From positions 1,178,001 through 1,242,000 of the forward strand of contig CDROCS010000288.1 of assembly GCA_977020255.1 (NCBI GenBank): DNA of 64,000 bases, given 5' to 3'. This stretch comes from Obrimoposthia wandeli. Its lineage: Eukaryota. Below the pieces are notes generated by a model. That model was not told where the DNA came from, did no database searches, and saw nothing but the letters and a program-made list of their open reading frames with translations. Position numbers and translations under genes: made by a program. This document shows positions 1 through 64,000 of this stretch, in pieces. Numbering within the stretch: the first letter of the stretch is position 1; each line of letters opens with the position of its first letter.

Positions 1-1385
1 TTTAACCATGTGATTTTAATTTTATCTCAAAAATATAATACTGAAAATTCGAGTACTGCTTCAACTAATCACAAGAAAAATTATCTTGTAATCAATGACT
101 GTCCGTTAATTTTTTAAAAATTTGTTAATCCCATATGTAATTGTATTGTTCAAATTTGAGTTCAACTTCTATTTATATTTCAATCATGTAATGTTTATAT
201 AAATAATTCATTATCTGAGAAAATTTCTCATTTAAGCTGAACTTTCAAAAATTTTACTTGAAAGTCAAATTTTAAAGCTTTAAAATTCACTTTAGTAGAA
301 GAAAATTTCAGAAATTCTGATTGACATGTAAAAACAGCTCAACAGCAAATATTACGTGGTTCAAATCTATTAATTGTTAATACTAAAATATATTCAACAA
401 TGACACAGTTATAAAATTATCTGTAGGATATATTTTCTTGCCAATTTCGACCTTGATGAGATGAGACAGATTAATCAACTAACAAGTCTGGTAAGTCTTG
501 ACTTTATTTGACTTTATATCTCTGTAGAATCCAAGTTTTAAAAAAGGCAATAAAGTTTAGTTTATTATTAGGATAAAGATTCTTAAAGTTTTAAGAAATT
601 TCAGGAATCCAAATAAATATTGCTATCCAGAATTGTCTGTCCACTGACTGTTTCATTTATATAAATTTATTTTTATTATTACAATATTATTATATAACAA
701 TACAATATACACTGATAAGAGAATTAAAGCGTAAATTGTAAAATAAAATGTATCTAATACTATTAATTAGGAAATAGTCAAAATATCAAACCACTTGATC
801 TTTAAAAGATCATTAAAAATATATTCAAAGTAAATTTAACCAAATATTAGTATTATTTACTTAGAGCTTTATTAATAATTTATATTAATGTAATACTCTT
901 TTGTTGACAAGATTTTTAAAAAAATTAATTGGTATAAAATAAGATAATTTTACAGTTGTAATATTTTCGAAGAAGACTTTGAAATATATTTAATTTTTAG
1001 TTTAATTTGCAGCTTTTATTTCTAATTAAAACTATCAATTTATTTGCATTTCGTTATTTTTTAAATTTATATATTGTTTTTTAAGTTGCATGACTTTATT
1101 CGACAGATTTTTGAACCCATATCTTTGACTGAAGACAGTTTTTGTCATCATCACAATTTTACGCTAAGAACTAAAAGTAATAATAATTATAAAGTGATAT
1201 AATATAAATTTTCATATTCTGATAACTTTTTACATTTTGAGTTAAATGTTATAAACATTGAATACAAGACAGTAAAGTATGTTTCATCTTTACTCGATTT
1301 AACAGCCTAGAAAGTTTTTAAGAAGTAGCTATGTAAGTAAGCAAAAACTCTGTTTATGATAAAAAATAAGTAACACACAGACTTT

Positions 1386-1391
1386 TTTATT
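1386..1391 (-). terminator. Candidate polyadenylation signal of the GPCR
   Basis: AATAAA on the minus strand ~130 nt downstream of the stop codon; the hexamer is common in AT-rich DNA. Confidence 0.4.
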
Positions 1392-1521
1392 GTATAAGTT
1401 AATCTAGATTATCACACTAAAGTTGAAATGAAATGGTTGCTCATTTAAACACACAAATAGTATCTCTTTGTACACAAGTAGAAATGGGATGGTTACCTCA
1501 CTCACTGACGAGAGCAGCGGC

Positions 1522-2919
1522 CTAGGTGAGCACCTGACTGTTCTTGAAGGTCATTCTGGAGGTCATTCCAACATTAGTGACACAAGAATGGTTGTCAGTC
1601 CTGTCACAGTGTCGAATCTTCTTGAGAACGTTGCGGAACTTCTTAGAGATGACAAGGGTGCAGATGGGGTTCATGGCGTTATTGACGTAGGCGATAAGCT
1701 GGGCAGCCGGGAACGCGTACAAATTGAGCCAATGAATGACGACGGCACTGCTGGTGACCGCCGCCGAGTTGATGGGGTCGTGTAGGAAGAGGGTGGATGA
1801 GTCGCGGCGGCGTTGTTGGCGTTGTTGTGTGTTGTCGGCTGACAGCATGGAAGCGCTGTTGGCGGGAGAATCACGATAGAGGAAGTCAGCGGCGATGTTG
1901 GCGGCATGGTAGGGTAGCCAGAAGACTGCGAATAGGGCGGTGAGGATCATGAGCAGCTTGCTGATACGCTGGCGCGAGCTGTTGATGTTGCGGAGTGTGC
2001 TGCCATTTTTGCCACCTCCCGACCTGCGACTTCCGGCGGCTGCAGTGGACGTAGAGGAGGTCGTTGTGGTGAGACTGTGCTGCTGGTGCATGTGCTGAAA
2101 AACAGCTGTACTGCGTCTGAGGTGCAGACCCACCTTGGAGTACAGTACTAACATAAACGAGAGTGGTAGCAGATAAAAGAGAAAGAAGATGGCCAGCGTG
2201 AAGATCTGCTTGTGGTTGCTGTTGTTGTTCCAGGTCTCAGCACATAGGTTGTGCACAAGTCCGGCCTCGCTGTCACGACTCACCTGCTTGACCTCGTGTG
2301 CGGACAAAAGCGGTGCAGTGATGAGGAAGGACAGCACCCAGATGGCAACCACCCAGCCGGAGAGATGTCGCGCCTGGAATCGACTGTAGTTGAAGCCACG
2401 GCCGACAATGACGATGTATCGCTCGATACATATGCTAGTCAGGGTGAGGATGCTGACGCCAACTGTGGTGCCCTGGATGGTGCGTGTGACCTTGCAGAGC
2501 GGGCTTCCGAACCGCCAGTCGGGCTGCACAATGGAGGCGATGTTGAAGGGCTCGCACAGCAGGAACACCAGCAGGTCCGAGCAGGCCAGGTTCAGCAGGA
2601 ACACGTGTGATATGGTGCGCATCGACCGAAACAGCACGACGCACAGAATAACACAGACGTTGCCGGTAACACCAACAAGGAAGAGCAGCACAAGCACAAT
2701 CAACTGGAATACCTGAAAGTGTGTGATCCGAAGAATTTCGCGTCCAATGGAGGCACACAGCGCTGCGGACAAGCCGCGACAGTATTCCAGGATATAAGGG
2801 TTGGGATCCAAGGACGGTGACGACAAATAGCTGGAGTTGGCTGCAGTCACTGACGACGACGACAAGTTTGACTGGCTCATTTTGCAGCACCATTTGTTCA
2901 GCTCCACCAGTGAGTTCAT
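1522..2919 (-). CDS. Class A (rhodopsin-like) GPCR, neuropeptide-receptor-like (orexin/allatotropin, NPFF/SIFamide, QRFP neighbourhood); uninterrupted ORF of ~465 aa from the first ATG
   Basis: Seven hydrophobic segments with GN (TM1), NLACSDLL (TM2), WRFGSPLCK, ERY (TM3), W (TM4), ECL2 Cys (LCAETW), FxxWLP (TM6), NNAMNP (TM7) and helix 8 SKKFR. The ORF track starts at GTG 2949; the first ATG is at 2919 and the next at 2880. An acceptor-like ttcttctcacag lies just upstream, suggesting a 5' UTR intron. The ligand class is inferred from motif resemblance only. Confidence 0.93.
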   Translation of the reverse strand: MNSLVELNKWCCKMSQSNLSSSSVTAANSSYLSSPSLDPNPYILEYCRGLSAALCASIGREILRITHFQVFQLIVLVLLFLVGVTGNVCVILCVVLFRSMRTISHVFLLNLACSDLLVFLLCEPFNIASIVQPDWRFGSPLCKVTRTIQGTTVGVSILTLTSICIERYIVIVGRGFNYSRFQARHLSGWVVAIWVLSFLITAPLLSAHEVKQVSRDSEAGLVHNLCAETWNNNSNHKQIFTLAIFFLFYLLPLSFMLVLYSKVGLHLRRSTAVFQHMHQQHSLTTTTSSTSTAAAGSRRSGGGKNGSTLRNINSSRQRISKLLMILTALFAVFWLPYHAANIAADFLYRDSPANSASMLSADNTQQRQQRRRDSSTLFLHDPINSAAVTSSAVVIHWLNLYAFPAAQLIAYVNNAMNPICTLVISKKFRNVLKKIRHCDRTDNHSCVTNVGMTSRMTFKNSQVLT

Positions 2920-3299
2920 ATTGCTCTCTGGTGGGAACACGACTAGCACAGCTGTGAGAAGAAATAATGGCTCAATAATGACCAGCTACTGCTTGTAGGA
3001 AAAAACATAGCAGCCAATAGTATGCGACTTTTTCTAAGAGAGACTTTTTATTTGTTGACTTAGATAGCATATATCTATATACTTGATCTGTTTTTCTTTC
3101 CACAAGCCGACTGTACAAATTAACACTGCTAATATCATATACACTATATGATAAAAACGTTATAACCCTGAAATCTCATTAAATCAACTAATGTATTTGA
3201 ATAATTTAACATGTTAAAATTAAAATATGTTTAACACTGGTGTCTCGCATTTTCGTTTATTTACTGCAGTGGTGTTATAAGTTTAAAAATATTAAAAGT

Positions 3300-4105
3300 T
3301 ACCTAGCCTGATTCTACAACAAATGTACATAAAGTAGAAAAAAAAATTCATTCATTTTCCGAAGTTACATATTTTATCAAATTAATCCAAATTCAAAATA
3401 TTTCACCCACCGATGTTTGATTTATTATTAGGCATAATTTTTACATGTTTTTAATCAACATTTATTTGAAAACAATGATTGAATGTTTATTCTGAGATAT
3501 ATTCTTTACTCAATTCGATGAAGGTTTCCATTTCACCGAACCAAACACTAAAAAGGAATAATCACTTGAAGGTCATGTGGTATGTGTAGGGACAAATGTG
3601 GAATCATTCATTTAGGTGATCATGTACAAAGGCTAACGCTATCACTGAGCATCAGTATTGGCGAATTCCAGATGAATATGGCAAAACACAGTGACGTCTA
3701 TCTACCCAAGCTCGATCATATAAATGGTGCCACTCAACCAAAATATCGCACAAGAAAAATCACATAGTTTTTCATCAGAAGAGTACCTGTCCCAAGTGAA
3801 GCATGGTATGGTCGAATCCAATATTAACAATGGTGGCTTTTCATCCTCCTTACTCTCCCATCATAGACTTCCATGTCAATGGGTCTCTAGAAAAATGACA
3901 GGACACTAAAGTTTGTATTGACTTGGATGAGTTTGTTTCCGATGTCAAGTCATGCATTGGCTTTAAGAACCCGTCAATCTTTGTCCGTGGAAACGATCGT
4001 CTAATGTACAAAGGGAAAGAGGCCATCAATGCTCCAGAGAGAAAAAAATGGTTTTCAGATAAATATTTAAAAAAAAACAATTATTATGCATTGGGACAAT
4101 AGTAA
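3300..4105 (+). mobile_element. Degenerate mariner (DD34D-type) transposon remnant
   Basis: catcctccttactctccc (3842-3859) encodes HPPYSP. Downstream KNPSIFVRGNDRL...EAINA resembles the mariner C-terminus (FYxxGIxxLxxRWxxVIxxNG). Multiple stops and frameshifts; boundaries approximate. Confidence 0.7.
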
Positions 4106-4190
4106 ACACTAATAATATACTATTTTAGTTTATTTACTTTACACAACAAAAATCACATACTGTATTTTTATTCTAAACTGAAACGAGAAA

Positions 4191-4280
4191 AGTAGGTGGA
4201 TGGGTCCGGTCTAATCCTCTAAATAAGGAAGGGGGGTGTACCCCTGAACTTTAAAACAGTGCATGTGTATTCTTCCATTA
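4191..4280 (+). repeat. Left TIR of Maverick copy 1
   Basis: Matches the reverse complement of 13529-13607 and the sequence at 20630-20720. Confidence 0.85.
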
Positions 4281-4287
4281 ATAAGAA

Positions 4288-4289
<2 letters not shown>

Positions 4290-4322
<33 letters not shown>
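4290..4322. repeat. (TA)n microsatellite at the deletion junction between TIR and integrase
   Basis: Direct reading; integrase homology starts immediately after it. Confidence 0.9.
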
Positions 4323-4326
<4 letters not shown>

Positions 4327-5330
4327 CATGTATAGATGTATTTAGCAGATTTACTTGTGTAGTTCCAGTTGCTTTGTTTGAAGCCATTAAGGAAATAATA
4401 AAAGAAGATATTCCACAAAAAAAATGCAAACGGATTTAGGAAAATAATTTTATAATCATCAAGTTTAAATATTGTTTAAACAAAATAATATAAATTATTA
4501 CTCTATATTTTTGTAGTAATAATCAGCATTAGTAAGAAGATTTATTCGTAGTTTAAGAGATTGATTCAAAATGTTTTTCACAAAAGAAGGAAATAAAAAG
4601 TAAATCCAAGTTTTAGATAAAATAATACACATATAATCACTCTGATCATATAAATCTTAAGATAATGAAACCGGTAGATGTTACCGATAAAAACTCTATG
4701 GATACTTGGATAGAGAGGAACAAAAAAGAAAATATTAGAAAGCAAAATATAAGAAAAAAAGAATATGTTCAAATTTCTAAAATGATATCTTCTCCATTTA
4801 TTTAAAAGTTTGATCAAAGTTTGATAAAAATTGAAGCAATGAAATATTTTGTATAAGTAAAATTGATCATAAATGTAATTAGATAATGTATACTATTAAC
4901 CCTCAATACGCGGGAACCGAGATAACTCGGTCCCGACAAATACGCATACAGTGACGGGAACCGAGTTAACTCGTTTTTAGACAGGGGATTTCCCATCGAT
5001 TTCCATATAAATGGGAGGTGGTGATCGTTCTGATCAGATGGCAAAGTATTATACTTTCACAAGAAAAACCAACAAGTGGTGGTTGAAATTATTCTTCCAC
5101 ATGATCAACTACTGTATTAAATACATAGCACAGTGAGGGTTAAAGATGCTTACAAAAATATAATTCACAGTAAATTTTACGAACAAAAAGTATAAGTAGT
5201 ATCAAATAAACATAACGTATTCCGTATTCAAAACTAATATTAAAATCTAAGGGTACTGGTAAACATAAACAATACTTTGTTAAATGGTATGGTTATTCAG
5301 ATCCAACTTGGATATCAGCATCAAATATAA
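4323..5330 (+). pseudogene. Maverick retroviral-like integrase plus chromodomain remnant (5'-truncated, interrupted by a MITE)
   Basis: Collinear nucleotide similarity to 23072-23844 (LTCIDVFSR...KQYFVKWYGYSDPTWISASNI). Confidence 0.88.
4900..5139. mobile_element. 240-bp piggyBac-type non-autonomous element (MITE)
   Basis: TTAA|CCCTCA...TGAGGG|TTAA. Removing it restores tactattaa-agatgct exactly as in the uninterrupted integrase of copy 2 (~23647-23660). It contains an internal direct repeat CGGGAACCGAG(A/T)TAACTCG x2. Confidence 0.88.
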
Positions 5331-5340
5331 TATGAAATCT

Positions 5341-6360
5341 TTGTATATGGTTTTACCTAGTAACGGATGCCCGAAGACTCAGCCGGATAATGATGCTAGT
5401 AGCTTTTTTATTGATTACCAAAAATCCTATAAATCTCCAAGGATAATTAAAAGCGACATTAACAGAATTTTTTGTTGTTGTTATTCTCCTATTACTATTA
5501 GAAAAAACTCACATATTTCATTTGATAAATAAATAAAGTATGATGAAGCAAATAATGTTGTGATTGGGTTTGATAGTAAAGGAAAATTATATTTCAATTG
5601 TATAGATAAAGAATTGAAAGTATTACACGAACATAAAAATGTAATATTTAAAAATCGTTTAGAATTTATTAAATAGATATATAAATCTAAAAATGAAGCT
5701 GTACAATTCGGTTTTGATAGCGAATAGGCTTTAGGTAATAAGATACAAGATATTATATAATCTTAAACGGTTTAAAATATTTCTGGTAGAGTTGCAAAAT
5801 TGATAGCTGAAACTAGAAGTAAAGATGTACTGGAACTGAAAAAGTTTTCAAAAGATTATAAAATAGATAGAGAAGTGAATATATGTAAATTTATAATGAA
5901 AGAATTCAGTGAATATTTGGATAAATATGTAACATTAAAAAATGGTAAGTTGACGGTTACAGTAAAGAGCAATATAAAACTGGATTCATTTGATGATAAA
6001 CTCGCTAAAAACCTAAATTTAACAGAAAATACCTTTGAAACACATACAGTAAAAACCATGAAGTTAAAAATCAGGCAACACTTTTAAATGCTATTACTCA
6101 GTTATATATTTATACTAGTTTAATAGAACCAACGCTTGTAGAATCACTGCAAGTACCACTTTAGAGAACAATATAGATATCTCAAAGTCAAGTTAAAATT
6201 GGGAAAGTTATTGGTATTTGTATAGATCAACCAATGTATCTTCCAGTTGCTCTCTTATCTATAAACAATATTGAAGTAAATATTAGAGATGACTCCGGAC
6301 AATTAATATATTTCCCATACGGAGCCAAGATAAGTTTAACAAAACATTTCAGAAAACGAA
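5341..6360 (+). pseudogene. Maverick minor capsid (penton-like) remnant
   Basis: YMVLPSNGCPKTQPDNDASSF at the start; IEPTLV..PL.RTI and PMYLPV...IEVNIRDDSG at the end; homologous to 23850-24890. Confidence 0.82.
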
Positions 6361-6525
6361 ATGTCGAATCCAGTCATAATTGATTCTTATAGACAAAGCT
6401 AACAAGATGGTGAATTACCATAATTTGTTGGTAAACAATATAGATCCGGCTGGCTTAAAACATTAAGTAGATTTGCCTCTCCTCTTTTGAAGAGGCTCAG
6501 ACAATTTATATCAAAATTAGGAAAG
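6361..6525 (+). pseudogene. Maverick PZ-like small core protein remnant (continues after the LTR at 8241)
   Basis: MSNPVI..YRQS..GELP.FVGKQY.SGWLKTLSRFASPLLKR; homologous to 24859-24957. Confidence 0.65.
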
Positions 6526-8240
6526 TGTTAGGATTAGGATTTGATAAATATTAAATAATTGATCTAATTTATATAGAAATAAAATCCTTTAAAGCAAGGT
6601 TATAATTAAAATAAAAAATTAAATATTAGTATTAAATTGTAAAATTACGAGTAAAATTAAATATTAAGGACCACGAAGGTCGTGTGTAGTGCGCTGTATA
6701 TATAGGAGTTTAAATTATTATTAAAGGCCCCCAAAAAGAATTAATCAAGAAATTAGAAAACGAGAAGAAAAGGCAAAGAAGAAATTAACGAATCAATTAA
6801 TTAATTTACAAGAAATTGGCGAAGAAGAAATCTTGAAATTATCGTGGGAGCCAAAACAGCTGCAGCAAAACAATCAAGCAGCATCAAAGTAAGTGCGCTC
6901 TTAAATTTGGGCTAATTGACAGGAAATTGATTAGTTCCCACATTGTCGCAGTCTCGCAGCCAGCAAGAGAGACACATCTCCACAAGTCGAGCCATAACCG
7001 TCGCGCCAGCAGAATCAGATCAGGAGACAACTGAAAAGGTAAAATTATCGATACACACAAATTAAATTACCGCTATCCACAGTGCGAAGCAGAAGAATAC
7101 CAATCAGGAGAATTGTCGCAGAACCGATTGAAGACAGGAGACAACTGACGAGGTAATTTAATATAAAACCAAATAAACTTAGCGTTATTTGCAGTCGCCA
7201 CACAAATTGTCTATCGCTCGCAGTACACCGTCACCAAAAGTTCGAGAGAAGAAACCAATTACAGTGATCGGAAATTGATAGTGTCCCAATTTTTCAAGCA
7301 GCAATTACAGTGATCGGAAATTGATCGTGTTCTAATTTTTCGAGAAGAAGAGTTATCAGAAGTTGCAGTTCGCCGTCGCACCAAGTTTCCGGGAAGAAGA
7401 ATTCAGTGCAGTAATTTGTAGAAGTAGCAGTTATAATTGTGCCTGAAATTGGAATTAGAAAGCACACGTCGATTAACCAAGAGAAACATAATTTGTAGAA
7501 GTAGCAACTATAATTGTGCCTGCAGTTGGAATTAGAAAGCCAAGAAAAACCACTGATCCAAGCACTCGTTGATTTATTCCAAGTCGCAGAAAACCAGAGA
7601 AGCAGCCAAGGTAAAATTGCAACACTGAAAACGAGTTAACTTCTATTTTTCAGAAGAGCAGAGACAAATTTGACGAAGTCGAGAGGAAAGCAGATCAAGG
7701 TTATCTGTTAATCAATCGGAACGGACAAGGACGATACGGGACAGTTCCTCTCACAAAGCGTCTGAACCAGGAATCAAACGAGTCGGAATCAACCTACAAT
7801 TTAGGAAGGTGAGCCGTACGTAAAGAGTAAAGTAAAAAAGGATTTAATTGAGACTTTGATTTTAAAGAGTAAAGTAAAAAAGGATTTAATTGAAACTTTG
7901 ATTTAAAGAGTAAAGCGAAAAAGGAGTTAATTGAGACTTTGATTTTAAAGAGTAAAGTAAAAAAGGATTTAATTGAAACTTTGATTTAAAGAGTAAAGCA
8001 AAAAAGGATTTTGATTTTAAAGAGTAAAGCGAAAAAGGTGTTAATTGAGACTTTGATTTTAAAGAGTAAAGTAAAAAAGGATTTAATTGAAACTTTGATT
8101 TAAAGAGTAAAGCAAAAAAGAGACAGGCAACCATAGCAATAAGTAGGCCACAACCATCTTTAAGACCTGCTTCTATAGAACTCACGTTGGGGCCCTCCAC
8201 ATTCAAGAGGATCTATAAGTTTCATATAGAAACCCCAACA
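6526..8240 (+). mobile_element. Probable solo LTR (1,715 bp) inserted in the Maverick PZ-like gene
   Basis: Begins TGTTAGG and ends CCCAACA (6/7 terminal inverted match, TG...CA). AAAG is duplicated on both sides (6522-6525; 8241-8244). Non-coding, with internal direct repeats. Superfamily not determined; strand inferred from the intron-like signals. Confidence 0.6.
7821..8120. repeat. Tandem repeat with a ~41-42-bp unit (TAAAGAGTAAAGTAAAAAAGGATTTAATTGAGACTTTGATTT), ~7 copies
   Basis: Direct reading; explains the spurious ORF 7886-8206. Confidence 0.92.
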
Positions 8241-8452
8241 AAAGGATTACTTTCATCTTAAGATATATAAATTAATATGAAGTTTTAAGAAGCATACATT
8301 TAATGAAATTTATAATGTTCAGCTAGTGTGTGTAAATTTTATTAGAAAAAGTAAATCAAGCAAACATCAAAAGCTAGAGGATTTAAACGTAAACAGAAGC
8401 AAAATATTGCTATAAACAAACGTAACAAAGTTGAAGAAACAATATTTGACAA

Positions 8453-9010
8453 ATGAGTGACGTCAAAACTGAATTATGTATCTTTGATAAATCACTTCCA
8501 CAATTTGTTGTAAAAACTGCTTCCTTTAAAGAAATATTTCCAGTTAACTCAGTTACAGGAACCACCTTAACCGATTTAGAAGTTAATAGTAGTGGTTCCA
8601 ACAGTGATTATTTAGATTTGAATGATACTTTGCTTTATGTACAACTAAAAGTAACAAATCGAGATTATACTAATTTAGCGGAAAATGCAAATGTAAACCT
8701 ATTAAATAATTCTTTAATTATTTATTTAATGATGCCATTATTACTCTTAATAATGTTAAGATTAAAGGTGGGAATTCTTACTATGCTCATAAAGCTTTCA
8801 ATGAAAGTATATTGAATTGTATTACTGATACTTAAAATACTAATTTTGCAAAAATTGATTTTGATAAAACAGCTCCAACTCGCATAGAAATATGTGTGGG
8901 TCTATGAGAATAAACTTCTCTGAACAACCGAACTATTTAATTCGTGGTGTTGATGTACATCTTCGTTTGAAACGTAATAAATTGATTTTATCTTTGTTAA
9001 GCACATATTT
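8453..9010 (+). pseudogene. Maverick major capsid protein (double jelly-roll), N-terminal remnant
   Basis: ELCIFDKSLPQ, YLDLNDTLLYVQLKV and FSEQPNYLIRGVDVHLRLKRN resemble conserved Polinton MCP segments (LDLF..P.Q; LDL..T.LYV; Q..LL.NGVD.RL.L.R); truncated. Confidence 0.75.
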
Positions 9011-9049
9011 TCTAATACCTAAACTTAATATTTAATAGACTAAAATTAA

Positions 9050-11846
9050 AAAAAACAACTAAACAAATATATCAAATAAAGAAAACCGTCTAAATCCGAA
9101 AGTTTCAATAAGCCAGGCTAATGTTTTTTTTCACCCGAATCCACTTTTCGTCATTACTACTCAAAGCTGTTTTAGTTGACTTATGAGAATACAGTTATTC
9201 CACTCTTGAAACAAATCTAGTTTGCCTGACACTTTCAATACACCTGGTATCATATACTTTCCTGTAGGATCATATGTAAAATTGTTTCTTCCTACACCCT
9301 TTGCTCTCGCTTTCATCCTTAAATTTTCCGATAATATCCATTAAACTCATATAGTGTAAAGGATGATTTAAGGGATTTTTATGGGTATCAAGCAAGTTAT
9401 CCCTAAACATTTCTGGTATTAATTAATTTTGAAAACTAACATTTTTACATTCCAAGAAGAAAGAGAGTCCGTGTACCCAGCAGTGATGTTGATCTCACAA
9501 TTAAATTCCTGACAATATTTCTCTAATTCTATATATTGCAGCTCGTACAATTCTGAGTTTAGAAATGTCTAAAACCGTTTGACCTATATAACTCGGTCGA
9601 TTGAGACAAATACTCTGTTTTCCTAATAAATATGCTCCCAAGTTATCTGCAATTGTAAAATTACGCTTGAAGTTGTACTTGCTAGTATATATTATTAGTT
9701 TACGGTCATCGTTGCAAAACCGTAGATAAATACGTTTCCGCAAGTCTTCTACAGTTTTTCCAAAGAGACTATTACTTTTTAACTTGTAAAAATCCTGATC
9801 GAATTTGCTAGTGACCAAATTACGTTTTTCATGAATTCTTCTAAATGTCGTCTTTAAGCACAAAACTTTAACTAAATCTCATAGCCCCGATGAATTCGAG
9901 TGACTTTCGCTCCTAATTTTAAGTAGAATTTAAGAAGTCGCCAATGCACCACATAATTTAACTTCTGTTCATGAATTAACAATAATTTCTTAACTTTTGA
10001 ATAAGTTGATTATTGATGATCAGGAGCCACTGGAAGATCATCTAATTTATCGTGCACATTAGGAGGGATTGTTAAATGGACATCAATCAAATAACTGACA
10101 TTTGATGAAACTGTATCAACAGCAGCCAAATCTGTTATCAACTTATTCAACTCTTCCACATCAAACCCCCACGAAAGGTTCACATGTGGTAGAGGATAAA
10201 TAAGTGTCCACTTATACAAATTATTAATGTCAATATACATAATCTCCGTGTATTGACTTTTGACAATATGATGTTAGTTAACAAAAGTCATTTCACTCTT
10301 AATAACAAAGATATTGAGAGTTTTTGATGCAGTTTTCCATGAATGATCAAGTAAACTAAAGAAATGTCTAACTAGAAATGTCTAAAAAGATCTAACCCAT
10401 ACTCTGATAAAGACTTTACACGAAAGGACGCAAACACATCAGTTAAAAAAACAAATGTCTAACTTCATATAATAAAGTATATTCTCTGTGAGATTTCGAC
10501 AATTTATCTTCCAAAATGTACGAGCCTCATTAAAGTTTTGAAGACTTACATACTCAAATTCACTTATGGGCAGGATTTCTGTTTTATTTTGTAAATTTGC
10601 AGATAATCTTTAAATCTTAAATTGCATAATTCAGTATATGCAGTTAAAAATAAATATTTCTCTGAATTTTGAGGTATACACGATAATTCATATGAAGTTA
10701 ATGTTCCCAACGCATATTTAAGTATATGTTACAAATTCCATTGAGATTTATGAAACATGATGGGAATGCAAGGTTTTTAGGGAGTCGTGCAAAGCAAAAA
10801 TTGATTCAAAATCAGCATATACCTTGAATTCAACGGGTATGCAATTTGCCTAATCACTGAATTTACTATTTTTTTTATTTAGACATACTGTATAGTGTAT
10901 TGTCATCAGAATTATGTGTACATAATGTCAAAATTTTGCTATGAGAGAGCTTGTATCTGAATCCATGTAAACTTATATGACACAACTTACATCTTATCCT
11001 TACCGGTAAGGCACCATTATCTAAATTTAGAAGACGTTCTAATTTGAGAATTCAAGCATAATGAAATTCATTGTTGAGCTCGAGCAAAATTAAATTAACT
11101 AGGTTCTCCTCATTTTTTTCTTCTTTAATTTACGTCTGTAAGAGTATTTTAAAAAATTTATAATAATACAATCCATTTAAAATGGGGCATATTTACTGTC
11201 ACACTCTTAGTGCTCAGTAATTACAGCCCTTTTAAGGATGGCCAACACATTATACAGTAAGCAAAGGTTATCACTGTTTTGTACGTTAACAATGGAATGT
11301 GAGAGTTAAAGAGATCTAGGTGAAATAATGTATGAACACCCTGAAAGATAAATAATATCAGTAAACTTTGTTAAAACAAAGATAACATTGTAAATTCTAA
11401 CTATAGCCCATCCACTATTTAACTCGCTATAATTAGTAATTTTTTAATTAAGTTTCTTCCAATCTCAGTTACAAAGTTATTGTAAAAAACAGTAGTTTTA
11501 CATAAAATTACCCCAGTTTTTTATCCTCTTTGATATTGTAAACTGCATTTTTGCACAAAACTGAATCTTAGCCTGACCTAATTTAGTCACTTCTGATTTT
11601 AAAATATTCTCAATATTGAAATGTTCACCTACGTTCATTAAGTTTTTATTTCTCATGGGCACCTTAACTATAAAGTATTTGTAATTTAGCGGATACTCAA
11701 TAGTAGCACTGTTTTTCCTACGATTTTTGGTGGGGCCTTATTAAAAAATTGGCCTCAACCATTTCTACCTACCCTCGTCGATAAACCTCACCCTAATTGA
11801 ATTGGCCATTCACTTGTTGACGATATTAATATCGCTGGTGTTGATG
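9050..11846 (-). pseudogene. Protein-primed family B DNA polymerase (pPolB) with N-terminal terminal-protein region, decayed
   Basis: VYADFESI (ExoI), YIDINNLY (motif A), YKLKSNSLFGKTVE (motif B), C-terminal IGKFKDE; many frameshifts and stops. Confidence 0.92.
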
Positions 11847-11896
11847 CTGATTACCTATTTAATTTATCTATTTTTAAAATCATAACAAATAATTAC

Positions 11897-12572
11897 TTCT
11901 AAAATCCAAAGAAGAATATCCAAATGTCAGTGCAGCTTGTTGGGTAAGAAAGTTTTCTTCATCAATGGCATCCATCCAGCTGTCATCAGTCAGATGGATA
12001 TGGGATTGGCCGATTCCATTTAATCAGCAGTTGTTGCTTTACTGAATTGCAGGCAGCTTCATCTCAAACTCTGATTTGATCCATCCAGTCGTAGTTTGAG
12101 AGTTGAGTTTATGGCTCCAGAGCAGTGGTCTTGTCCTCAATCTGCTTGGGTAATAACATCCTCCCACTCATTGTTGGTAAGTTGAGTGGATGATACGGCT
12201 GCAGGCATAGAAACTGGAGAAGCGACACACGTGGTGATTTCCGTACCAAAAGCAGTTGTTGGCTCGAATCTAGAGCTGGAACATTTGAAGAATTGTGCAC
12301 CGAATGGATGATGGTCTACATCTTGTTGTTGGCTATGAAACTGGAGAGATGGGCCTGATGTTCAGCGAAGAACACCGGATACTCCTTGTTCTGCAAAACA
12401 GACATACATAATATACCTGTCCATAAAACCTTATCCGATAGTAAGCAGACATGGAATTATGGCAGGTTTCTCCTCCTTGTGGAACCAAAGCACCACATTA
12501 TGCTGGGAACAAGTGACAAAAGTCTATAAAAAATTAAAATCGAAGTTTTAAACATACAAGTATCCTACCATA
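11897..12572 (-). pseudogene. Spliced leader exons upstream of pPolB in copy 1 (ATG micro-exon, CxxC/His exon, acidic W..DF repeats)
   Basis: Homologous to 27552-28210 of copy 2. ACTATG|gtagga donor; a 50-nt intron at 11896-11847 joins in frame to PIQLG.GLS of pPolB. Confidence 0.6.
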
Positions 12573-13528
12573 GTAATATTTTTAAAATTCGATTATTGAA
12601 GAGAAATAATTGAGAGCTAATTTACTAAAATTTATGCACAAAAATTTATCCTATTATCTGAAATTATTATTTTTTATTTAATTTATTCGTCCAATTAGAA
12701 GGATGTTTTATTTACATATCAGATAATAGTAAAATAGAATTATACACTTTTTAGATGCACAATGTTCACCATGATCACGATATAAACAGAAAATATTACT
12801 TGGAATTTTTAATAAATAATCATTTGAAATATTAAAAATGTTTAATCTTAATTTTTTGAAAATACTTTTTTTTACGTCTTGTACTTTTTGCCTAATTTAC
12901 ATTTAATCGAAAACATAAAAATTCCATTTTCAATATTAAAATTAGATTTTATAAAAAATCCAAATTTCACAAAAACCTCTATGAAAATATTTAGTGAGCT
13001 ATAACTTAGTAAATTTACTCTTATAATCTAAAGACTTAAACGGGATATCTACATAAGCATTTTGAAAGTAAATTGAATAAATTATCTGTAACAATTTCGG
13101 GAGTATCATTTAATCATTTGTGATAATTTCATTTTATAAATAATGAAATGTAAAATAAAGTTGATTCTATTTATATAAATTTCTAAATAATTTTAATCCA
13201 ATTATATTCTATAAAATAAATTTATTTTAAAAAAATTATATATTTAATAAAAATTTAAAGATATGATATAAAAACACAAATATATTACTAAAAATATGTA
13301 TCAAAGTAATTTTTATTAACAACTAGCATTTATCAAAGTAATAAAAACAGTCATTAAACTATAGCTAAATATATCTATTTATACATTATACTTAATTTTA
13401 TTTTAAAATAGGTGACACCTTAAAATATATATTTAAATATTTATGATATAATAATTTAAATAAAATTCTCAAATGAAAAAAAAGAAAGACTAAAGGTTAT
13501 ATTTTATAATGCATATTTTTCGGATAAT

Positions 13529-13607
13529 ATTTCACACATGCACGATTTTAAAGGACATGGGTACCCTTCTTATGAGGTGTGGATTAGATCAGACACATCC
13601 ACCTACT
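13529..13607 (-). repeat. Right TIR of Maverick copy 1
   Basis: Reverse complement reads AGTAGGTGGATGTGTCTGATCTAATCCACACC...TCCTTTAAAATCGTGCATGTGTG. Confidence 0.88.
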
Positions 13608-16600
13608 GAGGTACAATATAAGTTTGTAAAAATAATGACAAAATTGTATATTTAACACATACTTTATTGATTTCATAATAATAATTATAAATTATATTTA
13701 ATCATAGTTCCGTAAATTTTCAAATATATAGAAAAAAATTAAAAGGTTATGTCCATGTGAAAACTAATTTAACTCTAATGCAAAGTTTGTTTGAAATAAT
13801 ATTATTTAATTAGGAAAATTTTACAAAATTCATATCGATACATTTCATATTCTTAAATAAATGTATTCATATATGCAGGATGACTGATAATTGGAGGAAT
13901 ATGCATATAAAAACTCCGTAAAATCTAAATGTATTTTCAGAAAATTTCACAAAACACCATTGCGTTTGCAGTTTAATTTAATTTAAAAGATTTTTGTAAT
14001 TTATTTTTTCTGAAATAGAAAATCCAATTAAAGAAATATTTATATGGATGAATTCAAGACAATTGAAGATGATTGAAATTAATTCTGGGCATATATTATT
14101 TAGATCGAAGAACAATATAAATATTGTTAAAGAAAACTTATACATTGGAGATACTTCATGTTATCGCTATGTCAGAAGTAGCAAATATACAAACCACACC
14201 CAGTCTAAGCTGTTCCAAGCGATCTGATTCTCGATAAGTTACTGCGGGGTTCTGAACCGACCAAATATACGTTCATGTCCCGATCGGTTATTTACCCGAC
14301 CATTTATCTCTTCAACTATCTCTTCTCAGGAGTTCTACCAAGCTGCCGTTGAGCTCCTAAATCCTCATCAGTCCAACTTCTTGGTCCATTCCGCCCAGCT
14401 CCTGGAGACAAAGCAAATTTAAAACGGAATTCAACGCTTAAACGACGCATCCAAACAAAACGTGCAATTGCATAATTATGCAAAGACCTCAAGATTGTTT
14501 TAACACAATGAGTGACGAAGTTCACTCCAACAATAAATATGATTTTCATGTTGGCAAAAAAACAGTGTATATGTATCAATTTTATATACATATTAGTAAT
14601 TAAAAATTTTATTAACTACAAGAGACTACGTTTAGTTGTTGATATTTGTTTTTAAGCAGACAATTATCTCCACTGTCCAAAGAGCGACTGACCGTACAAA
14701 GTATTGATTTATAGAAAATAAAAAAACTTACTAATATATATATATATATAGAAATTGTCAATTATTATCTGAAAGTAAACCTCTAAGTTATGCAGTGCTG
14801 AAAGCAATTTCTGGCAAGTGGATTGTTACGGTCAGTTACGCTAAACTATTGTCGGAAATTTTCATTTTAAGTGTCACTTAAGCATTGGATAATAGACAGG
14901 ATTGTCAGTGTGTAAACAAATATGCAAAGTCCTTTAGAATTCCAGGAATAAAAAACTCGGAAATGAAGTTTTCCTGACACAGTTGGAGCTCCCTCGGATA
15001 AATAATCCTGAACAATGCCCACACTGACGCTGACTGTAACGGAAGTTGATTCCTGTTTCCCAGAGACAATATCTCTGGGACATAAGCTTTGTCTGGACTC
15101 TGATTTTCAGAAGATTATTGAATTGTCTTCGCAAAAATATGTGGCTATAGTTTCTAGAAATAGAAAACAAAGTCGACTGGTAATTTCTATAATTAGTGAT
15201 CAAAATTGTCTGGAGAAGTTTGAAGAGCATTGAATTCTTTAACCTCTTTCATATTATTTAAAATAAAAGGAATTCTATTTCCGAATGAAATTTTTTATCA
15301 CAAATGCCTTTAATATTAATATTTGCTTAGAAAATACAGTCTGTTAAGAAATGATAAGAACTACTTCATTTTAATTGTCACATTAAAACTATTCGAATAA
15401 AAGTATTATTAAGAAACAGTAACTAACTTGGGATATGCACTGGTAAATTGGTATAATATTGCCGTGCAAAAATCCAAGTTTGGGTTTACTTTCAGTCATA
15501 GTAACTTGAGTTTTGTACTCACTATTTGCTTGTTTTCCACTCTCTGGTCTGTTCATCAAACTAATTCATCTGGATCTCTTCAATCCTAGCCACTTTGCTG
15601 GGCCATTTCAGCCATGTTTCAATAAAATCTATTTCTTTTAATCTTTTAGTTTCCATTTTTTAAACCTCAACAAGAAACTTTCTGTGCAATGTTTGATATA
15701 AGTAACTGCTTCCTAAATACAATCTTTTTCTAAATCGAGTCAATCCAGTTAAAATATTTTTTACTAACTGAGTAAAAATCCCCAAGGAATCTGTAGAATA
15801 TCACACTGCATATCATTCTACATCATTTCGTATCATTTTGACACCATCCGACACATTATCATACTGTTTTCCCTCTCCACCATATATTCTTTCCAATATT
15901 TCCATTGCAAAGTTATATGCTTCTACCAATAACAACAAACTTTCGATCAACTTTAGATGCTTACATTCCATACACTGACACAAATGAAGAAGCTGTCCCT
16001 GCCACATCAGTTCCACTGCTGCCAATCACATCAGACTGGAAGGGATATTTGCCTGCACCGCAGCTCAGATTCACCATCTCTAGCTGAAACATTCAAACCG
16101 GCATCAAGAGCTTTCCATTGTCGACATACTGATCTCATGATGTCTGGTAAGATCACGCTGCAGCAACCATGAATGTGATACAACTTCTTCATTAACTTCG
16201 CATTAAAAGAAATCACATCACACTATCTCCATTATCTCTAACCTGGTTCAGATTTGTTTATCGATACATCAAAAGTGTCACATACCTCGCATAATCATAT
16301 TATTATTTTTCACATGACTTTTTTCATTGTTCGTCCTAATCCTTGCAATCATTCTCTCAGTCAGAAATTTCACCAACATTCATTATCATAATTTTCACAC
16401 AAAACAACTTAAACCACTTCATATTACTCCAATCCTCTTCACAAAATCTATATAAGACGTCATCATTAAACGCAAAATACCTATTTATAACCGGTGCAGT
16501 TATTACATACATTGATAAAGAAACAAAACACTTAATCATATTGCTTAGCCACTGTTTGATCAATTTAAAATAAAAATTATAAACATTTTTGAGTGTGTTT

Positions 16601-18940
16601 GTGTTCTATACACATATTAAAACATTTTACAAATGCTTTAAATGCATTTGACTGACTCTAAATGATCAATTTTATTCAACATTTTCACTATTTAACAGAG
16701 GTATTTTTGGATAATAATCACAAGTTAAAAACAAATCCACTTTTTGAATATTACTATATTATTAAGATACTATTACAAACCAATTATTTGTCAGAATTAC
16801 ATAAAATAACCAAATGAGCCAACAATTTAGTGAACTCTGCCTTGTTTAATATTACGATAATAAACAATATAATGATGATCACACTACCCTATCTACTATC
16901 ACCTCACTTCTGAGATCCGTGAGTGATGGTTGAGTTGAGAAGTAGAATAATTAGATAATTTATGCCTCAAAAAGTGGGCTTTATACAGTTTTATTTGCCA
17001 AATGGATATCTGGTGCTCCGTCAGAAGGTAAGCTTCTTTCGATAAGATTTGAAATATCCAGATGAATGCTAATTATTTGATTATTAGACAATTGTGGTTC
17101 AGAACAGAAACTTTGTACTCCCGGCTTATTTGGACTTATTTAATGTTGAATTTTTAAATTCAAGTGCGATTGTGTTAAAACATTTGACGTTTTTGTAAAG
17201 TTTTAATTTGTCAATTGTCTGCTAAAATAAATTTGATAATGAACGATTTGTATGTTTAGTTTGAAATGGAATTAGAGTGATTTTAGTATTTTCAATTATT
17301 GTATTAATGGTCTAATTTTCAAAATTAATAAAAATTAATAAAAAATATTAAAAACCTTAAAGCAATAAATTTATATTCATTGTTGGTAATGATTTAACAT
17401 TTCTGATCTTTATGTCAAATCCAATAAATGAATACCCATAGCAAAATGCACACCTTGGGAAGAATTAAAAAAACAAATATTTTAAGATTCATACTTTTAC
17501 TTGCTGCAAGTCGTTTCTTTACCAAATAAATTTTATACACAACTAATGAGTTCAAAAGTAGTGTTTATGTTTCAGTGATATTGCACAAAATTCTATACGT
17601 ATACTCTGTGGCAGAGGAACAAAATACGGGTGAGAAGCTCAAATTAACTCTCATAAGAGTAGTTAGGAAAACAAACTACCTTGTACTAATACACACTTGT
17701 TTTGTTGACATTTTCCTAATATATTTCTATTGACATTTCCGTCAAACATCAATCTTAAGGGATCAAGTCGTAATTCTCTCGTAGCTCTTATAACTTCTGG
17801 GCCTTTATTTACATTTCAAAAGTCTTGAAAATGCAGCTCAGTAATTGAGGTTTACTTAAAGCATTAAATTCTGAAATCCGTATAATAATCCGACGAGGAT
17901 TGCAATTTCTATCACTGGATTCCGTAGACTGAAAATTGAAATTTATCTAAATACTTTAATTAGATACAACTAAAAATAAAAGGCCATTATTACTAAAAAA
18001 GGTGTAACTTTAATAATCAACTTTAATAATGAGATTCAAATATCAAAAAACAATCTATATGGTAAACATTAATATTTATTTATTGAAGGTATCAATCTTG
18101 CAGCCTACCAACAGTTCATATTTTTCTAGGGGCTGAAATGTGATTAAAATAATCAGTTCTTATCTAAACGATGAAACCATATGTGATTGATATCTCCAGG
18201 AAATTCATCCATCAACCGACTTCTGTAATTCATACTTATTTTCTTTATCGTCATCAAATAATGGTTGTGTTTCAAACACGATTCTTTTTATAAGCTTCAA
18301 ATGTTCGTGATTCGTGATCGACTCATAAATCTGCTTATATGTATGCCTGCTTGAATCGTATTGACTAATTATTTCATTGGTTGAAACCTAAAGCATATTA
18401 AAGGAGTGTACACTTTTGATAATTTTTGAATTATGAAGATTGGAAACATTAATTACAAAAGTTTTGTTAATTGTAATATAAGTCACTGTGGACAATGACA
18501 CAACAATTTTTCGTACTCACATGGATCGAAATCTCAAAAAGTATCTCGATTTTTATAAATTCGTCAATCTTCATTCTAAAATTTGATTGGATCAATTTTT
18601 TAAACAATTAGAATTCATCTCGTGCTATATAAACAATGCACTTTATTTTTTCTAATCAAAAATTAGAACTTCATTAAAAAAAGTCTTGAGTTAATTTTTA
18701 ACAAGAAAACCTTTACGAGCTAATATACTTTGATGTTTATATGGCTCCAAAGTTGATTATCGGGAAAATAAATATTCTCTATAAATACATTGTCAAGAAG
18801 TTTATTTGTTCGATTTAAATGAAACTTTTTTGTAATCAGATCAAGGTTATCTCAAGTCTAAAGATGTTTTTGATTGAATTAGAATAAACCGATTAAGCTG
18901 AAGTTGAAGGTTGAATAAACTGTAATAAATTTAATAACTA

Positions 18941-19003
18941 ATACATATATACATATACATATACATATACATATACGTATACATATACATATACATATAT
19001 ATA
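18941..19003. repeat. (ATATAC)n microsatellite
   Basis: Direct reading. Confidence 0.9.
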
Positions 19004-21011
19004 TGTCAGAATGTAATGATAGCTGTCAAGTAATGCAGAACAAATTAACTCGTACGAGGTCATGACCACATCAAATTATATAGGAGTAATATCTAGGTCA
19101 TTGAAATAATTGAAAAAAATCTTTTATGTGAGTTTTAAATTTAATGAACTTGAACTAAATTTAAATAAAAAAAATTATAAATTAAATTTGAATTAAATTA
19201 TTTTTTAAAAATTAACAAAATAAAATCTAATTGTAATAAATTTTACAAAACATAAAACCTTTTTTTATTTCAATTTAGCAAACCAAAATTTATATTGACT
19301 TAATCTCCAGATTAAAAAAAAATCTTAAATCGGGTTTCTCAATATTTGAAATCCCCACATATAGCAGAGTAAAGTGTCTGTTGCCAAACCTTAGAACATC
19401 GCCCCAGACGATATACTATCAGATCATCAGATCACAGGATATACTCCCTTGATCCAAACACACATCAAGCACAAATCATGGACAGTATATGATCTATGGT
19501 GATCTGTGTTGGGATCAGTGAATGCTGTTCTAAGATTATAACGTTTGAGAACGGATATTGTATTCTTCCAAGAAACCCCACTAAGAAAGGCTTGTAAAAT
19601 TTTTAATGGAAAAACCAGTAATCAATGAGAAATGTATGGTTAAATTTCTTAGAAAATATATATCAATCTTTGATGAATTTGTTTGATCTGCAGTACCATC
19701 AACTTGTAAATTGGCAACTATTAGTTCAAAATAGATGAGAATTAAAGTTGTGGGTTGACTCAAAAAATGAAATTTAAAACATAAATGATTTTTTATTGCA
19801 TTTAGCTTGATTACTTTATTGTTCAAACTTTGAATATATCTCTATATATGTTTTGTTTTAACTGTTTCTTTTCTGCTTTAATTTGTTGCTTTTCCACAGA
19901 ATAAAGTGTTATTTCAATAACTTTTCTTGTAACTTCAAATTATAATTCATGAATTCATATTCAAATATAAGATATTTTTGAAGAAAATAAGTGAAACACG
20001 ACAGTGAAATTTTCTCTTTCCTGAGGGTATTTGAGGCTGTTACATATTGAAGATTTCTGATTTAATGGTAATAAATTTCAATTTGGTTTTACTAATATTT
20101 TATTTATAAAATTTGGTTAATTTTTTTTTTCCAAAAAATTCACTTTTTGTAATATATAAATTACATCAAAAAGTTTATCATAAAGACCTATTAATTGACC
20201 AGCCTAGTCGTGAGCATACTTGATAATGTCATTTATATTCTCAAATGAAATGTAATACAGTGGTTTGTAGTCAGGATTGACATGTCTTTCAAGAAACATA
20301 TATAGCTCCATTGAAAGACATATCATAAAATAAAAATATCATAAACAACATTTCTAAAAATAACAAATCTACACTCATATTTTCAAAAAATACTATTCAT
20401 TTCTTGTTTTTTTTATCCTTTCATGCAGCACGTTTCGATTAATCTTTTTGAAAGATACATTTTATTTCTGAATTCGATTTAAGCGGTTCATGTATTTACA
20501 ATGAGTGGAAGCTGAGGCAATATGTGAAACAAGTTAGTTTTCATTTTATTTTCATTTTAAAATTTTCTAGGAAATTGTCGTTTTATAGGATGCAACACAC
20601 CACTGAAGGAAATAAATATATCATTAAGAAGTAGGTGGATGTGTCCGGTCTAATCCACACCCCTCCCCTCCACTGTCCTTTAAAACCGTGCATAGAGTGA
20701 AAATTCGTGCATGTGTGTGGAGTGAAATTTCGTATATGTGTGTCTCTATATATGTTTCCCCCCTCCCCCACATTTTTTTAAAATTTTTCTTTGAAATTTA
20801 CCATGAATCTCGAAAGTGGTTAGAGAAAACCACGGGAATCCATATTGGACCCGGCAGCTTATCGCAGACGAGATTTCAAATAATATATTACTACTATTTT
20901 TAAGAAAGATTACTACATGTTAAATATTTAGGTCAGAGAGAAAAATTAGATCTATATAATTTAGAGGAGAAAAAACAAAATACGAGTCAAAATTATTTTT
21001 CAAAACATTTA

Positions 21012-21417
21012 TTAAACATAAAACAACATATTGGCTTCACTCAAAGTCCAGAGAGGCTGCATTTTCCCGTCATCAGCAAAATATCCATTGAGACGTATTG
21101 AAATATTCCATAGTTCTTCATCTAGAATTGGAGCAATCAAATATCCTAGATCATCTTTAAAATCCAAACTGGGATCAGTTTCAAGCTGGAAACAATTTCC
21201 TTCATATATATAATCAGGAATGTAAAATCCCAAAATATTTTTTCAATTGATCAAAATCAGATGTTGTTAAAATTTCGATGAGATATTTATTCTCCACTTT
21301 TGATATTTTCACAGGATTCATAACTCGTATAATTTGATGCTTCTTTAATATATTACATAGTTTTCCTTTTGAAATTCTTTCTGGATAATAAAAATTTGCT
21401 ACACATCTCTTATCCAT
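21012..21417 (-). pseudogene. Maverick accessory ORF A (one frameshift near 21235), paralog of 21562-22014
   Basis: Joins ORF-track entries 21214-21513 (from MDKRCV) and 21012-21233; motif FKDDLG...WNISIRLNGY...QPLWTLSEA. Confidence 0.6.
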
Positions 21418-21561
21418 TCTAAAATAAGGAAACTGATTAAAAACAATGTTTATAACAAAAAAAACATATAAGATACAAATATTTAAAAAATAAAACTGAT
21501 TATTAATTGCCAAATGAAAGAAACATAGTAAAACCGATTACAATTTATTACATGAAAAAAG

Positions 21562-22014
21562 TTAAAACATAGAAATATGAGCACGTTCAATTTTCCACAT
21601 AGGCAACTTTGTTCCCATTTCATCTTTCTTGTAACCATAAAGTCGAATTGTTACAGTCCATTGCTTCTTTTTCGGAAACGCATCAATATCAACATATCTT
21701 CCATAGTCATCTAAAAATGCTTCATCGGGTCCTCGGATATAAAATTCGTCCTTATTGAAAGTAAAATTTTGAACTGCCTTTTCAACTTTCTGTTTAAGAT
21801 ATTGAAAATCTGGTTTTTGAATATTTGATAGATATTAACTGAACTTTCTTCTTTCAATTGTCACAGGATTTACTAAAGCAATCAGTTGAGCCTTCTTCAA
21901 GAATCTGACTTTGTATTTGAAATATTGTTTCACTTCTTCATACATATCCTTATCCGATTCTTCAAACATTTCTATATCTTCGTCATCGCTTAATACTCGT
22001 TGGCTATCGTCCAT
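21562..22014 (-). pseudogene. Maverick accessory ORF B (one in-frame TAA at 21835-21837), possibly an OB-fold ssDNA-binding protein
   Basis: The same frame continues past the stop: ...KFS*YLSNIQKPDFQ...FLDDYGRYVD...WTVTIRLYGY...LPMWKIERAHISMF. The function is an inference. Confidence 0.6.
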
Positions 22015-22044
22015 CGTTGATAATTGTCTTTGATATGAATGCAT

Positions 22045-22275
22045 TTACTGTGATTTGTCCTCCAATGGCGCATTCTTTTATACTAATTTCTAACAAAAAT
22101 ATGAATCACATTGGTTAATATAACAAAAGCATTCAATTTGATTGGACTAAATTTGATTGGAAGAGATATATCATCCAATTATAATAGGTTTGCAAGATAA
22201 TTACAAGAAACGTGCAATAAAAAAGCAGTTTCAAACATATATAAAGAAGATTTTACAGAATACAATTTTAGTCTA
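22045..22275. promoter_or_regulatory. Candidate bidirectional promoter
   Basis: Lies between divergent ORFs; TATA-like GTATAAAAG on the minus strand (~22074-22082), TATATAAAG on the plus strand (~22238-22246), and several ATTGG/CCAAT boxes between them. Confidence 0.45.
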
Positions 22276-22731
22276 ATGAAACTCGTAAATATAAATTATA
22301 AAGGTAGAACAGAAGATGATGTTTCGTACTTACCATTCAATAAATGGAAGCCGAGACAATATGTGGAAAAGGTTGACAATTTCACAGTTGTTATTTTTGA
22401 AATGAAGAAAATACAAAGAAGCATACCCTATTTTAAAGCTTTAGTCAAAGCCTCTTCTCGTAAGAGAATGATTATTCTTAAAGCATTTCCATCTTTTGTT
22501 GTAGATGATTTATTGGAAGTTTTGTATAATATAGTTTTGGGTAGAGTAAAAGTTAGAAAACGGAAAAATGTATTAAAGAAATATAGAAAAGCTTTTCTAG
22601 ATATTGTTAATGTAAAAAGTAAAAAAAGGAAACGAAATATTATTCTTAAACAGAATGGTGGTTTCAAAGGGGCTGTTATTCCAGTTGTTGCTTCAATTAT
22701 CAGTAGTATTATAGCTGCGACACGTTCATAA
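22276..22731 (+). CDS. Small basic Maverick core protein (PW-like); the probable start is the internal MKKIQR
   Basis: Basic helical protein ending ILKQNGGFKGAVIPVVASIISSII, matching the recalled Polinton pattern LxQxGGFL..L.P. Confidence 0.7.
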   Translation: MKLVNINYKGRTEDDVSYLPFNKWKPRQYVEKVDNFTVVIFEMKKIQRSIPYFKALVKASSRKRMIILKAFPSFVVDDLLEVLYNIVLGRVKVRKRKNVLKKYRKAFLDIVNVKSKKRKRNIILKQNGGFKGAVIPVVASIISSIIAATRS

Positions 22732-22817
22732 ACAATTATTTATAAAATCAGCTAAAAATATGGGTGCTAACCCTTCTTTATCTAAATTTAAATTTTCTTT
22801 CTATTAAAATTGTTGTA

Positions 22818-23844
22818 ATGGAAAAGATATGGTTCAATCCAAAAGATCCAATTGGCTACACAGGAGTTTCAAAATTATCAAAAAGAACAAAACAAAATTA
22901 CAAGAAAACGCAGAAATGGTTGAGCAACCAGTTAGCCTACAGTCTGAACAAGCCGATGAGAAGAAGGTTTCCAACTAGAGCTTACAAAACCAGCGGTCCT
23001 AATAATTTATGGCAAATGGATTTGATGGAGATGATCCCATATTCTTTTATTAATAAGGGATATCGATATATTTTAACATGTATTGATGTATTTAGCAGGT
23101 TTGCTCGTGTAATTCCAGTTAAAGCAAAGTCTTCAATAGCTATGCTTGAAGCCATTAAAGAAATATTAAAAGAGGACATTCCACAAAATGTGCAAACTGA
23201 TTTAGTAAAAGAATTTTATAATAAGCAAGTTCAATTATTATTTAAACAAAATAATATAAATCACTACTCTGTATTTTCACAGTACAAAGCAGCAGTAGTA
23301 GAAAGATTTAATTGTACTTTGAGAGATCGACTAAAAAAGTATTTCACAAAAGAATGAAATAAAAAATGGGTCCAAGTTTTAACTAAAATAATACATGCAT
23401 ATAATCACTCTGAACATAGAAGTCTCAAGGGAATGAGACCTGTTGATGTTACTAATAAAAACTCTATGGATATTTGGATAGACAGGAATAAAAAAGAAAA
23501 TATTAAAAGAGCTAAATATAAGAAAAACGAATATGTTCGAATTTCTAAAATTAGCTCTACTCCATTTATTAAACATTTTGATGAATTGGAGCGATGAAAT
23601 ATTTTGTATAAGTAAAATTGATCAAAAGAGTAATCCAATAATGTATACTATTAAAGATGCTGACAATAATATCGTTCACAGTAAATTTTATGAGCAAGAA
23701 CTACAAGTAATATCAAATAAACCTAGCGTTTTCCGTATTCAAAAAATATTAAAATCTAAGGGTACAGGTAAACATAAACAATACTTTGTTAAATGGCATG
23801 GTTATTCAGACCCAACTTGGATATCAGCATCTAATATAATATAA
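22818..23844 (+). pseudogene. Maverick integrase (rve DDE plus C-terminal chromodomain), disrupted
   Basis: WQMDL, LTCIDVFSR, VQTD..KEF, KAAVVERFN, HAYNHS.HR..GMRPVDV, YFVKWHGY..PTWI; in-frame stop at 23355-23357 and a frameshift near 23590. Confidence 0.93.
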
Positions 23845-23849
23845 AGTCT

Positions 23850-24890
23850 ATGTATATGGTTTTACCTAGTAACAGATGTCCGAAGACTCAACCAGATAAT
23901 TACGCTAGTAGCTTTATTATCGATTGGGATAAATCTCCAAGGAAAATGGAAAGCGGCTTTAACAGCGGCTTCTCCAATTACTATCAGAAAAATCTCACAT
24001 ATTTCGTTTACAAAAGAAGTTGATCATGAAAAATCAATTGAAGTTGTGATCGGGTTTAATAGTAAAGGAAAATTCTATTACAATTGTATAGATAAAGAAG
24101 TGAAAGTTATATATGAAAAAAACAAAGTCAGATTTAAAAATCGAATAAAACATTTTAAACCTATTCAAATTATATTCGAATCTGGAAAAGAAGCTCTTCA
24201 ATTCGCTGTTGACAGTGGACATGTAGTAGGTATGAAGAGATCTGATATAGCCTCATCTAAATCGGTTAAAAATGTTCCTGGTAGAGTAACAAGAGTGTTT
24301 TTAGTTGAAATGAGACCAAAGTATGTAGTGGAACTGAAAATGTTTTCAAAAGATTATAAAATAGATAGTGAACTAATTTCTGTTAATTAATACAGAAGGA
24401 ATGTAGAGAATATTTGTATAAATGTGAAACATTAAAAAATGGTAAAATAACGTTAACAGTAAAGAGCAATATAAAACGAGTTTTATTTGATAATAAACTC
24501 GCTAAAAACCTTGGTTTAAACAGAAATACCTTTGAAACCAATACAATAAAAACCATCAAAGCTAAAAATAAGGCAAAACTTTTACATGCTGTTAATCATT
24601 TATATATTTATACTAATTTAATAGAACCAACGCTTGTAGGAGGACAGCGAGTTCCACTTTTGAGAACAATATGGATATCTAAAAATGAAACTAGAGATGG
24701 GGATACTGTCGGTATGTGTATAGATCAACCAATGTATCTTCCAGTTTCTCTCTTTTCTATAAAAAATATTGAAGTAAATATTAGAGATGATTCCGGGCAA
24801 CTAATAGATTTCACGTACGGGTCTAAGACAAGTTTAACAATACATTTAAGAAAACAAAATGGCGAATCCAGCAATAATGGAAGCTTATAG
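23850..24890 (+). pseudogene. Maverick minor capsid (penton-like), disrupted
   Basis: MYMVLPSNRCPKTQPDNYASSF...YIYTNLIEPTLVGGQRVPLLRTI...PMYLPV...IEVNIRDDSG. Confidence 0.85.
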
Positions 24891-24957
24891 ACAAAGCCAA
24901 CAAGGTGGAGAATTACCATATTTTGTTGGTAAACAATATGGATCTGGCTGGCTTAGA
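24859..24957 (+). pseudogene. PZ-like core protein N-terminus, truncated by a deletion
   Basis: MANPAIMEAYRQSQQGGELPYFVGKQYGSGWLR, followed by an abrupt switch to MCP sequence. Confidence 0.7.
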
Positions 24958-25097
24958 ATTTAATATTAATGGTTCCAATAGCGAATATTAAGATTTGAAT
25001 GATACCTTGCTTTATGTTCAAATAAAAGTATTAAATCGTGATGGTACTAATTTAGAGGAAAATGCCAATGTAACACCTGTAAATTATCTCTTTAATT
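24953..25097 (+). pseudogene. Internal MCP fragment between two deletion junctions
   Basis: LEFNINGSNSEY*DLNDTLLYVQIKVLNRDGTNLEENANV; homologous to 8575-8712. Confidence 0.75.
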
Positions 25098-25099
25098 GT

Positions 25100-27299
25100 A
25101 GCATTTAGGGCGTAGGAAAATACAATCATCATACAAAACCTGTCCCTCGCTTTCATACTTAAATTTCCCGATAATATCCTTTAAACTCATAGAGTGTCAA
25201 TATAATAAAGCATATATTCAAGAAGATTTCGACAATTATTCGCCCAAAATGTACAGGCCTCATTATAGTCTTGAAGACTTACACTTTCAAATTCAGTTAT
25301 GGTGGGATTTCAGTTGTATTTTCTAAATCTGCAAAGGTTTTCGCAAATTTATACGGAAAAATCCCCTTATCGTTAACTGAAGCTGGGAACACTGGCTGTG
25401 TAATTGGCCATGCATTTAAAGATGCTGTTAAATTTTTTAAAGACCCACTCAAAAACTGCAGAGAATCTATGAATCTTAAACTGCAGGATTCAGTAGTATA
25501 TGCAGTTAAAGATAAATATTTCTCTGAAGTTTGAGGTATACATGAAATTTCCCAAGAGCTTAATGTACCCAACGCATATTTAAGTATATGATGCAAATCA
25601 TATCCTTTGAGGTTATGAAACACGATGGAAATTTGTGGTTTTTTAGGGAGACGACGGCCAAGGTTACAGAGGTGGCACGCCGCTCCCAAGTATCGCCCCG
25701 TAACATGATCGTGACCTCTGACTAACTTAGCCTGGATTCCACACAAATAACATAATCTACAAGAATTAAAATTAACCCAGTCTATGCCTCCCATGATCAT
25801 TGCTTGATGAGCATTAAGATCATACCACGGTTTGACAATTGTTGTTCCTAATTCTTCTAATTTTAACATAAAATCTAAAATACAATTTGGACCGGAAAAT
25901 TTATGATACTGTGTAAAATTGAGGCCTAAGAATAATAGTCCTGCCGAAGCCGGTAGGTGAATACTGTCATACTGGTCGTGCAATGCTAGAATTGACTCAA
26001 AATCTGCATACACTCTGAATTCCACGGGTATGCATTTTGCCCAATCCCTGAATTTTAAATCCCTATCCTTAGGCATGCTGAATAGCGTATTGTCATCAGG
26101 ATTCAGTGAACATAATGTCAGATGTTTGCTGTAAAAGAGCTCGGATCGGAATCCATGTAAACATCTATGACTCCACTTACATCTTATCCTAACCGGTAAG
26201 GCTCCATTATCTAAATTTAGAAGACAATCTAAACTGGGAATTGCAGCATAATGGATTTTTTTATTATTTTCAAGAAAAATTAAGTTGACCTGAGTCCCCT
26301 AATTTTTGCTCCTATAAATTACATCTACAAATGGATTTTTTAAAAATTTTTCATCTGTTACATTAACTGGGATATCAGTATTATATTTAAATACATTAAT
26401 ACTCAAGTTATTAAGGTGTTCAAATCTTGATATTGCAGTTAATTTAACAGGATACTGCCGTGATACTGCAATGTTTTAAAAAAATCTCAGTAATTACATC
26501 CCTTTTGAGGATGGCCAACACGCTATACAGAAAGCAAAGATTATCACTATTTTGTACGTTAACAATAGAACGTGAAAGTTGAAGAGATCTAGGTGAAGGA
26601 ATGTATGAACTCCCCGAAAGAAATATAATGTCAGTGAACTTTGTAAGACAAAGCTAACGTCGTGAATTCTAACTAGAGTCCATCCATTACTTAACTCGCT
26701 ATAATTAGCAATTTTTTCATCTAGGTTTCTCCCAATTTCAGTTACAAAATTATCATAGAAAACAGTTGCTTTATGTGAAATTACCCAAGTTTTAGTCTCC
26801 TCATTGACATTTTTAAACTGCACTGTTGCGCAAAATTGAACCTTAGCCTGTCCTAATTTGGTCACCTCTGATTTTAAAAGATTTTCAATATTTGAATCTA
26901 CACCTACGTTTAATAAAATTTCATTTCCTAATGGCACCTTAACTATAACATATTTATTATTTAGGTGATACTCTATAGTAGCACCATTTTCTCTACGTTG
27001 TTTTAGTGGGACCTTATTAAGAAATTGGCCTCGCCTCTTTCTTCCTACAGTCGCTGACAAACCTCCCCCTAATTGAACGGGAAGACAACTATTTATATTA
27101 ACAGTTGAGACAAACGCAGCTGAGGTTGACGGTGCTGCTATTGGTGATGCTGCCGACGTTGAGGCAATCGCAGCTGATGTAGTAGATGTTGCTGTAGTAG
27201 ATGCTGCTGTAGTAAGTGCTGCCGCAGTTGTAGATGCTGCATTTGGAATAGTAGCCGGCATTGCCGATGAAGAAGCGACTGTTGTAGAGGTTGATGCTG
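25100..27299 (-). pseudogene. pPolB with terminal-protein region; ~1.1 kb of the polymerase core is deleted relative to copy 1
   Basis: GWTLVRI, SYIP.P.SL...IVNVQNSDNLCFLYSVLA, VYADFESIL, DHDHVTGRYLGAAC..CN, FHNLKGYDLHHI, RFIDS.QFL, KGIFPY; jumps to IGKFKYE near 25200. Confidence 0.92.
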
Positions 27300-27346
27300 C
27301 TGAAATAAATATATGAAAAAATAAATGTATTTTTCAATATTATTAC

Positions 27347-28210
27347 TTCTAAGACGTGCTAACATCGATGTAGGCACTCGCGATGGGAGAGGCATAGCTG
27401 TCGTAGCGGATGACGACTGTATCACGGTATTTCTTGAATAAAAAATAAAAATAAAGTATATATAATTACAATAATATATATTTAATTTAAAAAAATATAT
27501 ATATATAATTACAATTTTAAAAAATAATCTGAAAATAATAATAAAAAATACCTAATGAAGGCAATCCAATTGTAGCTGGTTGGAAGTCCTCTTCATTGAC
27601 GGAATCCATCCAGCTGTCGTCCGTTAACTCGACGAAATCGGATTCCTCGATGGTCTCCAACCAGGAGTTATCGCTCCACTTAGGCTGCTCCATCTCGAAA
27701 TCTGACTGGGTGATATTTTCCATCCATTCATTGTTTGAGAATTGGGTTGCTGGCGCCAACTCCTCAAAATCTTCTTGGGAGATGTCATTCGTCCACTCAT
27801 TATTAGTCATTTGAGTGGATGGTGCAGCAGCAGAATCAGGAACCGGGAGAGAAGGACCAATAGCAGGACCGTAAAAGGGTTGAACGACTGCAACTGGAAT
27901 TGGAGCAGGAGCTGAAGCGGCTTGCGAATCGCGCACCAATTGCACTATATCCCTCTTTTTGTTGTTGGCCGTTAAACAGGATAGGTGATCTCGATGTTCA
28001 CCGAAGAATTCTCGAAACTTCTCTCAGAAGGGGCAGACGAAGAAGTGAAGCCCGCGAGACTTTGTCCGATAGTAGGCGGACATTATCTCCATGCAGGTCT
28101 CTCCTCCATGCGGAGCCGAAGCACCACAATACGCAGGGAATAGGTTACACGTAATCTGAAATAATAAATATTAATAAAGAAATAATAAATATAGATTCTT
28201 ACCATAGTCA
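27347..28210 (-). pseudogene. Spliced leader exons upstream of pPolB in copy 2
   Basis: ATGACTATG|gtaaga...tttcag (intron ~28201-28156). The large exon encodes C/H-rich VCPF*EK..EHRDH and four W-x3-[IV]-x3-DF repeats. Further introns at 27551-27433 and 27346-27300. Confidence 0.68.
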
Positions 28211-28249
28211 TTATTTCAAATAGTCGGGGATTTAAATGAATAAAGTGTT

Positions 28250-28470
28250 TGCTTTTATACTAAAATTTATGCACACATGCTCTTTTCCTATTGGATGAAA
28301 AATTTGAATTTATTCCTCCACTGAGAAGGATTGTTTATCTGTTATTGGTTGATAAATTTATTTTTAATATTTTTATTCCTCCAATTAAAAGGCTTATTTG
28401 TAATTGAATGAAAAATAGATTTTTTAAATAATGAATTTCTCCAATTAGAAGAATTGTTTATCTACATGTC
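28250..28470 (-). promoter_or_regulatory. Candidate promoter of the spliced leader-pPolB unit
   Basis: TTAGTATAAAAG ~45 nt upstream of the first ATG, preceded by three copies of a (TC)CTCCAATTAGAAG(G)A-like CCAAT-containing repeat. Confidence 0.45.
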
Positions 28471-29349
28471 AAATAATAAAAAGATTGACTTAAACAATTT
28501 TTTATATGCGCAATGGTCACCATGATTAGATATGGACAGCAAATATTTTTTGGAATTTTTAATAGATGATCACGTGAAATATTTAAAGTATTCAACCTCA
28601 ATTTGGGAAAATATTTTTTAAAGTCTTATACTTTTTGCCATCCATTTCATCTAAAACATAAAAAATTCTATTTTCTATATCAAAATTAGATTTTATTGTA
28701 TCGAAATACATATTTCACAAAAAGCCTTATGTCCTTCTTTCCATTTTAATAAATGAAAGTAATTAGTTAGATATAAATTAGTAAATTTTTTCTTATAATC
28801 TAAACTTTTAAACGGGATATCTATCTGAAATATGAAATGCAAAGGATGAAAAACGTCGCATACATCCATAATACATAATTATTTTATAATATAATCACCA
28901 TTTTTGTTAAAGAAAGCCTCAAAATCTATGATATATTTCTGCATAATTACCCAAATTTGTAGCAAATCCCTTTGTTTATAACGAATAAAAAAATTATTAA
29001 TCAAAAATTTATTAAAATAACACAGTACTCAGGATTCAGTCTTTCATATTAAGATTGGTATATATTGTCAATTCTCCTAAGAATATTAAAATAAATTATA
29101 TTACATGTAAACATACCTAAATATTTCGAAATTAAATTACATAATTTATCTCCAAAAATTTCCGGAGTATCATTTTCTGAAAAGTAATTTTTTTTATAAT
29201 CTTCCATTAAATCTCGAGTTAATTTTATGTATAATTTATTCCAATTTTTATTATCCATTTACAAAAACATTATATATAAATTTGTTTATATTTAGACAAT
29301 TATGTAACATAATCAATAAAGACGAAATAATAATCAAAAATTAATTTTT

Positions 29350-31162
29350 TTATAGAAGAACCCTCTTCCGGTTTAATCTGGAGGATTCTCTTTCTTGTGC
29401 TCGCCGAACATGCTCAATCTCTTCTCTTCTTTTTTCATCCACCTTCCTTTTTTCCATTTCTATCTTCTTATTCCACTCCACGACCTGACGTCGTTCTGCT
29501 AGCCGCCTGTCCTGAATCTCCACCCGGCGATTCCATTCGGTTGCGACAGCAGCATACAGATTCTGATTGAGGACCCTCTTTCTTAAGTCCTATTTCTTCT
29601 AATTTCTTCTGATATTTGCTTCAATCTTCGTTACCAGACTTTGTAATTTAATGAATTCCAATTTTTAATTATGAAGAGGTTAATAAATTTAACCAATATA
29701 TATAAATTTAAGATATTTTTAATTCCAATCATAGGCCCAAAAATTTAAATGATTTCTTATTAATCCAATCACAGTCGAATAACTAACTTTTTTTTTCATC
29801 TTGATATTTTAATAAACTTAAAGATGGTATTTAAATAAATATTAAGAAGAAAACACTTGAAATTAAATTTTATAAATTATATTCTTAAAAATCTTTACGA
29901 AGTCTTCATTGGGATCATCCTCATCGAAATCCCTCCGACTAAGTATTATTGGAGAAAGCAGTACTGGCTTCTTCTTCTTTGGCCGGCCCGGTTTCTTTTT
30001 CGGCTTCACCGGTTGTTTTGCATGTTTTGGCTGGTTGTTGGACGAGGAGAAGTCGGTGATGTCTTCTGCAGGCGTCGTTGACTTGATGGCGTACTAATCT
30101 CGATATGTTAGACTGGGATCTTCTCATATAGAATTGGTCCTTCATCCACTGGAGATTGAAGGATCTCCTGCCGTCCAATCACCACTTCAGAAGAATGGCG
30201 AATTGAGGTGCTACATTTTCTCGAGCGCTTCGTCTTCTTCACCTCTGCTCGCTTCGTCCGTTTCTTGAAAAAAGGAATAATTTATCCCCAAGTCTCCTCA
30301 ATTATCCGGACGGGTTCCTGCAAAAGAAAACATTAATACAATTTTTAAATAAAGTATATTTATTTAAAATAATATTTAAATATCTAAAAATTTACCTCAA
30401 TTATCTGATACGGAAGTTTTTCCTGCCGCTCTATCGTTACTTCGGTCGATTTGAGCAGACAAGATTTCGCCTTTCTTCCGTACAGCAGCCCGCCTCGTTC
30501 GCTTCTGCCGGAAAGGAGAAATTTTGCCCCATGTCTCCTCAGTTAATTGTATTGCTTCCTGCAACAAAAAACATCAATAAAATTTAAACATATAAATAAT
30601 TTACCTCAATGACAGGCAGGTTAGCCTGTTTCACCAACTTGGACTTCTTCTGATGGACCGTGTGGGTTTTGACCCGATGGCGTCGAGGTTTCTTAACCGC
30701 CGCTTGTTTCCTATCGACGGGTAATCTGAGAGTTGCCTCCTCCCAAATTTCCTCCACCAATTCGGCTTCCTATGTGAATAATTAAAATTATTAACTAATT
30801 TATAATAATTTACCTCAAATTTATCCGGAGTCGGTAGGTATCGCTGCTCACTCCTGGGATCATCCTGGCTACATTGACTCGCCAAGTACTGCAGTTCAAT
30901 CAGCCTCTCCGCCGTGGTCACTGACGGTGCCAAATCCAGTTGAAGTTTCTAAAAATGAAATTAAAAAACATTTTAAATAAATTAATAGACTAACCTCATT
31001 CGTCGCCTTTATTCTCCTAACAGGACGTATCGGAGATTGCGGCCTTCTGAACGGATCAGGCATCGTATTGTCGGCTATCGGAGTTAGAGTTGCAGAGGGA
31101 GTGAGACCATCCCAATCGTCAGTGAACAGATCCCACTCATCTTCATCCATTTCTGCAACCAT
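29350..31162 (-). pseudogene. Multi-exon Maverick accessory gene (acidic N-terminus, three repeated basic exons, AT-hook, possible coiled-coil C-terminus)
   Basis: Four GT-AG phase-0 introns (30994-30949, 30813-30770, 30604-30559, 30395-30318) join GC-rich exons in frame. KKPGRPKK near 29990. A fifth donor is at 29898 with an uncertain acceptor. A few stops and frameshifts. Confidence 0.7.
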
Positions 31163-32497
31163 GGACTCGTTGGCTCCTTTGTTTAAATATTGTAAATAAA
31201 ATAATTAAGTTTTGAATTTAGAAAAGTATTTGAATTATTGAATTATTTTTAAACGGCTAGTATGGATAGTCCAATCGCGGCTAACAAGCACCAAACAATC
31301 ATTCACGGTTTCAGGTAATCTCGAAAAACTATCTTAATTTAAATGGTAGACCAAGAATCGTATTCACATGCTCGAACAGTCTCGTGATAGAATTCAGGTA
31401 TTCTATACGCTTAATATTTTAATTCTAGTCCACGAGCTGGTCCGCTATACCATCAACTACAAGTAAACCTATGTTGATTAATTGAAAGTGTGTGTATCTC
31501 AAATAAAAATATACATACATAGAATTTTACACCGCTTTTAAAACGACAGATGCTTACCTACTAACCATTTTTTCTACATTGGTAAGTAAAAATCGTATAC
31601 AAAATGAAAACGAGTTATTATATTAAATAATTAAACTTTAAAAAAATAGCATTATAATATGTAAATAAACACGATAAATAAACAGCAATATTAAAACTTA
31701 AATCAAATGAAATTACTCGTGAATTTATTTTTTATCTTTAAAACCGTAAGACCTAGTCAAACAAATAAATTGGACGTAATTTTATATTGCCTCTTCTTTT
31801 AATTTAATTTTTTAAATTATTTATAAATCTAATTAGTCTATTAATCATTTCATATAACAGTAAATAGTGTAATTTGCTATAAAGTAGGATTTTTACAATA
31901 TGCAAAATAATTTTATAGTCAACGTGTATTTAGATTTGTTGATAAATCATCGCCTAATGATTCCTTACTGCTGTAATTTGTGTCGTCTTCAAATTGCTTA
32001 TTACATAAAACATATACATAAAAATGAATTTTTACACTGTTAACTTTTAATTGCTTATATTGACCTGGATTTGCTTAATCTCTGACTATCTATATCCTAT
32101 TACAGTCCTAGTACAGCTGAAATTTATCAAATATGATAAAACACATTCGAAATATTTGGAGTTGTTAAATTGAAAACTGCACTTGATCAATACATTAAAT
32201 ATTCTTAAAAATGCTATATTTAGCAATTATTCTATGGTATTTTGTTTTTTCTGATTTTCTGTAATTTATTATGAAAGTGATATTATATGCATGAGAGAGG
32301 AACAGGAACAGAAGAAACCCCTTATTTTGATTTTGTAATGGTTTCTTTCGTCCTTTTAGGTTATTTATTTAAGTAATTATAAAATTGATGTAAAATGGTT
32401 ATTTGGCCAACAGTGATGTTGCATAGTTTTCCAAAAATAAATCAATCTTACTGCAAATTGGCATTTATTTCTCGGCAATCATCCTACAATATATATA

Positions 32498-33445
32498 CAG
32501 TGCGTTCCATTAAAAGTAATGTTTTTCATATAAATTTTAGATAAGGTTTCTAAAAATATTTTTACAAAAATTTATCATAACTTACCTAATAATGTCATAT
32601 ATAATTCATAAAAAAATATTAAATATTGACTAGAAAAATTATATTTTACCTACTTTTAAAATAAATTTAATTTTTCTATTTGTTTTTCTATTTCATAATT
32701 GAAATTTCTAAATGGCGGAATTTAAAATTGATATTAAGGCAACAATAAAAAGTAGTCAAAAAAATTTATACTTAGTTTAATTATGGACAATCACCATTTA
32801 CTACAGTTATGAATCTCCTATTATATTTGCTGAAAAGGCATTGAAACATTTAAATCTGAATAATGTTTTATGGACAGATGAAACCTATTTCAGTCTAATG
32901 GGAGAAGGTAAATCTCTCCGAGATATTGCTTTGTATAATCTTCCTTGACGGATTAACTTAGAAAATGTATTACACAATAATAAGGTATTATTTTGGTGTG
33001 AGTTCCCATATGGCTTCAAGTTTCAACCTTATTATTTTGATGAAACTTTAAATGGATTCAAATATCAAATTTCGTACCATATCTTTCTGAGAAATGTAAT
33101 AGACTAAAACATTTCAGCAAGATGAAGCTCATACATTGGAAAATGTAAAATAATTTTGACTTTTGTGGTCACCTCGTTCTCCAGATCTCAATCCAATGGA
33201 CGTTTGGGGTTACTTGAAATATAAAGTATACTAAAAATCAATAGAATCACCGATTAAAGAATGTGTTGTAAATATTGATCAATGCTTACTTCGATAAGAG
33301 GTAATTTCGGTACTAACAAGACGTGAAGCTGTAATTTCCCACAAATGAGGTCATATTGTAAAGTAGAAATAAAATTGTAATATTACAATAATATTTTAAA
33401 ATAAATTCTTATAAAAATATATAATTTTTTATAAAAAGCGCTATA
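32498..33445 (+). mobile_element. Degenerate Tc1/mariner-superfamily (maT/DD37D-like) transposon
   Basis: TA|CAGTGCGTTCC terminus; LWTDETYF, WSPRSPDLNPMD..WGYLKYKVY and N.GHI motifs; right end approximate. Confidence 0.72.
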
Positions 33446-34103
33446 AATATTATTTTTCTTCAAATTTTTTAAAAACTTATGTTCAGTTTGTTCGTTGTAC
33501 ATTGACAGACATCTGATATTTTGATCAAACGTATCGATCAGAGAATGAAAAGAGTTTTAAAAAGCAAAATCCACTTGATAATTATTCGAAAGTACTCAAA
33601 TAGTAGAAAGTATATGATGTGGATAAATATATATTGCTAATTTTATCTTATTTAAACTTTATTGATGAATTCAGAAATCAAAGTGATGCGTGAGTTTTTC
33701 TAATATAATTATAAATTTGATTATTTTACTTTTTTGATGAAAAGTTTATCCAATGATTAAATATTCAAAAAATGTATACCCTTGTGTCTATCAAATGTCT
33801 ATGTGATGCTTTTTGATATAAAACATGAACCATTTAAACGATTTTTTTATTGATGTTGGTTCTTTAAAACTAAAGTAAAGTAGACTAAATTCTGTAAATT
33901 GAAAAGCTATATCAGAAACCAATATGTTAAAAAAACAATGCGTCAAAATTTTAATGACCAACATCGGATTTAAACCTCAATCTAACTAAAGATTCAAATT
34001 GATTTTAAAAAGGCCACATTCGATCTGAAATAAACTAGTTTTCTTGGTTCGTGTATCTTTCTTTGTCAAAACTCCGACTCTAGTCCTGGCGCCATGGGAA
34101 CGT

Positions 34104-34859
34104 GGGGTACAGAAAAAATGGCAATGGAAATAATGGCAATGGAAATAATGGCAATGGAAAAAAGGCAATATGCAAAATATGGAAGAAATGACAAACTTAT
34201 TTTATTTTATAAAAAATAAATTAAAAGTAAAACCAAAAAATTATTATAAACAAAGATACATTTGTTCTCACATTTATTTACATTAAAATATTGTACAGTT
34301 ATGCCATTTTATTTACACATTATATATAACCAAAAGCACATGTTTAATATTATTTACACATGAACATTAATATTACTATGCAGTCTTCGAGAACATCCTA
34401 TCAACATGTAGATAGCATTTAAGCAAATAGTTCACTCATCAACCACTTGGATACAATTTGAGATTGCCTACATTTGAGATTTGAGAGAAGCCACTCTTTC
34501 AGAAGTGCAATTAGTTATTGTTGGTGCATTTGTTATCTAAATTTACTGTGATTATGACTTCATGGCTTCATATTTTTTAAATATTGACACATACATGTAC
34601 TTAACAAATTTATTTTAACAAATAATCAATTTGCTGCCTAATATCTAAATATGTTACAGAAGCCACTCTTTGAAAAGCGCTATTAGTAATTTTTGCTGTA
34701 AGTCTTATGAACTAATGTATACATTTGTTGTGACTTCAAGGCATCATTTTTATACTTCTTTTTAATTAAAATATTTATAATAACAAAAACAAAAATAATA
34801 TTTTATCTTTGCCATTTTTTCCATTGCCATTATTTCCATTGCCATTTTTTCCTACAACC
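34104..34859. mobile_element. 756-bp non-autonomous TIR element with an 8-bp TSD (Mutator/hAT-like)
   Basis: GGGAACGT is duplicated at 34096-34103 and 34860-34867. The TIRs are built of tandem AATGGCAATGGAAA(T/A) subunits. Confidence 0.82.
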
Positions 34860-36423
34860 GGGAACGTACTCCTACTAGTCCATATTTAAATCCAGTCTGG
34901 GTTTAAACCGTATCCGTAAAAATACAAAAAATAAATGTTGGAAAATATCAAAACCGCATTGCCACAGTCAGAATTATGGCACAAAGGTCTAACGAGCAAC
35001 ATGCACTGCATTTGTATTCTTCAAAAGATCAGAATTGTTTCTCTAGAAATAATCCCCAAAATACGCTACTTCTATTGAGTTGGCTTTTAATTATCCAAAT
35101 TAAAATTCACAGGAAATGTTTCTATTTTAATTCCTTACTTTTGTCTGAGTGAAAAAGAATAAATTACGTCTTGCAATTAAATTGGCAAAATGATGAAACG
35201 TCTTCGAAAATTGATTTGTTTTATAACGTCGAGCTAATAAAAAAACACTGTTAAGATATGCCTTGTTTTATAAATTTCCCATTATTCTTTATCTTGAATT
35301 CAGAAAATATAAGCGTATCTATTTGGTATTTTGGAAAATGTATAGATGGAATTCAATTTCTGACACTTACATGCTCATCTCCATGTGAGGTCATATAAAT
35401 ATAAAGCAGTGGTCAAAAACGGATACTTACTTACCATTACTTTGATGTTTCATGGCCTTTTATAACATGAGACAATTAACACATTTAGTAACATTATTTA
35501 AATAAAAATGACAAATATCAGTCATAAAATTGACAATAAATTAATTGGGATGGATGCACCTTGCTTGTCATTAAGCAGTTCTTCTACGTTAGGATGTGCT
35601 TCTGATAGTACAACTCTCATGTCATAGCTCTCATCCAATCTATTTTGGTTTTGATGGAAAGAAGAGTGGAAAACGCTGTATTATATTTTTCGGTGGTTGC
35701 AAATTAAATCATCACTTTAAAAGCCATTTTTTGCGATATCGGGATAGGACTGCTACTCATTTCACCATCATTTACGAAATCAATAAACTGATCTTGAATT
35801 TAGTTGTCCTCTGAGAGCAGATTATACAACAAAATGAATTTAAAAAAAGTACAGAAACAAGATAATGTTAAAGACGATGTCGACCATGGTTTGCTTGATT
35901 AACTATGTAAACAATGATATGAATTTTACCTTTATTTATATTCCATGACATCAATATTTCCTGGCGATATTTTAAAAGCGGTTAATATCGAATCAATTTC
36001 CATCGAATAGTCGCCGATTGTTGAATCAATTGATGGTCAGGTAATATCAAAATAAAGGTCATTACATTGTCTTCTTAGTTTTAATAAAAGGGGTTCAGAT
36101 TCTTCTTCTTCTTTGCTATCATTCGATATGACGATGACTTCATTTACCTCTATGTTGTCATTGTGTGTTTCCATTTCTTCATTTACTCCTTCTTTGGAGT
36201 CTGTTTCTTTGTCATTTTCATCCTTTTCATTACTTTCATCTTCATCATCCTCTATACATAATCATCAATATCTACTGGGATGATGTTATACTCATTATAT
36301 TGATTTTTAGTCGTTTTCTTTTTTTCGATATTATTCCCAATTGATATACCTTTCGTTTGTTCATTATTTGTATTATTATTTATTTAAAATTTCTTTTAAT
36401 AAAGACTTAATAAAGATTTACAG

Positions 36424-38418
36424 TTGACAAAGGAATACATCTCAACAATAGAAGATCATATTATAAAAGGTTATTTTAAAAAAATCGATGAGGAAGAAAA
36501 TAAAGATACAAAGTGGCTGATTCCACACTTTTCAGAAATAATAAGAGATAAAGAAACAACAAAAGTTCAGATATTATTTGACGCTGCAGCAAAGTTCCAA
36601 GGAGTTTGTTTAAATGACAAGACAGAAGCTGTACCAAAACTCCGGGAAGATTTATTTGATATATTGTTACGTTTCCGTAAGTTTGAAATTACACTGGCGT
36701 GTGACATATCAGAAATGTATTTATAGGGGTCATTGAAACCAGAAGATCTCCTGTAACACCGACATTTATAGCGTGAAGAAGTGGGGTACGTTTGAACTTA
36801 TGAATATTCTTGATTAGTTTTTGGAATCAAGGCGCCAACGTTCTTGACTCAGTTGATATCACGCGGAAATGTAGAAATTATTCAAGAAGTTTTTCAGAGG
36901 GCAGCCAAATCAGTGCTAAAGTCTACCTATATGAATGATATGAAATAAGTATTGCGCCTGATGGTTGAATTAAAAAACTTTCAGAAAGAGCAGGAATGGG
37001 GTCGTGAAAATGGACAACGAATAACAGATCTGTGTTGGCGTATATATCGGAAGAGTACATAATACAAAATATATAGGTTTGAAGAAACCGAGAATTTGGC
37101 AGCAAAAAAGTTAGATATAAGTTGGCAGTGTAAGGAAGACGTATTTAAATTTAATGTTTATTTACTGAAGTTTGAAAAGATAACAGAAATAAATTTCCTA
37201 GGTTTATTGTCTCGTGTTTCTGATCCAATGGGATTTGTTGGTCCAGTTATTATCCGATACAAGATAACCATGCAAGAGCTTTGGGTATCGGGACTAGAAT
37301 GGGACGAAAACATTTTAGAAGGTATTGACAGATAAGCAAGAAAATGAATCAGACTCTGCAAAGTTTGAGACATTTAATATACCACGATGTTTCATTAGAA
37401 TTACGGGCTCAGATGTAGAAATAAATGTTTTTCTGACGCATCTAAATATGCATATGGTTTGATAGCTTATTTAAGACAGACAAATATTATCAGCCGTTTA
37501 AAATTTGTTGCTACCAAGTTGAAAGTTTCGCCATTAAAAGTTAAAAAGAGCTAATGGCAGCTAAAGTAGGAGTAAAATTGGCGAAGACAATTCCTCGGGC
37601 TCTAGAATTAGATGCGAGGGCTTCTTTTGGTCCGATAGTTTGGACGTTCTCTGCCGGATACGACAACCATGAAAACTGTTCAAACTGTTTGTAGCCAATA
37701 GAGTTGGAAAAATTTAGAGTGAAATAAATATTTGTAATTGGAAATGTCCCAACGAAGGAGAACCTAGCTGATATGTTGTCTCGAGATGAGCCGGCAGATG
37801 TTTTGGCGAAATGAAAAATGTGGTGTAAAGGCCCGAAGTTCTTAATGCAGTGCGCTGATCAATGGTCAAAGAGTGCGGAACTTAGATCAAGATATCAGAA
37901 GAAAGACATATAAATAAAGTTTTTTTTGACAATTTCTGTAAGATACAATCTTAGAGGGTCTGTGTGAAACACAAGTTGTTTTAAGCTAGAGACATATTCA
38001 TGTCTTATACGCCTACGACGTGTAAGAGCTTGGAGTTCAAGATTAATACTCAATTGTAGACTCAACTGAGATCAGCAAACAGTGGGAGAGTTATCTGTAA
38101 ATGAGTTAAACGAGGTCGAGATCGAGCTAATAAGGAACAGCCAGAAAGAGTTTTTTAGTTATGAAGTAAGATTGAGAGACAAACTTAAGCCAATTCCAAA
38201 AACAAGTGATTTACAGAGGTTGAATCCTATCTTAGATGATGATGGGGTTTGGAGAAGTAATGCAAGAATCTTTCATGCGGACTGTTTAGGTTATGATGTT
38301 TGATTCCCGATTATTGTGAGCGAGAAGATCAGTTTGGCAAGGTTAATTATAAAATAAATTAACGAGAAGTTGAAGCATTACCTTGATATGCAGCATGTTC
38401 TAAAGGAGGTATGCGAAT
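36424..38418 (+). pseudogene. BEL/Pao LTR-retrotransposon pol remnant (RT, RNase H/DUF, start of the integrase region)
   Basis: WLIPHF..IRDKETTKVQILFDAAAK..GVCLND, LFDILLRFR..I.L.CDISEMYL, DPMGFVGP.IIR.KI.MQELW.SGLEWDE, FSDASKYAYG, LNPILDDDGV.RS..RI; many stops. Confidence 0.9.
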
Positions 38419-38949
38419 ATTCACCTACTGGCTTCGACAGGAATACTATTCTTTGACCTCAATATAACCCAGTATCAGGAATTTCCAGGTTTAAATTTTA
38501 TGTAAAAATTAGAGAAATTAGGAACAATTGTCAAACCGTGGTATAATCTTAATGCTCATCAGGCAATGATCATGTCTGGCGTAAACTGGGTTAATTTTAA
38601 TTCTAGTAGATATAGTTATTTGTGTGGTACCCAGTCTAAGTTAGTCAGAGATCTTGATTAAATTACGGGGCGATACCTGGGAACTGTGTGTAATCTTTGT
38701 AACCTTGACTGTCGACTCCATAAAGAACCACGCATTCCCATCGTGTTTTAAAATCTCAAAGGATATGATTTACATCATAAAATTAAATAGGCGTTGGGTA
38801 CATAAGGCTCATGGGAAATTTCTTGAATACCTCAAACTTCAGATAAATATTTATCTTTAACTGCATATACTAAATTCTACAGTTTAAAATTGATGGATTA
38901 TCTACAGTTTTTGAATGGGTCTTTAAAAAAATTAACTGAATCTTTAAAT
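38419..38949 (+). pseudogene. Isolated Maverick pPolB exonuclease-region fragment (third copy)
   Basis: Collinear with the reverse complement of ~25420-25960 (IHL.AS.G.LF, VKPWYNLNAHQAM, TGRYLG..CNLCN, LKGYDLH, PQTS.KYLSLTAY). Confidence 0.85.
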
Positions 38950-39991
38950 TACATTGACACAGAATTCATATTGGAAATATGTTTTGTTCAAACATACAAT
39001 CTGTACTCTTGGTCAGAGATAATTTGACGAGATTGATTATATTATTCAAGTTTGCAGTTACTGTAAATATACGGTAAACATATATTATATACTCTATAAG
39101 TTCTGAACGAATGGGCAAGGTGCAATTCATTATCCTACAATTTTCTAATAATAATTAAATTAATACAATTGATTAATCACCCGATCTGAAAATAAAACGT
39201 GTATAATCATTACACTTCTAAACATACTGACATGGTTACCTCATTTGAAAGATAAAAGACTAACATGACAATGAATCAAAACTTTGTAAATAAGATTCGT
39301 AATCTTCAGGTGGAAAAACACGTTTTTAAACACAATTTTATACTTGATATGTACAAATCATTAGACAATCAGAGGCGAAAACACATGCACACATGTTTAG
39401 ACTATGTGTCAGAATTCCATCAATGAAATCATTTTATTTTAGAGGTAGGCAAGCAAGTAAATATACTTGACAATTTCAGTTGATTGTTCATAATTATGAG
39501 TCGCTCAAGAAACATTAAAATGGTTAAACCGCTTGACAAGATGGCGTTGATGATAAAAGAACAATAAATATAAATTCAGCAAGCCAGTCATATATTATAG
39601 CTGGTAATTCAATTTCCTGAAGATACCAATAATGTAAGGATTCATTGGTCTAGTAGCAATATATAAGACCAAATTTGACTACAGCATTTATCAGATCAAA
39701 CCATCCCCATGTTGATGATTTAAACGAAATATTCAAAAATATGAATATCGTTGAATCATCATTGAATAATATTGGGAAGATTAGCAATGGAGCTGCACAG
39801 ATTTGGTATGTAGTTTTCTGAAAATCATATTATTAACTATAAACAAATATTTTTTATTGATGCCACGATTGCTGTCTGGTAATGTAGAACATTTTAAATC
39901 GCATGAGGTAATATCTTTGAGGGAATCGTTTTAAACTTCGCACTAAATATTTATTAAATTATCGCAACATTAGTTCAGTAAAACAAAACTT

Positions 39992-40068
39992 TGCAAGGAG
40001 TGGGATTTGAATCCATGTGGAGATAACTCCAGTGGATCTTGAGACGCTAACCCCTAGATCATCCCTGA
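39992..40068 (-). pseudogene. tRNA-Leu(CAA)-derived pseudogene or SINE head
   Basis: The reverse complement has the CTCAAGA anticodon loop, a TGGAG-TTAT-CTCCA variable-arm hairpin and a GGATTCAAATCCCACTCCT T-arm/B-box. The D-arm and 5' anticodon stem are damaged. Confidence 0.72.
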
Positions 40069-43000
40069 TCTGAATTAATTAGGTCACATGATAAAAAATT
40101 GTGCAATTTATTTTCTCAGAAGGTAATATAGGAACTTTAATACATTTTCTTTTTAAATATCTTTTAGGATAATTTTTCTTTTTGGGAAAAATCAATTTTG
40201 AGTAAAAAATGTTTAATGTAAAATTACCAAGATTCGGTTTCTTCAGTATTAATCATGAGTATTAATAAAAAAATTATGCAGAATATATCTCAAGTTATTA
40301 ACATCTTTAAAAGGTAAGGCTCAATATCTCAAGTTAATAACTTTATCATAAAAAGTAGGTTTCTTCCGAGTAGATCATGAGTATTAATCATTATAGTAAA
40401 GTCTTCTTTTCAACTCATTTACTCAACAGTTCTCCCTACAAGTTGAATCCTTATCAGCAAGAATCAAAGTGCGAGTGACATTTTGCCATTGCTGATGTTT
40501 CGGCTCATAGCTCATGACTCAGGGGGTATGTTGAGTCAATGAGTTAGAAAGTACACTTCACCACTCAGTTTTAGCCTTTCTTTATTATAACCTCTTTTGT
40601 TACTGATTAAATCAAATGGGTGATTCATTTATTGTTTGATATATTGCTATGCAGCCCATTGTAATTTATTTGTTTACATAAGTGTCAGTACATTAAGTTT
40701 CTAGTAACAAGCTTTTGATTACTATTGCTTTAAGTTTATTATATGGAAAAACTAAAAAAACTCTTTTTTCATTCTAACATTATCCACATCTATATTTAAT
40801 ATAAATGAGCATGTAGGAAAACATTTTTGATGTATCTTCATTGATGTTTCATTATATAATTATTATTCTTAGAAATATTTACAATATATACATGTCACTT
40901 TATCACTTGATTCAATTCAATTCATTAAAAACACGATTTTTCTAATGATGTATTGAATTAGTTTACTTTAAAATATAATTTAAATGACTTTAACCTATAG
41001 CGTTTAAATTTAGTATTTGGATTTAGAACTGTCATATCTGAATATTTAATTTTACTTCTGTTTACACCATCAGTTATACTTTATAATGCATAAGATTATC
41101 CATAAGATTTGATATTACAGGACATGAAACATAAAAATATAATTTTTTATAACATACACATACAATCTTTTTTGCTTGTGAGCTAATCAGAATGAAACTA
41201 AATTTGACAATGGCTAAGATTTGAAAGGGAATAAATATAACTTGTTTTAGTTTAATTTTAACAAACTATATATTCAAAAAATATATACAAACAATTTTAC
41301 AAGAGTATCTTGTAAACTACAGTCTTTTTTTAACATATATATTATTAAGTAATGAAAAGATAGTAATGTAGATCATTAAAAGCAAAATTACTTATTCACA
41401 AAGATGAAATTAATCCAAGCTAATAAAAATGAGGCCTATTTTTAGCAGCTTTTTATACGAATGTTTACAAAACACTTGTGAAATTTTAGACAGAACAGTA
41501 ATTCCAAGTAATATCATTAAATAGATGGCAAAAATTATAAAAGATAAATAATTCATCCAGAAAGTGTAGTTTTTGTTAAAAGTTGGTCGGTGTTTCTGAA
41601 ATAAATTATTTGACAAATATAAATTTTAAATGCGTACTTTCGGTAAATCTATAAATTTTTCAATTAAAATTAAATAATAACTAAAAACTTTGTGCAAACT
41701 GGATAATATTGGTGAAAGGGATGGATTAGCCTGCAGGCCAGACTTTGTGCATGCGTTATTTTTAGCAACCATAAAATATTCGCTATAATGGACACCACAA
41801 TATTGTTTCAAATAGTACCAATACGTTACAAACTTTTAAACATTGAAGTAAATTTCTATTGTGGTAAATAATTATATAATTTAAAAATTTATTATGTTTT
41901 AGAATCTTTAGAATGATTTCTATACATTCAAAATAAAAATCATCATTTATTTCTCAATAAGTGCTTCCAAGCTAATCCAATATGATAGATTTTCACTTCT
42001 CGTCAGATTCCCTACCAATAAAATTTATTTACTCGTTAACTTGATTTTATTTATTTGACATATAACAATTAATTCATGTGTAAAGTTGCAAAAATATTTT
42101 ATACTTTTCTTCTTCTTAACAATCAATGAAAAGGTATATAATCTCATTGAATTGATAAGTATTTATCACATTTTGAAATAAATAAGAGAATCGAAGAGGA
42201 CTGCTTGTTATCATTATCAAAATTGAAAAAAAAACATGAACACGGCAATTAGATATTTCAAATCCTTATTTATCATGTAACTGAATTTGATTAAATAAAA
42301 CTATATTCTTTCAGTCGTTATTGATTCCATTCATACTACAAATATGTTACTAACAATGTGCCTACAAATATATTTTAATATCGAATTATAATTATAATTA
42401 ATTTCTAAACCCATAACTTACAAACTATCGATAATACATTTTCATAGCTACTTTTTAAACTTATTTCTAAAATACTATCTTATCATCAATTTTCAACAAC
42501 CAATGAGCTTCAAAAAATAGGATATTTTCATTACATAGGTATATGTATCATTAAATAATGAAAAATTATCAAATATAAATTCATAGAAACGTACATAAAC
42601 CAATCGATTTTTATTTCTAGTTATTATTTCAAAAGGCCACATATTTTAAGTAGCACTGACATGCTCTATGCGTTAAAAATTAATTTAGAAGAAGATATTT
42701 TAAATGTTACAAAATAAAAATTATTTGGATTGTATAATGCTACATAGCTATGTATGCTACTTAAAGGAATTTTTTAAAACTTAAAAATTTTGTCACAAAA
42801 TTACATGGGTGGAAAGGTGTTTACATCATTACATCATCGTCTCGTGGTGATGTTTAACTGCAGTGATACAACAATTAAGAGGTACGCGAAAATGCAATGT
42901 TTCCTGAGTACGAATGTCATTAAAAATATACCAAAATGTAGGTCAGCCAATCAACATCGAATAAAAAGTGTGGAAATATCCTCTTGACTAATAAAAATGC

Positions 43001-44399
43001 ATCGAAAATGACCATGAGTCATTCCCTTGAAGTGGGACAGCTGGAAACTCAATAAAAGAGAAATGACACTTTATACTACTCGCCCCAACAAGTTACATTA
43101 AAAAATCCTTATGTTGCATTAGTCAACTTTTCGTCACAATTTTTTTATTATATTTAACTGATACAGACAATATTGAACAATATTGTTAATAGCATTTTAT
43201 GAATATTTGATATTTTCTCAAATTTTTCATATTACATATGCACTTTATCAACTGAAAAGGTGAAATGATATTTGAAGATTATTTACATTTTATTGGAAAT
43301 TCAGTAATTATAATTAAACACATTACATATTTTTAAAATAAAATTTTATCATAAAAAGGAAAAGGTTTATTGAGGTTATCAAAATATATCAAAATTATTT
43401 AAAAATAAAATCTTATTTATTTTAAATCGGTAATCTTTAAATATCACGTGACCGTCTTTGTCAGTAAAGTGCATTTTCAGCGATTTTTTTGGAAACTTTT
43501 CAATGCGTATTTTATTAAACATAAATCTTTTGACAACAAAGTTATATGTTGGGTGTTTAATTCTATCCTATTAACTACTTTATTCAAATTTAGGAGTCAT
43601 TTTCACAAAGCAATAATGTGAAAATGTTAAGATGAGAGGCGAAATGCTGAGTTGGGTGTGAAGTAATTTTCTTTCTTACACTGAAGTGGTGTGGGACTTC
43701 GGAAATGTTATCTGACACCAACGCAAATATTGTAATTCAATTTTTCGTTAATTTTTTCTTCAAAACGGACACAATGAATAGTTCTTTGAAAATGCTAATA
43801 AATCTGAATAGAAAATTCCAGTGCACTCTTGTTTTTTGGAGTTTCTTTCAATATATATTTTCAATATAATTTAACTTCTATTTAATCTTGGTAAATTTAT
43901 TTTAAAATTTTTAGAAAATAATATCTTTAGGAGAAAAGAAAATCTATTTTCATTTATAAATAGATAAATTTGTATTTTTAGCGCATATATACACACAACT
44001 GTTACTCCTCAATCACACCATATCGTCATATTATAATTATTTATCTTTGCATTCTTATTTCTGCAACTGCTGACGATTTTAATTGCGTCTTAAAATTTAG
44101 ACACAAGAATTTTCCCGGATGTAATTGATTTGTAGTTTAACACCTCTAGAACAAATGCTGAAAAGAGTTTAACTCTCGATATTTTTTGAATTTATCCTTT
44201 GTTGTCATTTCTAGAATTTATTGCAGTCGCAATCTCATTCTGTTGCGAGATCACATAGATATGCTGGCTGTTTCTTTTATAAACACTTCTTTACAATTTT
44301 CATTATTTTGTAATTAATTATTTCTCTGACACATAATCAACCAAGCTCTTTTAGTTGATTATTTATATAGCCTTATTTTATAAATTTTGATCTAAAAAC

Positions 44400-45250
44400 A
44401 TTTTTTTAATACAATGGTTCTTAGTTCTATTTGTATATATTTCTGGCAACATGTTGATGCCTTTATGCAGATATTTGTTGTTCTTTGCCTTGAAGCCAAT
44501 TAAATGTATAACTAAATCCTTGTATCTTAATGATTCCTTGATAGGACTAAGAAGATATCAAATCGAAAGGGGACAAAGTAGGAATGTATGAAGAAAGACG
44601 TTGAATGTGTCATCTGGGAGTTTCTGCTTCGCGAGAACAGCTTTATGTGGTTGTGCATTATCGTTTAAGAATAAAAGGTTATTGTAAAAAGTGTTGTCTA
44701 TATTTTCACGTTAAGCCAAACTGTAATAAGTTGCTGTAAGATGTCAATGGCATTGAATCTCACAAGTAGCTTGAAACAGATCATCTCTCTGTTTCTCGTG
44801 TTTTCTTCTGTCAAGGTATGTGGAATTCGATGATATGAAACATTTCCCCGTTGCTAAAAGATGCCTTTAAATTGTTGAAGAATCAATATTCAGTTCTTTA
44901 ACAATATCGGGAGTAGTTGTATGCTTATTTATTTTCAGAATTTCATTCATCTTCTGATGAAGGTTGACCAGAAAAGCATTTATCTTCAGGGTTAAAATTT
45001 TAAGATTATAATTTAATAATACATTGTTGAAAGGAAGACCATTAATTTCCAAATGCTGTACAAATTTCATTATTTGCGTCAGAAGCTGGTAAACCTATTT
45101 TAAAGCAGTGACATATTTCTTTACGCACTTCCCCTTTTGTAAATAGTATCACAAATAAATTGTAAACATTTCTACAACAGTTCAATAAATGAAAATTGGT
45201 TAAAAGTGATATAAAAAGGAAAAATGGTTATTAAAAGGTTACCTATTCAA
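44400..45250 (-). mobile_element. Degenerate mariner (DD34D-type) transposon remnant
   Basis: HTH-like LKINKHTTTPDIVKELNIDSSTI, RIPHTLTE (WVPHEL-like) and FLNDNAQPHKA..AKQKL; boundaries approximate. Confidence 0.75.
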
Positions 45251-45571
45251 ATAAAAAAATTTATATATATTTTTATATATTTAAAAAGACAACAGACAAT
45301 CATCACTCAAATTCCCATCAAAAGTTTCCAAAACAAGTCACACGATTTAATTCACTTGCATCCGAAACGATAGGAACTCGATACCATAAACGATCTGAAA
45401 TGTAGAAGACATAAATCTCTCTGTCGATCGGCTCCTGTACTGCAGATAGTTCCGATATGAAAGACAGGCAAAAACTCAACAGAACAAGATAAAAGGAAAG
45501 AAAGGACACACGGAAGATCACACGGAAGTTTATAATTGTTCCGTAGCAGTCGACAAAACTTTCAAGATATG

Positions 45572-46446
45572 CAGGGTGTCCCATTGAATTTGAACTATTT
45601 CTTATGTAATTAAAACACACACATATACAATTTTTATTGAATATTGAGTTTTATATTTTATAAAGTAAGGGTTTTTATTTTATTATGCAGACAATATGTA
45701 TAATAGGTTATTATGGAAAATATCAAACAGGACATCATAATTTTATATTATGAAAATAACAGAAGTATAATTTCGACTATTAAAGCTTACAATAAGAAAT
45801 ATAAATTAAAGTGAAATATCTTTAATAAAAAAAAGTTCAAAGAATAAAAAATAAGTTTGAAGCTGGAAATATAAAAATAATTTGAAAAGTTGGAAGTGTT
45901 GGGAAAATGATAATTGTGGACGATGATAAAAGATTAGAAGATAGCACAGAAAGTTTGATGAAACAAAGTAATAGTGAATTAACAAGCGTAAGAAAGATAG
46001 CTAAAAAAGTTGGATGGAGTTGAAAATTACCGTACATTGTTGGCTAAAGAAGTTATAAACCAAGGACAGTTCATCAACATTTACTTGATGATTATGAAAA
46101 ACGATTGCTATTCGCACAATCTCATCTTAATTCAATGGATTTTTACTTCTGGGGTTACCTGAAATTTAAAATGTATGAAAAATCGTTTAACTCATTGGAT
46201 CAATTAAAAGAACGAATTAAATTCTGTATGGAAGAAATGAAACTATTAGATTTCGAAAAAATGACAAAAATATACCGTTAAGACTTCAAGCAATTATTGA
46301 ACAAAATGGCGGACATATTGAACATTATGATAGATTTATATAAATCCCTTTTTGTCTGCAATCCATTTATTAGGGTTTTTATAATATATATTATATTGTT
46401 TTGTGATTTTAATTTATAATAGTTCGTTTTTCTGTGGGACACACTG
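45572..46446 (+). mobile_element. Internally deleted Tc1/mariner-superfamily (maT/DD37D-like) element with both TIRs
   Basis: CAGGGTGTCCCA...GAACTATT versus the reverse-complement right end CAGTGTGTCCCA...GAACTATT|TA. Internal YKPRTVHQ..LDDYEKRLLFA is joined to MDFYFWGYLK...LKERI...QNGGHIEH. Confidence 0.8.
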
Positions 46447-49143
46447 TATATACAATTTAAATGATTAAACAATTGCTTTCATCTGATCACTGGATAAATG
46501 AAAAATAATAAAACAAAAACCAATGATGTGTTGAAGTAAATTTGTTCATATATTTAAGATTTTTGCGCTTTAAAAACTTATTTATCTTATCTTAACAATT
46601 TACTTCGACAAAAAATCGTTCATTTTGAAAAGATCTTATATTTCTTAGCGTTGTTGTTAGTTTTGTTTTATAGTTTATCATTACCGTAGACTTGTACTTT
46701 TTAGATTTTATCGCTTATGCATTCTTCACGTATCAATTTACTAATTTATGCAATTCTAAGACACCTAAAAGCTCCGTTCTTTCACGTCTTTTGTCAAGCT
46801 TTCTTTGAGTCATCACGTACTAATAATATCAGATATATCTGCACAAGATATGGTTGTCTAGTTGATTATTTAATTAACAGTCAGTCAACGACTAAATTAG
46901 TTCAACGCGTACTTTAGAGTAGATATAATAAGCAAAAATAACATTTTTTGGGGTAAAATTGATTGATCATAATTTATTTTATAGACATTTAAGACAATTT
47001 AGAGATTATAATTGACTTTTTCGTCAAAATAAATAAAACATTTTTTTAAAGCACTCAATGCATTCACAAACTGAAAAAAACACAGCCAAATTCTAAGGGA
47101 CTGTTTTCTATTTACAAATTTTATTAATATAACTAGATGAAGATATATAAAGAATAAAGAAATAGTTTTAGTACTAGTTTGAATGTCAAAGCAAAATAAT
47201 GACGCTGTAAAGAATCAGTTTATTCCGGATATGGGTTATAAAAATGAGACATAAAATAACATTTAAAACCATTCCGTATATATTTCGAACTTTTATTTTG
47301 TTAATACTTTGTCAATCCTCAGCAACCAAAGGGACAAATGAAACGATTTTTAAAATTATTCTATAGTTCATAAAAACAAATAATATCATATAATTATAAA
47401 AAACCATTGAAATGTTGTATAACTAATATTATAGTTCATAAATGTTTCGATTCAATTAAAAATAACAAATTAAACATTATCTGTCTATACGTTACACTAT
47501 TTTGAAAGGCTGCAATTTTCTTGACTTACAGCGAACTCAAGTGATAATTATAAACAGCAACGATTTATATATTATTCGACCGATGATTAAATTATATTCT
47601 TATTTAAAAAGATTTTTTCAGGAATCAGCATATTAATATAAAAGGGTAGCATTCAAAATTTCAACTGATTTTGTTTTAAAAAATCGATTATTTCAAATTT
47701 AAGATTTGTTTACAAAGAAATTAAAAATCGTAAGTTTCGTAAATTATTCAGGAAATATAAATTGTAAAATATTTTAATTCTAAATTTTCTGAAAGTCCAT
47801 TGATTTTGTAGGTTACACTACGATTTATAAATAAAACTAAAAGTTAATAAACTTATTTTTAATTTTCAATTTTGATACACAAATTCAGTGACGAGGGCTT
47901 AATTCTACTTTTCCATTAAATTGCAATTACATATGAAAAATGTTATAGTAAAAAAATTTAAAGATTTTTTTATAAAATATTTCTGATTTTTAGACACATT
48001 AAGGGGAATAAAACCAAAATAAATTCACACAAAAATATCTTTCTTTAAAATTAACGTTTTTAAGGGTTGATAAAAATGACAGGGGTGTTTCAGCAGTATT
48101 AGTGGAAAGGAAATGTAGATTTTGTGAGAACATTTAGGTACATATTTGTAACAATACCTTCATTTATAATTTTATACACATTATAATTTGAAGATCATCA
48201 TCACCGGTGTCAGTAAAATTTCAAGTAAAGCCAAAAATGATCGAATGTCTCAGTAACTTTGCGAAGGATATGTTAGACACATTTCAAACTACTGATGCAC
48301 ACTGAACACAAGGAAACATTTCTCAGATGACCGTTTCTTCGATCAACTAGAAGAAACTGACATTTTCAATGATTAAATGACAATTTAGAAATATGTATAA
48401 TAAATGGTGGACCGTAAAACGGGAAGTTCACTGCTCGATGAACTTACAGTTACAAAGTACGACTGTGATTCTCATTAATTGCGAATGAATTTTATACACT
48501 TTGAAAGACAAGCCCGACTTATTTCGATAAACCATTCTCAGAGAAAAGGTTGTGTCAATTCCCAGAACTCAGCACTCTGAAAGCAACTTACTTCTGGAGG
48601 AAGTGAATCCCTATTTCACAGCTAAAGTACAGTCCCAATTTTGTTGCATTTTTAAATTGGTAGAGTGTAGATATATTATCCTGCCACTCTGCTCAAATGA
48701 AGTTTCTTTTCACAGTTTGCCGTATTGATCTGCATGATTGCCACAAACTTAAGCTGGGACTCTTTTGTCATTACTGCAGAAGCAGAAGGAGTGGCTACCC
48801 CATATGCCCACTGGAACTCTGTAATTTGGCAAGCCGCATAGTTGGTTGTTCGGGAACTTAAGGAAAAGATCAAGCCTCGGCATTGCTTCCACTATCAAGA
48901 TCTGCAGGAGTGTCAAATAGGGACATATTTGACTTATATATAACATTAGGTTAAAGAAAGTGCAGAATTGAAAATTTATTGAATATCGATTGTGTTCAAT
49001 TAAAACCTGGGTCTCACATTGACTCCGGATATCCGTTGATTTTACTACTAGGATCATTACGCAACACTTGTACAATTGTAAAATCATGTATACATTCTAT
49101 AAGTCACAAATGCACTATATGATAGTAGGTAGAAGGATGAAGT

Positions 49144-49304
49144 CTAGATCACTTGACCCCCCCTAAAGGGTGTCACACCATAAAGATGTCTTGCCACACC
49201 ATAAGAGTATATGTTGCCTCACCTCTGGTGAGGCAACATATACCCTTATGGTGTGACACCCTTTAGGGGAGGGGAGGGGGAGGGGGAGGGGTCAAGTGAT
49301 CTAG
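49144..49304. other. Subterminal hairpin with a G-rich bulge (left; the mirror copy is at 58152-58335)
   Basis: CTAGATCACTTGACCCC...ATATGTTGCCTCACC-TCT-GGTGAGGCAACATAT...GGGGTCAAGTGATCTAG; G4-like (G4-5A)n at ~49266-49291. Confidence 0.92.
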
Positions 49305-49371
49305 TCTCCACCCTTCTTTGATATACCACTAAAGGGTTGTGGTCGACCATAATTCAAAGGGTCAAGTGGTC

Positions 49372-49470
49372 TAGTCTCCACCCTTCTTTTTGTGATATAG
49401 TCTCCACCCTTCTTTTTGTGATCTAGTCTCCACCCTTCTTTTTGTGGTCTAGTCTCCACCCTTCTTTTTG
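49372..49470. repeat. Tandem ~24-bp repeat TAGTCTCCACCCTTCTTTTTG(T/G)G x4 (mirrored at ~57986-58085)
   Basis: Direct reading. Confidence 0.88.
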
Positions 49471-51329
49471 GCTAACCACTATGATCGTCCATAATTCAAA
49501 GGATCAAGGTCAATTTTGACTTGAAACTTTGAAGGTATAATTAAGATCATGTGAAAGTTCGCACTTAAAGGTTAAGGAATGTATTACGTAATAATACACA
49601 TACTATTCTATGTGAAAATCAAGGCTAAAGTTCACTCTTATCAGTTAAGGAATGTGGTTTTTAACACACACACTATTCTATGTGAAAGTTTAGATCAAAA
49701 TTTTTTTCCTAGGCTCATACATTTATAGAATTATGATAAAATTTCTTTAAATAACTTAAATTATATATTAAAATAAAAAATAAAATAAGAAAGAAGTCAG
49801 AGAATAATACAAAATTAAACATATTTAATATGTAATTTCATAATATCATCTTCAAACTTAAGTGAATAACATTTGTAAAGTAAGAAAATCCATTCTTTAT
49901 ACATTCTTTCCGATTTAACAACTAAGTTACAACGGAATTAATAGAAAAAGAAAAAAAACAAAAAAACAACAACACTAAGTTTAACGCTATGAATGAAAAT
50001 TAGTAAAATATTAATTTATTTGAATATTTGAATGAAGGTTTGAAAAAAAAAATGAGAGTTAGATTGAATGTAAATGAATACAAGTATGAATGCAAATGAA
50101 TGCAAATACAAGTAAGTGTCTTAGTAAGTGAATGTAATTTAAAAATAAGAGTGTCGATAGTTTGATTGAATGCGAGTGTAATTTAGACTATAAGTAAATT
50201 AAAATAGAGTTTTCGTATGAATAAAGTTATGTTAAGTTACAGTAAATTAATAACAAGTAAGCAACTATAAGAAGCAGTGATATTGAAGTATGTTAAAAAT
50301 TAGAACGACTAAGTTATGGCAAGATTAATAGAAAACAACACCAAATTTGACAGTATGAATGAAAATTAGTAAAATATTAATGTATTTAAATGTATTTGAA
50401 TGATAGTTTGAATAAATTACAGTTAGATTGAATGTAAATTAATGCAAGTATGAATGCAGGGTCAAGTACAAGTAAGAAAGAATACGCAATATGCAAGTAC
50501 GAATGTCAATTATGAATGAAAATTAGTAAATATATTAATGAATTTGAATGTTAGTTTAAATATATGAGAGTTAGAATGAATGTAAGTGAATGCAAGTATG
50601 AATGTAAGTGAATGCAAATATGAATGCAAATACAAGTAAGAATCTTTGCAAGTGAATCTTAAACTACAAGTGAGTACTAGCTAATTATTAAATTAATACT
50701 ATCAATCAATGAAGATGATGTAAGTTATGATGAAGTTATAATAATTAAGATGCGAACTTTCATATTTTCACATAGTTTACTTCCATATTAAAGTTAACCT
50801 TTCATACATACTCATGCAATTAAATAATTAAAATGTCTTATCTCGTTTGATAAAATTCCTTAATTAAAATATTTTAAATAATTAGATAAATTTAAATTCT
50901 TTATTTTTAAATAACTTGATTATAAATTTATATTCGTAAATATAATTGAAATTATCAATATTCATTTCTCTTTTTAACTATTCGAAAATATATTTATATA
51001 CAAATTTAGTAAATTAACTCAACAAACAATTTTATTTTTTTTAATTACTTGATATTTTTGTCATTGTCTTATTAATATAATATGAATATTCAATTTATTT
51101 CTTCAAAAATTCATTTTTATATGTTAAATAATATTTCTTTATCACATTATTGTGGTTTTTATCAAGTGATTTTAACCTTAAACTATAAAAAATATTTTAA
51201 TTATAAAGTTAGTAGCTGTATTCCGTCGACTGCATATAATATAAATTTTAAATATAAAGTACTATTAAATGTATTCTTTCAAATGGTAAAAGTTCTTTCG
51301 AATTATTTAATTTTGTTTACATTCGAAAA

Positions 51330-52440
51330 TTGACTTGTAAATATAATATTATAATTTTGCATATATTCACTTTAATATGTTGTAAGTTATTACTTTAATA
51401 TAATTTACAACCTAAACTTCAAGTAATTTACTTAATAATCTTAATATTAATGATTTGTTCGATAAATTGACTTGTAAACATAAAATATTTAAAACAAACT
51501 TCAAGTAGTTTACATATTAATCATAATTTAAGGATTTGTACAATAAATTGACTTGTAAACATAATTTATTGTGCATATTCATTTAATATATTGTAAGTTA
51601 ATACTGTAATATTTCATTACATGAAATGTAATTCATAGTTTACTGTCGTTTACAATAAATTGACTTGTAAACATAATTTATTTTGCATATATTTAGTTTA
51701 ATACGTTGTAAATTATTACTGTAATATTCCATTACATAAAAAAGTAATTGATATTTTACTGTCGTTTACTATAAATTGACTTGTAAACATAATATATTTA
51801 TGCATATATTAACTTTAATATGTTGTAACTTATTACTTTAATATCATTTTCAACAAAAACTTCAAGTAGTTTACTTATTAATCATAAGTTTAATGTTTTG
51901 TATCTTAAATTGACTTGTAAACATAATTTAATATGTTGTAAGTTATTACTTTAATATTCCATACCATAAAATTAATTGATATTTTACTATCGTTTACTAT
52001 AAATTTACTTGTAAACATAATATATTTATTCATATATTCACTTTAATACGTGTAAGTTATTACTTTATTATAATTTACAACAAAAACTTCAATTCAGTTT
52101 AATATATTGCAAGTTAATACTCTAATATTTCATTACATAAAAAGTCATTGATAGTTTACTATCGTTTACAATAAATTTATTTGTAAACATACGTTATTGT
52201 GGTATTTTATCAAGTGATTTTAACCTTAAACTGTAAAAATATTTTAATTATAAAGTTAGTAGCTGTACCTCACCGACTGCATATAATATAAATTTCAAAT
52301 ATAAAGTACTATTAAGTTTATTATTTCAAATAGTAAATGTTTTTTCGAGTTATTTAATTTTGTTTACTAGACATTCGAAAATTGACTTGTAAACATAATA
52401 TAATTTTGCATATATTCACTTTAATATGTTGTAAGTTATT
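51330..52440 (+). repeat. AT-rich satellite, forward polarity (core AAATTGACTTGTAAACATAAT)
   Basis: The core recurs at roughly 80-200-bp intervals within mosaic subunits. Confidence 0.9.
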
Positions 52441-52779
52441 CGAACTTGTGTACTTGTACAAAATTTGTAGATATTTCAATAATTAAAAGCGATATAAAAG
52501 TTAATTATCAAATAATAAATAAAAAATAGTTAAATTAAATCTAATTTATGATGTTGCAATGCTAAATTCTTCTTTAAAACCAATGTTTAACATGAAATAC
52601 TTAAAATCAATGGTTTTTTTTTTTATTTTTTTTATTTTTAAAAGTAACTTTATTTAAACGTATTGGTATATGATTGATATAATACAATACTAAACTAATG
52701 TAAATTTCAGTTATGAGTTGATCAACTATGAATATTTTTAACTTATTTCTTGATTTTTACAACATTTCGAATAGTTTAC

Positions 52780-55700
52780 TTAATAATCATAATATTAATA
52801 AACTATGAATTACTTTTTATGTAATGAAATATTACAGTATTAACTTACAATATATTAAATTGAAAATATGCAAATTATATTATGTTTACAAGTCAATTTA
52901 TTGATCAAATCATTAAAATTATGATTAATAAGTAAATTACTTGAAGTTTTGGTTGTAAATTATATTAAAGTAATAACTTACAACATATTAAATTGAAAAT
53001 ATACCAAAATAAATTATGTTTACAAGTCAATTTATTGTACAAAACATTAAACTTATGTTTAATAAGTAAACTACTTGAAGTTTTTGTTGTAAATTATATT
53101 AAAGTAATAAGTTATAACATATTAAAGTTAATATATGCATAAATATATTATGTTTACAAGTCAATTTATAGTAAACGACAGTAAAATATCAATTACTTTT
53201 TATGTAAAGGAATATTACAGTAATAATTTACAACGTATTAAATGAATATGCACAATAAATTATGTTTACAAGTTAATTTATTGATCAAATCATTAAAATT
53301 ATGTTTAATAAGTAAACTACTTGAAGTTTTTGTTGTAAATTATATTAAAGTAATAACTTACAATATTTTAAACTGAATATATGCAACAACAAAAAATATT
53401 ATGTTTACAGGTCAATTTATTGTACAAAACATTAAACTTATGTTTAATAAGTAAACTACTTGAAGTTTTTGTTGAAAATTATATTAAAGTAATAACTTAC
53501 AACATATTAAAGTGAATATATGCATAAATATATTATGTTTACAAGTCAATTTATTGTAAACGATAGTAAACTATCAATTACTTTTTATGTAATGTAATAT
53601 TACAGTAATAACTTACAACGTATTAAAGTGATATATGTATAAATATATTATGATTACAAGTAAATTTATTGTACAAAACATTAAACTTATGATTAATAAG
53701 TAAACTACTTGAAGTTTTTGTAGTAAATTATATTACAGTAATAACTTACAACATTTTAAACTGTATATATGCAACAACAAATAAATATTGTAGTTTACAA
53801 GTAAATTACTTGAAGTTTTTGTTGTAAATTATATTAAAGTAATAACTTACAACATATTAAATTGAAAATATACCAAAATAAATTATGTTTACAAGTCAAT
53901 TTATTAAAAAAAACATTAAACTTATGATTAATAAGTAAACTACTTGAAGTTTTTGTTGAAAATTATATTAAAGTAATAAGTTACAACATATTAAAGTTAA
54001 TATATGCATAAATATTTTATGTTTACAAGTAAATTTATAGTAAACGACAGTAAAATATCAATTACTTTTTATGTAATGGAATATTACAGTAATAACTTAC
54101 AACGTATTAAAGTGATATATGTATAAATATATTATGATTACAAGTAAATTTATTGTACAAAACATTAAACTTATGATTAATAAGTAAACTACTTGAAGTT
54201 TTTGTTGAAAATTATATTAAAGTAATAACTTACAATATTTTAAACTGAATATATGCAACAACAAAAAATATTATGTTTACAGGGGTCAATTTACAACGTA
54301 TTAAACTAAATATATGCAAAATAAATTATGTTTACAAGTCAATTTATTGTAAACGACAGTAAACTTTGAATTACTTTTTATGTAATGAAATATTACAGTA
54401 TTAACTTACAGTATATTAAATTGAATATATGCATAAATATATTATGTTTACAAGTCAATTTTCGAATGTCTAGTAAACAAAATTAAATAACTCGAAAAAA
54501 CATTTACTATTTGAAATAATAAACTTAATAGTACTTTATATTTGAAATTTATATTATATGCAGTCGGTGAGGTACAGCTACTAACTTTATAATTAAAATA
54601 TTTTTACAGTTTAAGGTTAAAATCACTTGATAAAATACCACAATAACGTATGTTTACAAATAAATTTATTGTAAACGATAGTAAACTATCAATGACTTTT
54701 TATGTAATGAAATATTAGAGTATTAACTTACAATATATTAAACTGAATTGAAGTTTTTGTTGTAAATTATAATAAAGTAATAACTTACACGTATTAAAGT
54801 GAATATATGAATAAATATATTATGTTTACAAGTAAATTTATAGTAAACGATAGTAAAATATCAATTAATTTTATGGTATGGAATATTAAAGTAATAACTT
54901 ACAACATATTAAATTATGTTTACAAGTCAATTTATGATACAAAACATTAAACTTATGATTAATAAGTAAACTACTTGAAGTTTTTGTTGAAAATTATATT
55001 AAAGTAATAAGTTATAACATATTAAAGTTAATATATGCATAAATATATTATGTTTACAAGTCAATTTATAGTAAACGACAGTAAAATATCAATTACTTTT
55101 TATGTAAAGGAATATTACAGTAATAATTTACAACGTATTAAATGAATATGCACAATAAATTATGTTTACAAGTTAATTTATTGATCAAATCATTAAAATT
55201 ATGATTATTAAGTAAAGTACTTGAAGTTGTTTGTTGTAAATTATATTACAGTAATAACTTACAACATATTAAATTGAAAATATACAAAAAAATATACTAT
55301 GTTTACAAGTCAATGTATTGTACAAAACATTAATATTATGATTTATTAAGTAAACTACATGAAGTTTTTGTAGTAAATTATATTACAGTAATAACTTACA
55401 ACATTTTAAACTGTATATATGCAACAACAAATAAATATTGTAGTTTACAAGTAAATAACTTGAAGTTTTTGTTGTAAATTATATTAAAGTAATAACTTAC
55501 AACATATTAAATTGAAAATATACCAAAATAAATTATGTTTACAAGTCAATTTATTAAAAAAAACATTAAACTTATGATTAATAAGTAAACTACTTGAAGT
55601 TTTTGTTGAAAATTATATTAAAGTAATAAGTTACAACATATTAAAGTTAATATATGCATAAATATTTTATGTTTACAAGTAAATTTATAGTAAACGACAG

Positions 55701-56125
55701 TAAAATATCAATTACTTTTTATGTAATGGAATATTACAGTAATAATTTACAACGTATTAAACTAAATATATGCAAAATAAATTATGTTTACAAGTCAATT
55801 TATTGTAAACGACAGTAAACTATGAATTACTTTTCATGTAATGAAATATTACAGTATTAACTTACAATATATTAAATGAATATGCACAATAAATTATGTT
55901 TACAAGTCAATTTATTGTACAAATCCTTAAATTATGATTAATATGTAAACTACTTGAAGTTTGTTGTAAATATTTTATTTTTACAAGTCAATTTAATGTA
56001 CAAATCATTAATATTAAGATTATTAAGTAAATTACTTGAAGTTTAGGTTGTAAATTATATTAAAGTAATAACTTACAACATATTAAAGTGAATATATGCA
56101 AAATTAAAATATTATATTTACAAGT
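52780..56125 (-). repeat. The same satellite in reverse polarity, with higher-order duplications
   Basis: The core ATTATGTTTACAAGTCAATTT recurs ~20 times; the block starting at 53741 is repeated at 55391 (1,650-bp offset). Confidence 0.9.
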
Positions 56126-58355
56126 CAATTTTCGAATGTAAACAAAATTAAATAATTCGAAAGAACTTTTACCATTTGAAAGAATACATTTAATAGTACT
56201 TTATATTTAAAATTTATATTATATGCAGTCGACGGAATACAGCTACTAACTTTATAATTAAAATATTTTTTATAGTTTAAGGTTAAAATCACTTGATAAA
56301 AACCACAATAATGTGATAAAGAAATATTATTTAACATATAAAAATGAATTTTTGAAGAAATAAATTGAATATTCATATTATATTAATAAGACAATGACAA
56401 AAATATCAAGTAATTAAAAAAATAAAATTGTTTGTTGAGTTAATTTACTAAATTTGTATATAAATATATTTTCGAATAGTTAAAAAGAGAAATGAATATT
56501 GATAATTTCAATTATATTTACGAATATAAATTTATAATCAAGTTATTTAAAAATAAAGAATTTAAATTTATCTAATTATTTAAAATATTTCAATTAAGGA
56601 ATTTTATCAAACGAGATAAGAAATTTTAATTATTTAATTGCATGAGTATGTATGAAAGGTTAACTTTAATATGGAGGTAAACTATGTGAAAATATGAAAG
56701 TTCGCATCTTAATTATTATAACTTCATCATAACTTACATCATCTTCATTGATTGATAGTATTAATTTAATAATTAGCTAGTACTCACTTGTAGTTTAAGA
56801 TTCACTTGCAAAGATTCTTACTTGTATTTGCATTCATATTTGCATTCACTTACATTCATACTTGCATTCACTTACATTCATTCTAACTCTCATATATTTA
56901 AACTAACATTCAAATTCATTAATATATTTACTAATTTTCATTCATAATTGACATTCGTACTTGCATATTGCGTATTCTTTCTTACTTGTACTTGACCCTG
57001 CATTCATACTTGCATTAATTTACATTCAATCTAACTGTAATTTATTCAAACTATCATTCAAATACATTTAAATACATTAATATTTAATAATTTTCATTCA
57101 TACTGTCAAATTTGGTGTTGTTTTCTATTAATCTTGCCATAACTTAGTCGTTCTAATTTTTAACATACTTCAATATCACTGCTTCTTATAGTTGCTTACT
57201 TGTTATTAATTTACTGTAACTTAACATAACTTTATTCATACGAAAACTCTATTTTAATTTACTTATAGTCTAAATTACACTCGCATTCAATCAAACTATC
57301 GACACTCTTATTTTTAAATTACATTCACTTACTAAGACACTTACTTGTATTTGCATTCATTTGCATTCATACTTGTATTCATTTACATTCAATCTAACTC
57401 TCATTTTTTTTTTCAAACCTTCATTCAAATATTCAAATAAATTAATATTTTACTAATTTTCATTCATAGCGTTAAACTTAGTGTTGTTGTTTTTTTGTTT
57501 TTTTTCTTTTTCTATTAATTCCGTTGTAACTTAGTTGTTAAATCGGAAAGAATGTATAAAGAATGGATTTTCTTACTTTACAAATGTTATTCACTTAAGT
57601 TTGAAGATGATATTATGAAATTACATATTAAATATGTTTAATTTTGTATTATTCTCTGACTTCTTTCTTATTTTATTTTTTATTTTAATATATAATTGAA
57701 GTTATTTAAAGAAATTTTATCATAATTCTATAAATGTATAAGCCTAGGAAAAAAATTTTGATCTAAACTTTCACATAGAATAGTGTGTGTGTTAAAAACC
57801 ACATTCCTTAACTGATAAGAGTGAACTTTAGCCTTGATTTTCACATAGAATAGTATGTGTATTATTACGTAATACATTCCTTAACTTTTAAGTGCGAACT
57901 TTCACATGATCTTAATTATACCTTCAAAGTTTCAAGTCAAAACTGACCTTGATCCTTTGAATTATGGACGATCATAGTGGTTAGCCAAAAAGAAGGGTGG
58001 AGACTAGACCACAAAAAGAAGGGTGGAGACTATATCACAAAAAGAAGGGTGGAGACTATATCACAAAAAGAAGGATGGAGACTAGACCACTTGACCCTTT
58101 GAATTATGGTCGACCACAACCCTTTAGTGGTATATCAAAGAAGGGTGGAGACTAGATCACTTGACCCCCTCCCCCTCCCCCTCCCCTCCCCTAAAGGGTG
58201 TCACACCATAAAGGTGTCTTGCCACACCATAAGGGTATATGTTGCCTCACCAGAGGTGAGGCAACATATACTCTTATGGTGTGGCAAGACATCTTTATGG
58301 TGTGACACCCTTTAGGGGGGGGTCAAGTGATCTAGACTTCATCCTTCTACCTACT
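54390..58355 (-). repeat. Right arm of the giant inverted repeat
   Basis: See left arm; only scattered substitutions are visible by eye. Confidence 0.92.
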
Positions 58356-60244
58356 TATGATGGTTATAATCGCGTTAGTTTAAATAAAATCAGACAATCT
58401 GATCAAAATAAAATTTCAAACGGCGAAACAAAAAATTGAAGCGTTGGAGTTTCTAAATGAACAAAAAAACTTCCAACATCTCTAGATTGAGAGGAAAACG
58501 ATCTAATGACAATTGAGGATAACTTAATCTATGTACTTTGTTATTTTTTAATATGGTAAATTCCATAAACTTAATAATGTATAAAATATTTATCATTTAT
58601 AATTTGTAATTTAATTTTTACAATAATTGAACTAGAATCTCTGATAAGTTGTATTCAAAATTTCTATTAAAATAGATTTGATTTGTGCCTCAATTTTACG
58701 CAAACAGACGATTAAATATTCAGGAATAATCATTTTGGGACTGTAATGTATTCTGTTTGTTCTAATTATGTTTCTTTTATTCATTTGAATGATAACTGAA
58801 CTTTGACCACATCGACCCATAACCGAACGACGATGGCTATCGATCGAGCGAATTGGCCGTGCCCCTGAGACTGATGCTGATGACGAGGAATTAATTGACC
58901 CTTGAGGAGTTCGCTAAGCATGCGGAGCTGAAGAAAACTGCCACTTATCTTCTGACGATTCTCTCTCACTCTCTATCCGACACAATTTATCTCAATTATC
59001 CAATTTGATTGCTCTCCAATTAAATTCGACTAAGAGGACGACCTTCTTAACTGATAATCACAGTTTTAATCGAAAGTTATACCACATAAATAAGTAGACT
59101 TTCTCTAACTCTGTATTTTCTAATTATCCTTTTTGTAAGTAATAGATAACCGGTTTCACGGTGAGTAATTATCGACCATAAGCAGCAATACCTGAAAGTT
59201 ATATAAATGCTCAGACACTGTTTATTCTTAATACGTGATGTGGATAAAAGGTACCCATGCTTGTATTAAAACAAATAACATATCAAATCAGAATTTTATA
59301 TTTAGGTTACAAAAATAGAAAACATTTGACATAATATCGTGTGACTTGTTTTCCAAATAATTGTCTACAATCATCATTTGGCTTTTATCACGTAAATGTG
59401 ATTTTTAATTAGCAAACGGCCAAGAATTGGACTGAATGGAGGCAAAAGGGTGTTGCAATGCCATCAGTCCACTAGTGTATATTGTTACTAATGTGACTTT
59501 TATCATGGGTTTGAAGTGTTGTTGTACCGCCAAAAGGTGGATTTCTTTTCATTTCTGTTGTATTTCGATTACAAGGTTAGAATGGTAATGGCTTTTGATA
59601 TTTCCAGGAGTAAGTCTACCTGTAAACATGCTCAACGTCAAGTATTTACAATACATCCATTTAAAAAGAGACAAATTGGGGTTTCTTCTTGGGTGATAAC
59701 ATTGTCTAAAATGTTTCTCCAAATTGATCAAACAGTTTCAAGTTCGAAGTGCATGCAGCCAAGCGATTTTCATCATCTCGCTAGCCGTAAACTTAGGTAC
59801 GAACCTGGGTCGTATAAGGGGAATTTCTGGTGCTTAATAAATTATGATTGACAATCTCATTTATAAGAAATACAATTCATTGAACAACGTTAGTTTCCAC
59901 AAAAGTAAACTTCACATAAATGCATTCTTTTGTCATCGCACTCATTTGAAAGTTATTGATTAAACAGCGGTTTGTAGGGATATATATCATTTGAATTCAA
60001 ACTCCTGTGTGTAGAGGTATGTGATACTTCTAATCCAGCTGGTAAATGATGAGATGTGAAACATCTGTTTTCATTTCATCTTTAGCAGGGGAAAATGAAA
60101 GGTTAGCGAACAGAACATATGCTGTAAAATTAGCGAATCTGAATTAGTGAGATTACAACTATGATAGGAATTGGGGAAAAGTTTTAATTCTGTGAGATTC
60201 TTCACAAGCAGATGATGCTATTGAATGTATGATACATTCTAAAC

Positions 60245-60320
60245 CAATGCTTCTCAACCGGGGTGCACACACAAACCTGGAGTAAAATGACCCTGGGGTG
60301 CCTGGAAGTTGTGAACACTG
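60245..60320 (+). mobile_element. Possible hAT (Charlie/MER-like) left terminus
   Basis: CAATGCTTCTCAACCGGGGTG resembles the hAT MITE terminus CAGTGNTTCTCAACC; no partner end was found. Confidence 0.3.
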
Positions 60321-61419
60321 CAGGAAACTTAATGTAAATATAAAATATGTTGCTAAATTACTTTAAAACACAAGCTTATGATAAATCTGATATTGAAAAA
60401 ATGTTCACCTTTGTAATACATTTATTTTTCAAAATTAATCTTCTAAAATGTCACATACTGTTTAAAATAACTTCAATTTACAAAATTAGTTTAATAAAAT
60501 TTTCTATAATAATATTTTTCCCTTTTAATTTTAATGATTTTTCAGCTTAACAAGTTACTATAATCGATATGGCTAAAAAAAGGCAGGTCCTGAACATAGC
60601 GGAGGCTAGCATTGCAAAATTGAAAGTTTGACAATATACAGGTGTTTATTGTTAAACTTAAATTTGGGTTAAGGGTACTCAGTAATAATACACAGTTAAA
60701 ATGGCATAAGTGAAAAAAAGGGAAAATGTAACGAGGAATAAATGCACACGTTATCTGTTTAATAAATAATGAACAAAATAAATATCAAATCAGTAACTCT
60801 AAATAGAGGAAAGTTGACTCCTGAGTTAGTTTTCATTGGATAAGTTAGAGAGTTCTGATTCTATTATAGTTGGTTCAGTTTTTTTCCTCGTACAATTTTT
60901 TCCTATTTTTCGATTTGTGTCATTTTTACAAGAATTCATAGATTGGGTTATTTGCCGATCCTAATTAACTAGCTATTAATATTAAATTGAGATTTAAATC
61001 GCTGTATCTAATACTTTTCTGACTTTTTAGATTGTCTTGCAATTATCCATAAAGTAGTTCTTATTCTTTATATTTTGGCTTACAAAAATTTCATAATTAA
61101 TCATTTGAAAACTATTAAAATACTAAATCAATGATCTCAAATAGAATAAATGTTTGACTTCAGATTTTCTTCATTACTTTGACCGAAAACGCAGGTTTAC
61201 TAAAATATGTTTATAAGCAGAGAAATGCGGCAAAAAAAAAGCTTCAGAGCTTATCTTTAATTATAATTAAATAAAAATGAACGACTTTAAAAAAAGTAGA
61301 ATATACATATGTCGTCACTAAATATTTATGTTGGAGATTATAATGAGAAATTTTGAAAAAGTTTATTTAGTGTGATAATAGTTATTGAAAATTGTGTAAT
61401 TTTAACATTTAAATCAAAC

Positions 61420-61590
61420 TTCAAAACCTTTCATTTTCCATATGCAAATATTCTGTGAGACCTGCATAAAAATGTATTTTGACATTCCCCTTGATGTCAA
61501 AGACAAAATATAGGTTCCTTATATAGGGTGTTATAATTGCGAAGAAATGCTTAGTGACTAGACAAAATCAAAACAAAAGGGTCTGGAAGT
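61420..61590 (+). pseudogene. Fragment resembling the N-terminal Cys-rich domain of Chapaev3 (CMC) transposases
   Basis: Translates as KMYFDIPLDVKDKI*VPYIGCYNCEEMLSD*TKSKQKGL, close to the recalled YF..PLGDQDK.WAPH..C..C.E.LR.WTKGKRK.L motif. Confidence 0.5.
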
Positions 61591-64000
61591 AGAAATTATT
61601 TCCGAAATTGAGGAAGTACAAAGAGAACAATTACTTTTACTTTTTTAAATAATAAAATCAGACCTCACCTAGCACTACTAAAAGTAGACAACTTTCATCA
61701 AGCTATTAACAAATCTCAACTTATAGAGACCACATATGCTTTAAATATGCTTTAACAAACTGAAGTGTCTGCATTATGCTTTGAAAAACTACAAAGCTAC
61801 CACAAAACTACAAACAAACACAAAGTTTTAATCCAAACATATAATATAATTTTCAGAGTCGACAACAATTAAAAAAAACGACAAATAACATTTTCAGAGA
61901 CCAGACAAACAGAAATTATACAGATTCACAATTTACTCAAAATATGTTTGAAGTTGTAATAAATAAGTAACGACAAATTTTGCAGATTTCGTAAGAAAGA
62001 CAATCAAACTATTGAAACTTGTCAAAAACTGTTATAAAGAAATAAAAGTAAACATATATAGATGGTGAAAGATACCAGAAGAAAACACATCGATAGATAA
62101 CCATATTTATAGAATGAGATTAACAAAACGCTGGATTACAAATGTTAATAATACAAAACTCAAAATAAACGTCAAACATTGATAATACAAATATTATAAA
62201 TCAAAGCAACTTAACAACACATCTTATCAAAATAATTAGTTTAATATACAATAATACCTGAAATTATATCAATAAAGTTAAAAATTTCGCTACTCACTAA
62301 CTAACAAAATGGAAAATTCAAATCACAAGTAGACAGAAAGCAAAACATAACTATTTTGGGATAAAATCACAAAAAATATACAATACCATTTTTAAGATAA
62401 AAACACAATATAAAATTAAAATCTGATCGAATTAACAAAGTAATACACTTTATCAAAGAATTATAACAACTTACAAATATCATTATGTCATTTTAGTAAA
62501 ACACATAAGAAACATATTCATATTTACAGTTTTAATTAATTAATCGAAGTGCCACAGTTGAGTGGCGCTTTTTAAGACTGATACGCCTGGCTGTTATCTC
62601 CTGCTTTGCTTTGGGGCCATTTTCAAGTGCACCACACACACATGTAATTTTACTGCCTCTGTCTGTGTATTGGTGTCAATTTACGTGTGTGTGCCTACAA
62701 ATTTATTTAATGACAATTACGACAGAAAAATGAATATAAAACAAATAAAAAATTGGTTAGAAAAGATTGATTTGTCATATTGTTAAGGACAATTTTTAAA
62801 TTGCTGTAAAAATAAAAATTGAACAGAAATTATTGCTGACAATAATTATTACTGTTATTACTGAAGACAGATAATTTTGCTAAAAAACAATTATCCATTA
62901 AAAAATTATGAGAATTATCTAATATAACAATTGGTGAGCCCAACACAGAGTACAGAACTGGTCGTTGTTTGTGTATTTATTGTACATTTATTTTTATTGG
63001 ATATAGTAGTATTTGAGAATATATTTGAATTATATATATTTAACTATAATTTAACCGCATCGTAATGTTTCATTTAATAGTATAAAATATATTTAATATA
63101 CAAAAATAAATAAAATTTTGTTAATTATAGTAAAATTGAATAAATAAATTGTTTTTCCTATTCTTTAATTCTGCTTTAGAAATTCCATAATTTTGCAGGA
63201 GTATATTTTTATTTCTTTTTTATGTGTTTGTTTCTTTAAAATAATATTACTATAAGATAAAAAAATAAAATAATTTTAATATAAACTAGTTTTCCTTTGT
63301 TTTAAAAATAAATAAAATATGAATTATTTTGTCCCTGACAATTGGAAATTAAAATTCTTTTACATATTTACAAAATATTTTCAAAATAATCATCAGGAAT
63401 AATGTTAAAATACTAGTTGCCCAAAAACTATTTTAAACATATAAATAAATCAAAATATTAAATTTAAATAATAATATTGTTTAAATGTTACGTTGCTATG
63501 GGTTTCCTAAATTGATCTATTTAAAAACAATTTAATAAAAGTATACTTTATGAAATAATTATCAAGAAATATTTATTATGTAATTAATATTTTATATTTT
63601 AAAATGGGGTTAATATTTTTACAATTTTAACTTAATCAAAAAATAAGTATATAAATTTTGAACTTTTTTTAAAAGAGGAATAAAGATTATGCTTAGCAAG
63701 TTGTTTTTGGATAAATAAGTAAATTTTAAAATATTATAAAAGCCTGCTATTTCCATTCTCATAAACGTCTCTTGTAAGTGATGATTATTATATTTATTAA
63801 AGATTATCTAAAATTTTGATGACAAAAAGAATGTATATATAGCTAAATTTAAAACTAATAGATCTATGGTCAAACTCAGTTCTGTATTTACTATTAAAAA
63901 GTTTTAGTTATACTCCAAATGAAGTACAAAATTGAAAATAACTTCTAGCTAATTAATTTAATTTAATAATTAAAAATAACAACCAATACTAATTACTTAA

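Follow-up and report, generated by a model that had tools for sequence, protein, structure and literature searches.

A probably spliced leader with a Cys/His module at the start of a decayed Polinton polymerase gene in Obrimoposthia wandeli

The window of Obrimoposthia wandeli DNA analyzed here, i.e. the whole 64-kb stretch, harbors two decayed Polinton/Maverick copies (copy 1 and copy 2), and copy 2 probably preserves the broken 5′ end of a polymerase gene whose introns would have been spliced and whose product would have been a polyprotein with a leader cut off at a glycine motif. The analysis established the anatomy of this region, the homology of its Cys/His module to the N-termini of uninterrupted ORFs for protein-primed family B polymerases (pPolB), the fold of the terminal-protein (TP) domain, and the presence of frame-restoring introns in relatives. 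From its N-terminus on, the predicted polyprotein would consist of a zinc module, acidic repeats, a flexible linker, the glycine motif, TP, vOTU, and the polymerase.

Two decayed Polinton copies in the window

Both copies are dead, with numerous stops, frameshifts and deletions, and their comparison revealed large internal deletions in each and a divergence of ~20%. The polymerase (PF03175, E 4.9e-8 at 25297-26298), for which 250 pPolB homologs were retrieved, is accompanied by an RVE integrase (PF00665, E 2.8e-11 at 22746-23357) with a chromodomain nearby (23482-23844). Copy 1 has terminal inverted repeats at 4191-4268 and 13534-13607 (75% over 80 nt), and its flanks match at 4 of 6 bases in a check by eye for a 6-bp target-site duplication. 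The terminal inverted repeat of copy 2 has its left end at ~20630, and its right end was looked for and not found. Pfam scans of the ORFs and of two read-through stretches gave no match to capsid proteins, packaging ATPase or clan CE protease, and the relative loci fetched stop short of the capsid/ATPase/protease module; the segment 8450-8815 may be capsid-like. Copy 2 also contains an upstream accessory gene with four GAG|GT phase-0 introns and three in-frame exons, as well as a pX-like ORF (a likeness that is an atlas lead only) containing Q-N-G-G-F.

Organization of the 5′ end of the polymerase gene

All features of the polymerase gene given below lie on the minus strand. In copy 2, a TATA box (TATAAAA, 28253..28259) lies 48 nt ahead of an ATG (28211) that opens a 9-nt exon 1 (28203..28211) and supplies a start codon upstream of the Cys/His frame; unspliced, this frame has an upstream stop and no upstream ATG. 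In relatives, the first Cys follows the start by 2-8 residues, and TATAWA was found 36-54 nt upstream of the first ATG in 5 of 6, its chance by shuffling being 0.14-0.36 each in the five relatives shuffled. Exon 1 is followed by intron 1 (28156..28202), a GT-AG segment of 47 nt in phase 0 with 87% AT (donor rank 2/47, acceptor rank 3/64), and by exon 2 (27552-28155; 604 nt, 51% AT), which has a single stop at 28026. This exon carries the Cys/His module (27952..28152), with two predicted zinc sites (C-C-H-C and C-C-H-H) and broken by that stop, and four acidic repeats of the form N/D/S-x-W-x3-I/V-x2-3-D/E-F (27574..27807; 23 D+E against 1 K+R in 76 residues). Intron 2 (27433..27551; 119 nt, 93% AT) has the top-ranked donor and acceptor, and exon 3 (27347..27432; 86 nt, 50% AT), which is absent from copy 1, stands between two AT-rich introns. 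A single 252-nt intron, 27551-27300, with exon 3 skipped, would also be in frame. Intron 3 (27300..27346; 47 nt, 87% AT, phase 1), whose donor context matches that at 11896 in copy 1, is followed by the S/T/A-rich linker (27100..27297; S, T or A in 52 of 66 residues, far shorter in copy 1), by Q-L-G-G-G (27061..27075), a candidate clan CE protease site by sequence match, and by a basic patch (27031-27042).

The order of elements described in the first-pass annotation, from the TATA box, short exon and C/H exon through acidic repeats, introns and linker to LGGG and TP, was thus recovered. Its reading of the junctions also held, given that 27346-27300 is in frame and leads into linker, QLGGG and TP, and that 27551-27433 is off by one base. 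In the contig sets, 97-99% of the depth differs from copy 2 at the intron 2 acceptor, and it seems that only copy 2 has the off-frame junction and the stop.

The matching region of copy 1 likewise has its first intron at the equal position (12524..12568, 45 nt) and a 50-nt phase-1 intron (11847..11896) that joins in frame, both as had been claimed. Several signs of decay were missing from that description: the first junction misses the frame by one base, the glycine motif (11785..11799) is interrupted by a stop, the TATA box is lost, and the last acceptor is weak, ranking 6/46 in the splice matrix. The module of copy 1 is spread over two frames (12313..12518; profile E 5.1e-7 and 7e-4), and the acidic repeats are partly retained.

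The Cys/His module as part of the polymerase protein

A profile derived from relatives only, run against all six frames of the window, recovered the copy 2 module with an E value of 6.6e-11; its hits in the window were confined to exon 2 of the two copies, the homology beginning at the third codon of the exon. By BLASTP, the copy 2 module aligns with the N-terminus of the relative P0003. Moreover, as had been proposed, the leader is part of the polymerase protein, because 24 of 73 close pPolB relatives carry the module in one ORF with TP, several of them at full length. For example, in L027, L047 and L054 the uninterrupted module-TP ORF was seen in the DNA, with a TATA box ahead of the module ATG and the frame continuing into TP. 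Among longer proteins, the module profile matched seven, all of them TP-bearing.

The structure predicted for the module of an intact relative (pLDDT 81.6) presents, in its second half, a strand-strand-helix arrangement with Cys40, another Cys, His58 and His61. The module does not match the profile of classical C2H2 fingers (PF00096 clan). In a Pfam scan of 20 module members no family matched more than 1 of the 20 (best E 0.023), a PDB sequence search gave no match (best E 0.77), fold searches in PDB and BFVD gave none (best solved structure, Z 2.6), and atlas features yielded no module match, the neighbours being C2H2 proteins at TM < 0.5; blank results in these four resources do not establish a new fold.

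The acidic repeats and the S/T/A linker, also claimed as parts of the leader, are present in copy 2 but not conserved beyond the window family, being found in 0 of the relatives compared. Inspection by eye of L051, L074 and L093 revealed a pPolB with neither module nor glycine motif.

TP, vOTU and exonuclease regions

The TP domain (26647..27000) was modelled with a little-finger/PAD fold (pLDDT 84.2). In a fold search, the top 8 of 48,161 chains were all Y-family polymerases, with consistent Z values of 6.0-7.0 that lie below the tool's caution level of 8, and the best match was 4IR1 (Z 7.0, rmsd 2.4, 86 aligned). Matches in BFVD were adintovirus and MELD-virus PolB, the best being a Drosophila-associated adintovirus 2 protein that bears C2H2 (E 1.1e-4). 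A near-invariant Ser-Gly-Trp lies between helix 2 and the last strand of TP, the place at which the TP-vOTU-EXO-PALM type has its Ser/Tyr.

The vOTU, for which alignment A1 presents an invariant Cys276 and His383 (by motif only), is broken in both window copies; in copy 2 (26200..26646) its Cys and His motifs fall in different frames, with frameshifts and a stop. The exonuclease region (25297..26298) contains the endonuclease-VII/HNH insert that marks pPolB2, for which PF02945 is above cut-off in P0003 and P0011 and just below it in P0010, P0019 and the window (E 0.0027). PF03175 matches P0003 and not P0010, P0011 or P0019, which bears on the question of adintovirus Alpha versus Beta PolB, a distinction between pfam03175-type and divergent polymerases. 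Beyond ~25200, copy 2 is devoid of the polymerase core.

The close clade, with 35-48% identity over the exonuclease region, was drawn only from ENA/JGI records, and the named animal relatives of the window pPolB share 29-30% identity. The TP query gave no match among longer proteins or in viral_contigs, where scans with the exonuclease and A1 found distant pPolBs only (24-32% identity).

Introns in the window and in relatives

Judging from their sequence, the three short AT-rich GT-AG segments of copy 2 were very probably removed by the host spliceosome. They resemble U2-type introns in their GT-AG ends and, apart from the junction that is off by one base, in a frame restored upon removal. Scored with a splice matrix whose training set was 15 introns, all from relatives, the proposed donors took ranks 1, 2 and 3 among 47 GT sites, and the proposed acceptors ranks 1, 3 and 4 among 64 AG sites, which identifies them as the best sites and not as an independent probability, the sites having been chosen originally by similar cues.

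In metagenomic relatives, introns of 42-53 nt restore conserved frames within the leader, where TP joins vOTU, and in the vOTU itself; other relatives are intronless. For example, an intron within the module of L099 shifts the frame, and its removal restores the profile match (the chain search of this locus over-spliced AT-rich coding DNA, and the first five introns alone were counted), and L043 has three phase-1 introns (45, 53 and 49 nt) around symmetric exons. Similarly, a 42-43-nt phase-1 intron interrupts one Gly codon between TP and vOTU in 9 of 19 close loci, a second intron of 42-48 nt precedes the vOTU His in 6 of the 6 loci of sufficient length, and L100 is open for 714 codons after those introns. 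Several database proteins start or stop at intron positions. The short introns in pPolB genes of the close clade are thereby supported as real features retained within otherwise open frames. Candidate GT-AG pairs of 52-67% AT inside open frames were taken as chance pairs and discarded.

The intron positions of the window are common to copies 1 and 2 only and not to the relatives examined. In a quick TP tree of 126 columns, whose careful search was unfinished, the intron-bearing rows require four changes, two of which are forced by starred branches, so that repeated intron gain across lineages is suggested; the window TP groups with the intronless P0003 (support 92, unstarred). The introns are lineage-specific, host-type additions that the architecture does not require. 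The notion of an intron-dependent polymerase applies to some lineages but not to L027, L047 and L054, which encode the same leader without introns.

The glycine motif

The motif Q-x-G-(G-x or x-G/A) occurs in 14 of the 24 module-bearing relatives against 0.98 expected, 14-fold over shuffled windows, an enrichment counted on the same sequences that defined the motif, and elsewhere in pPolB it occurs in 5 of 522 windows. At P4, Gln is found more often than any other residue (27 of 79 sites). The LGGG of copy 2 had been read as an adenovirus-type (M/L/I)xGG|x site, and it does fit that consensus, but among the module-bearing relatives the consensus is not enriched (3 of 24, 1.03 expected). The adenovirus protease also cleaves the G-x|G form. 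As far as sequence comparison indicates, conservation follows the register Q-x-G-G / Q-x-G-x-G, which is placed one residue upstream of LGGG.

In the accessible text of the respective papers, the mavirus protease cleaves GG|X and GX|G (PMC6048507) and the adenovirus protease cleaves the TP precursor (PMC7998265). The motif agrees, by sequence match only, with the mavirus type of clan CE site, an exposed GG|X or GX|G, and in the model its region is a low-confidence, unstructured stretch. By eye, the basic patch comes after the motif in some relatives and before it in others, and therefore a cut would not always leave the patch on TP. A motif scan of viral_contigs returned one locus, unrelated.

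Proposed mechanism and alternatives

After priming, the vOTU may free the polymerase from TP, a hypothesis of 10.1101/2024.03.18.585575 in its accessible text; leader-TP would then remain at the DNA termini, and trimming of the leader, at Q-x-G-G|x or else Q-x-G-x|G, would fall to the clan CE maturation protease of the element, similar to the maturation of adenovirus pTP to TP. Taken jointly, and by analogy, these steps have an even chance of being right. The module, on balance, would bind zinc and DNA and help to position TP-pPolB on the element ends, because C2H2, Rho_N or SAP modules occupy the equivalent N-terminal place in more distant pPolBs. It is doubtful whether the acidic Trp repeats serve as a family-specific patch binding a basic partner, host or own.

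The gene may also have been spliced with a leader that lies within pPolB and is never cut, the motif being a hinge or remnant and the zinc module a permanent DNA-binding accessory on TP. Even the relaxed [QM] motif is absent from 9 of the 24 module-bearing relatives, and most distant pPolBs have their N-terminal modules without it (3 of 20 with long leaders have the motif), as such a leader would predict; yet a Gln at fixed distance before G-G or G-x-G, so far above shuffled windows and rare in the remaining pPolB, the agreement with mavirus protease sites, and the absence of the motif from loci without the module make this reading rather unlikely. If cut, the leader might be processed by the polymerase's own vOTU, reading the di-glycine like a ubiquitin C-terminus, instead of by the maturation protease. 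OTU enzymes cleave after di-glycine, a vOTU with catalytic Cys and His sits in the same chain, and the window motif contains G-G. This is nevertheless improbable, as in many motifs of the family a G-x-G form has a bulky residue at x (Y, F, L, S), which suits clan CE and not a ubiquitin-type site, and the accessible text of 10.1101/2024.03.18.585575 puts the vOTU cut between TP and vOTU.

A leaderless TP-pPolB could be the main product through an internal start or other splicing, the upstream exons going to a minor or separate protein. The linker frame has a Met at 27261 and the AT-rich intron 2 contains TATA-like words, L051, L074 and L093 encode pPolB without the module, and five relatives are called from a conserved Met in mid-module; however, the Met of 27261 is missing in copy 1, the TATA-like words lie in an AT run 200-250 nt off, and in L027, L047 and L054 the TATA box precedes a module ATG whose ORF runs through to TP, which renders this reading quite improbable. 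It is very improbable that the supposed introns were never spliced and arose as AT-rich insertions or through decay in dead copies. The abundant damage in both copies and the 2 of 5 examined junctions that are off-frame as read would fit, but the ~20%-diverged copies retain GT and AG at the same two shared introns while the interiors are only 55-62% alike, and relatives with long ORFs have like segments of 42-53 nt at fixed codons, and the lengths of these shift the frame or close it.

The preferred reading, likely as a whole, is again a spliced gene whose encoded leader would be removed at the glycine motif. With this leader, the TP-vOTU-EXO-PALM scheme gains a domain that belongs to no known family, and the leader may, on its sequence, be a concrete candidate substrate of the maturation protease of Polintons, an enzyme with few known targets. 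Having intron-bearing and intronless relatives side by side, the one clade offers a natural setting, if a small one, in which to study how a virus-like element gains introns. Tentatively, and with somewhat less than an even chance, this would be a widespread Polinton clade with an adenovirus-pTP-like proprotein, whose new two-zinc module is trimmed by the virion protease at Q-x-G-x-G, and with repeated gain of 42-53-nt introns; if so, its replication would be tied to host splicing and its elements hidden from ORF-based surveys.

Comparison with known systems

In adenovirus, pol and pTP are expressed from a short spliced first exon. Shared with adenovirus and mavirus, in the accessible text of PMC7998265 and PMC6048507, are a TP precursor cut by a clan CE protease and GG|X and GX|G sites; unlike in adenovirus, TP and polymerase form one fusion here, most P4 residues are Q, and the site is a candidate by sequence.

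With Polinton/Maverick pPolB's TP-vOTU-EXO-PALM layout, as given in the accessible text of 10.1101/2024.03.18.585575, the window polymerase shares the little-finger/PAD TP (4IR1, the best match here, is the entry used there), the vOTU Cys/His, the exonuclease and the palm, and with Polintons it shares the nearby RVE integrase with chromodomain and the terminal inverted repeats. Beyond that scheme are the extra N-terminal Cys/His module, the linker, the glycine motif and the spliceosomal-type introns; in the main text of that paper, as accessible, 'intron' and 'splic' have 0 occurrences. The endonuclease-VII/HNH insert in the exonuclease region is common to pPolB2-type Polintons (PMC10748475), and the OTU domain and pX-like ORF to adintovirus OTU-PolB (PMC8502044), in the accessible text of both; in contrast to these systems, the module of the window clade is not a Pfam C2H2 finger.

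The literature search, with supplements, Repbase and the 2006-2007 founding papers outside its scope, found no description of spliced Polinton polymerases in animals, and the accessible text of PMC11296320, PMC12220804, PMC6431247, 10.64898/2026.10.13.758929 and 10.64898/2026.06.19.733378 contains nothing on spliceosomal introns in pPolB. Vertebrate Mavericks (PMC8097293) belong to the same element class, and in the accessible text their core genes are described as intronless, as are those of nematode Mavericks (10.1101/2022.07.12.499685), where introns are described in cargo genes only. The intronless core, a described and not a diagnostic trait, is not found in the window. PMC8097293 also defines, in its accessible text, intact elements by intronless ORFs, and therefore spliced lineages would be classed as fossils or fragmented, the latter being the case for the several database proteins that start or stop at intron positions. 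Dinoflagellate Maverick/Polinton-like elements (PMC11957031, accessible text) have spliceosomal introns inside the elements, as here, but these are mostly introner insertions judged later than integration, whereas the animal window and its relatives present plain 42-53-nt AT-rich introns at fixed codons common to related elements.

Exon-intron anatomy of the leader

The first-pass annotation had read the copy 2 pPolB as beginning with a spliced leader, composed of a Cys/His module, acidic Trp repeats, an S/T/A linker and a glycine motif, placed ahead of the terminal protein (TP) domain, and a re-check bore out all of its exon and intron coordinates. On the minus strand, downstream of a TATA box (28259-28253), the ATG at 28211 opens a 9-nt exon 1, which is followed by a 47-nt phase-0 intron (28202-28156), exon 2 (604 nt, with a single stop at 28026), a 119-nt intron 2 (27551-27433), an 86-nt exon 3 and a last intron of 47 nt and phase 1 (27346-27300). 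As had been claimed, this last intron joins in frame to the linker, QLGGG (27075-27061) and TP, and the intron 2 junction is one base out of frame. A single intron spanning 27551-27300 is likewise in frame, so exon 3 may be a cassette. The copy 2 introns are 87-93% AT, against 50-52% in the exons, and a splice matrix trained exclusively on 15 introns from relatives ranked the noted donors 1-3 of 47 and the noted acceptors 1, 3 and 4 of 64. The first and last introns recur at the same positions in copy 1, with GT and AG retained; between the copies their interiors are 55-62% alike and TP 80%. Intron 2 and exon 3 are missing from copy 1, whose first junction is one base out of frame and whose glycine motif is interrupted by a stop.

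Upstream of the copy 2 pPolB, an accessory gene (31162-29898, minus strand) with an acidic Trp-rich start and a basic patch at its end contains four AT-rich introns (46, 44, 46 and 78 nt), all phase 0 at GAG|GT; exons 1-3 join in frame and exon 4 is off. Short introns are thus habitual in the element. A second small upstream gene is common to both copies, with at least one candidate 40-nt intron (29116-29077) in copy 2 (29200-28420, minus) and about 290 nt missing in copy 1 (13110-12670, minus).

Decay of the copies and genomic surroundings

The two decayed Polinton/Maverick copies are about 80% alike, and both carry stops, frameshifts and large internal deletions. Copy 1 is bounded by inverted terminal repeats (4191-4268 and 13534-13607); the left terminal repeat of copy 2 lies at about 20630, and Pfam analysis of copy 2 revealed an RVE integrase with a chromodomain, besides pPolB on the minus strand. 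The copy 2 lesions were compared with Logan contigs, not RNA, from three sequencing runs of one sample (X1, X3, X4), each of which yielded 34,705-55,292 matching records (11 in a fourth run), so that the family must be both numerous and diverse in the organism sampled. Reading by hand of this sample's contigs revealed that 97-99% of depth at the intron 2 acceptor differed from the window copy, toward an in-phase junction. Depth at the module stop was under 2% of the bin mean, with contigs departing from the window in loose ends on each side of it, a pattern pointing to a small deletion in the window copy. Among the 40 differences listed from these contigs, with 164 further rows beyond them, none touched the ATG or the remaining GT/AG pairs. 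Judged from these contigs, the off-frame junction and the module stop look private to copy 2.

The window DNA is AT-rich, and a GC-rich, intact, intronless GPCR gene of the rhodopsin family (PF00001; 1522-2985, minus) stands out against it and marks the host as an animal. A third, inverted pPolB fragment (38409-38949, plus; 82% to copy 2) adjoins Pao/BEL retrotransposon remnants (36400-38300, with PF05380 at 37063-37335). A large foldback-like element (49259-58197), without a long ORF, has nested inverted arms of 98-99% identity, exceeding 2.5 kb in total, that flank AT-rich tandem units of 100-250 nt.

The leader as part of pPolB

Searching with the exonuclease ORF gave 250 homologs of greater length. 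Of these, 52 stood out as clearly closer, at 35-48% identity, and all 52 came from ENA or JGI records; a TP search added 36 matches, two of them spurious. The Cys/His module was found N-terminally in the same ORF as TP in 24 of 73 close non-redundant TP-bearing proteins, and in tandem pairs in some relatives. A module profile built from relatives only, searched against the six frames of the window, found exon 2 in both copies, with E 6.6e-11 for copy 2 and, in two frames, E 5.1e-7 and 7e-4 for copy 1, and had no other match there. Homology to the relatives starts at exon 2 codon 3, the site of their start Met; since the module frame, if unspliced, has a stop and no ATG, exon 1 provides the start. 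In three metagenome loci (L027, L047, L054), a TATA box precedes one unbroken frame of ATG, module, variable linker, glycine motif and TP. A stop between leader and TP, which the first-pass annotation had named as refuting its reading, was absent from the relatives checked. On sequence evidence, the leader is part of pPolB.

Three other close-clade loci (L051, L074, L093) have neither the Cys/His module nor the glycine motif and present tiny exons at their start, a mini-exon and intron unit being duplicated in L051 and L074. Acidic D-F-x-V-V stretches in the linkers of four related proteins (P0007, P0020, P0135, P0152) are reminiscent of Atg8-binding motifs.

The module conserves the Cys/His sets C-x6-7-C-x4-5-H-x4-7-C and C-x2-3-C-x11-16-H-x2-H, and its model from an intact relative (pLDDT 81.6) consists of a two-strand hairpin between two helices, the second of which bears the His pair; it is a putative zinc- and DNA-binding module. 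Where it sits, more distantly related pPolBs have classical C2H2 arrays, Rho_N or SAP modules, so that the plain reading is an exchangeable leader that binds nucleic acid. Beyond the window's two copies, none of the sequences compared had the four acidic Trp repeats, for which a binding role is our guess.

Introns in related loci

A motif scan of metagenome contigs yielded 110 loci, 80 of them with flanks, and TP and vOTU profile scores assigned 19 to the close clade. The L099 leader has five clean introns (42-46 nt), the first of which lies inside the module, shifts the frame and brings back the profile match. Three phase-1 introns of 45, 53 and 49 nt, enclosing exons of 117 and 84 nt, occur in L043 and in L088, its near-duplicate at 99%. 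At the TP/vOTU joint, nine of the 19 loci, 75-98% alike and forming one lineage, share a 42-43-nt phase-1 intron at one common Gly codon, and all six that are sufficiently long have a second intron (42-48 nt) directly ahead of the vOTU His. Past it, the frame stays open for 714 codons in L100 and 375 in L070, to the locus end, and the frames of L043, L088 and L099 are open up to the locus ends; the short introns therefore occupy genes that look intact. Intron positions vary between lineages and many relatives have no introns; a quick TP tree needed four state changes, two forced by strong branches, which suggests repeated gain among lineages. Eight database proteins (P0027, P0122, P0125, P0126, P0131, P0132, P0137, P0138) start, end or carry inserts at intron positions of the DNA loci and probably represent gene predictions that continued into introns.

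Glycine motif and proposed expression

Up to 60 residues from TP, Q-x-G-(G-x or x-G/A) was present in 14 of the 24 relatives with the module, where shuffles predict 0.98, and in 6 of the 23 others that had sufficient sequence upstream, where they predict 0.46; the enrichment is somewhat flattered because the pattern was derived from the sequences scored. The relaxed [QM] form reached 15/24 and 11/23, against 5/522 windows elsewhere in pPolB. The M/L/I-type adenovirus site, proposed earlier for this leader, stayed at chance level (3/24 module-bearing relatives). Against an obligatory cut, nine of the 24 lack the motif, and a basic patch precedes it in some relatives and follows it in others. 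A copy 2 ORF (22201-22731, plus) resembling Preplasmiviricota hypothetical proteins has Q-N-G-G-F and then a hydrophobic tail at its end, a pX-like layout; the Pfam-annotated atlas cluster closest to it is Adeno_PX (0.79), which is no more than a lead.

In the most likely course, transcription by Pol II would begin at the TATA box and splicing would yield one chain of module, acidic repeats, linker, motif, basic patch, TP, vOTU and polymerase, a step that the evidence in DNA strongly implies. The module would help bind the element ends, TP would act as primer and vOTU would free the polymerase. The maturation protease would trim the leader off DNA-bound TP, as in adenovirus, a step to which we give about an even chance.

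Comparison with known systems

No description of spliced pPolB leaders in animal Polintons was found in the literature covered, which excluded most subscription journals, Repbase and supplements; we regard the observation as real. Published accounts of Mavericks in vertebrates (PMC8097293) and nematodes (10.1101/2022.07.12.499685) call the core genes intronless, and introner-derived introns were reported in dinoflagellate elements (PMC11957031). The mavirus clan CE protease cleaves at GG|X and GX|G (PMC6048507), and the adenovirus protease cleaves the TP precursor (PMC7998265). The model of the domain after the glycine motif reached pLDDT 84.2, and Y-family little-finger/PAD domains made up its eight best matches among solved structures; this fold has been put forward as the signature of PRD1-like TPs (10.1101/2024.03.18.585575).

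What the first reader, a model, noticed from the sequence alone, without database searches (positions are those of the whole stretch)
49124..58355. Gene-less 9.2-kb palindromic element with Maverick ends and a perfect 6-bp TSD: a candidate non-autonomous 'fold-back' parasite of Mavericks
Seen: the termini AGTAGGT...ACCTACT share their first 7 nt with the coding Mavericks at 4191, 13607 and 20630, and the next ~30 nt are loosely similar (GGATG...GTCTA.AT.CAC...CCCC). TATGAT is duplicated exactly on both flanks. The inverted arms exceed 3 kb, differ only by scattered substitutions, and contain no coding sequence. Established: a 6-bp TSD with 5'-AG...CT-3' ends is the Maverick/Polinton integrase signature, and their TIRs are normally hundreds of bp up to about 1 kb. 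Inference: the element was integrated recently by a Maverick integrase supplied in trans, although the local coding copies are long dead. It may keep only the ends needed for protein-primed replication and integration, like a snap-back defective genome or satellite of a polintovirus. At ~9 kb it might also be packaged.
Basis: partly seen in the sequence, partly recalled or inferred. Interest (0 to 1): 0.92.

Follow-up and report, generated by a model that had tools for sequence, protein, structure and literature searches.

The report
Gene-less fold-back transposon with Maverick-type ends
A 9.2-kb, gene-free, almost palindromic mobile element in a flatworm-like genome carries the end motif and the 6-bp insertion footprint of Maverick/Polinton virus-like transposons, so it is most likely a non-autonomous hitch-hiker of that family; only one copy could be examined.

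Summary
Window 49124-58355 (9232 bp) starts AGTAGGTAGAAGG, ends with its exact reverse complement, and is flanked by a perfect 6-bp duplication, TATGAT. The arms are 3.3 and 3.95 kb. Their 2.2-kb unique parts differ by 10 substitutions and 5 indels. No ORF exceeds 83 aa, and nothing matches Pfam or Maverick proteins.

The interior is 14-25% GC. It holds a ~134-bp satellite that flips orientation around a ~320-bp unique centre and is expanded on the right side.

The ends match the resident degraded Mavericks in register: 7/7, 18-20/30 and up to 24/40 bases, which puts all three Maverick ends in the top 12 of 109,042 window positions. They also fit the published Maverick end motif (AGT)2 at 5 of 6 bases.

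New findings: each end is a 207-228-nt hairpin (z -11 and -17), and a 17-bp terminal motif recurs five times, inverted, in each arm.

Best reading (about 0.65): a non-autonomous Maverick-superfamily element with fold-back architecture, inserted recently by an integrase supplied in trans.

The snap-back, satellite-virus and packaging ideas are untested. No other copy and no autonomous partner could be found, because the host genome is not in any searchable collection.

The parts
49118..49123 (.). Left copy of the 6-bp target-site duplication, TATGAT
   Evidence: Read directly; identical to 58356-58361; cannot be extended by a base on either side.
58356..58361 (.). Right copy of the 6-bp target-site duplication, TATGAT
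   Evidence: Read directly.
49124..58355 (.). The whole element, 9232 bp, with ends AGTAGGTAGAAGG... and ...CCTTCTACCTACT
   Evidence: No blastn similarity to the rest of the window.
49124..52438 (+). Left inverted arm, 3315 bp (unique part 49124-51326, then satellite)
   Evidence: Inverted-repeat blocks I1-I4, 98-99% complementary. The unique part is 99.5% identical to the right arm.
54402..58355 (-). Right inverted arm, 3954 bp (unique part 56132-58355). It includes an extra 614-bp satellite block at 55102-55715 that is absent from the left arm
49124..49330 (+). Left terminal mini-foldback: the terminal ~39 nt, an inner palindrome, a G-rich (GGGGA)n tract at 49266-49291, and an inverted copy of the terminal sequence that ends ...ACCACT
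   Evidence: Folds as a single DNA hairpin, -66.6 kcal/mol, z -11.4, 0 of 200 shuffles as good. Alignment of the pseudo-end with the true right end.
58128..58355 (-). Right terminal mini-foldback, 228 nt. Its inner palindrome is complete, whereas the left one lacks 21 nt
   Evidence: -95.9 kcal/mol, z -17.3; the 21-nt indel is.
49366..49470 (-). Left subterminal array of four 26-bp repeats. Each holds the 17-bp motif AGAAGGGTGGAGACTAG in the orientation opposite to the terminal copy at 49131-49147. A fifth inverted copy lies at 49301-49317
   Evidence: TRF: period 26, 4.0 copies, 94% matches. Motif search: 12 hits against 0.03 expected, all inside the element.
57986..58090 (+). Right subterminal array of four 26-bp repeats. 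A fifth motif copy lies at 58139-58155 and the terminal copy at 58332-58348
51327..52438 (-). Satellite of ~134-bp monomers (with 81- and 116-bp variants), left side, minus orientation relative to the reference monomer 52829-52962
   Evidence: The monomer occurs nowhere else in the window.
52440..52760 (.). Unique, non-palindromic, AT-rich centre (~320 bp) where the satellite orientation flips
52829..56131 (+). Satellite array, plus orientation, 3.3 kb. It is expanded relative to the left side, with higher-order periods of 385 and 484 bp
4191..13607 (+). Comparator: degraded Maverick copy A with both ends AGTAGGTGGATG... Its flanks GAGAAA and GAGGTA are not a perfect TSD. The integrase is broken (3 aligned pieces in 2 frames; its N-terminal part is not found)
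20630..28823 (+). Comparator: degraded Maverick copy B. It has a left end, a PX-like gene, an rve integrase (2 pieces in 2 frames) and a DNA_pol_B_2 fragment on the minus strand. The right end was not found

Best explanation
The element is a non-autonomous, gene-less member of the Maverick/Polinton mobilisation group with a fold-back architecture: two 3.3-3.95-kb inverted arms around a small unique centre.

Shown:
- It is a discrete insertion with exact inverted termini and a 6-bp staggered-cut footprint.
- The termini carry the Maverick-type AGTAG start. They resemble, in register, the ends of the bona fide (now degraded) Mavericks in the same window.
- The arms are 99.5% identical in their unique parts, so the insertion, or the last homogenisation of the arms, is much younger than the resident Mavericks.
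- The element encodes nothing.

Inferred:
- A Maverick rve-type integrase bound the terminal ~30-40 bp and inserted the element at TATGAT. It came in trans from an autonomous lineage with matching ends. That lineage is not copy A or copy B.
- The 17-bp terminal motif, repeated five times per arm in inverted orientation, serves as an array of secondary protein-binding sites. This is by analogy with the subterminal repeats of other DNA transposons.
- The satellite in the arms grew and shrank independently on the two sides.

Whether the element is also copied by the Maverick protein-primed polymerase is unknown. The retained AGTAG end repetition is compatible with that.
For: - Exact 6-bp TSD and perfect termini.
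- A 6-bp TSD is the Polinton length (PMC10045372, PMC8097293).
- Published Maverick end motifs are 5'-(AGT)2//(ACT)2-3' or (AG)3//(CT)3 (PMC8097293). The element has AGTAGG//CCTACT, 5 of 6 bases, and is identical over 7 nt to the three Maverick ends in the window.
- In-register similarity is 18-20/30 and up to 24/40. All three Maverick ends rank in the top 12 of 109,042 positions, and the end at 20630 is the unique maximum at n=40.
- The Maverick identity of the comparators rests on rve and DNA_pol_B_2 hits and on collinearity with an intact relative, L001, which carries PX, integrase and further genes.
- The element has no coding capacity.
- The arms show K2P 0.0046, against 81-83% identity between Maverick copies A and B.
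- The 17-bp motif gives 12 hits against 0.03 expected.
- Non-autonomous Polinton families are already catalogued, for example Polinton-1N1_DR, named in PMC9341505.
- The closest protein hit points to a planarian-type host. Dugesia planarians are reported to have expanded Mavericks (bioRxiv 10.64898/2025.12.11.693146).
Against: - Only one copy was seen. No second copy and no autonomous partner with the same ends was found in any collection I could search. None of these collections is expected to hold the host genome.
- Similarity to Maverick ends stops after about 40 nt and is only about 60% there.
- The sixth base of the end motif departs from (AGT)2.
- The arms are more than twice the longest TIR reported for vertebrate Mavericks (1447 bp, PMC8097293).
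- The terminal hairpin and the inverted motif array are absent from the resident Maverick end (z -0.9).
- The 6-bp TSD is also produced by IS3EU/GingerRoot (PMC10045372).
Confidence: 0.65

Rival explanations
1. Fold-back type non-autonomous element of a different DNA-transposon superfamily, either one that also makes 6-bp TSDs (IS3EU/GingerRoot) or an undescribed one. On this reading the resemblance to Maverick ends is coincidence or convergence.
For: Long, internally repetitive TIRs with subterminal repeat arrays are the hallmark of Foldback and Galileo-like elements, not of Mavericks (PMC3573991). IS3EU/GingerRoot make 6-bp TSDs and occur in animals (PMC10045372, PMC6839031 abstract). Similarity to Maverick ends is limited to about 40 nt.
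Against: IS3EU/GingerRoot termini are TA..TA or TG..CA (PMC10045372). Here they are AG..CT. Galileo makes 7-bp TSDs (PMC3573991). The three Maverick ends are among the 12 best in-register matches of 109,042 positions, which is hard to get by chance. The window holds no transposase gene of another superfamily; the only other TE protein hit is a Pao/BEL peptidase fragment.
Confidence: 0.15
2. One reading: the element is an integrated copy-back ('snap-back') defective genome of a polintovirus. One genome end would have been duplicated in inverted orientation by a polymerase strand switch, and the product then integrated. It may behave as a satellite.
For: The element is palindromic over about 70% of its length with a small unique centre. 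Both termini keep the end-motif repetition that is thought to serve jumping-back in protein-primed replication (PMC8097293). Each end can fold into a long hairpin.
Against: Any TIR transposon has two like ends. In copy B genes start about 1.8 kb from the end, so arms copied from a Maverick end should run into genes within about 2 kb. Instead they hold 2.2 kb of unique non-coding DNA plus satellite, with no protein or nucleotide similarity to Mavericks. The asymmetric satellite arrays show later or independent growth. No parent element is known. Reported Maverick sizes cluster near 17 kb (PMC8097293).
Confidence: 0.1
3. Composite origin from a small MITE-like unit. The terminal 207-357 bp, which has its own left end and internal pseudo-right-ends, would be the real mobile unit. 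The 9.2-kb element would be a long derivative that captured or amplified AT-rich satellite DNA between two inverted units.
For: 49124-49330 is a self-contained fold-back whose inner edge aligns with the true right end. A second pseudo-end at about 49480 is followed directly by TATGAT, the same hexamer as the TSD. GC content drops from 35-46% in the terminal ~600 bp to 14-25% inside.
Against: The sequence after the second pseudo-end is a paralogue of the sequence after the first, so it is element-internal repeat and not foreign flank. The palindrome runs uninterrupted through the boundary at 99% identity. The recurrence of the hexamer could be chance.
Confidence: 0.1
4. Not a mobile element: either an assembly fold-back artefact or an in-situ inverted duplication.
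For: Long near-perfect palindromes are a known failure mode of long-read assembly. This is general knowledge and was not tested here.
Against: Distinct unique flanks on both sides carry a direct 6-bp duplication, not an inverted copy of the left flank. The arms differ by 10 substitutions, a 21-nt indel and a 614-bp block, and the centre is unique and off-axis. The termini are exact and Maverick-like.
Confidence: 0.03

Closest known systems
Maverick/Polinton elements and their catalogued non-autonomous derivatives (e.g. the Repbase family Polinton-1N1_DR, named in PMC9341505)
   Same: 6-bp TSD. 5'-AG...CT-3' ends with an AGTAG-type end motif. In-register similarity of the first 30-40 nt to bona fide Mavericks in the same window. 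Long TIRs.
   Different: No polymerase, integrase, capsid, protease or ATPase gene, and no remnant of one. The arms are 3.3-3.95 kb, against 46-1447 bp in vertebrate Mavericks (PMC8097293) and about 2 kb in some butterfly polintons (bioRxiv 10.1101/2025.02.07.637071). Each end has a terminal hairpin and an inverted 17-bp motif array, and the interior is satellite. None of these features is seen in the resident Mavericks.
[quoted passage not shown]
   Same: Copies consist almost only of long, internally repetitive inverted arms. Tandem repeats inside the arms expand and contract independently on the two sides. Subterminal repeats are proposed as secondary transposase-binding sites.
   Different: Galileo makes 7-bp TSDs and has P-type ends. 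From memory, Foldback makes 9-bp TSDs. Here the TSD is 6 bp and the ends are Maverick-like. The resemblance is in architecture, not in family.
IS3EU/GingerRoot DNA transposons (PMC10045372)
   Same: 6-bp TSD, a DDE integrase-like enzyme, and presence in animals.
   Different: Their termini are TA..TA, occasionally TG..CA. The element has AG..CT.
Copy-back (snap-back) defective genomes of protein-primed linear dsDNA viruses. I had adenovirus defective genomes in mind; this is from memory and no paper was retrieved
   Same: A linear palindrome carrying the same replication end on both sides.
   Different: This element is integrated with a TSD. It has a 320-bp unique centre and asymmetric satellite arrays, and no parent genome is known.

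Membership tests
Maverick/Polinton (mobilisation group) | 6-bp target-site duplication | tested here: met
   TATGAT at 49118-49123 and 58356-58361, exactly 6 bp. The family feature is taken from PMC8097293 and PMC10045372.
Maverick/Polinton (mobilisation group) | 5'-AG...CT-3' termini with a short repeated end motif, (AGT)2//(ACT)2 or (AG)3//(CT)3 | tested here: met
   AGTAGG//CCTACT matches (AGT)2 at 5 of 6 bases and is identical over 7 nt to the three Maverick ends in the window. The sixth base departs from the vertebrate motif in both the element and the resident Mavericks.
Maverick/Polinton (mobilisation group) | Terminal inverted repeats homologous to those of an autonomous Maverick | tested here: inconclusive
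   18-20/30 and 19-24/40 in register, top 12 of 109,042 positions, but nothing beyond about 40 nt. No autonomous element with the same ends was found.
Maverick/Polinton (autonomous element in the strict sense) | Encodes a protein-primed family B polymerase and an rve integrase, usually with capsid proteins, protease and ATPase | tested here: not met
   Longest ORF is 83 aa. No Pfam hit and no tblastn hit to Maverick proteins. It can therefore be filed only as a non-autonomous element with Maverick-type ends, not as a Maverick.
Maverick/Polinton (mobilisation group) | Several copies, each with a different 6-bp TSD | not testable with these tools
   The host genome is in none of the searchable DNA collections. 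The motif occurs only inside this one element in the window.
Foldback / Galileo-type elements | Long, internally repetitive inverted arms making up most of the element | tested here: met
   Arms are 3.3 and 3.95 kb of 9.2 kb, with 26-bp and ~134-bp tandem repeats.
Foldback / Galileo-type elements | TSD of 7 bp (Galileo, PMC3573991) or 9 bp (Foldback, from memory) | tested here: not met
   The TSD is exactly 6 bp.
IS3EU/GingerRoot | 6-bp TSD | tested here: met
   PMC10045372.
IS3EU/GingerRoot | TA..TA (or TG..CA) termini | tested here: not met
   The termini are AG..CT.
Dada transposons (6-7-bp TSD; features from memory) | Insertion into multicopy small-RNA genes | tested here: not met
   No Rfam family in 48000-59500 at gathering threshold.
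Copy-back defective genome of a polintovirus | Arms collinear with one end of a parent genome | tested here: inconclusive
   No similarity of the arms to Maverick copies A and B or to the intact relative L001 beyond about 40 nt. A parent with the same ends is not available.

The most novel reading that the evidence does not exclude
The element is more than an integrase hitch-hiker. On this reading it is a gene-less replicon parasite of a polintovirus. Its hairpin-forming ends and arrays of inverted terminal motifs would let the helper's terminal protein and polymerase copy it, and it would compete with the helper. That would make it the first defective-interfering or satellite-like companion of Mavericks in an animal genome.
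Probability: 0.1. Interest if true: 0.8.

Novelty: new variant of a known kind. Interest (0 to 1): 0.45.

Why it matters
Mavericks/Polintons sit on the border between transposons and viruses, and little is known about which DNA features their integrase and protein-primed polymerase need in cis. A young, completely gene-less element that keeps only about 40 nt of Maverick-like terminus would mark out those cis requirements by natural experiment. It also carries its own hairpin and a five-fold inverted motif array. It would further show that Mavericks, like P, hAT or Mutator elements, support fold-back type parasites that seed satellite DNA. The practical value depends on finding further copies and the helper element in the source genome.

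Tried and rejected
1. Other copies in public DNA. Exact-pattern scans gave nothing. I scanned the terminal 24-mer in viral contigs, the subterminal motif in metagenome contigs and in prokaryote genome contigs, and the resident Maverick end in metagenome contigs. None of these collections is expected to hold a flatworm genome, so the negatives say little.

2. Copies via called proteins. The element's ORFs are not in the 15-billion-protein collection. The GPCR gene was not on record either, so neither the locus nor an empty site could be fetched from another assembly.

3. An autonomous partner via the integrase. A full HMMER scan gave relatives of 49-57% identity. Their contigs are 0.7-6.6 kb and hold no terminus. 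A scan of viral contigs with the intact integrase found nothing.

4. Hidden coding remnants. tblastn of 191 ORFs from the Maverick regions, and of nine proteins of the intact relative L001, against the element gave only noise. Pfam and PHROGs added nothing.

5. RNA genes. No Rfam family in or beside the element.

6. The inner TATGAT as the TSD of an ancestral small element. I considered this and set it aside as unproven, because the sequence after it is an internal paralogue.

7. Assembly artefact. Rejected on internal evidence, namely the TSD, distinct flanks, arm differences and off-axis centre. No reads were available to check.


Full report
**1. Observation**

The element occupies window 49124-58355 (9232 bp).
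- It begins AGTAGGTAGAAGG and ends with the exact reverse complement.
- The hexamer TATGAT lies directly outside both ends, at 49118-49123 and 58356-58361. The bases next to it differ on the two sides, so the duplication is exactly 6 bp.
- The inverted arms are 49124-52438 and 54402-58355. Ungapped blocks are 98-99% complementary.
- A global alignment of the unique 2.2-kb parts of the arms shows 10 substitutions in 2201 aligned bases (K2P 0.0046) and five indel events, one of 21 nt.
- The right arm also holds a 614-bp satellite block that the left arm lacks.
- The longest ORF is 83 aa. Nothing hits Pfam or Rfam.
- Neither the ORFs of the resident Mavericks nor the proteins of an intact relative find anything in the element.

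**2. Context**

- The window holds a single-exon rhodopsin-type GPCR ORF at 1522-2949 (-). Its only strong database match is Schmidtea mediterranea GCR368 at 47% identity. The host is therefore probably a planarian-type flatworm other than S. mediterranea, unless this gene is a paralogue.
- The window carries two collinear, degraded Mavericks.
  - Copy A is 4191-13607, with both ends present.
  - Copy B starts at 20630 and is traceable to about 28823. Its right end was not found.
  - A third polymerase fragment lies at about 38409-38949 in inverted orientation.
- Copy B gives rve and DNA_pol_B_2 hits.
- Both copies are collinear with L001, a 6.6-kb Logan contig that carries intact genes: a PX-like gene, a 367-aa integrase and three further genes.
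- A and B are 81-83% identical to each other. In both, the integrase aligns in pieces in two frames, and in A its N-terminal part is not found. The flanks of A are not a perfect duplication.

**3. Are the ends Maverick ends?**

- All three Maverick ends start AGTAGGT, as the element does.
- I scored the element's first 20, 30 and 40 nt, ungapped, against every position of the window outside the element, on both strands.
  - At n=30 the Maverick ends score 20, 19 and 18. All are among the 12 best of 109,042 positions.
  - At n=40 the end at 20630 scores 24, the single best position.
- Within the Maverick family itself only about the first 30 nt, plus a short block near 45-64, are conserved between ends. 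The part the element shares is therefore the part the family conserves.
- In vertebrates, Mavericks have conserved end motifs 5'-(AGT)2//(ACT)2-3' or (AG)3//(CT)3, 6-bp TSDs, and TIRs of 46-1447 bp (PMC8097293). That paper relates the end repetition to jumping-back in protein-primed replication.
- The element's AGTAGG//CCTACT fits the first motif at five of six bases.
- The other eukaryotic group with 6-bp TSDs, IS3EU/GingerRoot, ends TA..TA or TG..CA (PMC10045372).

**4.

- Each end is a self-contained hairpin. The terminal ~39 nt is followed by an inner palindrome, a G-rich (GGGGA)n tract and an inverted copy of the terminal sequence.
  - As single-stranded DNA, the left 207 nt fold at -66.6 kcal/mol (z -11.4) and the right 228 nt at -95.9 kcal/mol (z -17.3).
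  - The end of Maverick B does not fold in this way (z -0.9).
- A 17-bp motif from the terminus recurs five times per arm within the first 345 bp. It is always in the orientation of the opposite end, partly as a 26-bp tandem array. That makes 12 hits against 0.03 expected, all inside the element.
- The resident Maverick ends have no such array of their own terminal motif. Copy B does have an unrelated 25-bp subterminal repeat.
- The interior is 14-25% GC. It is built of a ~134-bp satellite found nowhere else in the window.
  - The satellite runs in minus orientation at 51327-52438 and in plus orientation at 52829-56131.
  - It flips around a ~320-bp unique, non-palindromic centre.
  - The symmetry axis is about 1 kb left of the midpoint because the right-hand array is expanded.

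**5. Interpretation**

Shown steps:
- a discrete insertion with a 6-bp staggered-cut footprint;
- Maverick-type termini;
- no coding capacity;
- arms far younger than the resident Mavericks.

Inferred steps:
- insertion by a Maverick integrase supplied in trans by a lineage with matching ends (copies A and B differ at 16-21 of the first 40 positions and are broken);
- the motif array as secondary binding sites, by analogy with Galileo and other transposons (PMC3573991);
- independent growth of the satellite in the two arms, also as in Galileo.

Replication by the helper's polymerase, a role for the hairpin, and packaging are speculation. The reported size constraint of Mavericks, about 17 kb +/- 10% (PMC8097293), argues against packaging if anything.

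The copy-back origin is possible but not favoured. In copy B genes begin about 1.8 kb from the end. The element's arms instead hold 2.2 kb of unique non-coding DNA plus satellite, with no similarity to Mavericks beyond about 40 nt, and the centre is not palindromic.

**6. Comparison with what is known**

- Non-autonomous Polinton families are already catalogued, for example Polinton-1N1_DR, named in PMC9341505. The kind is therefore known.
- Full-text searches of the held papers returned no description of a gene-less Maverick-type element with fold-back architecture. The Kapitonov and Jurka 2006 paper could not be read.
- In architecture the closest match is Foldback or Galileo 'two-TIR' elements. 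In insertion signature it is Maverick.
- I file it as a new variant of a known kind. It is not a Maverick in the strict sense, because the coding criterion was tested and not met.

**7. Limits**

- Everything rests on one copy.
- No collection available here holds the host genome, so the census, the search for a partner and the empty-site test could not be run.

**8. An unexplained detail**

- The innermost pseudo-end, at about 49480, is followed directly by TATGAT, the same hexamer as the TSD. The mirror copy lies at 57971-57976.
- This could be chance, a target preference, or the trace of a small ancestral unit.
- The sequence after it is an internal paralogue, which argues against the last reading.

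Noticed in passing
window 49480-49485 and 57971-57976: The TSD hexamer TATGAT (ATCATA in the mirror arm) recurs inside each arm, directly after the innermost pseudo-end (...AACCAC). As a result 49124-49479 looks like a ~357-bp unit flanked by the same hexamer on both sides. It could be chance, a target preference, or the trace of a small ancestral element.
   Followed up: partly
window 49124-49132 and 58347-58355: The terminus reads A-GTAG-GTAG, a perfect 4-nt reiteration. The resident Maverick ends read A-GTAG-GTGG. Short terminal reiterations are what jumping-back in protein-primed replication uses (PMC8097293).
   Followed up: no
window 49266-49291 and 58166-58191: A (GGGGA)n / (TCCCC)n tract sits on one side of each terminal hairpin and remains unpaired in the predicted fold. 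It has G-quadruplex potential.
   Followed up: no
window 1522-2949 (-): Uninterrupted 475-codon ORF with a 7tm_1 rhodopsin-family GPCR domain (E 5e-45). The best database hit is Schmidtea mediterranea GCR368 at 47% identity. It is the only evident host gene in the window, and it points to a planarian-type host.
   Followed up: partly
window 4191-13607, 20630-28823, 38409-38949: Three Maverick-derived stretches lie within 64 kb. Copy A is shortened and has imperfect flanks (GAGAAA against GAGGTA). Copy B lacks a recognisable right end. The third is an inverted polymerase fragment about 83% identical to copy B.
   Followed up: partly
window 37096-37335 (+): A 79-aa ORF hits the Pao retrotransposon peptidase family (PF05380, E 3e-8). 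This is a BEL/Pao LTR-retrotransposon remnant next to the third Maverick fragment.
   Followed up: no
window 29360-30260: A GC-richer stretch lies where the right end of Maverick copy B would be expected. It looks like coding sequence on the minus strand but has no Pfam hit. It may be another insertion that truncated copy B.
   Followed up: no
window 7821-8120: A tandem array with a period of about 41 bp (copies 85-95% alike) lies inside Maverick copy A.
   Followed up: no
L001 (Logan SRR25158271 contig, 6586 bp): A fragment of an apparently intact Maverick holds nine called genes. They include a 367-aa rve integrase (49% identical to the copy B integrase ORF over the matched region; best local piece 59%), a PX-like protein and a weak Pox_A32-like ATPase. 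The organism behind that run is unknown, and no terminus is on the contig.
   Followed up: partly

Follow-up and report, generated by a model that had tools for sequence, protein, structure and literature searches.

Element C is a 9,232-bp non-coding, Maverick-type fold-back element that occupies positions 49124-58355 of the window, the 64,000-nucleotide stretch of Obrimoposthia wandeli DNA that was analysed. Each of its ends folds into a long hairpin that leaves just the terminal heptamer, AGTAGGT, unpaired, and the 22-nt motif that adjoins this heptamer is present in six copies per terminal inverted repeat (TIR). Most plausibly, as far as sequence can tell, C is a defective Maverick whose end works like a protein-priming origin, folded locally and present in reiterated form. 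The fold-back end would have been kept for its multiplied helper-binding sites and because it supplies an origin that is duplex locally and has its last 7 nt frayed, a reading of one element to which we give a probability of about 0.45.

The element is bounded by a 6-bp target-site duplication (TSD), TATGAT, found at 49118-49123 on the left and at 58356-58361 on the right (both + strand), and this is the only 6/6 match among the pairings of 10 AGTAGG with 6 CCTACT sites. The AGTAGGT ends are identical to those of the coding neighbours and differ from the exact (AGT)2 end given for vertebrates in the available text of PMC8097293. The perfect TSD and the intact heptamers indicate that C integrated with whole ends. 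The gene set of an autonomous Maverick (pPolB, integrase, capsid, ATPase, and protease) is absent, the longest stop-free frame being 85 codons, and no Pfam match was found in the 2 of 3 internal frames of 62-89 codons that were scanned. On these grounds C is filed as a non-autonomous Maverick-type fold-back. Subterminal inverted repeats are a trait of Helentrons and DINE-type elements; such an identity is ruled out for C by the 6-bp TSD and the Maverick-like ends. The Maverick context proposed in the initial annotation is thus borne out by the TSD, the heptamers, and the likeness to the ends of neighbours that encode integrase and pPolB.

The left arm, or TIR, of C runs from 49124 to 52440 (+ strand). 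Its outer part, 49124-52101, is 96.5% identical to 58355-55351 in an alignment of 3,013 columns, with 10 substitutions across the outer 2.15 kb; the TIR is about 3.0-3.3 kb long. The stretch at 51739-52438 is also 99% identical to a second segment of the right arm, 54402-55101. A 280-bp core at 52441-52720 is the only unique sequence in the element, and the interior repeat motifs change strand across it. The right arm, 52721-58355 (- strand), consists of the TIR and an expanded, AT-rich composite satellite with periods of 81-484, which accounts for some 2.3 kb of extra sequence. The TIR is modular throughout: a module of ~150 bp is triplicated in each copy (75-82%; 49968-50116, 50334-50476, and 50511-50657, mirrored in 56800-57488), and one of ~60 bp is duplicated ~450-590 nt from the ends. 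In the two end blocks of 0.43 kb the hexamer AAGGGT is found 19 times, with 0.2 occurrences expected. We take TCAAGGTCA and CCATAAA, found at 57927-57950 and in the hairpin arms, to resemble NR5A/FTZ-F1 and Caudal/Abd-B sites. A 26-letter pattern of the end had 0 exact matches in prokaryotic genome contigs, and the terminal 456 nt gave no blastn match among the plasmids or phages of the prokaryotic collections. A scan for bacterial promoters and terminators was uninformative, with 3 promoter-like sites against 1.0 +/- 0.8. Rfam gave nothing at the gathering score and three sub-threshold matches to miRNA precursors, as is expected for any long stem.

The initial annotation had drawn attention to a large hairpin at 58152-58335, and this structure exists at both ends when they are folded as single-stranded DNA. 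The right copy has a minimum free energy of -102.6 kcal/mol, compared with -28.5 +/- 3.4 for shuffled sequences (z -21.7, 0/200 as stable), and the left copy reaches -66.3 (z -12.2, again 0/200). The annotated interval is an 81-pair run, unbroken on its terminal arm, in which 58152-58169 and 58189-58251 pair with 58255-58335 around an AGA loop at 58252-58254; a 19-nt (C4-5T)n bulge occupies 58170-58188. The inner stem, put at ~62 bp in that description, measures 63-64 bp, and the outer stem beyond the bulge 17-18 bp rather than 17 (the split can be drawn as 18 + 63 or 17 + 64). Both mismatches of the inner stem are G.T on the + strand (58214/58292 and 58234/58272). The hairpin had been placed ~20 nt inside the terminus, yet after one A.A mismatch a further 12 bp, including 2 G.T, form between 58139-58150 and 58337-58348. 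The complete right fold-back, 58139-58348 (+ strand), therefore has outer stems of 12 and 18 bp, the C-rich bulge, the 63-bp inner stem, and the loop, with 93 pairs in total (89 Watson-Crick and 4 G.T), and it stops only 7 nt from the terminus. These last nucleotides form an unpaired 3' flap, with an unpaired probability of 0.49-0.83 against at most 0.06 in the 7 nt before them, and just 1/7 bases would match if the stem were extended past its boundary. In the whole 64 kb, stems of at least 16 bp are limited to the two hairpins and one (AT)n run.

The left fold-back, 49131-49317 (+ strand, loop at 49224-49226), is held in the same orientation. As had been claimed for 49144-49304, it is the reverse complement of the right copy minus 21 nt, the missing piece being one repeat unit of the inner arm between two TTATGGTGTG direct repeats; there are also two 1-nt homopolymer differences, no substitution, and the same five mismatches at both ends. 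The 2/2 ends in one orientation are too few to exclude flip/flop. Four of the five mismatches are G.T on the 3'-terminal, or template, strand, which folds better than its complement (-102.6 versus -95.4). An end-to-end panhandle is more stable than the local hairpins, at -267.6 against -103.1 and -66.8. Between the TIRs, 0 substitutions are observed in the hairpin where 1.0 is expected (P 0.36), which does not amount to significant purifying selection.

The hairpin appears to have been built from the end of C itself. Terminal positions 8-101 are repeated in inverted form at 105-217 at both ends, and the arms consist of the terminal motif, the C-tract, and a spacer motif of C. The structure accordingly looks native rather than acquired, the end of C having been duplicated in inverted orientation. 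The spacer module, at 58098-58136 (- strand), and the hairpin arm have CTAAAGGGT..ACCATAA in common (local score 27, p 0.003), and a second spacer compared with the inner arm shows no match (p 0.85); these and the other p-values are post hoc and derive from mononucleotide shuffles.

A G4-capable tract lies in each hairpin. On the right it covers 58165-58191 (- strand) and contains five G4-5 runs with 1-nt A linkers on the 5'-terminal strand, and is C-rich on the + strand; on the left it covers 49266-49291 (+ strand). These G4/i-motif tracts have a G4Hunter score of 3.36; their distance from the terminus is ~165-190 nt, and not ~20 nt as had been reported, and they belong to the strand that has its 5' end there. 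The only other windows with a G4Hunter score of at least 1.5 in the 64 kb are two short C-tracts in the left TIR of a coding Maverick, B (20644-20684 and 20744-20783). C has C8 at positions 34-41 and B has CCCCTCCCCT, a short C-tract, at the corresponding place (31-40); a second coding Maverick, A, has only CCCCT at 51-55 and G6 at 41-46 of its left end and CCC at its right end. Most simply, the G-tract of C would be the inverted image of its native C-tract, changed in length on one arm. In terms of geometry alone a four-tier G4 fits the bulge at a cost of about 3 bp; the ViennaRNA G4 energy of -136.8 was rejected as a number, the term not being calibrated for DNA, and was kept for this geometry. 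The G4 is probably secondary.

The heptamer lies outside the hairpin at 49124-49130 (+ strand) and 58349-58355 (- strand), where it forms the unpaired 3' flap of the fold. It is invariant in 5/5 aligned ends, its first six letters by selection, as the ends were found by them. The stem boundary falls precisely at its edge. Next to it, at positions 8-29 (58327-58348, - strand, on the right), is a 22-nt motif similar to the ends of the coding Mavericks, with 12/22 matches to the left end of A, 11/22 to its right end, and 12/22 to the left end of B (shuffle p 0.001, 0.008, and 0.001). Six copies of this motif are present in each TIR of C, five of them internal, inverted, and matching at 18-19/22 as scored in the right TIR. 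Four are arranged in tandem with a 26-nt period at 57991-58090 (+ strand), and the fifth, 58139-58160, is the outer hairpin arm; the corresponding left copies are at 49366-49465 (- strand) and 49296-49317. An A-rich spacer stands before each internal copy, and the heptamer before none of the five per TIR. The suggestion in the initial annotation of a multimerised binding site survives in its general idea, although the multimer best supported is this 22-nt motif and not CACACCATAA. The latter does occur twice per stem side, as had been stated, but only in the right copy; the left copy has 2+1.

The coding neighbours carry a single copy of the motif, with no internal copy at 16/22 or better in A or B. 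Maverick A, 4191-13607, is a decayed coding element; its TIRs are short and diverged, and its TSD, GAGAAA/GAGGTA, is degenerate (4/6). Maverick B, also decayed, begins at 20630 and retains fragments of rve (integrase), a chromodomain, and DNA_pol_B_2 (pPolB); within the pPolB frame there is also a weak match to Endonuclease_7. The two are ~80% alike over several blocks. The right end of B may be at 31562, where the heptamer and a downstream motif (p 0.001) are shared without the motif at 8-29 (8/22, p 0.19) and without a TSD match. In keeping with the initial annotation, a long hairpin is missing from the coding ends, four in number including the doubtful one (both strands, z -0.1 to -2.5). 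Their own terminal motif is weakly self-complementary (20635-20660 and 13578-13602), with a 6-bp stem and a 12-nt loop, and is a possible seed for fold-back events. The idea that C arose from A or B by internal deletion was rejected, as the interior of C is unrelated: a blastn search with C of both Mavericks and of the remaining window gave three hits, all of 42 nt or less (E 0.003). Since C shares just 19/29 terminal bases with the coding ends as well, its helper family probably lies outside the window, and the contrast with A and B, which lack the hairpin, compares C with cousins only and is weak evidence.

No Rep, NS1, or recombinase Pfam match was found in the 90 window frames scanned (22 + 68). 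The 68 were drawn from 88 listed frames of 62-89 codons, and their one sub-cutoff hit was ignored. Exact protein look-up retrieved 0/4 of the window proteins submitted. A search with the integrase gave 621 relatives, none with genomic context, and among the 120 matches listed just one names an organism, an ant. The window also contains an isolated inverted fragment, 38409-38949, that is 82% identical to the pPolB region of B (25414-25972) and adjoins a Pao/BEL retrotransposon relic at 36403-37335; a ~740-bp MITE-like element at 34112-34852, the inverted ends of which are arrays of a 15-bp repeat; and an intronless, GC-rich GPCR gene of the rhodopsin family in AT-rich DNA (1522-2919, - strand). 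The sole match to this GPCR at E <= 1e-20, with 8,000 candidates scored, is Schmidtea mediterranea GCR368 (47%).

The proposed mechanism begins with a polymerase that, while copying from the end, would have switched onto its own nascent strand by snap-back or copy-back. The same template switching may have acted both on the scale of 210 nt and on that of 9 kb. Copy-back would have carried the native C4-5T tract across as a G-run, which may then have been lengthened by slippage on one arm or have shrunk on the other. Non-autonomous elements are, by the established view, mobilised in trans by a helper, and the protein-primed polymerase and integrase of a helper Maverick would copy and integrate C in this way. 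In duplex DNA, the six motifs per end would act as multiplied loading sites. In a single-stranded intermediate, the 3' end would snap back within ~210 nt, by which the motif would become double-stranded and the 7-nt initiation template would be left frayed. Such an end would represent a local mini-panhandle on which protein priming could begin without recourse to the opposite end, 9 kb distant; it would not act as a DNA primer.

Several observations argue for a local, protein-primed origin. The fold ends at the invariant heptamer, and the adjoining motif has been multiplied independently by tandem duplication; there are five internal copies per TIR and none at 16/22 or better in the coding Mavericks; and four of the five mismatches are G.T on the template strand. 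The likeness of positions 8-29 to the coding ends, the integration of C with whole ends, the motif shared by arm and spacer, and the match of the C-tract with that of B also favour this explanation. A gene-less element retains just its cis needs, and C points to an end made of two parts, a 7-nt tip kept in single copy and a 22-nt motif that repays multiplication. In phi29, the strongest origins are those with 6 unpaired terminal nucleotides, while activity is weak or abolished where there are 5' overhangs or a 5' hairpin overhang, or where the displaced strand is missing (PMC4150772, available text). The second part of these data counts against a local origin in C, as the partner strand of its fold continues as a long overhang. 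Protein priming in Streptomyces requires fold-back hairpins in the 3' overhang (PMC4513846, available text), and panhandle models exist for adenovirus and PRD1, for which direct evidence of panhandles is described as lacking (PMC11886824, available text). As the end-to-end panhandle of C is the more stable structure, its local fold can only be kinetic. Four transitions that are all G.T on one strand have a 1-in-8 chance and fit a plain GC-to-AT bias, and this, together with the absence of a substitution deficit in the hairpin and the 21-nt loss from the left copy, tells against the model.

The chief rival explanation, unlikely in our judgement but the closest of the alternatives, is that the hairpin is a neutral scar: a fold-back accident that drift fixed and that end homogenisation passed on to both TIRs, so that hairpin, repeats, and G-run are all idle. 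C is indeed folded back at two scales and full of slippage repeats, and the hairpin shows neither a deficit of substitutions nor protection from the loss on the left. The authors of a study of Halocafeteria also offer accidental annealing as a source of TIR palindromes (bioRxiv 10.64898/2026.07.28.741278, available text). Against a neutral scar, the inner arms differ at only 2/64 pairs whereas the outer 30 bp differ at 3 and carry the 19-nt bulge; moreover, the boundary spares just the heptamer, and the same motif has been multiplied by a second route, tandem duplication. If the scar is neutral all the same, C shows that giant Maverick TIRs can come from fold-back template switching.

Self-priming of a parvovirus-like kind, which the initial annotation had envisaged as an acquired function, fares considerably worse and is doubtful. 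Here the 7-nt flap would be trimmed, the 3' end would prime a host or helper polymerase, and the end would be restored by nicking or from the other TIR. The fold at the 3' end is very stable, and snap-back synthesis could also account for the giant fold-back. Self-priming has been proposed for the TIR palindromes of virophages and for those of Polinton-like viruses (PLVs) (bioRxiv 10.64898/2026.07.28.741278, available text), and exonucleases of the pPolB type, as in phi29, trim short 3' protrusions (PMC4150772, available text). The 3' end of C is, however, unpaired. Trimming would delete the heptamer, yet the heptamer is found at both ends with a perfect TSD. C has no ORF and no resolving enzyme, the scanned frames of the window gave no Rep or recombinase, both ends, albeit only two, are in one orientation, and the arms derive from C's own end. 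In addition, the Halocafeteria palindromes accompany replicases that are not pPolB (bioRxiv 10.64898/2026.07.28.741278, available text), whereas the neighbours of C encode pPolB.

It is less probable still that the inner part of the hairpin is a Tc1/mariner-type hairpin MITE, inserted into an older, short TIR palindrome before the TIR was duplicated. The segment in question, positions 42-164, is 123 nt long, starts and ends in TA, and shows less divergence than the outer stem; each of its arms holds two direct repeats. The terminal TA is forced by symmetry, though, and no copy of the segment was found outside the two TIRs in the 64 kb. The arm also resembles the resident spacer, and the outer 30-bp palindrome would still need explaining.

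A role in host processes, in which the hairpin and G4 stall the fork or extrude as a cruciform to promote loop-out and excision, or cap the displaced 5' end, seems more remote again. The high G4Hunter score and the geometric fit of a four-tier G4 to the bulge are consistent with it, as is the standing excision model of lagging-strand loop-out (PMC4046053, available text). The G-rich strand is nevertheless the one expected to carry the terminal protein, and the tract is ~170 nt inside, with a short counterpart in a coding TIR. Long reads are known to produce artefactual palindromes, and errors in reads could account for the 21-nt loss as well as the differences in homopolymers, but a sequencing or assembly artefact from fold-back reads is contradicted almost completely by the same five mismatches at both ends, the 10 substitutions between the TIRs over 2.15 kb, and the perfect TSD.

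The reading of the end as a local protein-priming origin can be extended to a bolder and clearly tentative proposal, that animal Mavericks spawn copy-back, "defective interfering" satellites with an evolved snap-back origin, five additional loading sites, and, on the other strand, a G4 that blocks 5' re-annealing. If this were true, C would out-replicate its helper, its end would give a first mapping of the Maverick core origin (positions 8-29), and the single-stranded intermediate postulated by the Polinton replication model would gain sequence evidence. The excision, priming, and copying of Mavericks rest on a model and not on biochemistry, and the ends of C give short synthetic DNA substrates with which protein priming can be tested against self-priming.

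Of the known systems, parvovirus and AAV termini resemble C in having a long, stable hairpin with a 3-nt loop in both inverted ends. Their hairpins are T- or Y-shaped with a paired 3' OH, exist in flip and flop forms, and are nicked by Rep/NS1, whereas C has an unpaired 3' end, no flip/flop in 2/2 ends, and no Rep/NS1. Copy-back or snap-back defective genomes and Foldback/Galileo elements are gene-less, with long inverted arms derived from one end, reiterated cis sites, and internal tandem repeats; C differs from them in its Maverick ends and 6-bp TSD. Protein priming in Streptomyces telomeres and phi29 takes place on a 3' end that is structured by fold-back (PMC4513846, available text) or frayed over ~6 nt (PMC4150772, available text), although the proteins and sequences of these systems and of adenovirus are unrelated to those of C, and Streptomyces has several short GNA-loop hairpins in place of one long stem. 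Casposon TIRs sometimes contain palindromes, but these elements are prokaryotic and coding, with a Cas1 integrase and short TIRs (median 56 nt; PMC4046053, available text).

With Mavericks, or Polintons, C shares the 6-bp TSD, the AGT-type end, long TIRs, and the end motif of its integrase- and pPolB-coding neighbours. It departs from them in its lack of genes, its TIRs of ~3.0-3.3 kb, the 280-bp core, the 93-pair terminal fold-back, and the six end motifs per TIR. Kapitonov and Jurka are said to have described non-autonomous Polintons in 2006. Vertebrate Mavericks have a 6-bp TSD, (AGT)2 or (AG)3 ends, and TIRs of 46-1,447 bp, and the strings "palindrom" and "hairpin" have 0 occurrences in the main text of that survey (PMC8097293). 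Insect Polintons include forms with ~2-kb gene-bearing TIRs and forms that are polB-less (10.1101/2025.02.07.637071), Tlr1 has been viewed as a non-autonomous Polinton (PMC5499653), and the TIR of Gezel/PgVV is made of repeated units (10.1101/2022.07.28.501842), each according to the available text. The accessible parts of PMC11296320, PMC6431247, PMC3014272, 10.1101/2024.01.15.575659, and PMC5499653 contain no animal-Maverick hairpin of this kind. More generally, no terminal fold-back in an animal or non-autonomous Maverick was found in the literature searched, to which Kapitonov and Jurka 2006, Pritham 2007, and Repbase do not belong. The first of these is a source given for accidental annealing in the Halocafeteria text (bioRxiv 10.64898/2026.07.28.741278, available text) and may already mention such palindromes.

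Close counterparts of C are the virophages (subtypes 1, 2, 5, and 6) and the PLV (subtype 4) of Halocafeteria seosinensis, which have palindromic TIR ends and for which both a self-priming model and an accidental alternative have been put forward. As in C, where the palindrome starts 7 nt from the TSD, a TIR palindrome lies beside the TSD of an rve-integrated relative of Polintons. These are coding elements of a protist, typified by capsid genes and linked to non-pPolB replicases, with a palindrome of 52 nt in subtype 5 (bioRxiv 10.64898/2026.07.28.741278, available text). The fold-back of C, in contrast, is found in an animal, in a non-coding element with pPolB-encoding neighbours, and combines 210 nt of palindrome with a 7-nt flap, a reiterated motif, and a G-tract. 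TIR palindromes have thus already been reported in protist virophages and PLVs and in casposons, and C extends the question of what they do, raised in 2026 for the protist elements, to an animal Maverick.
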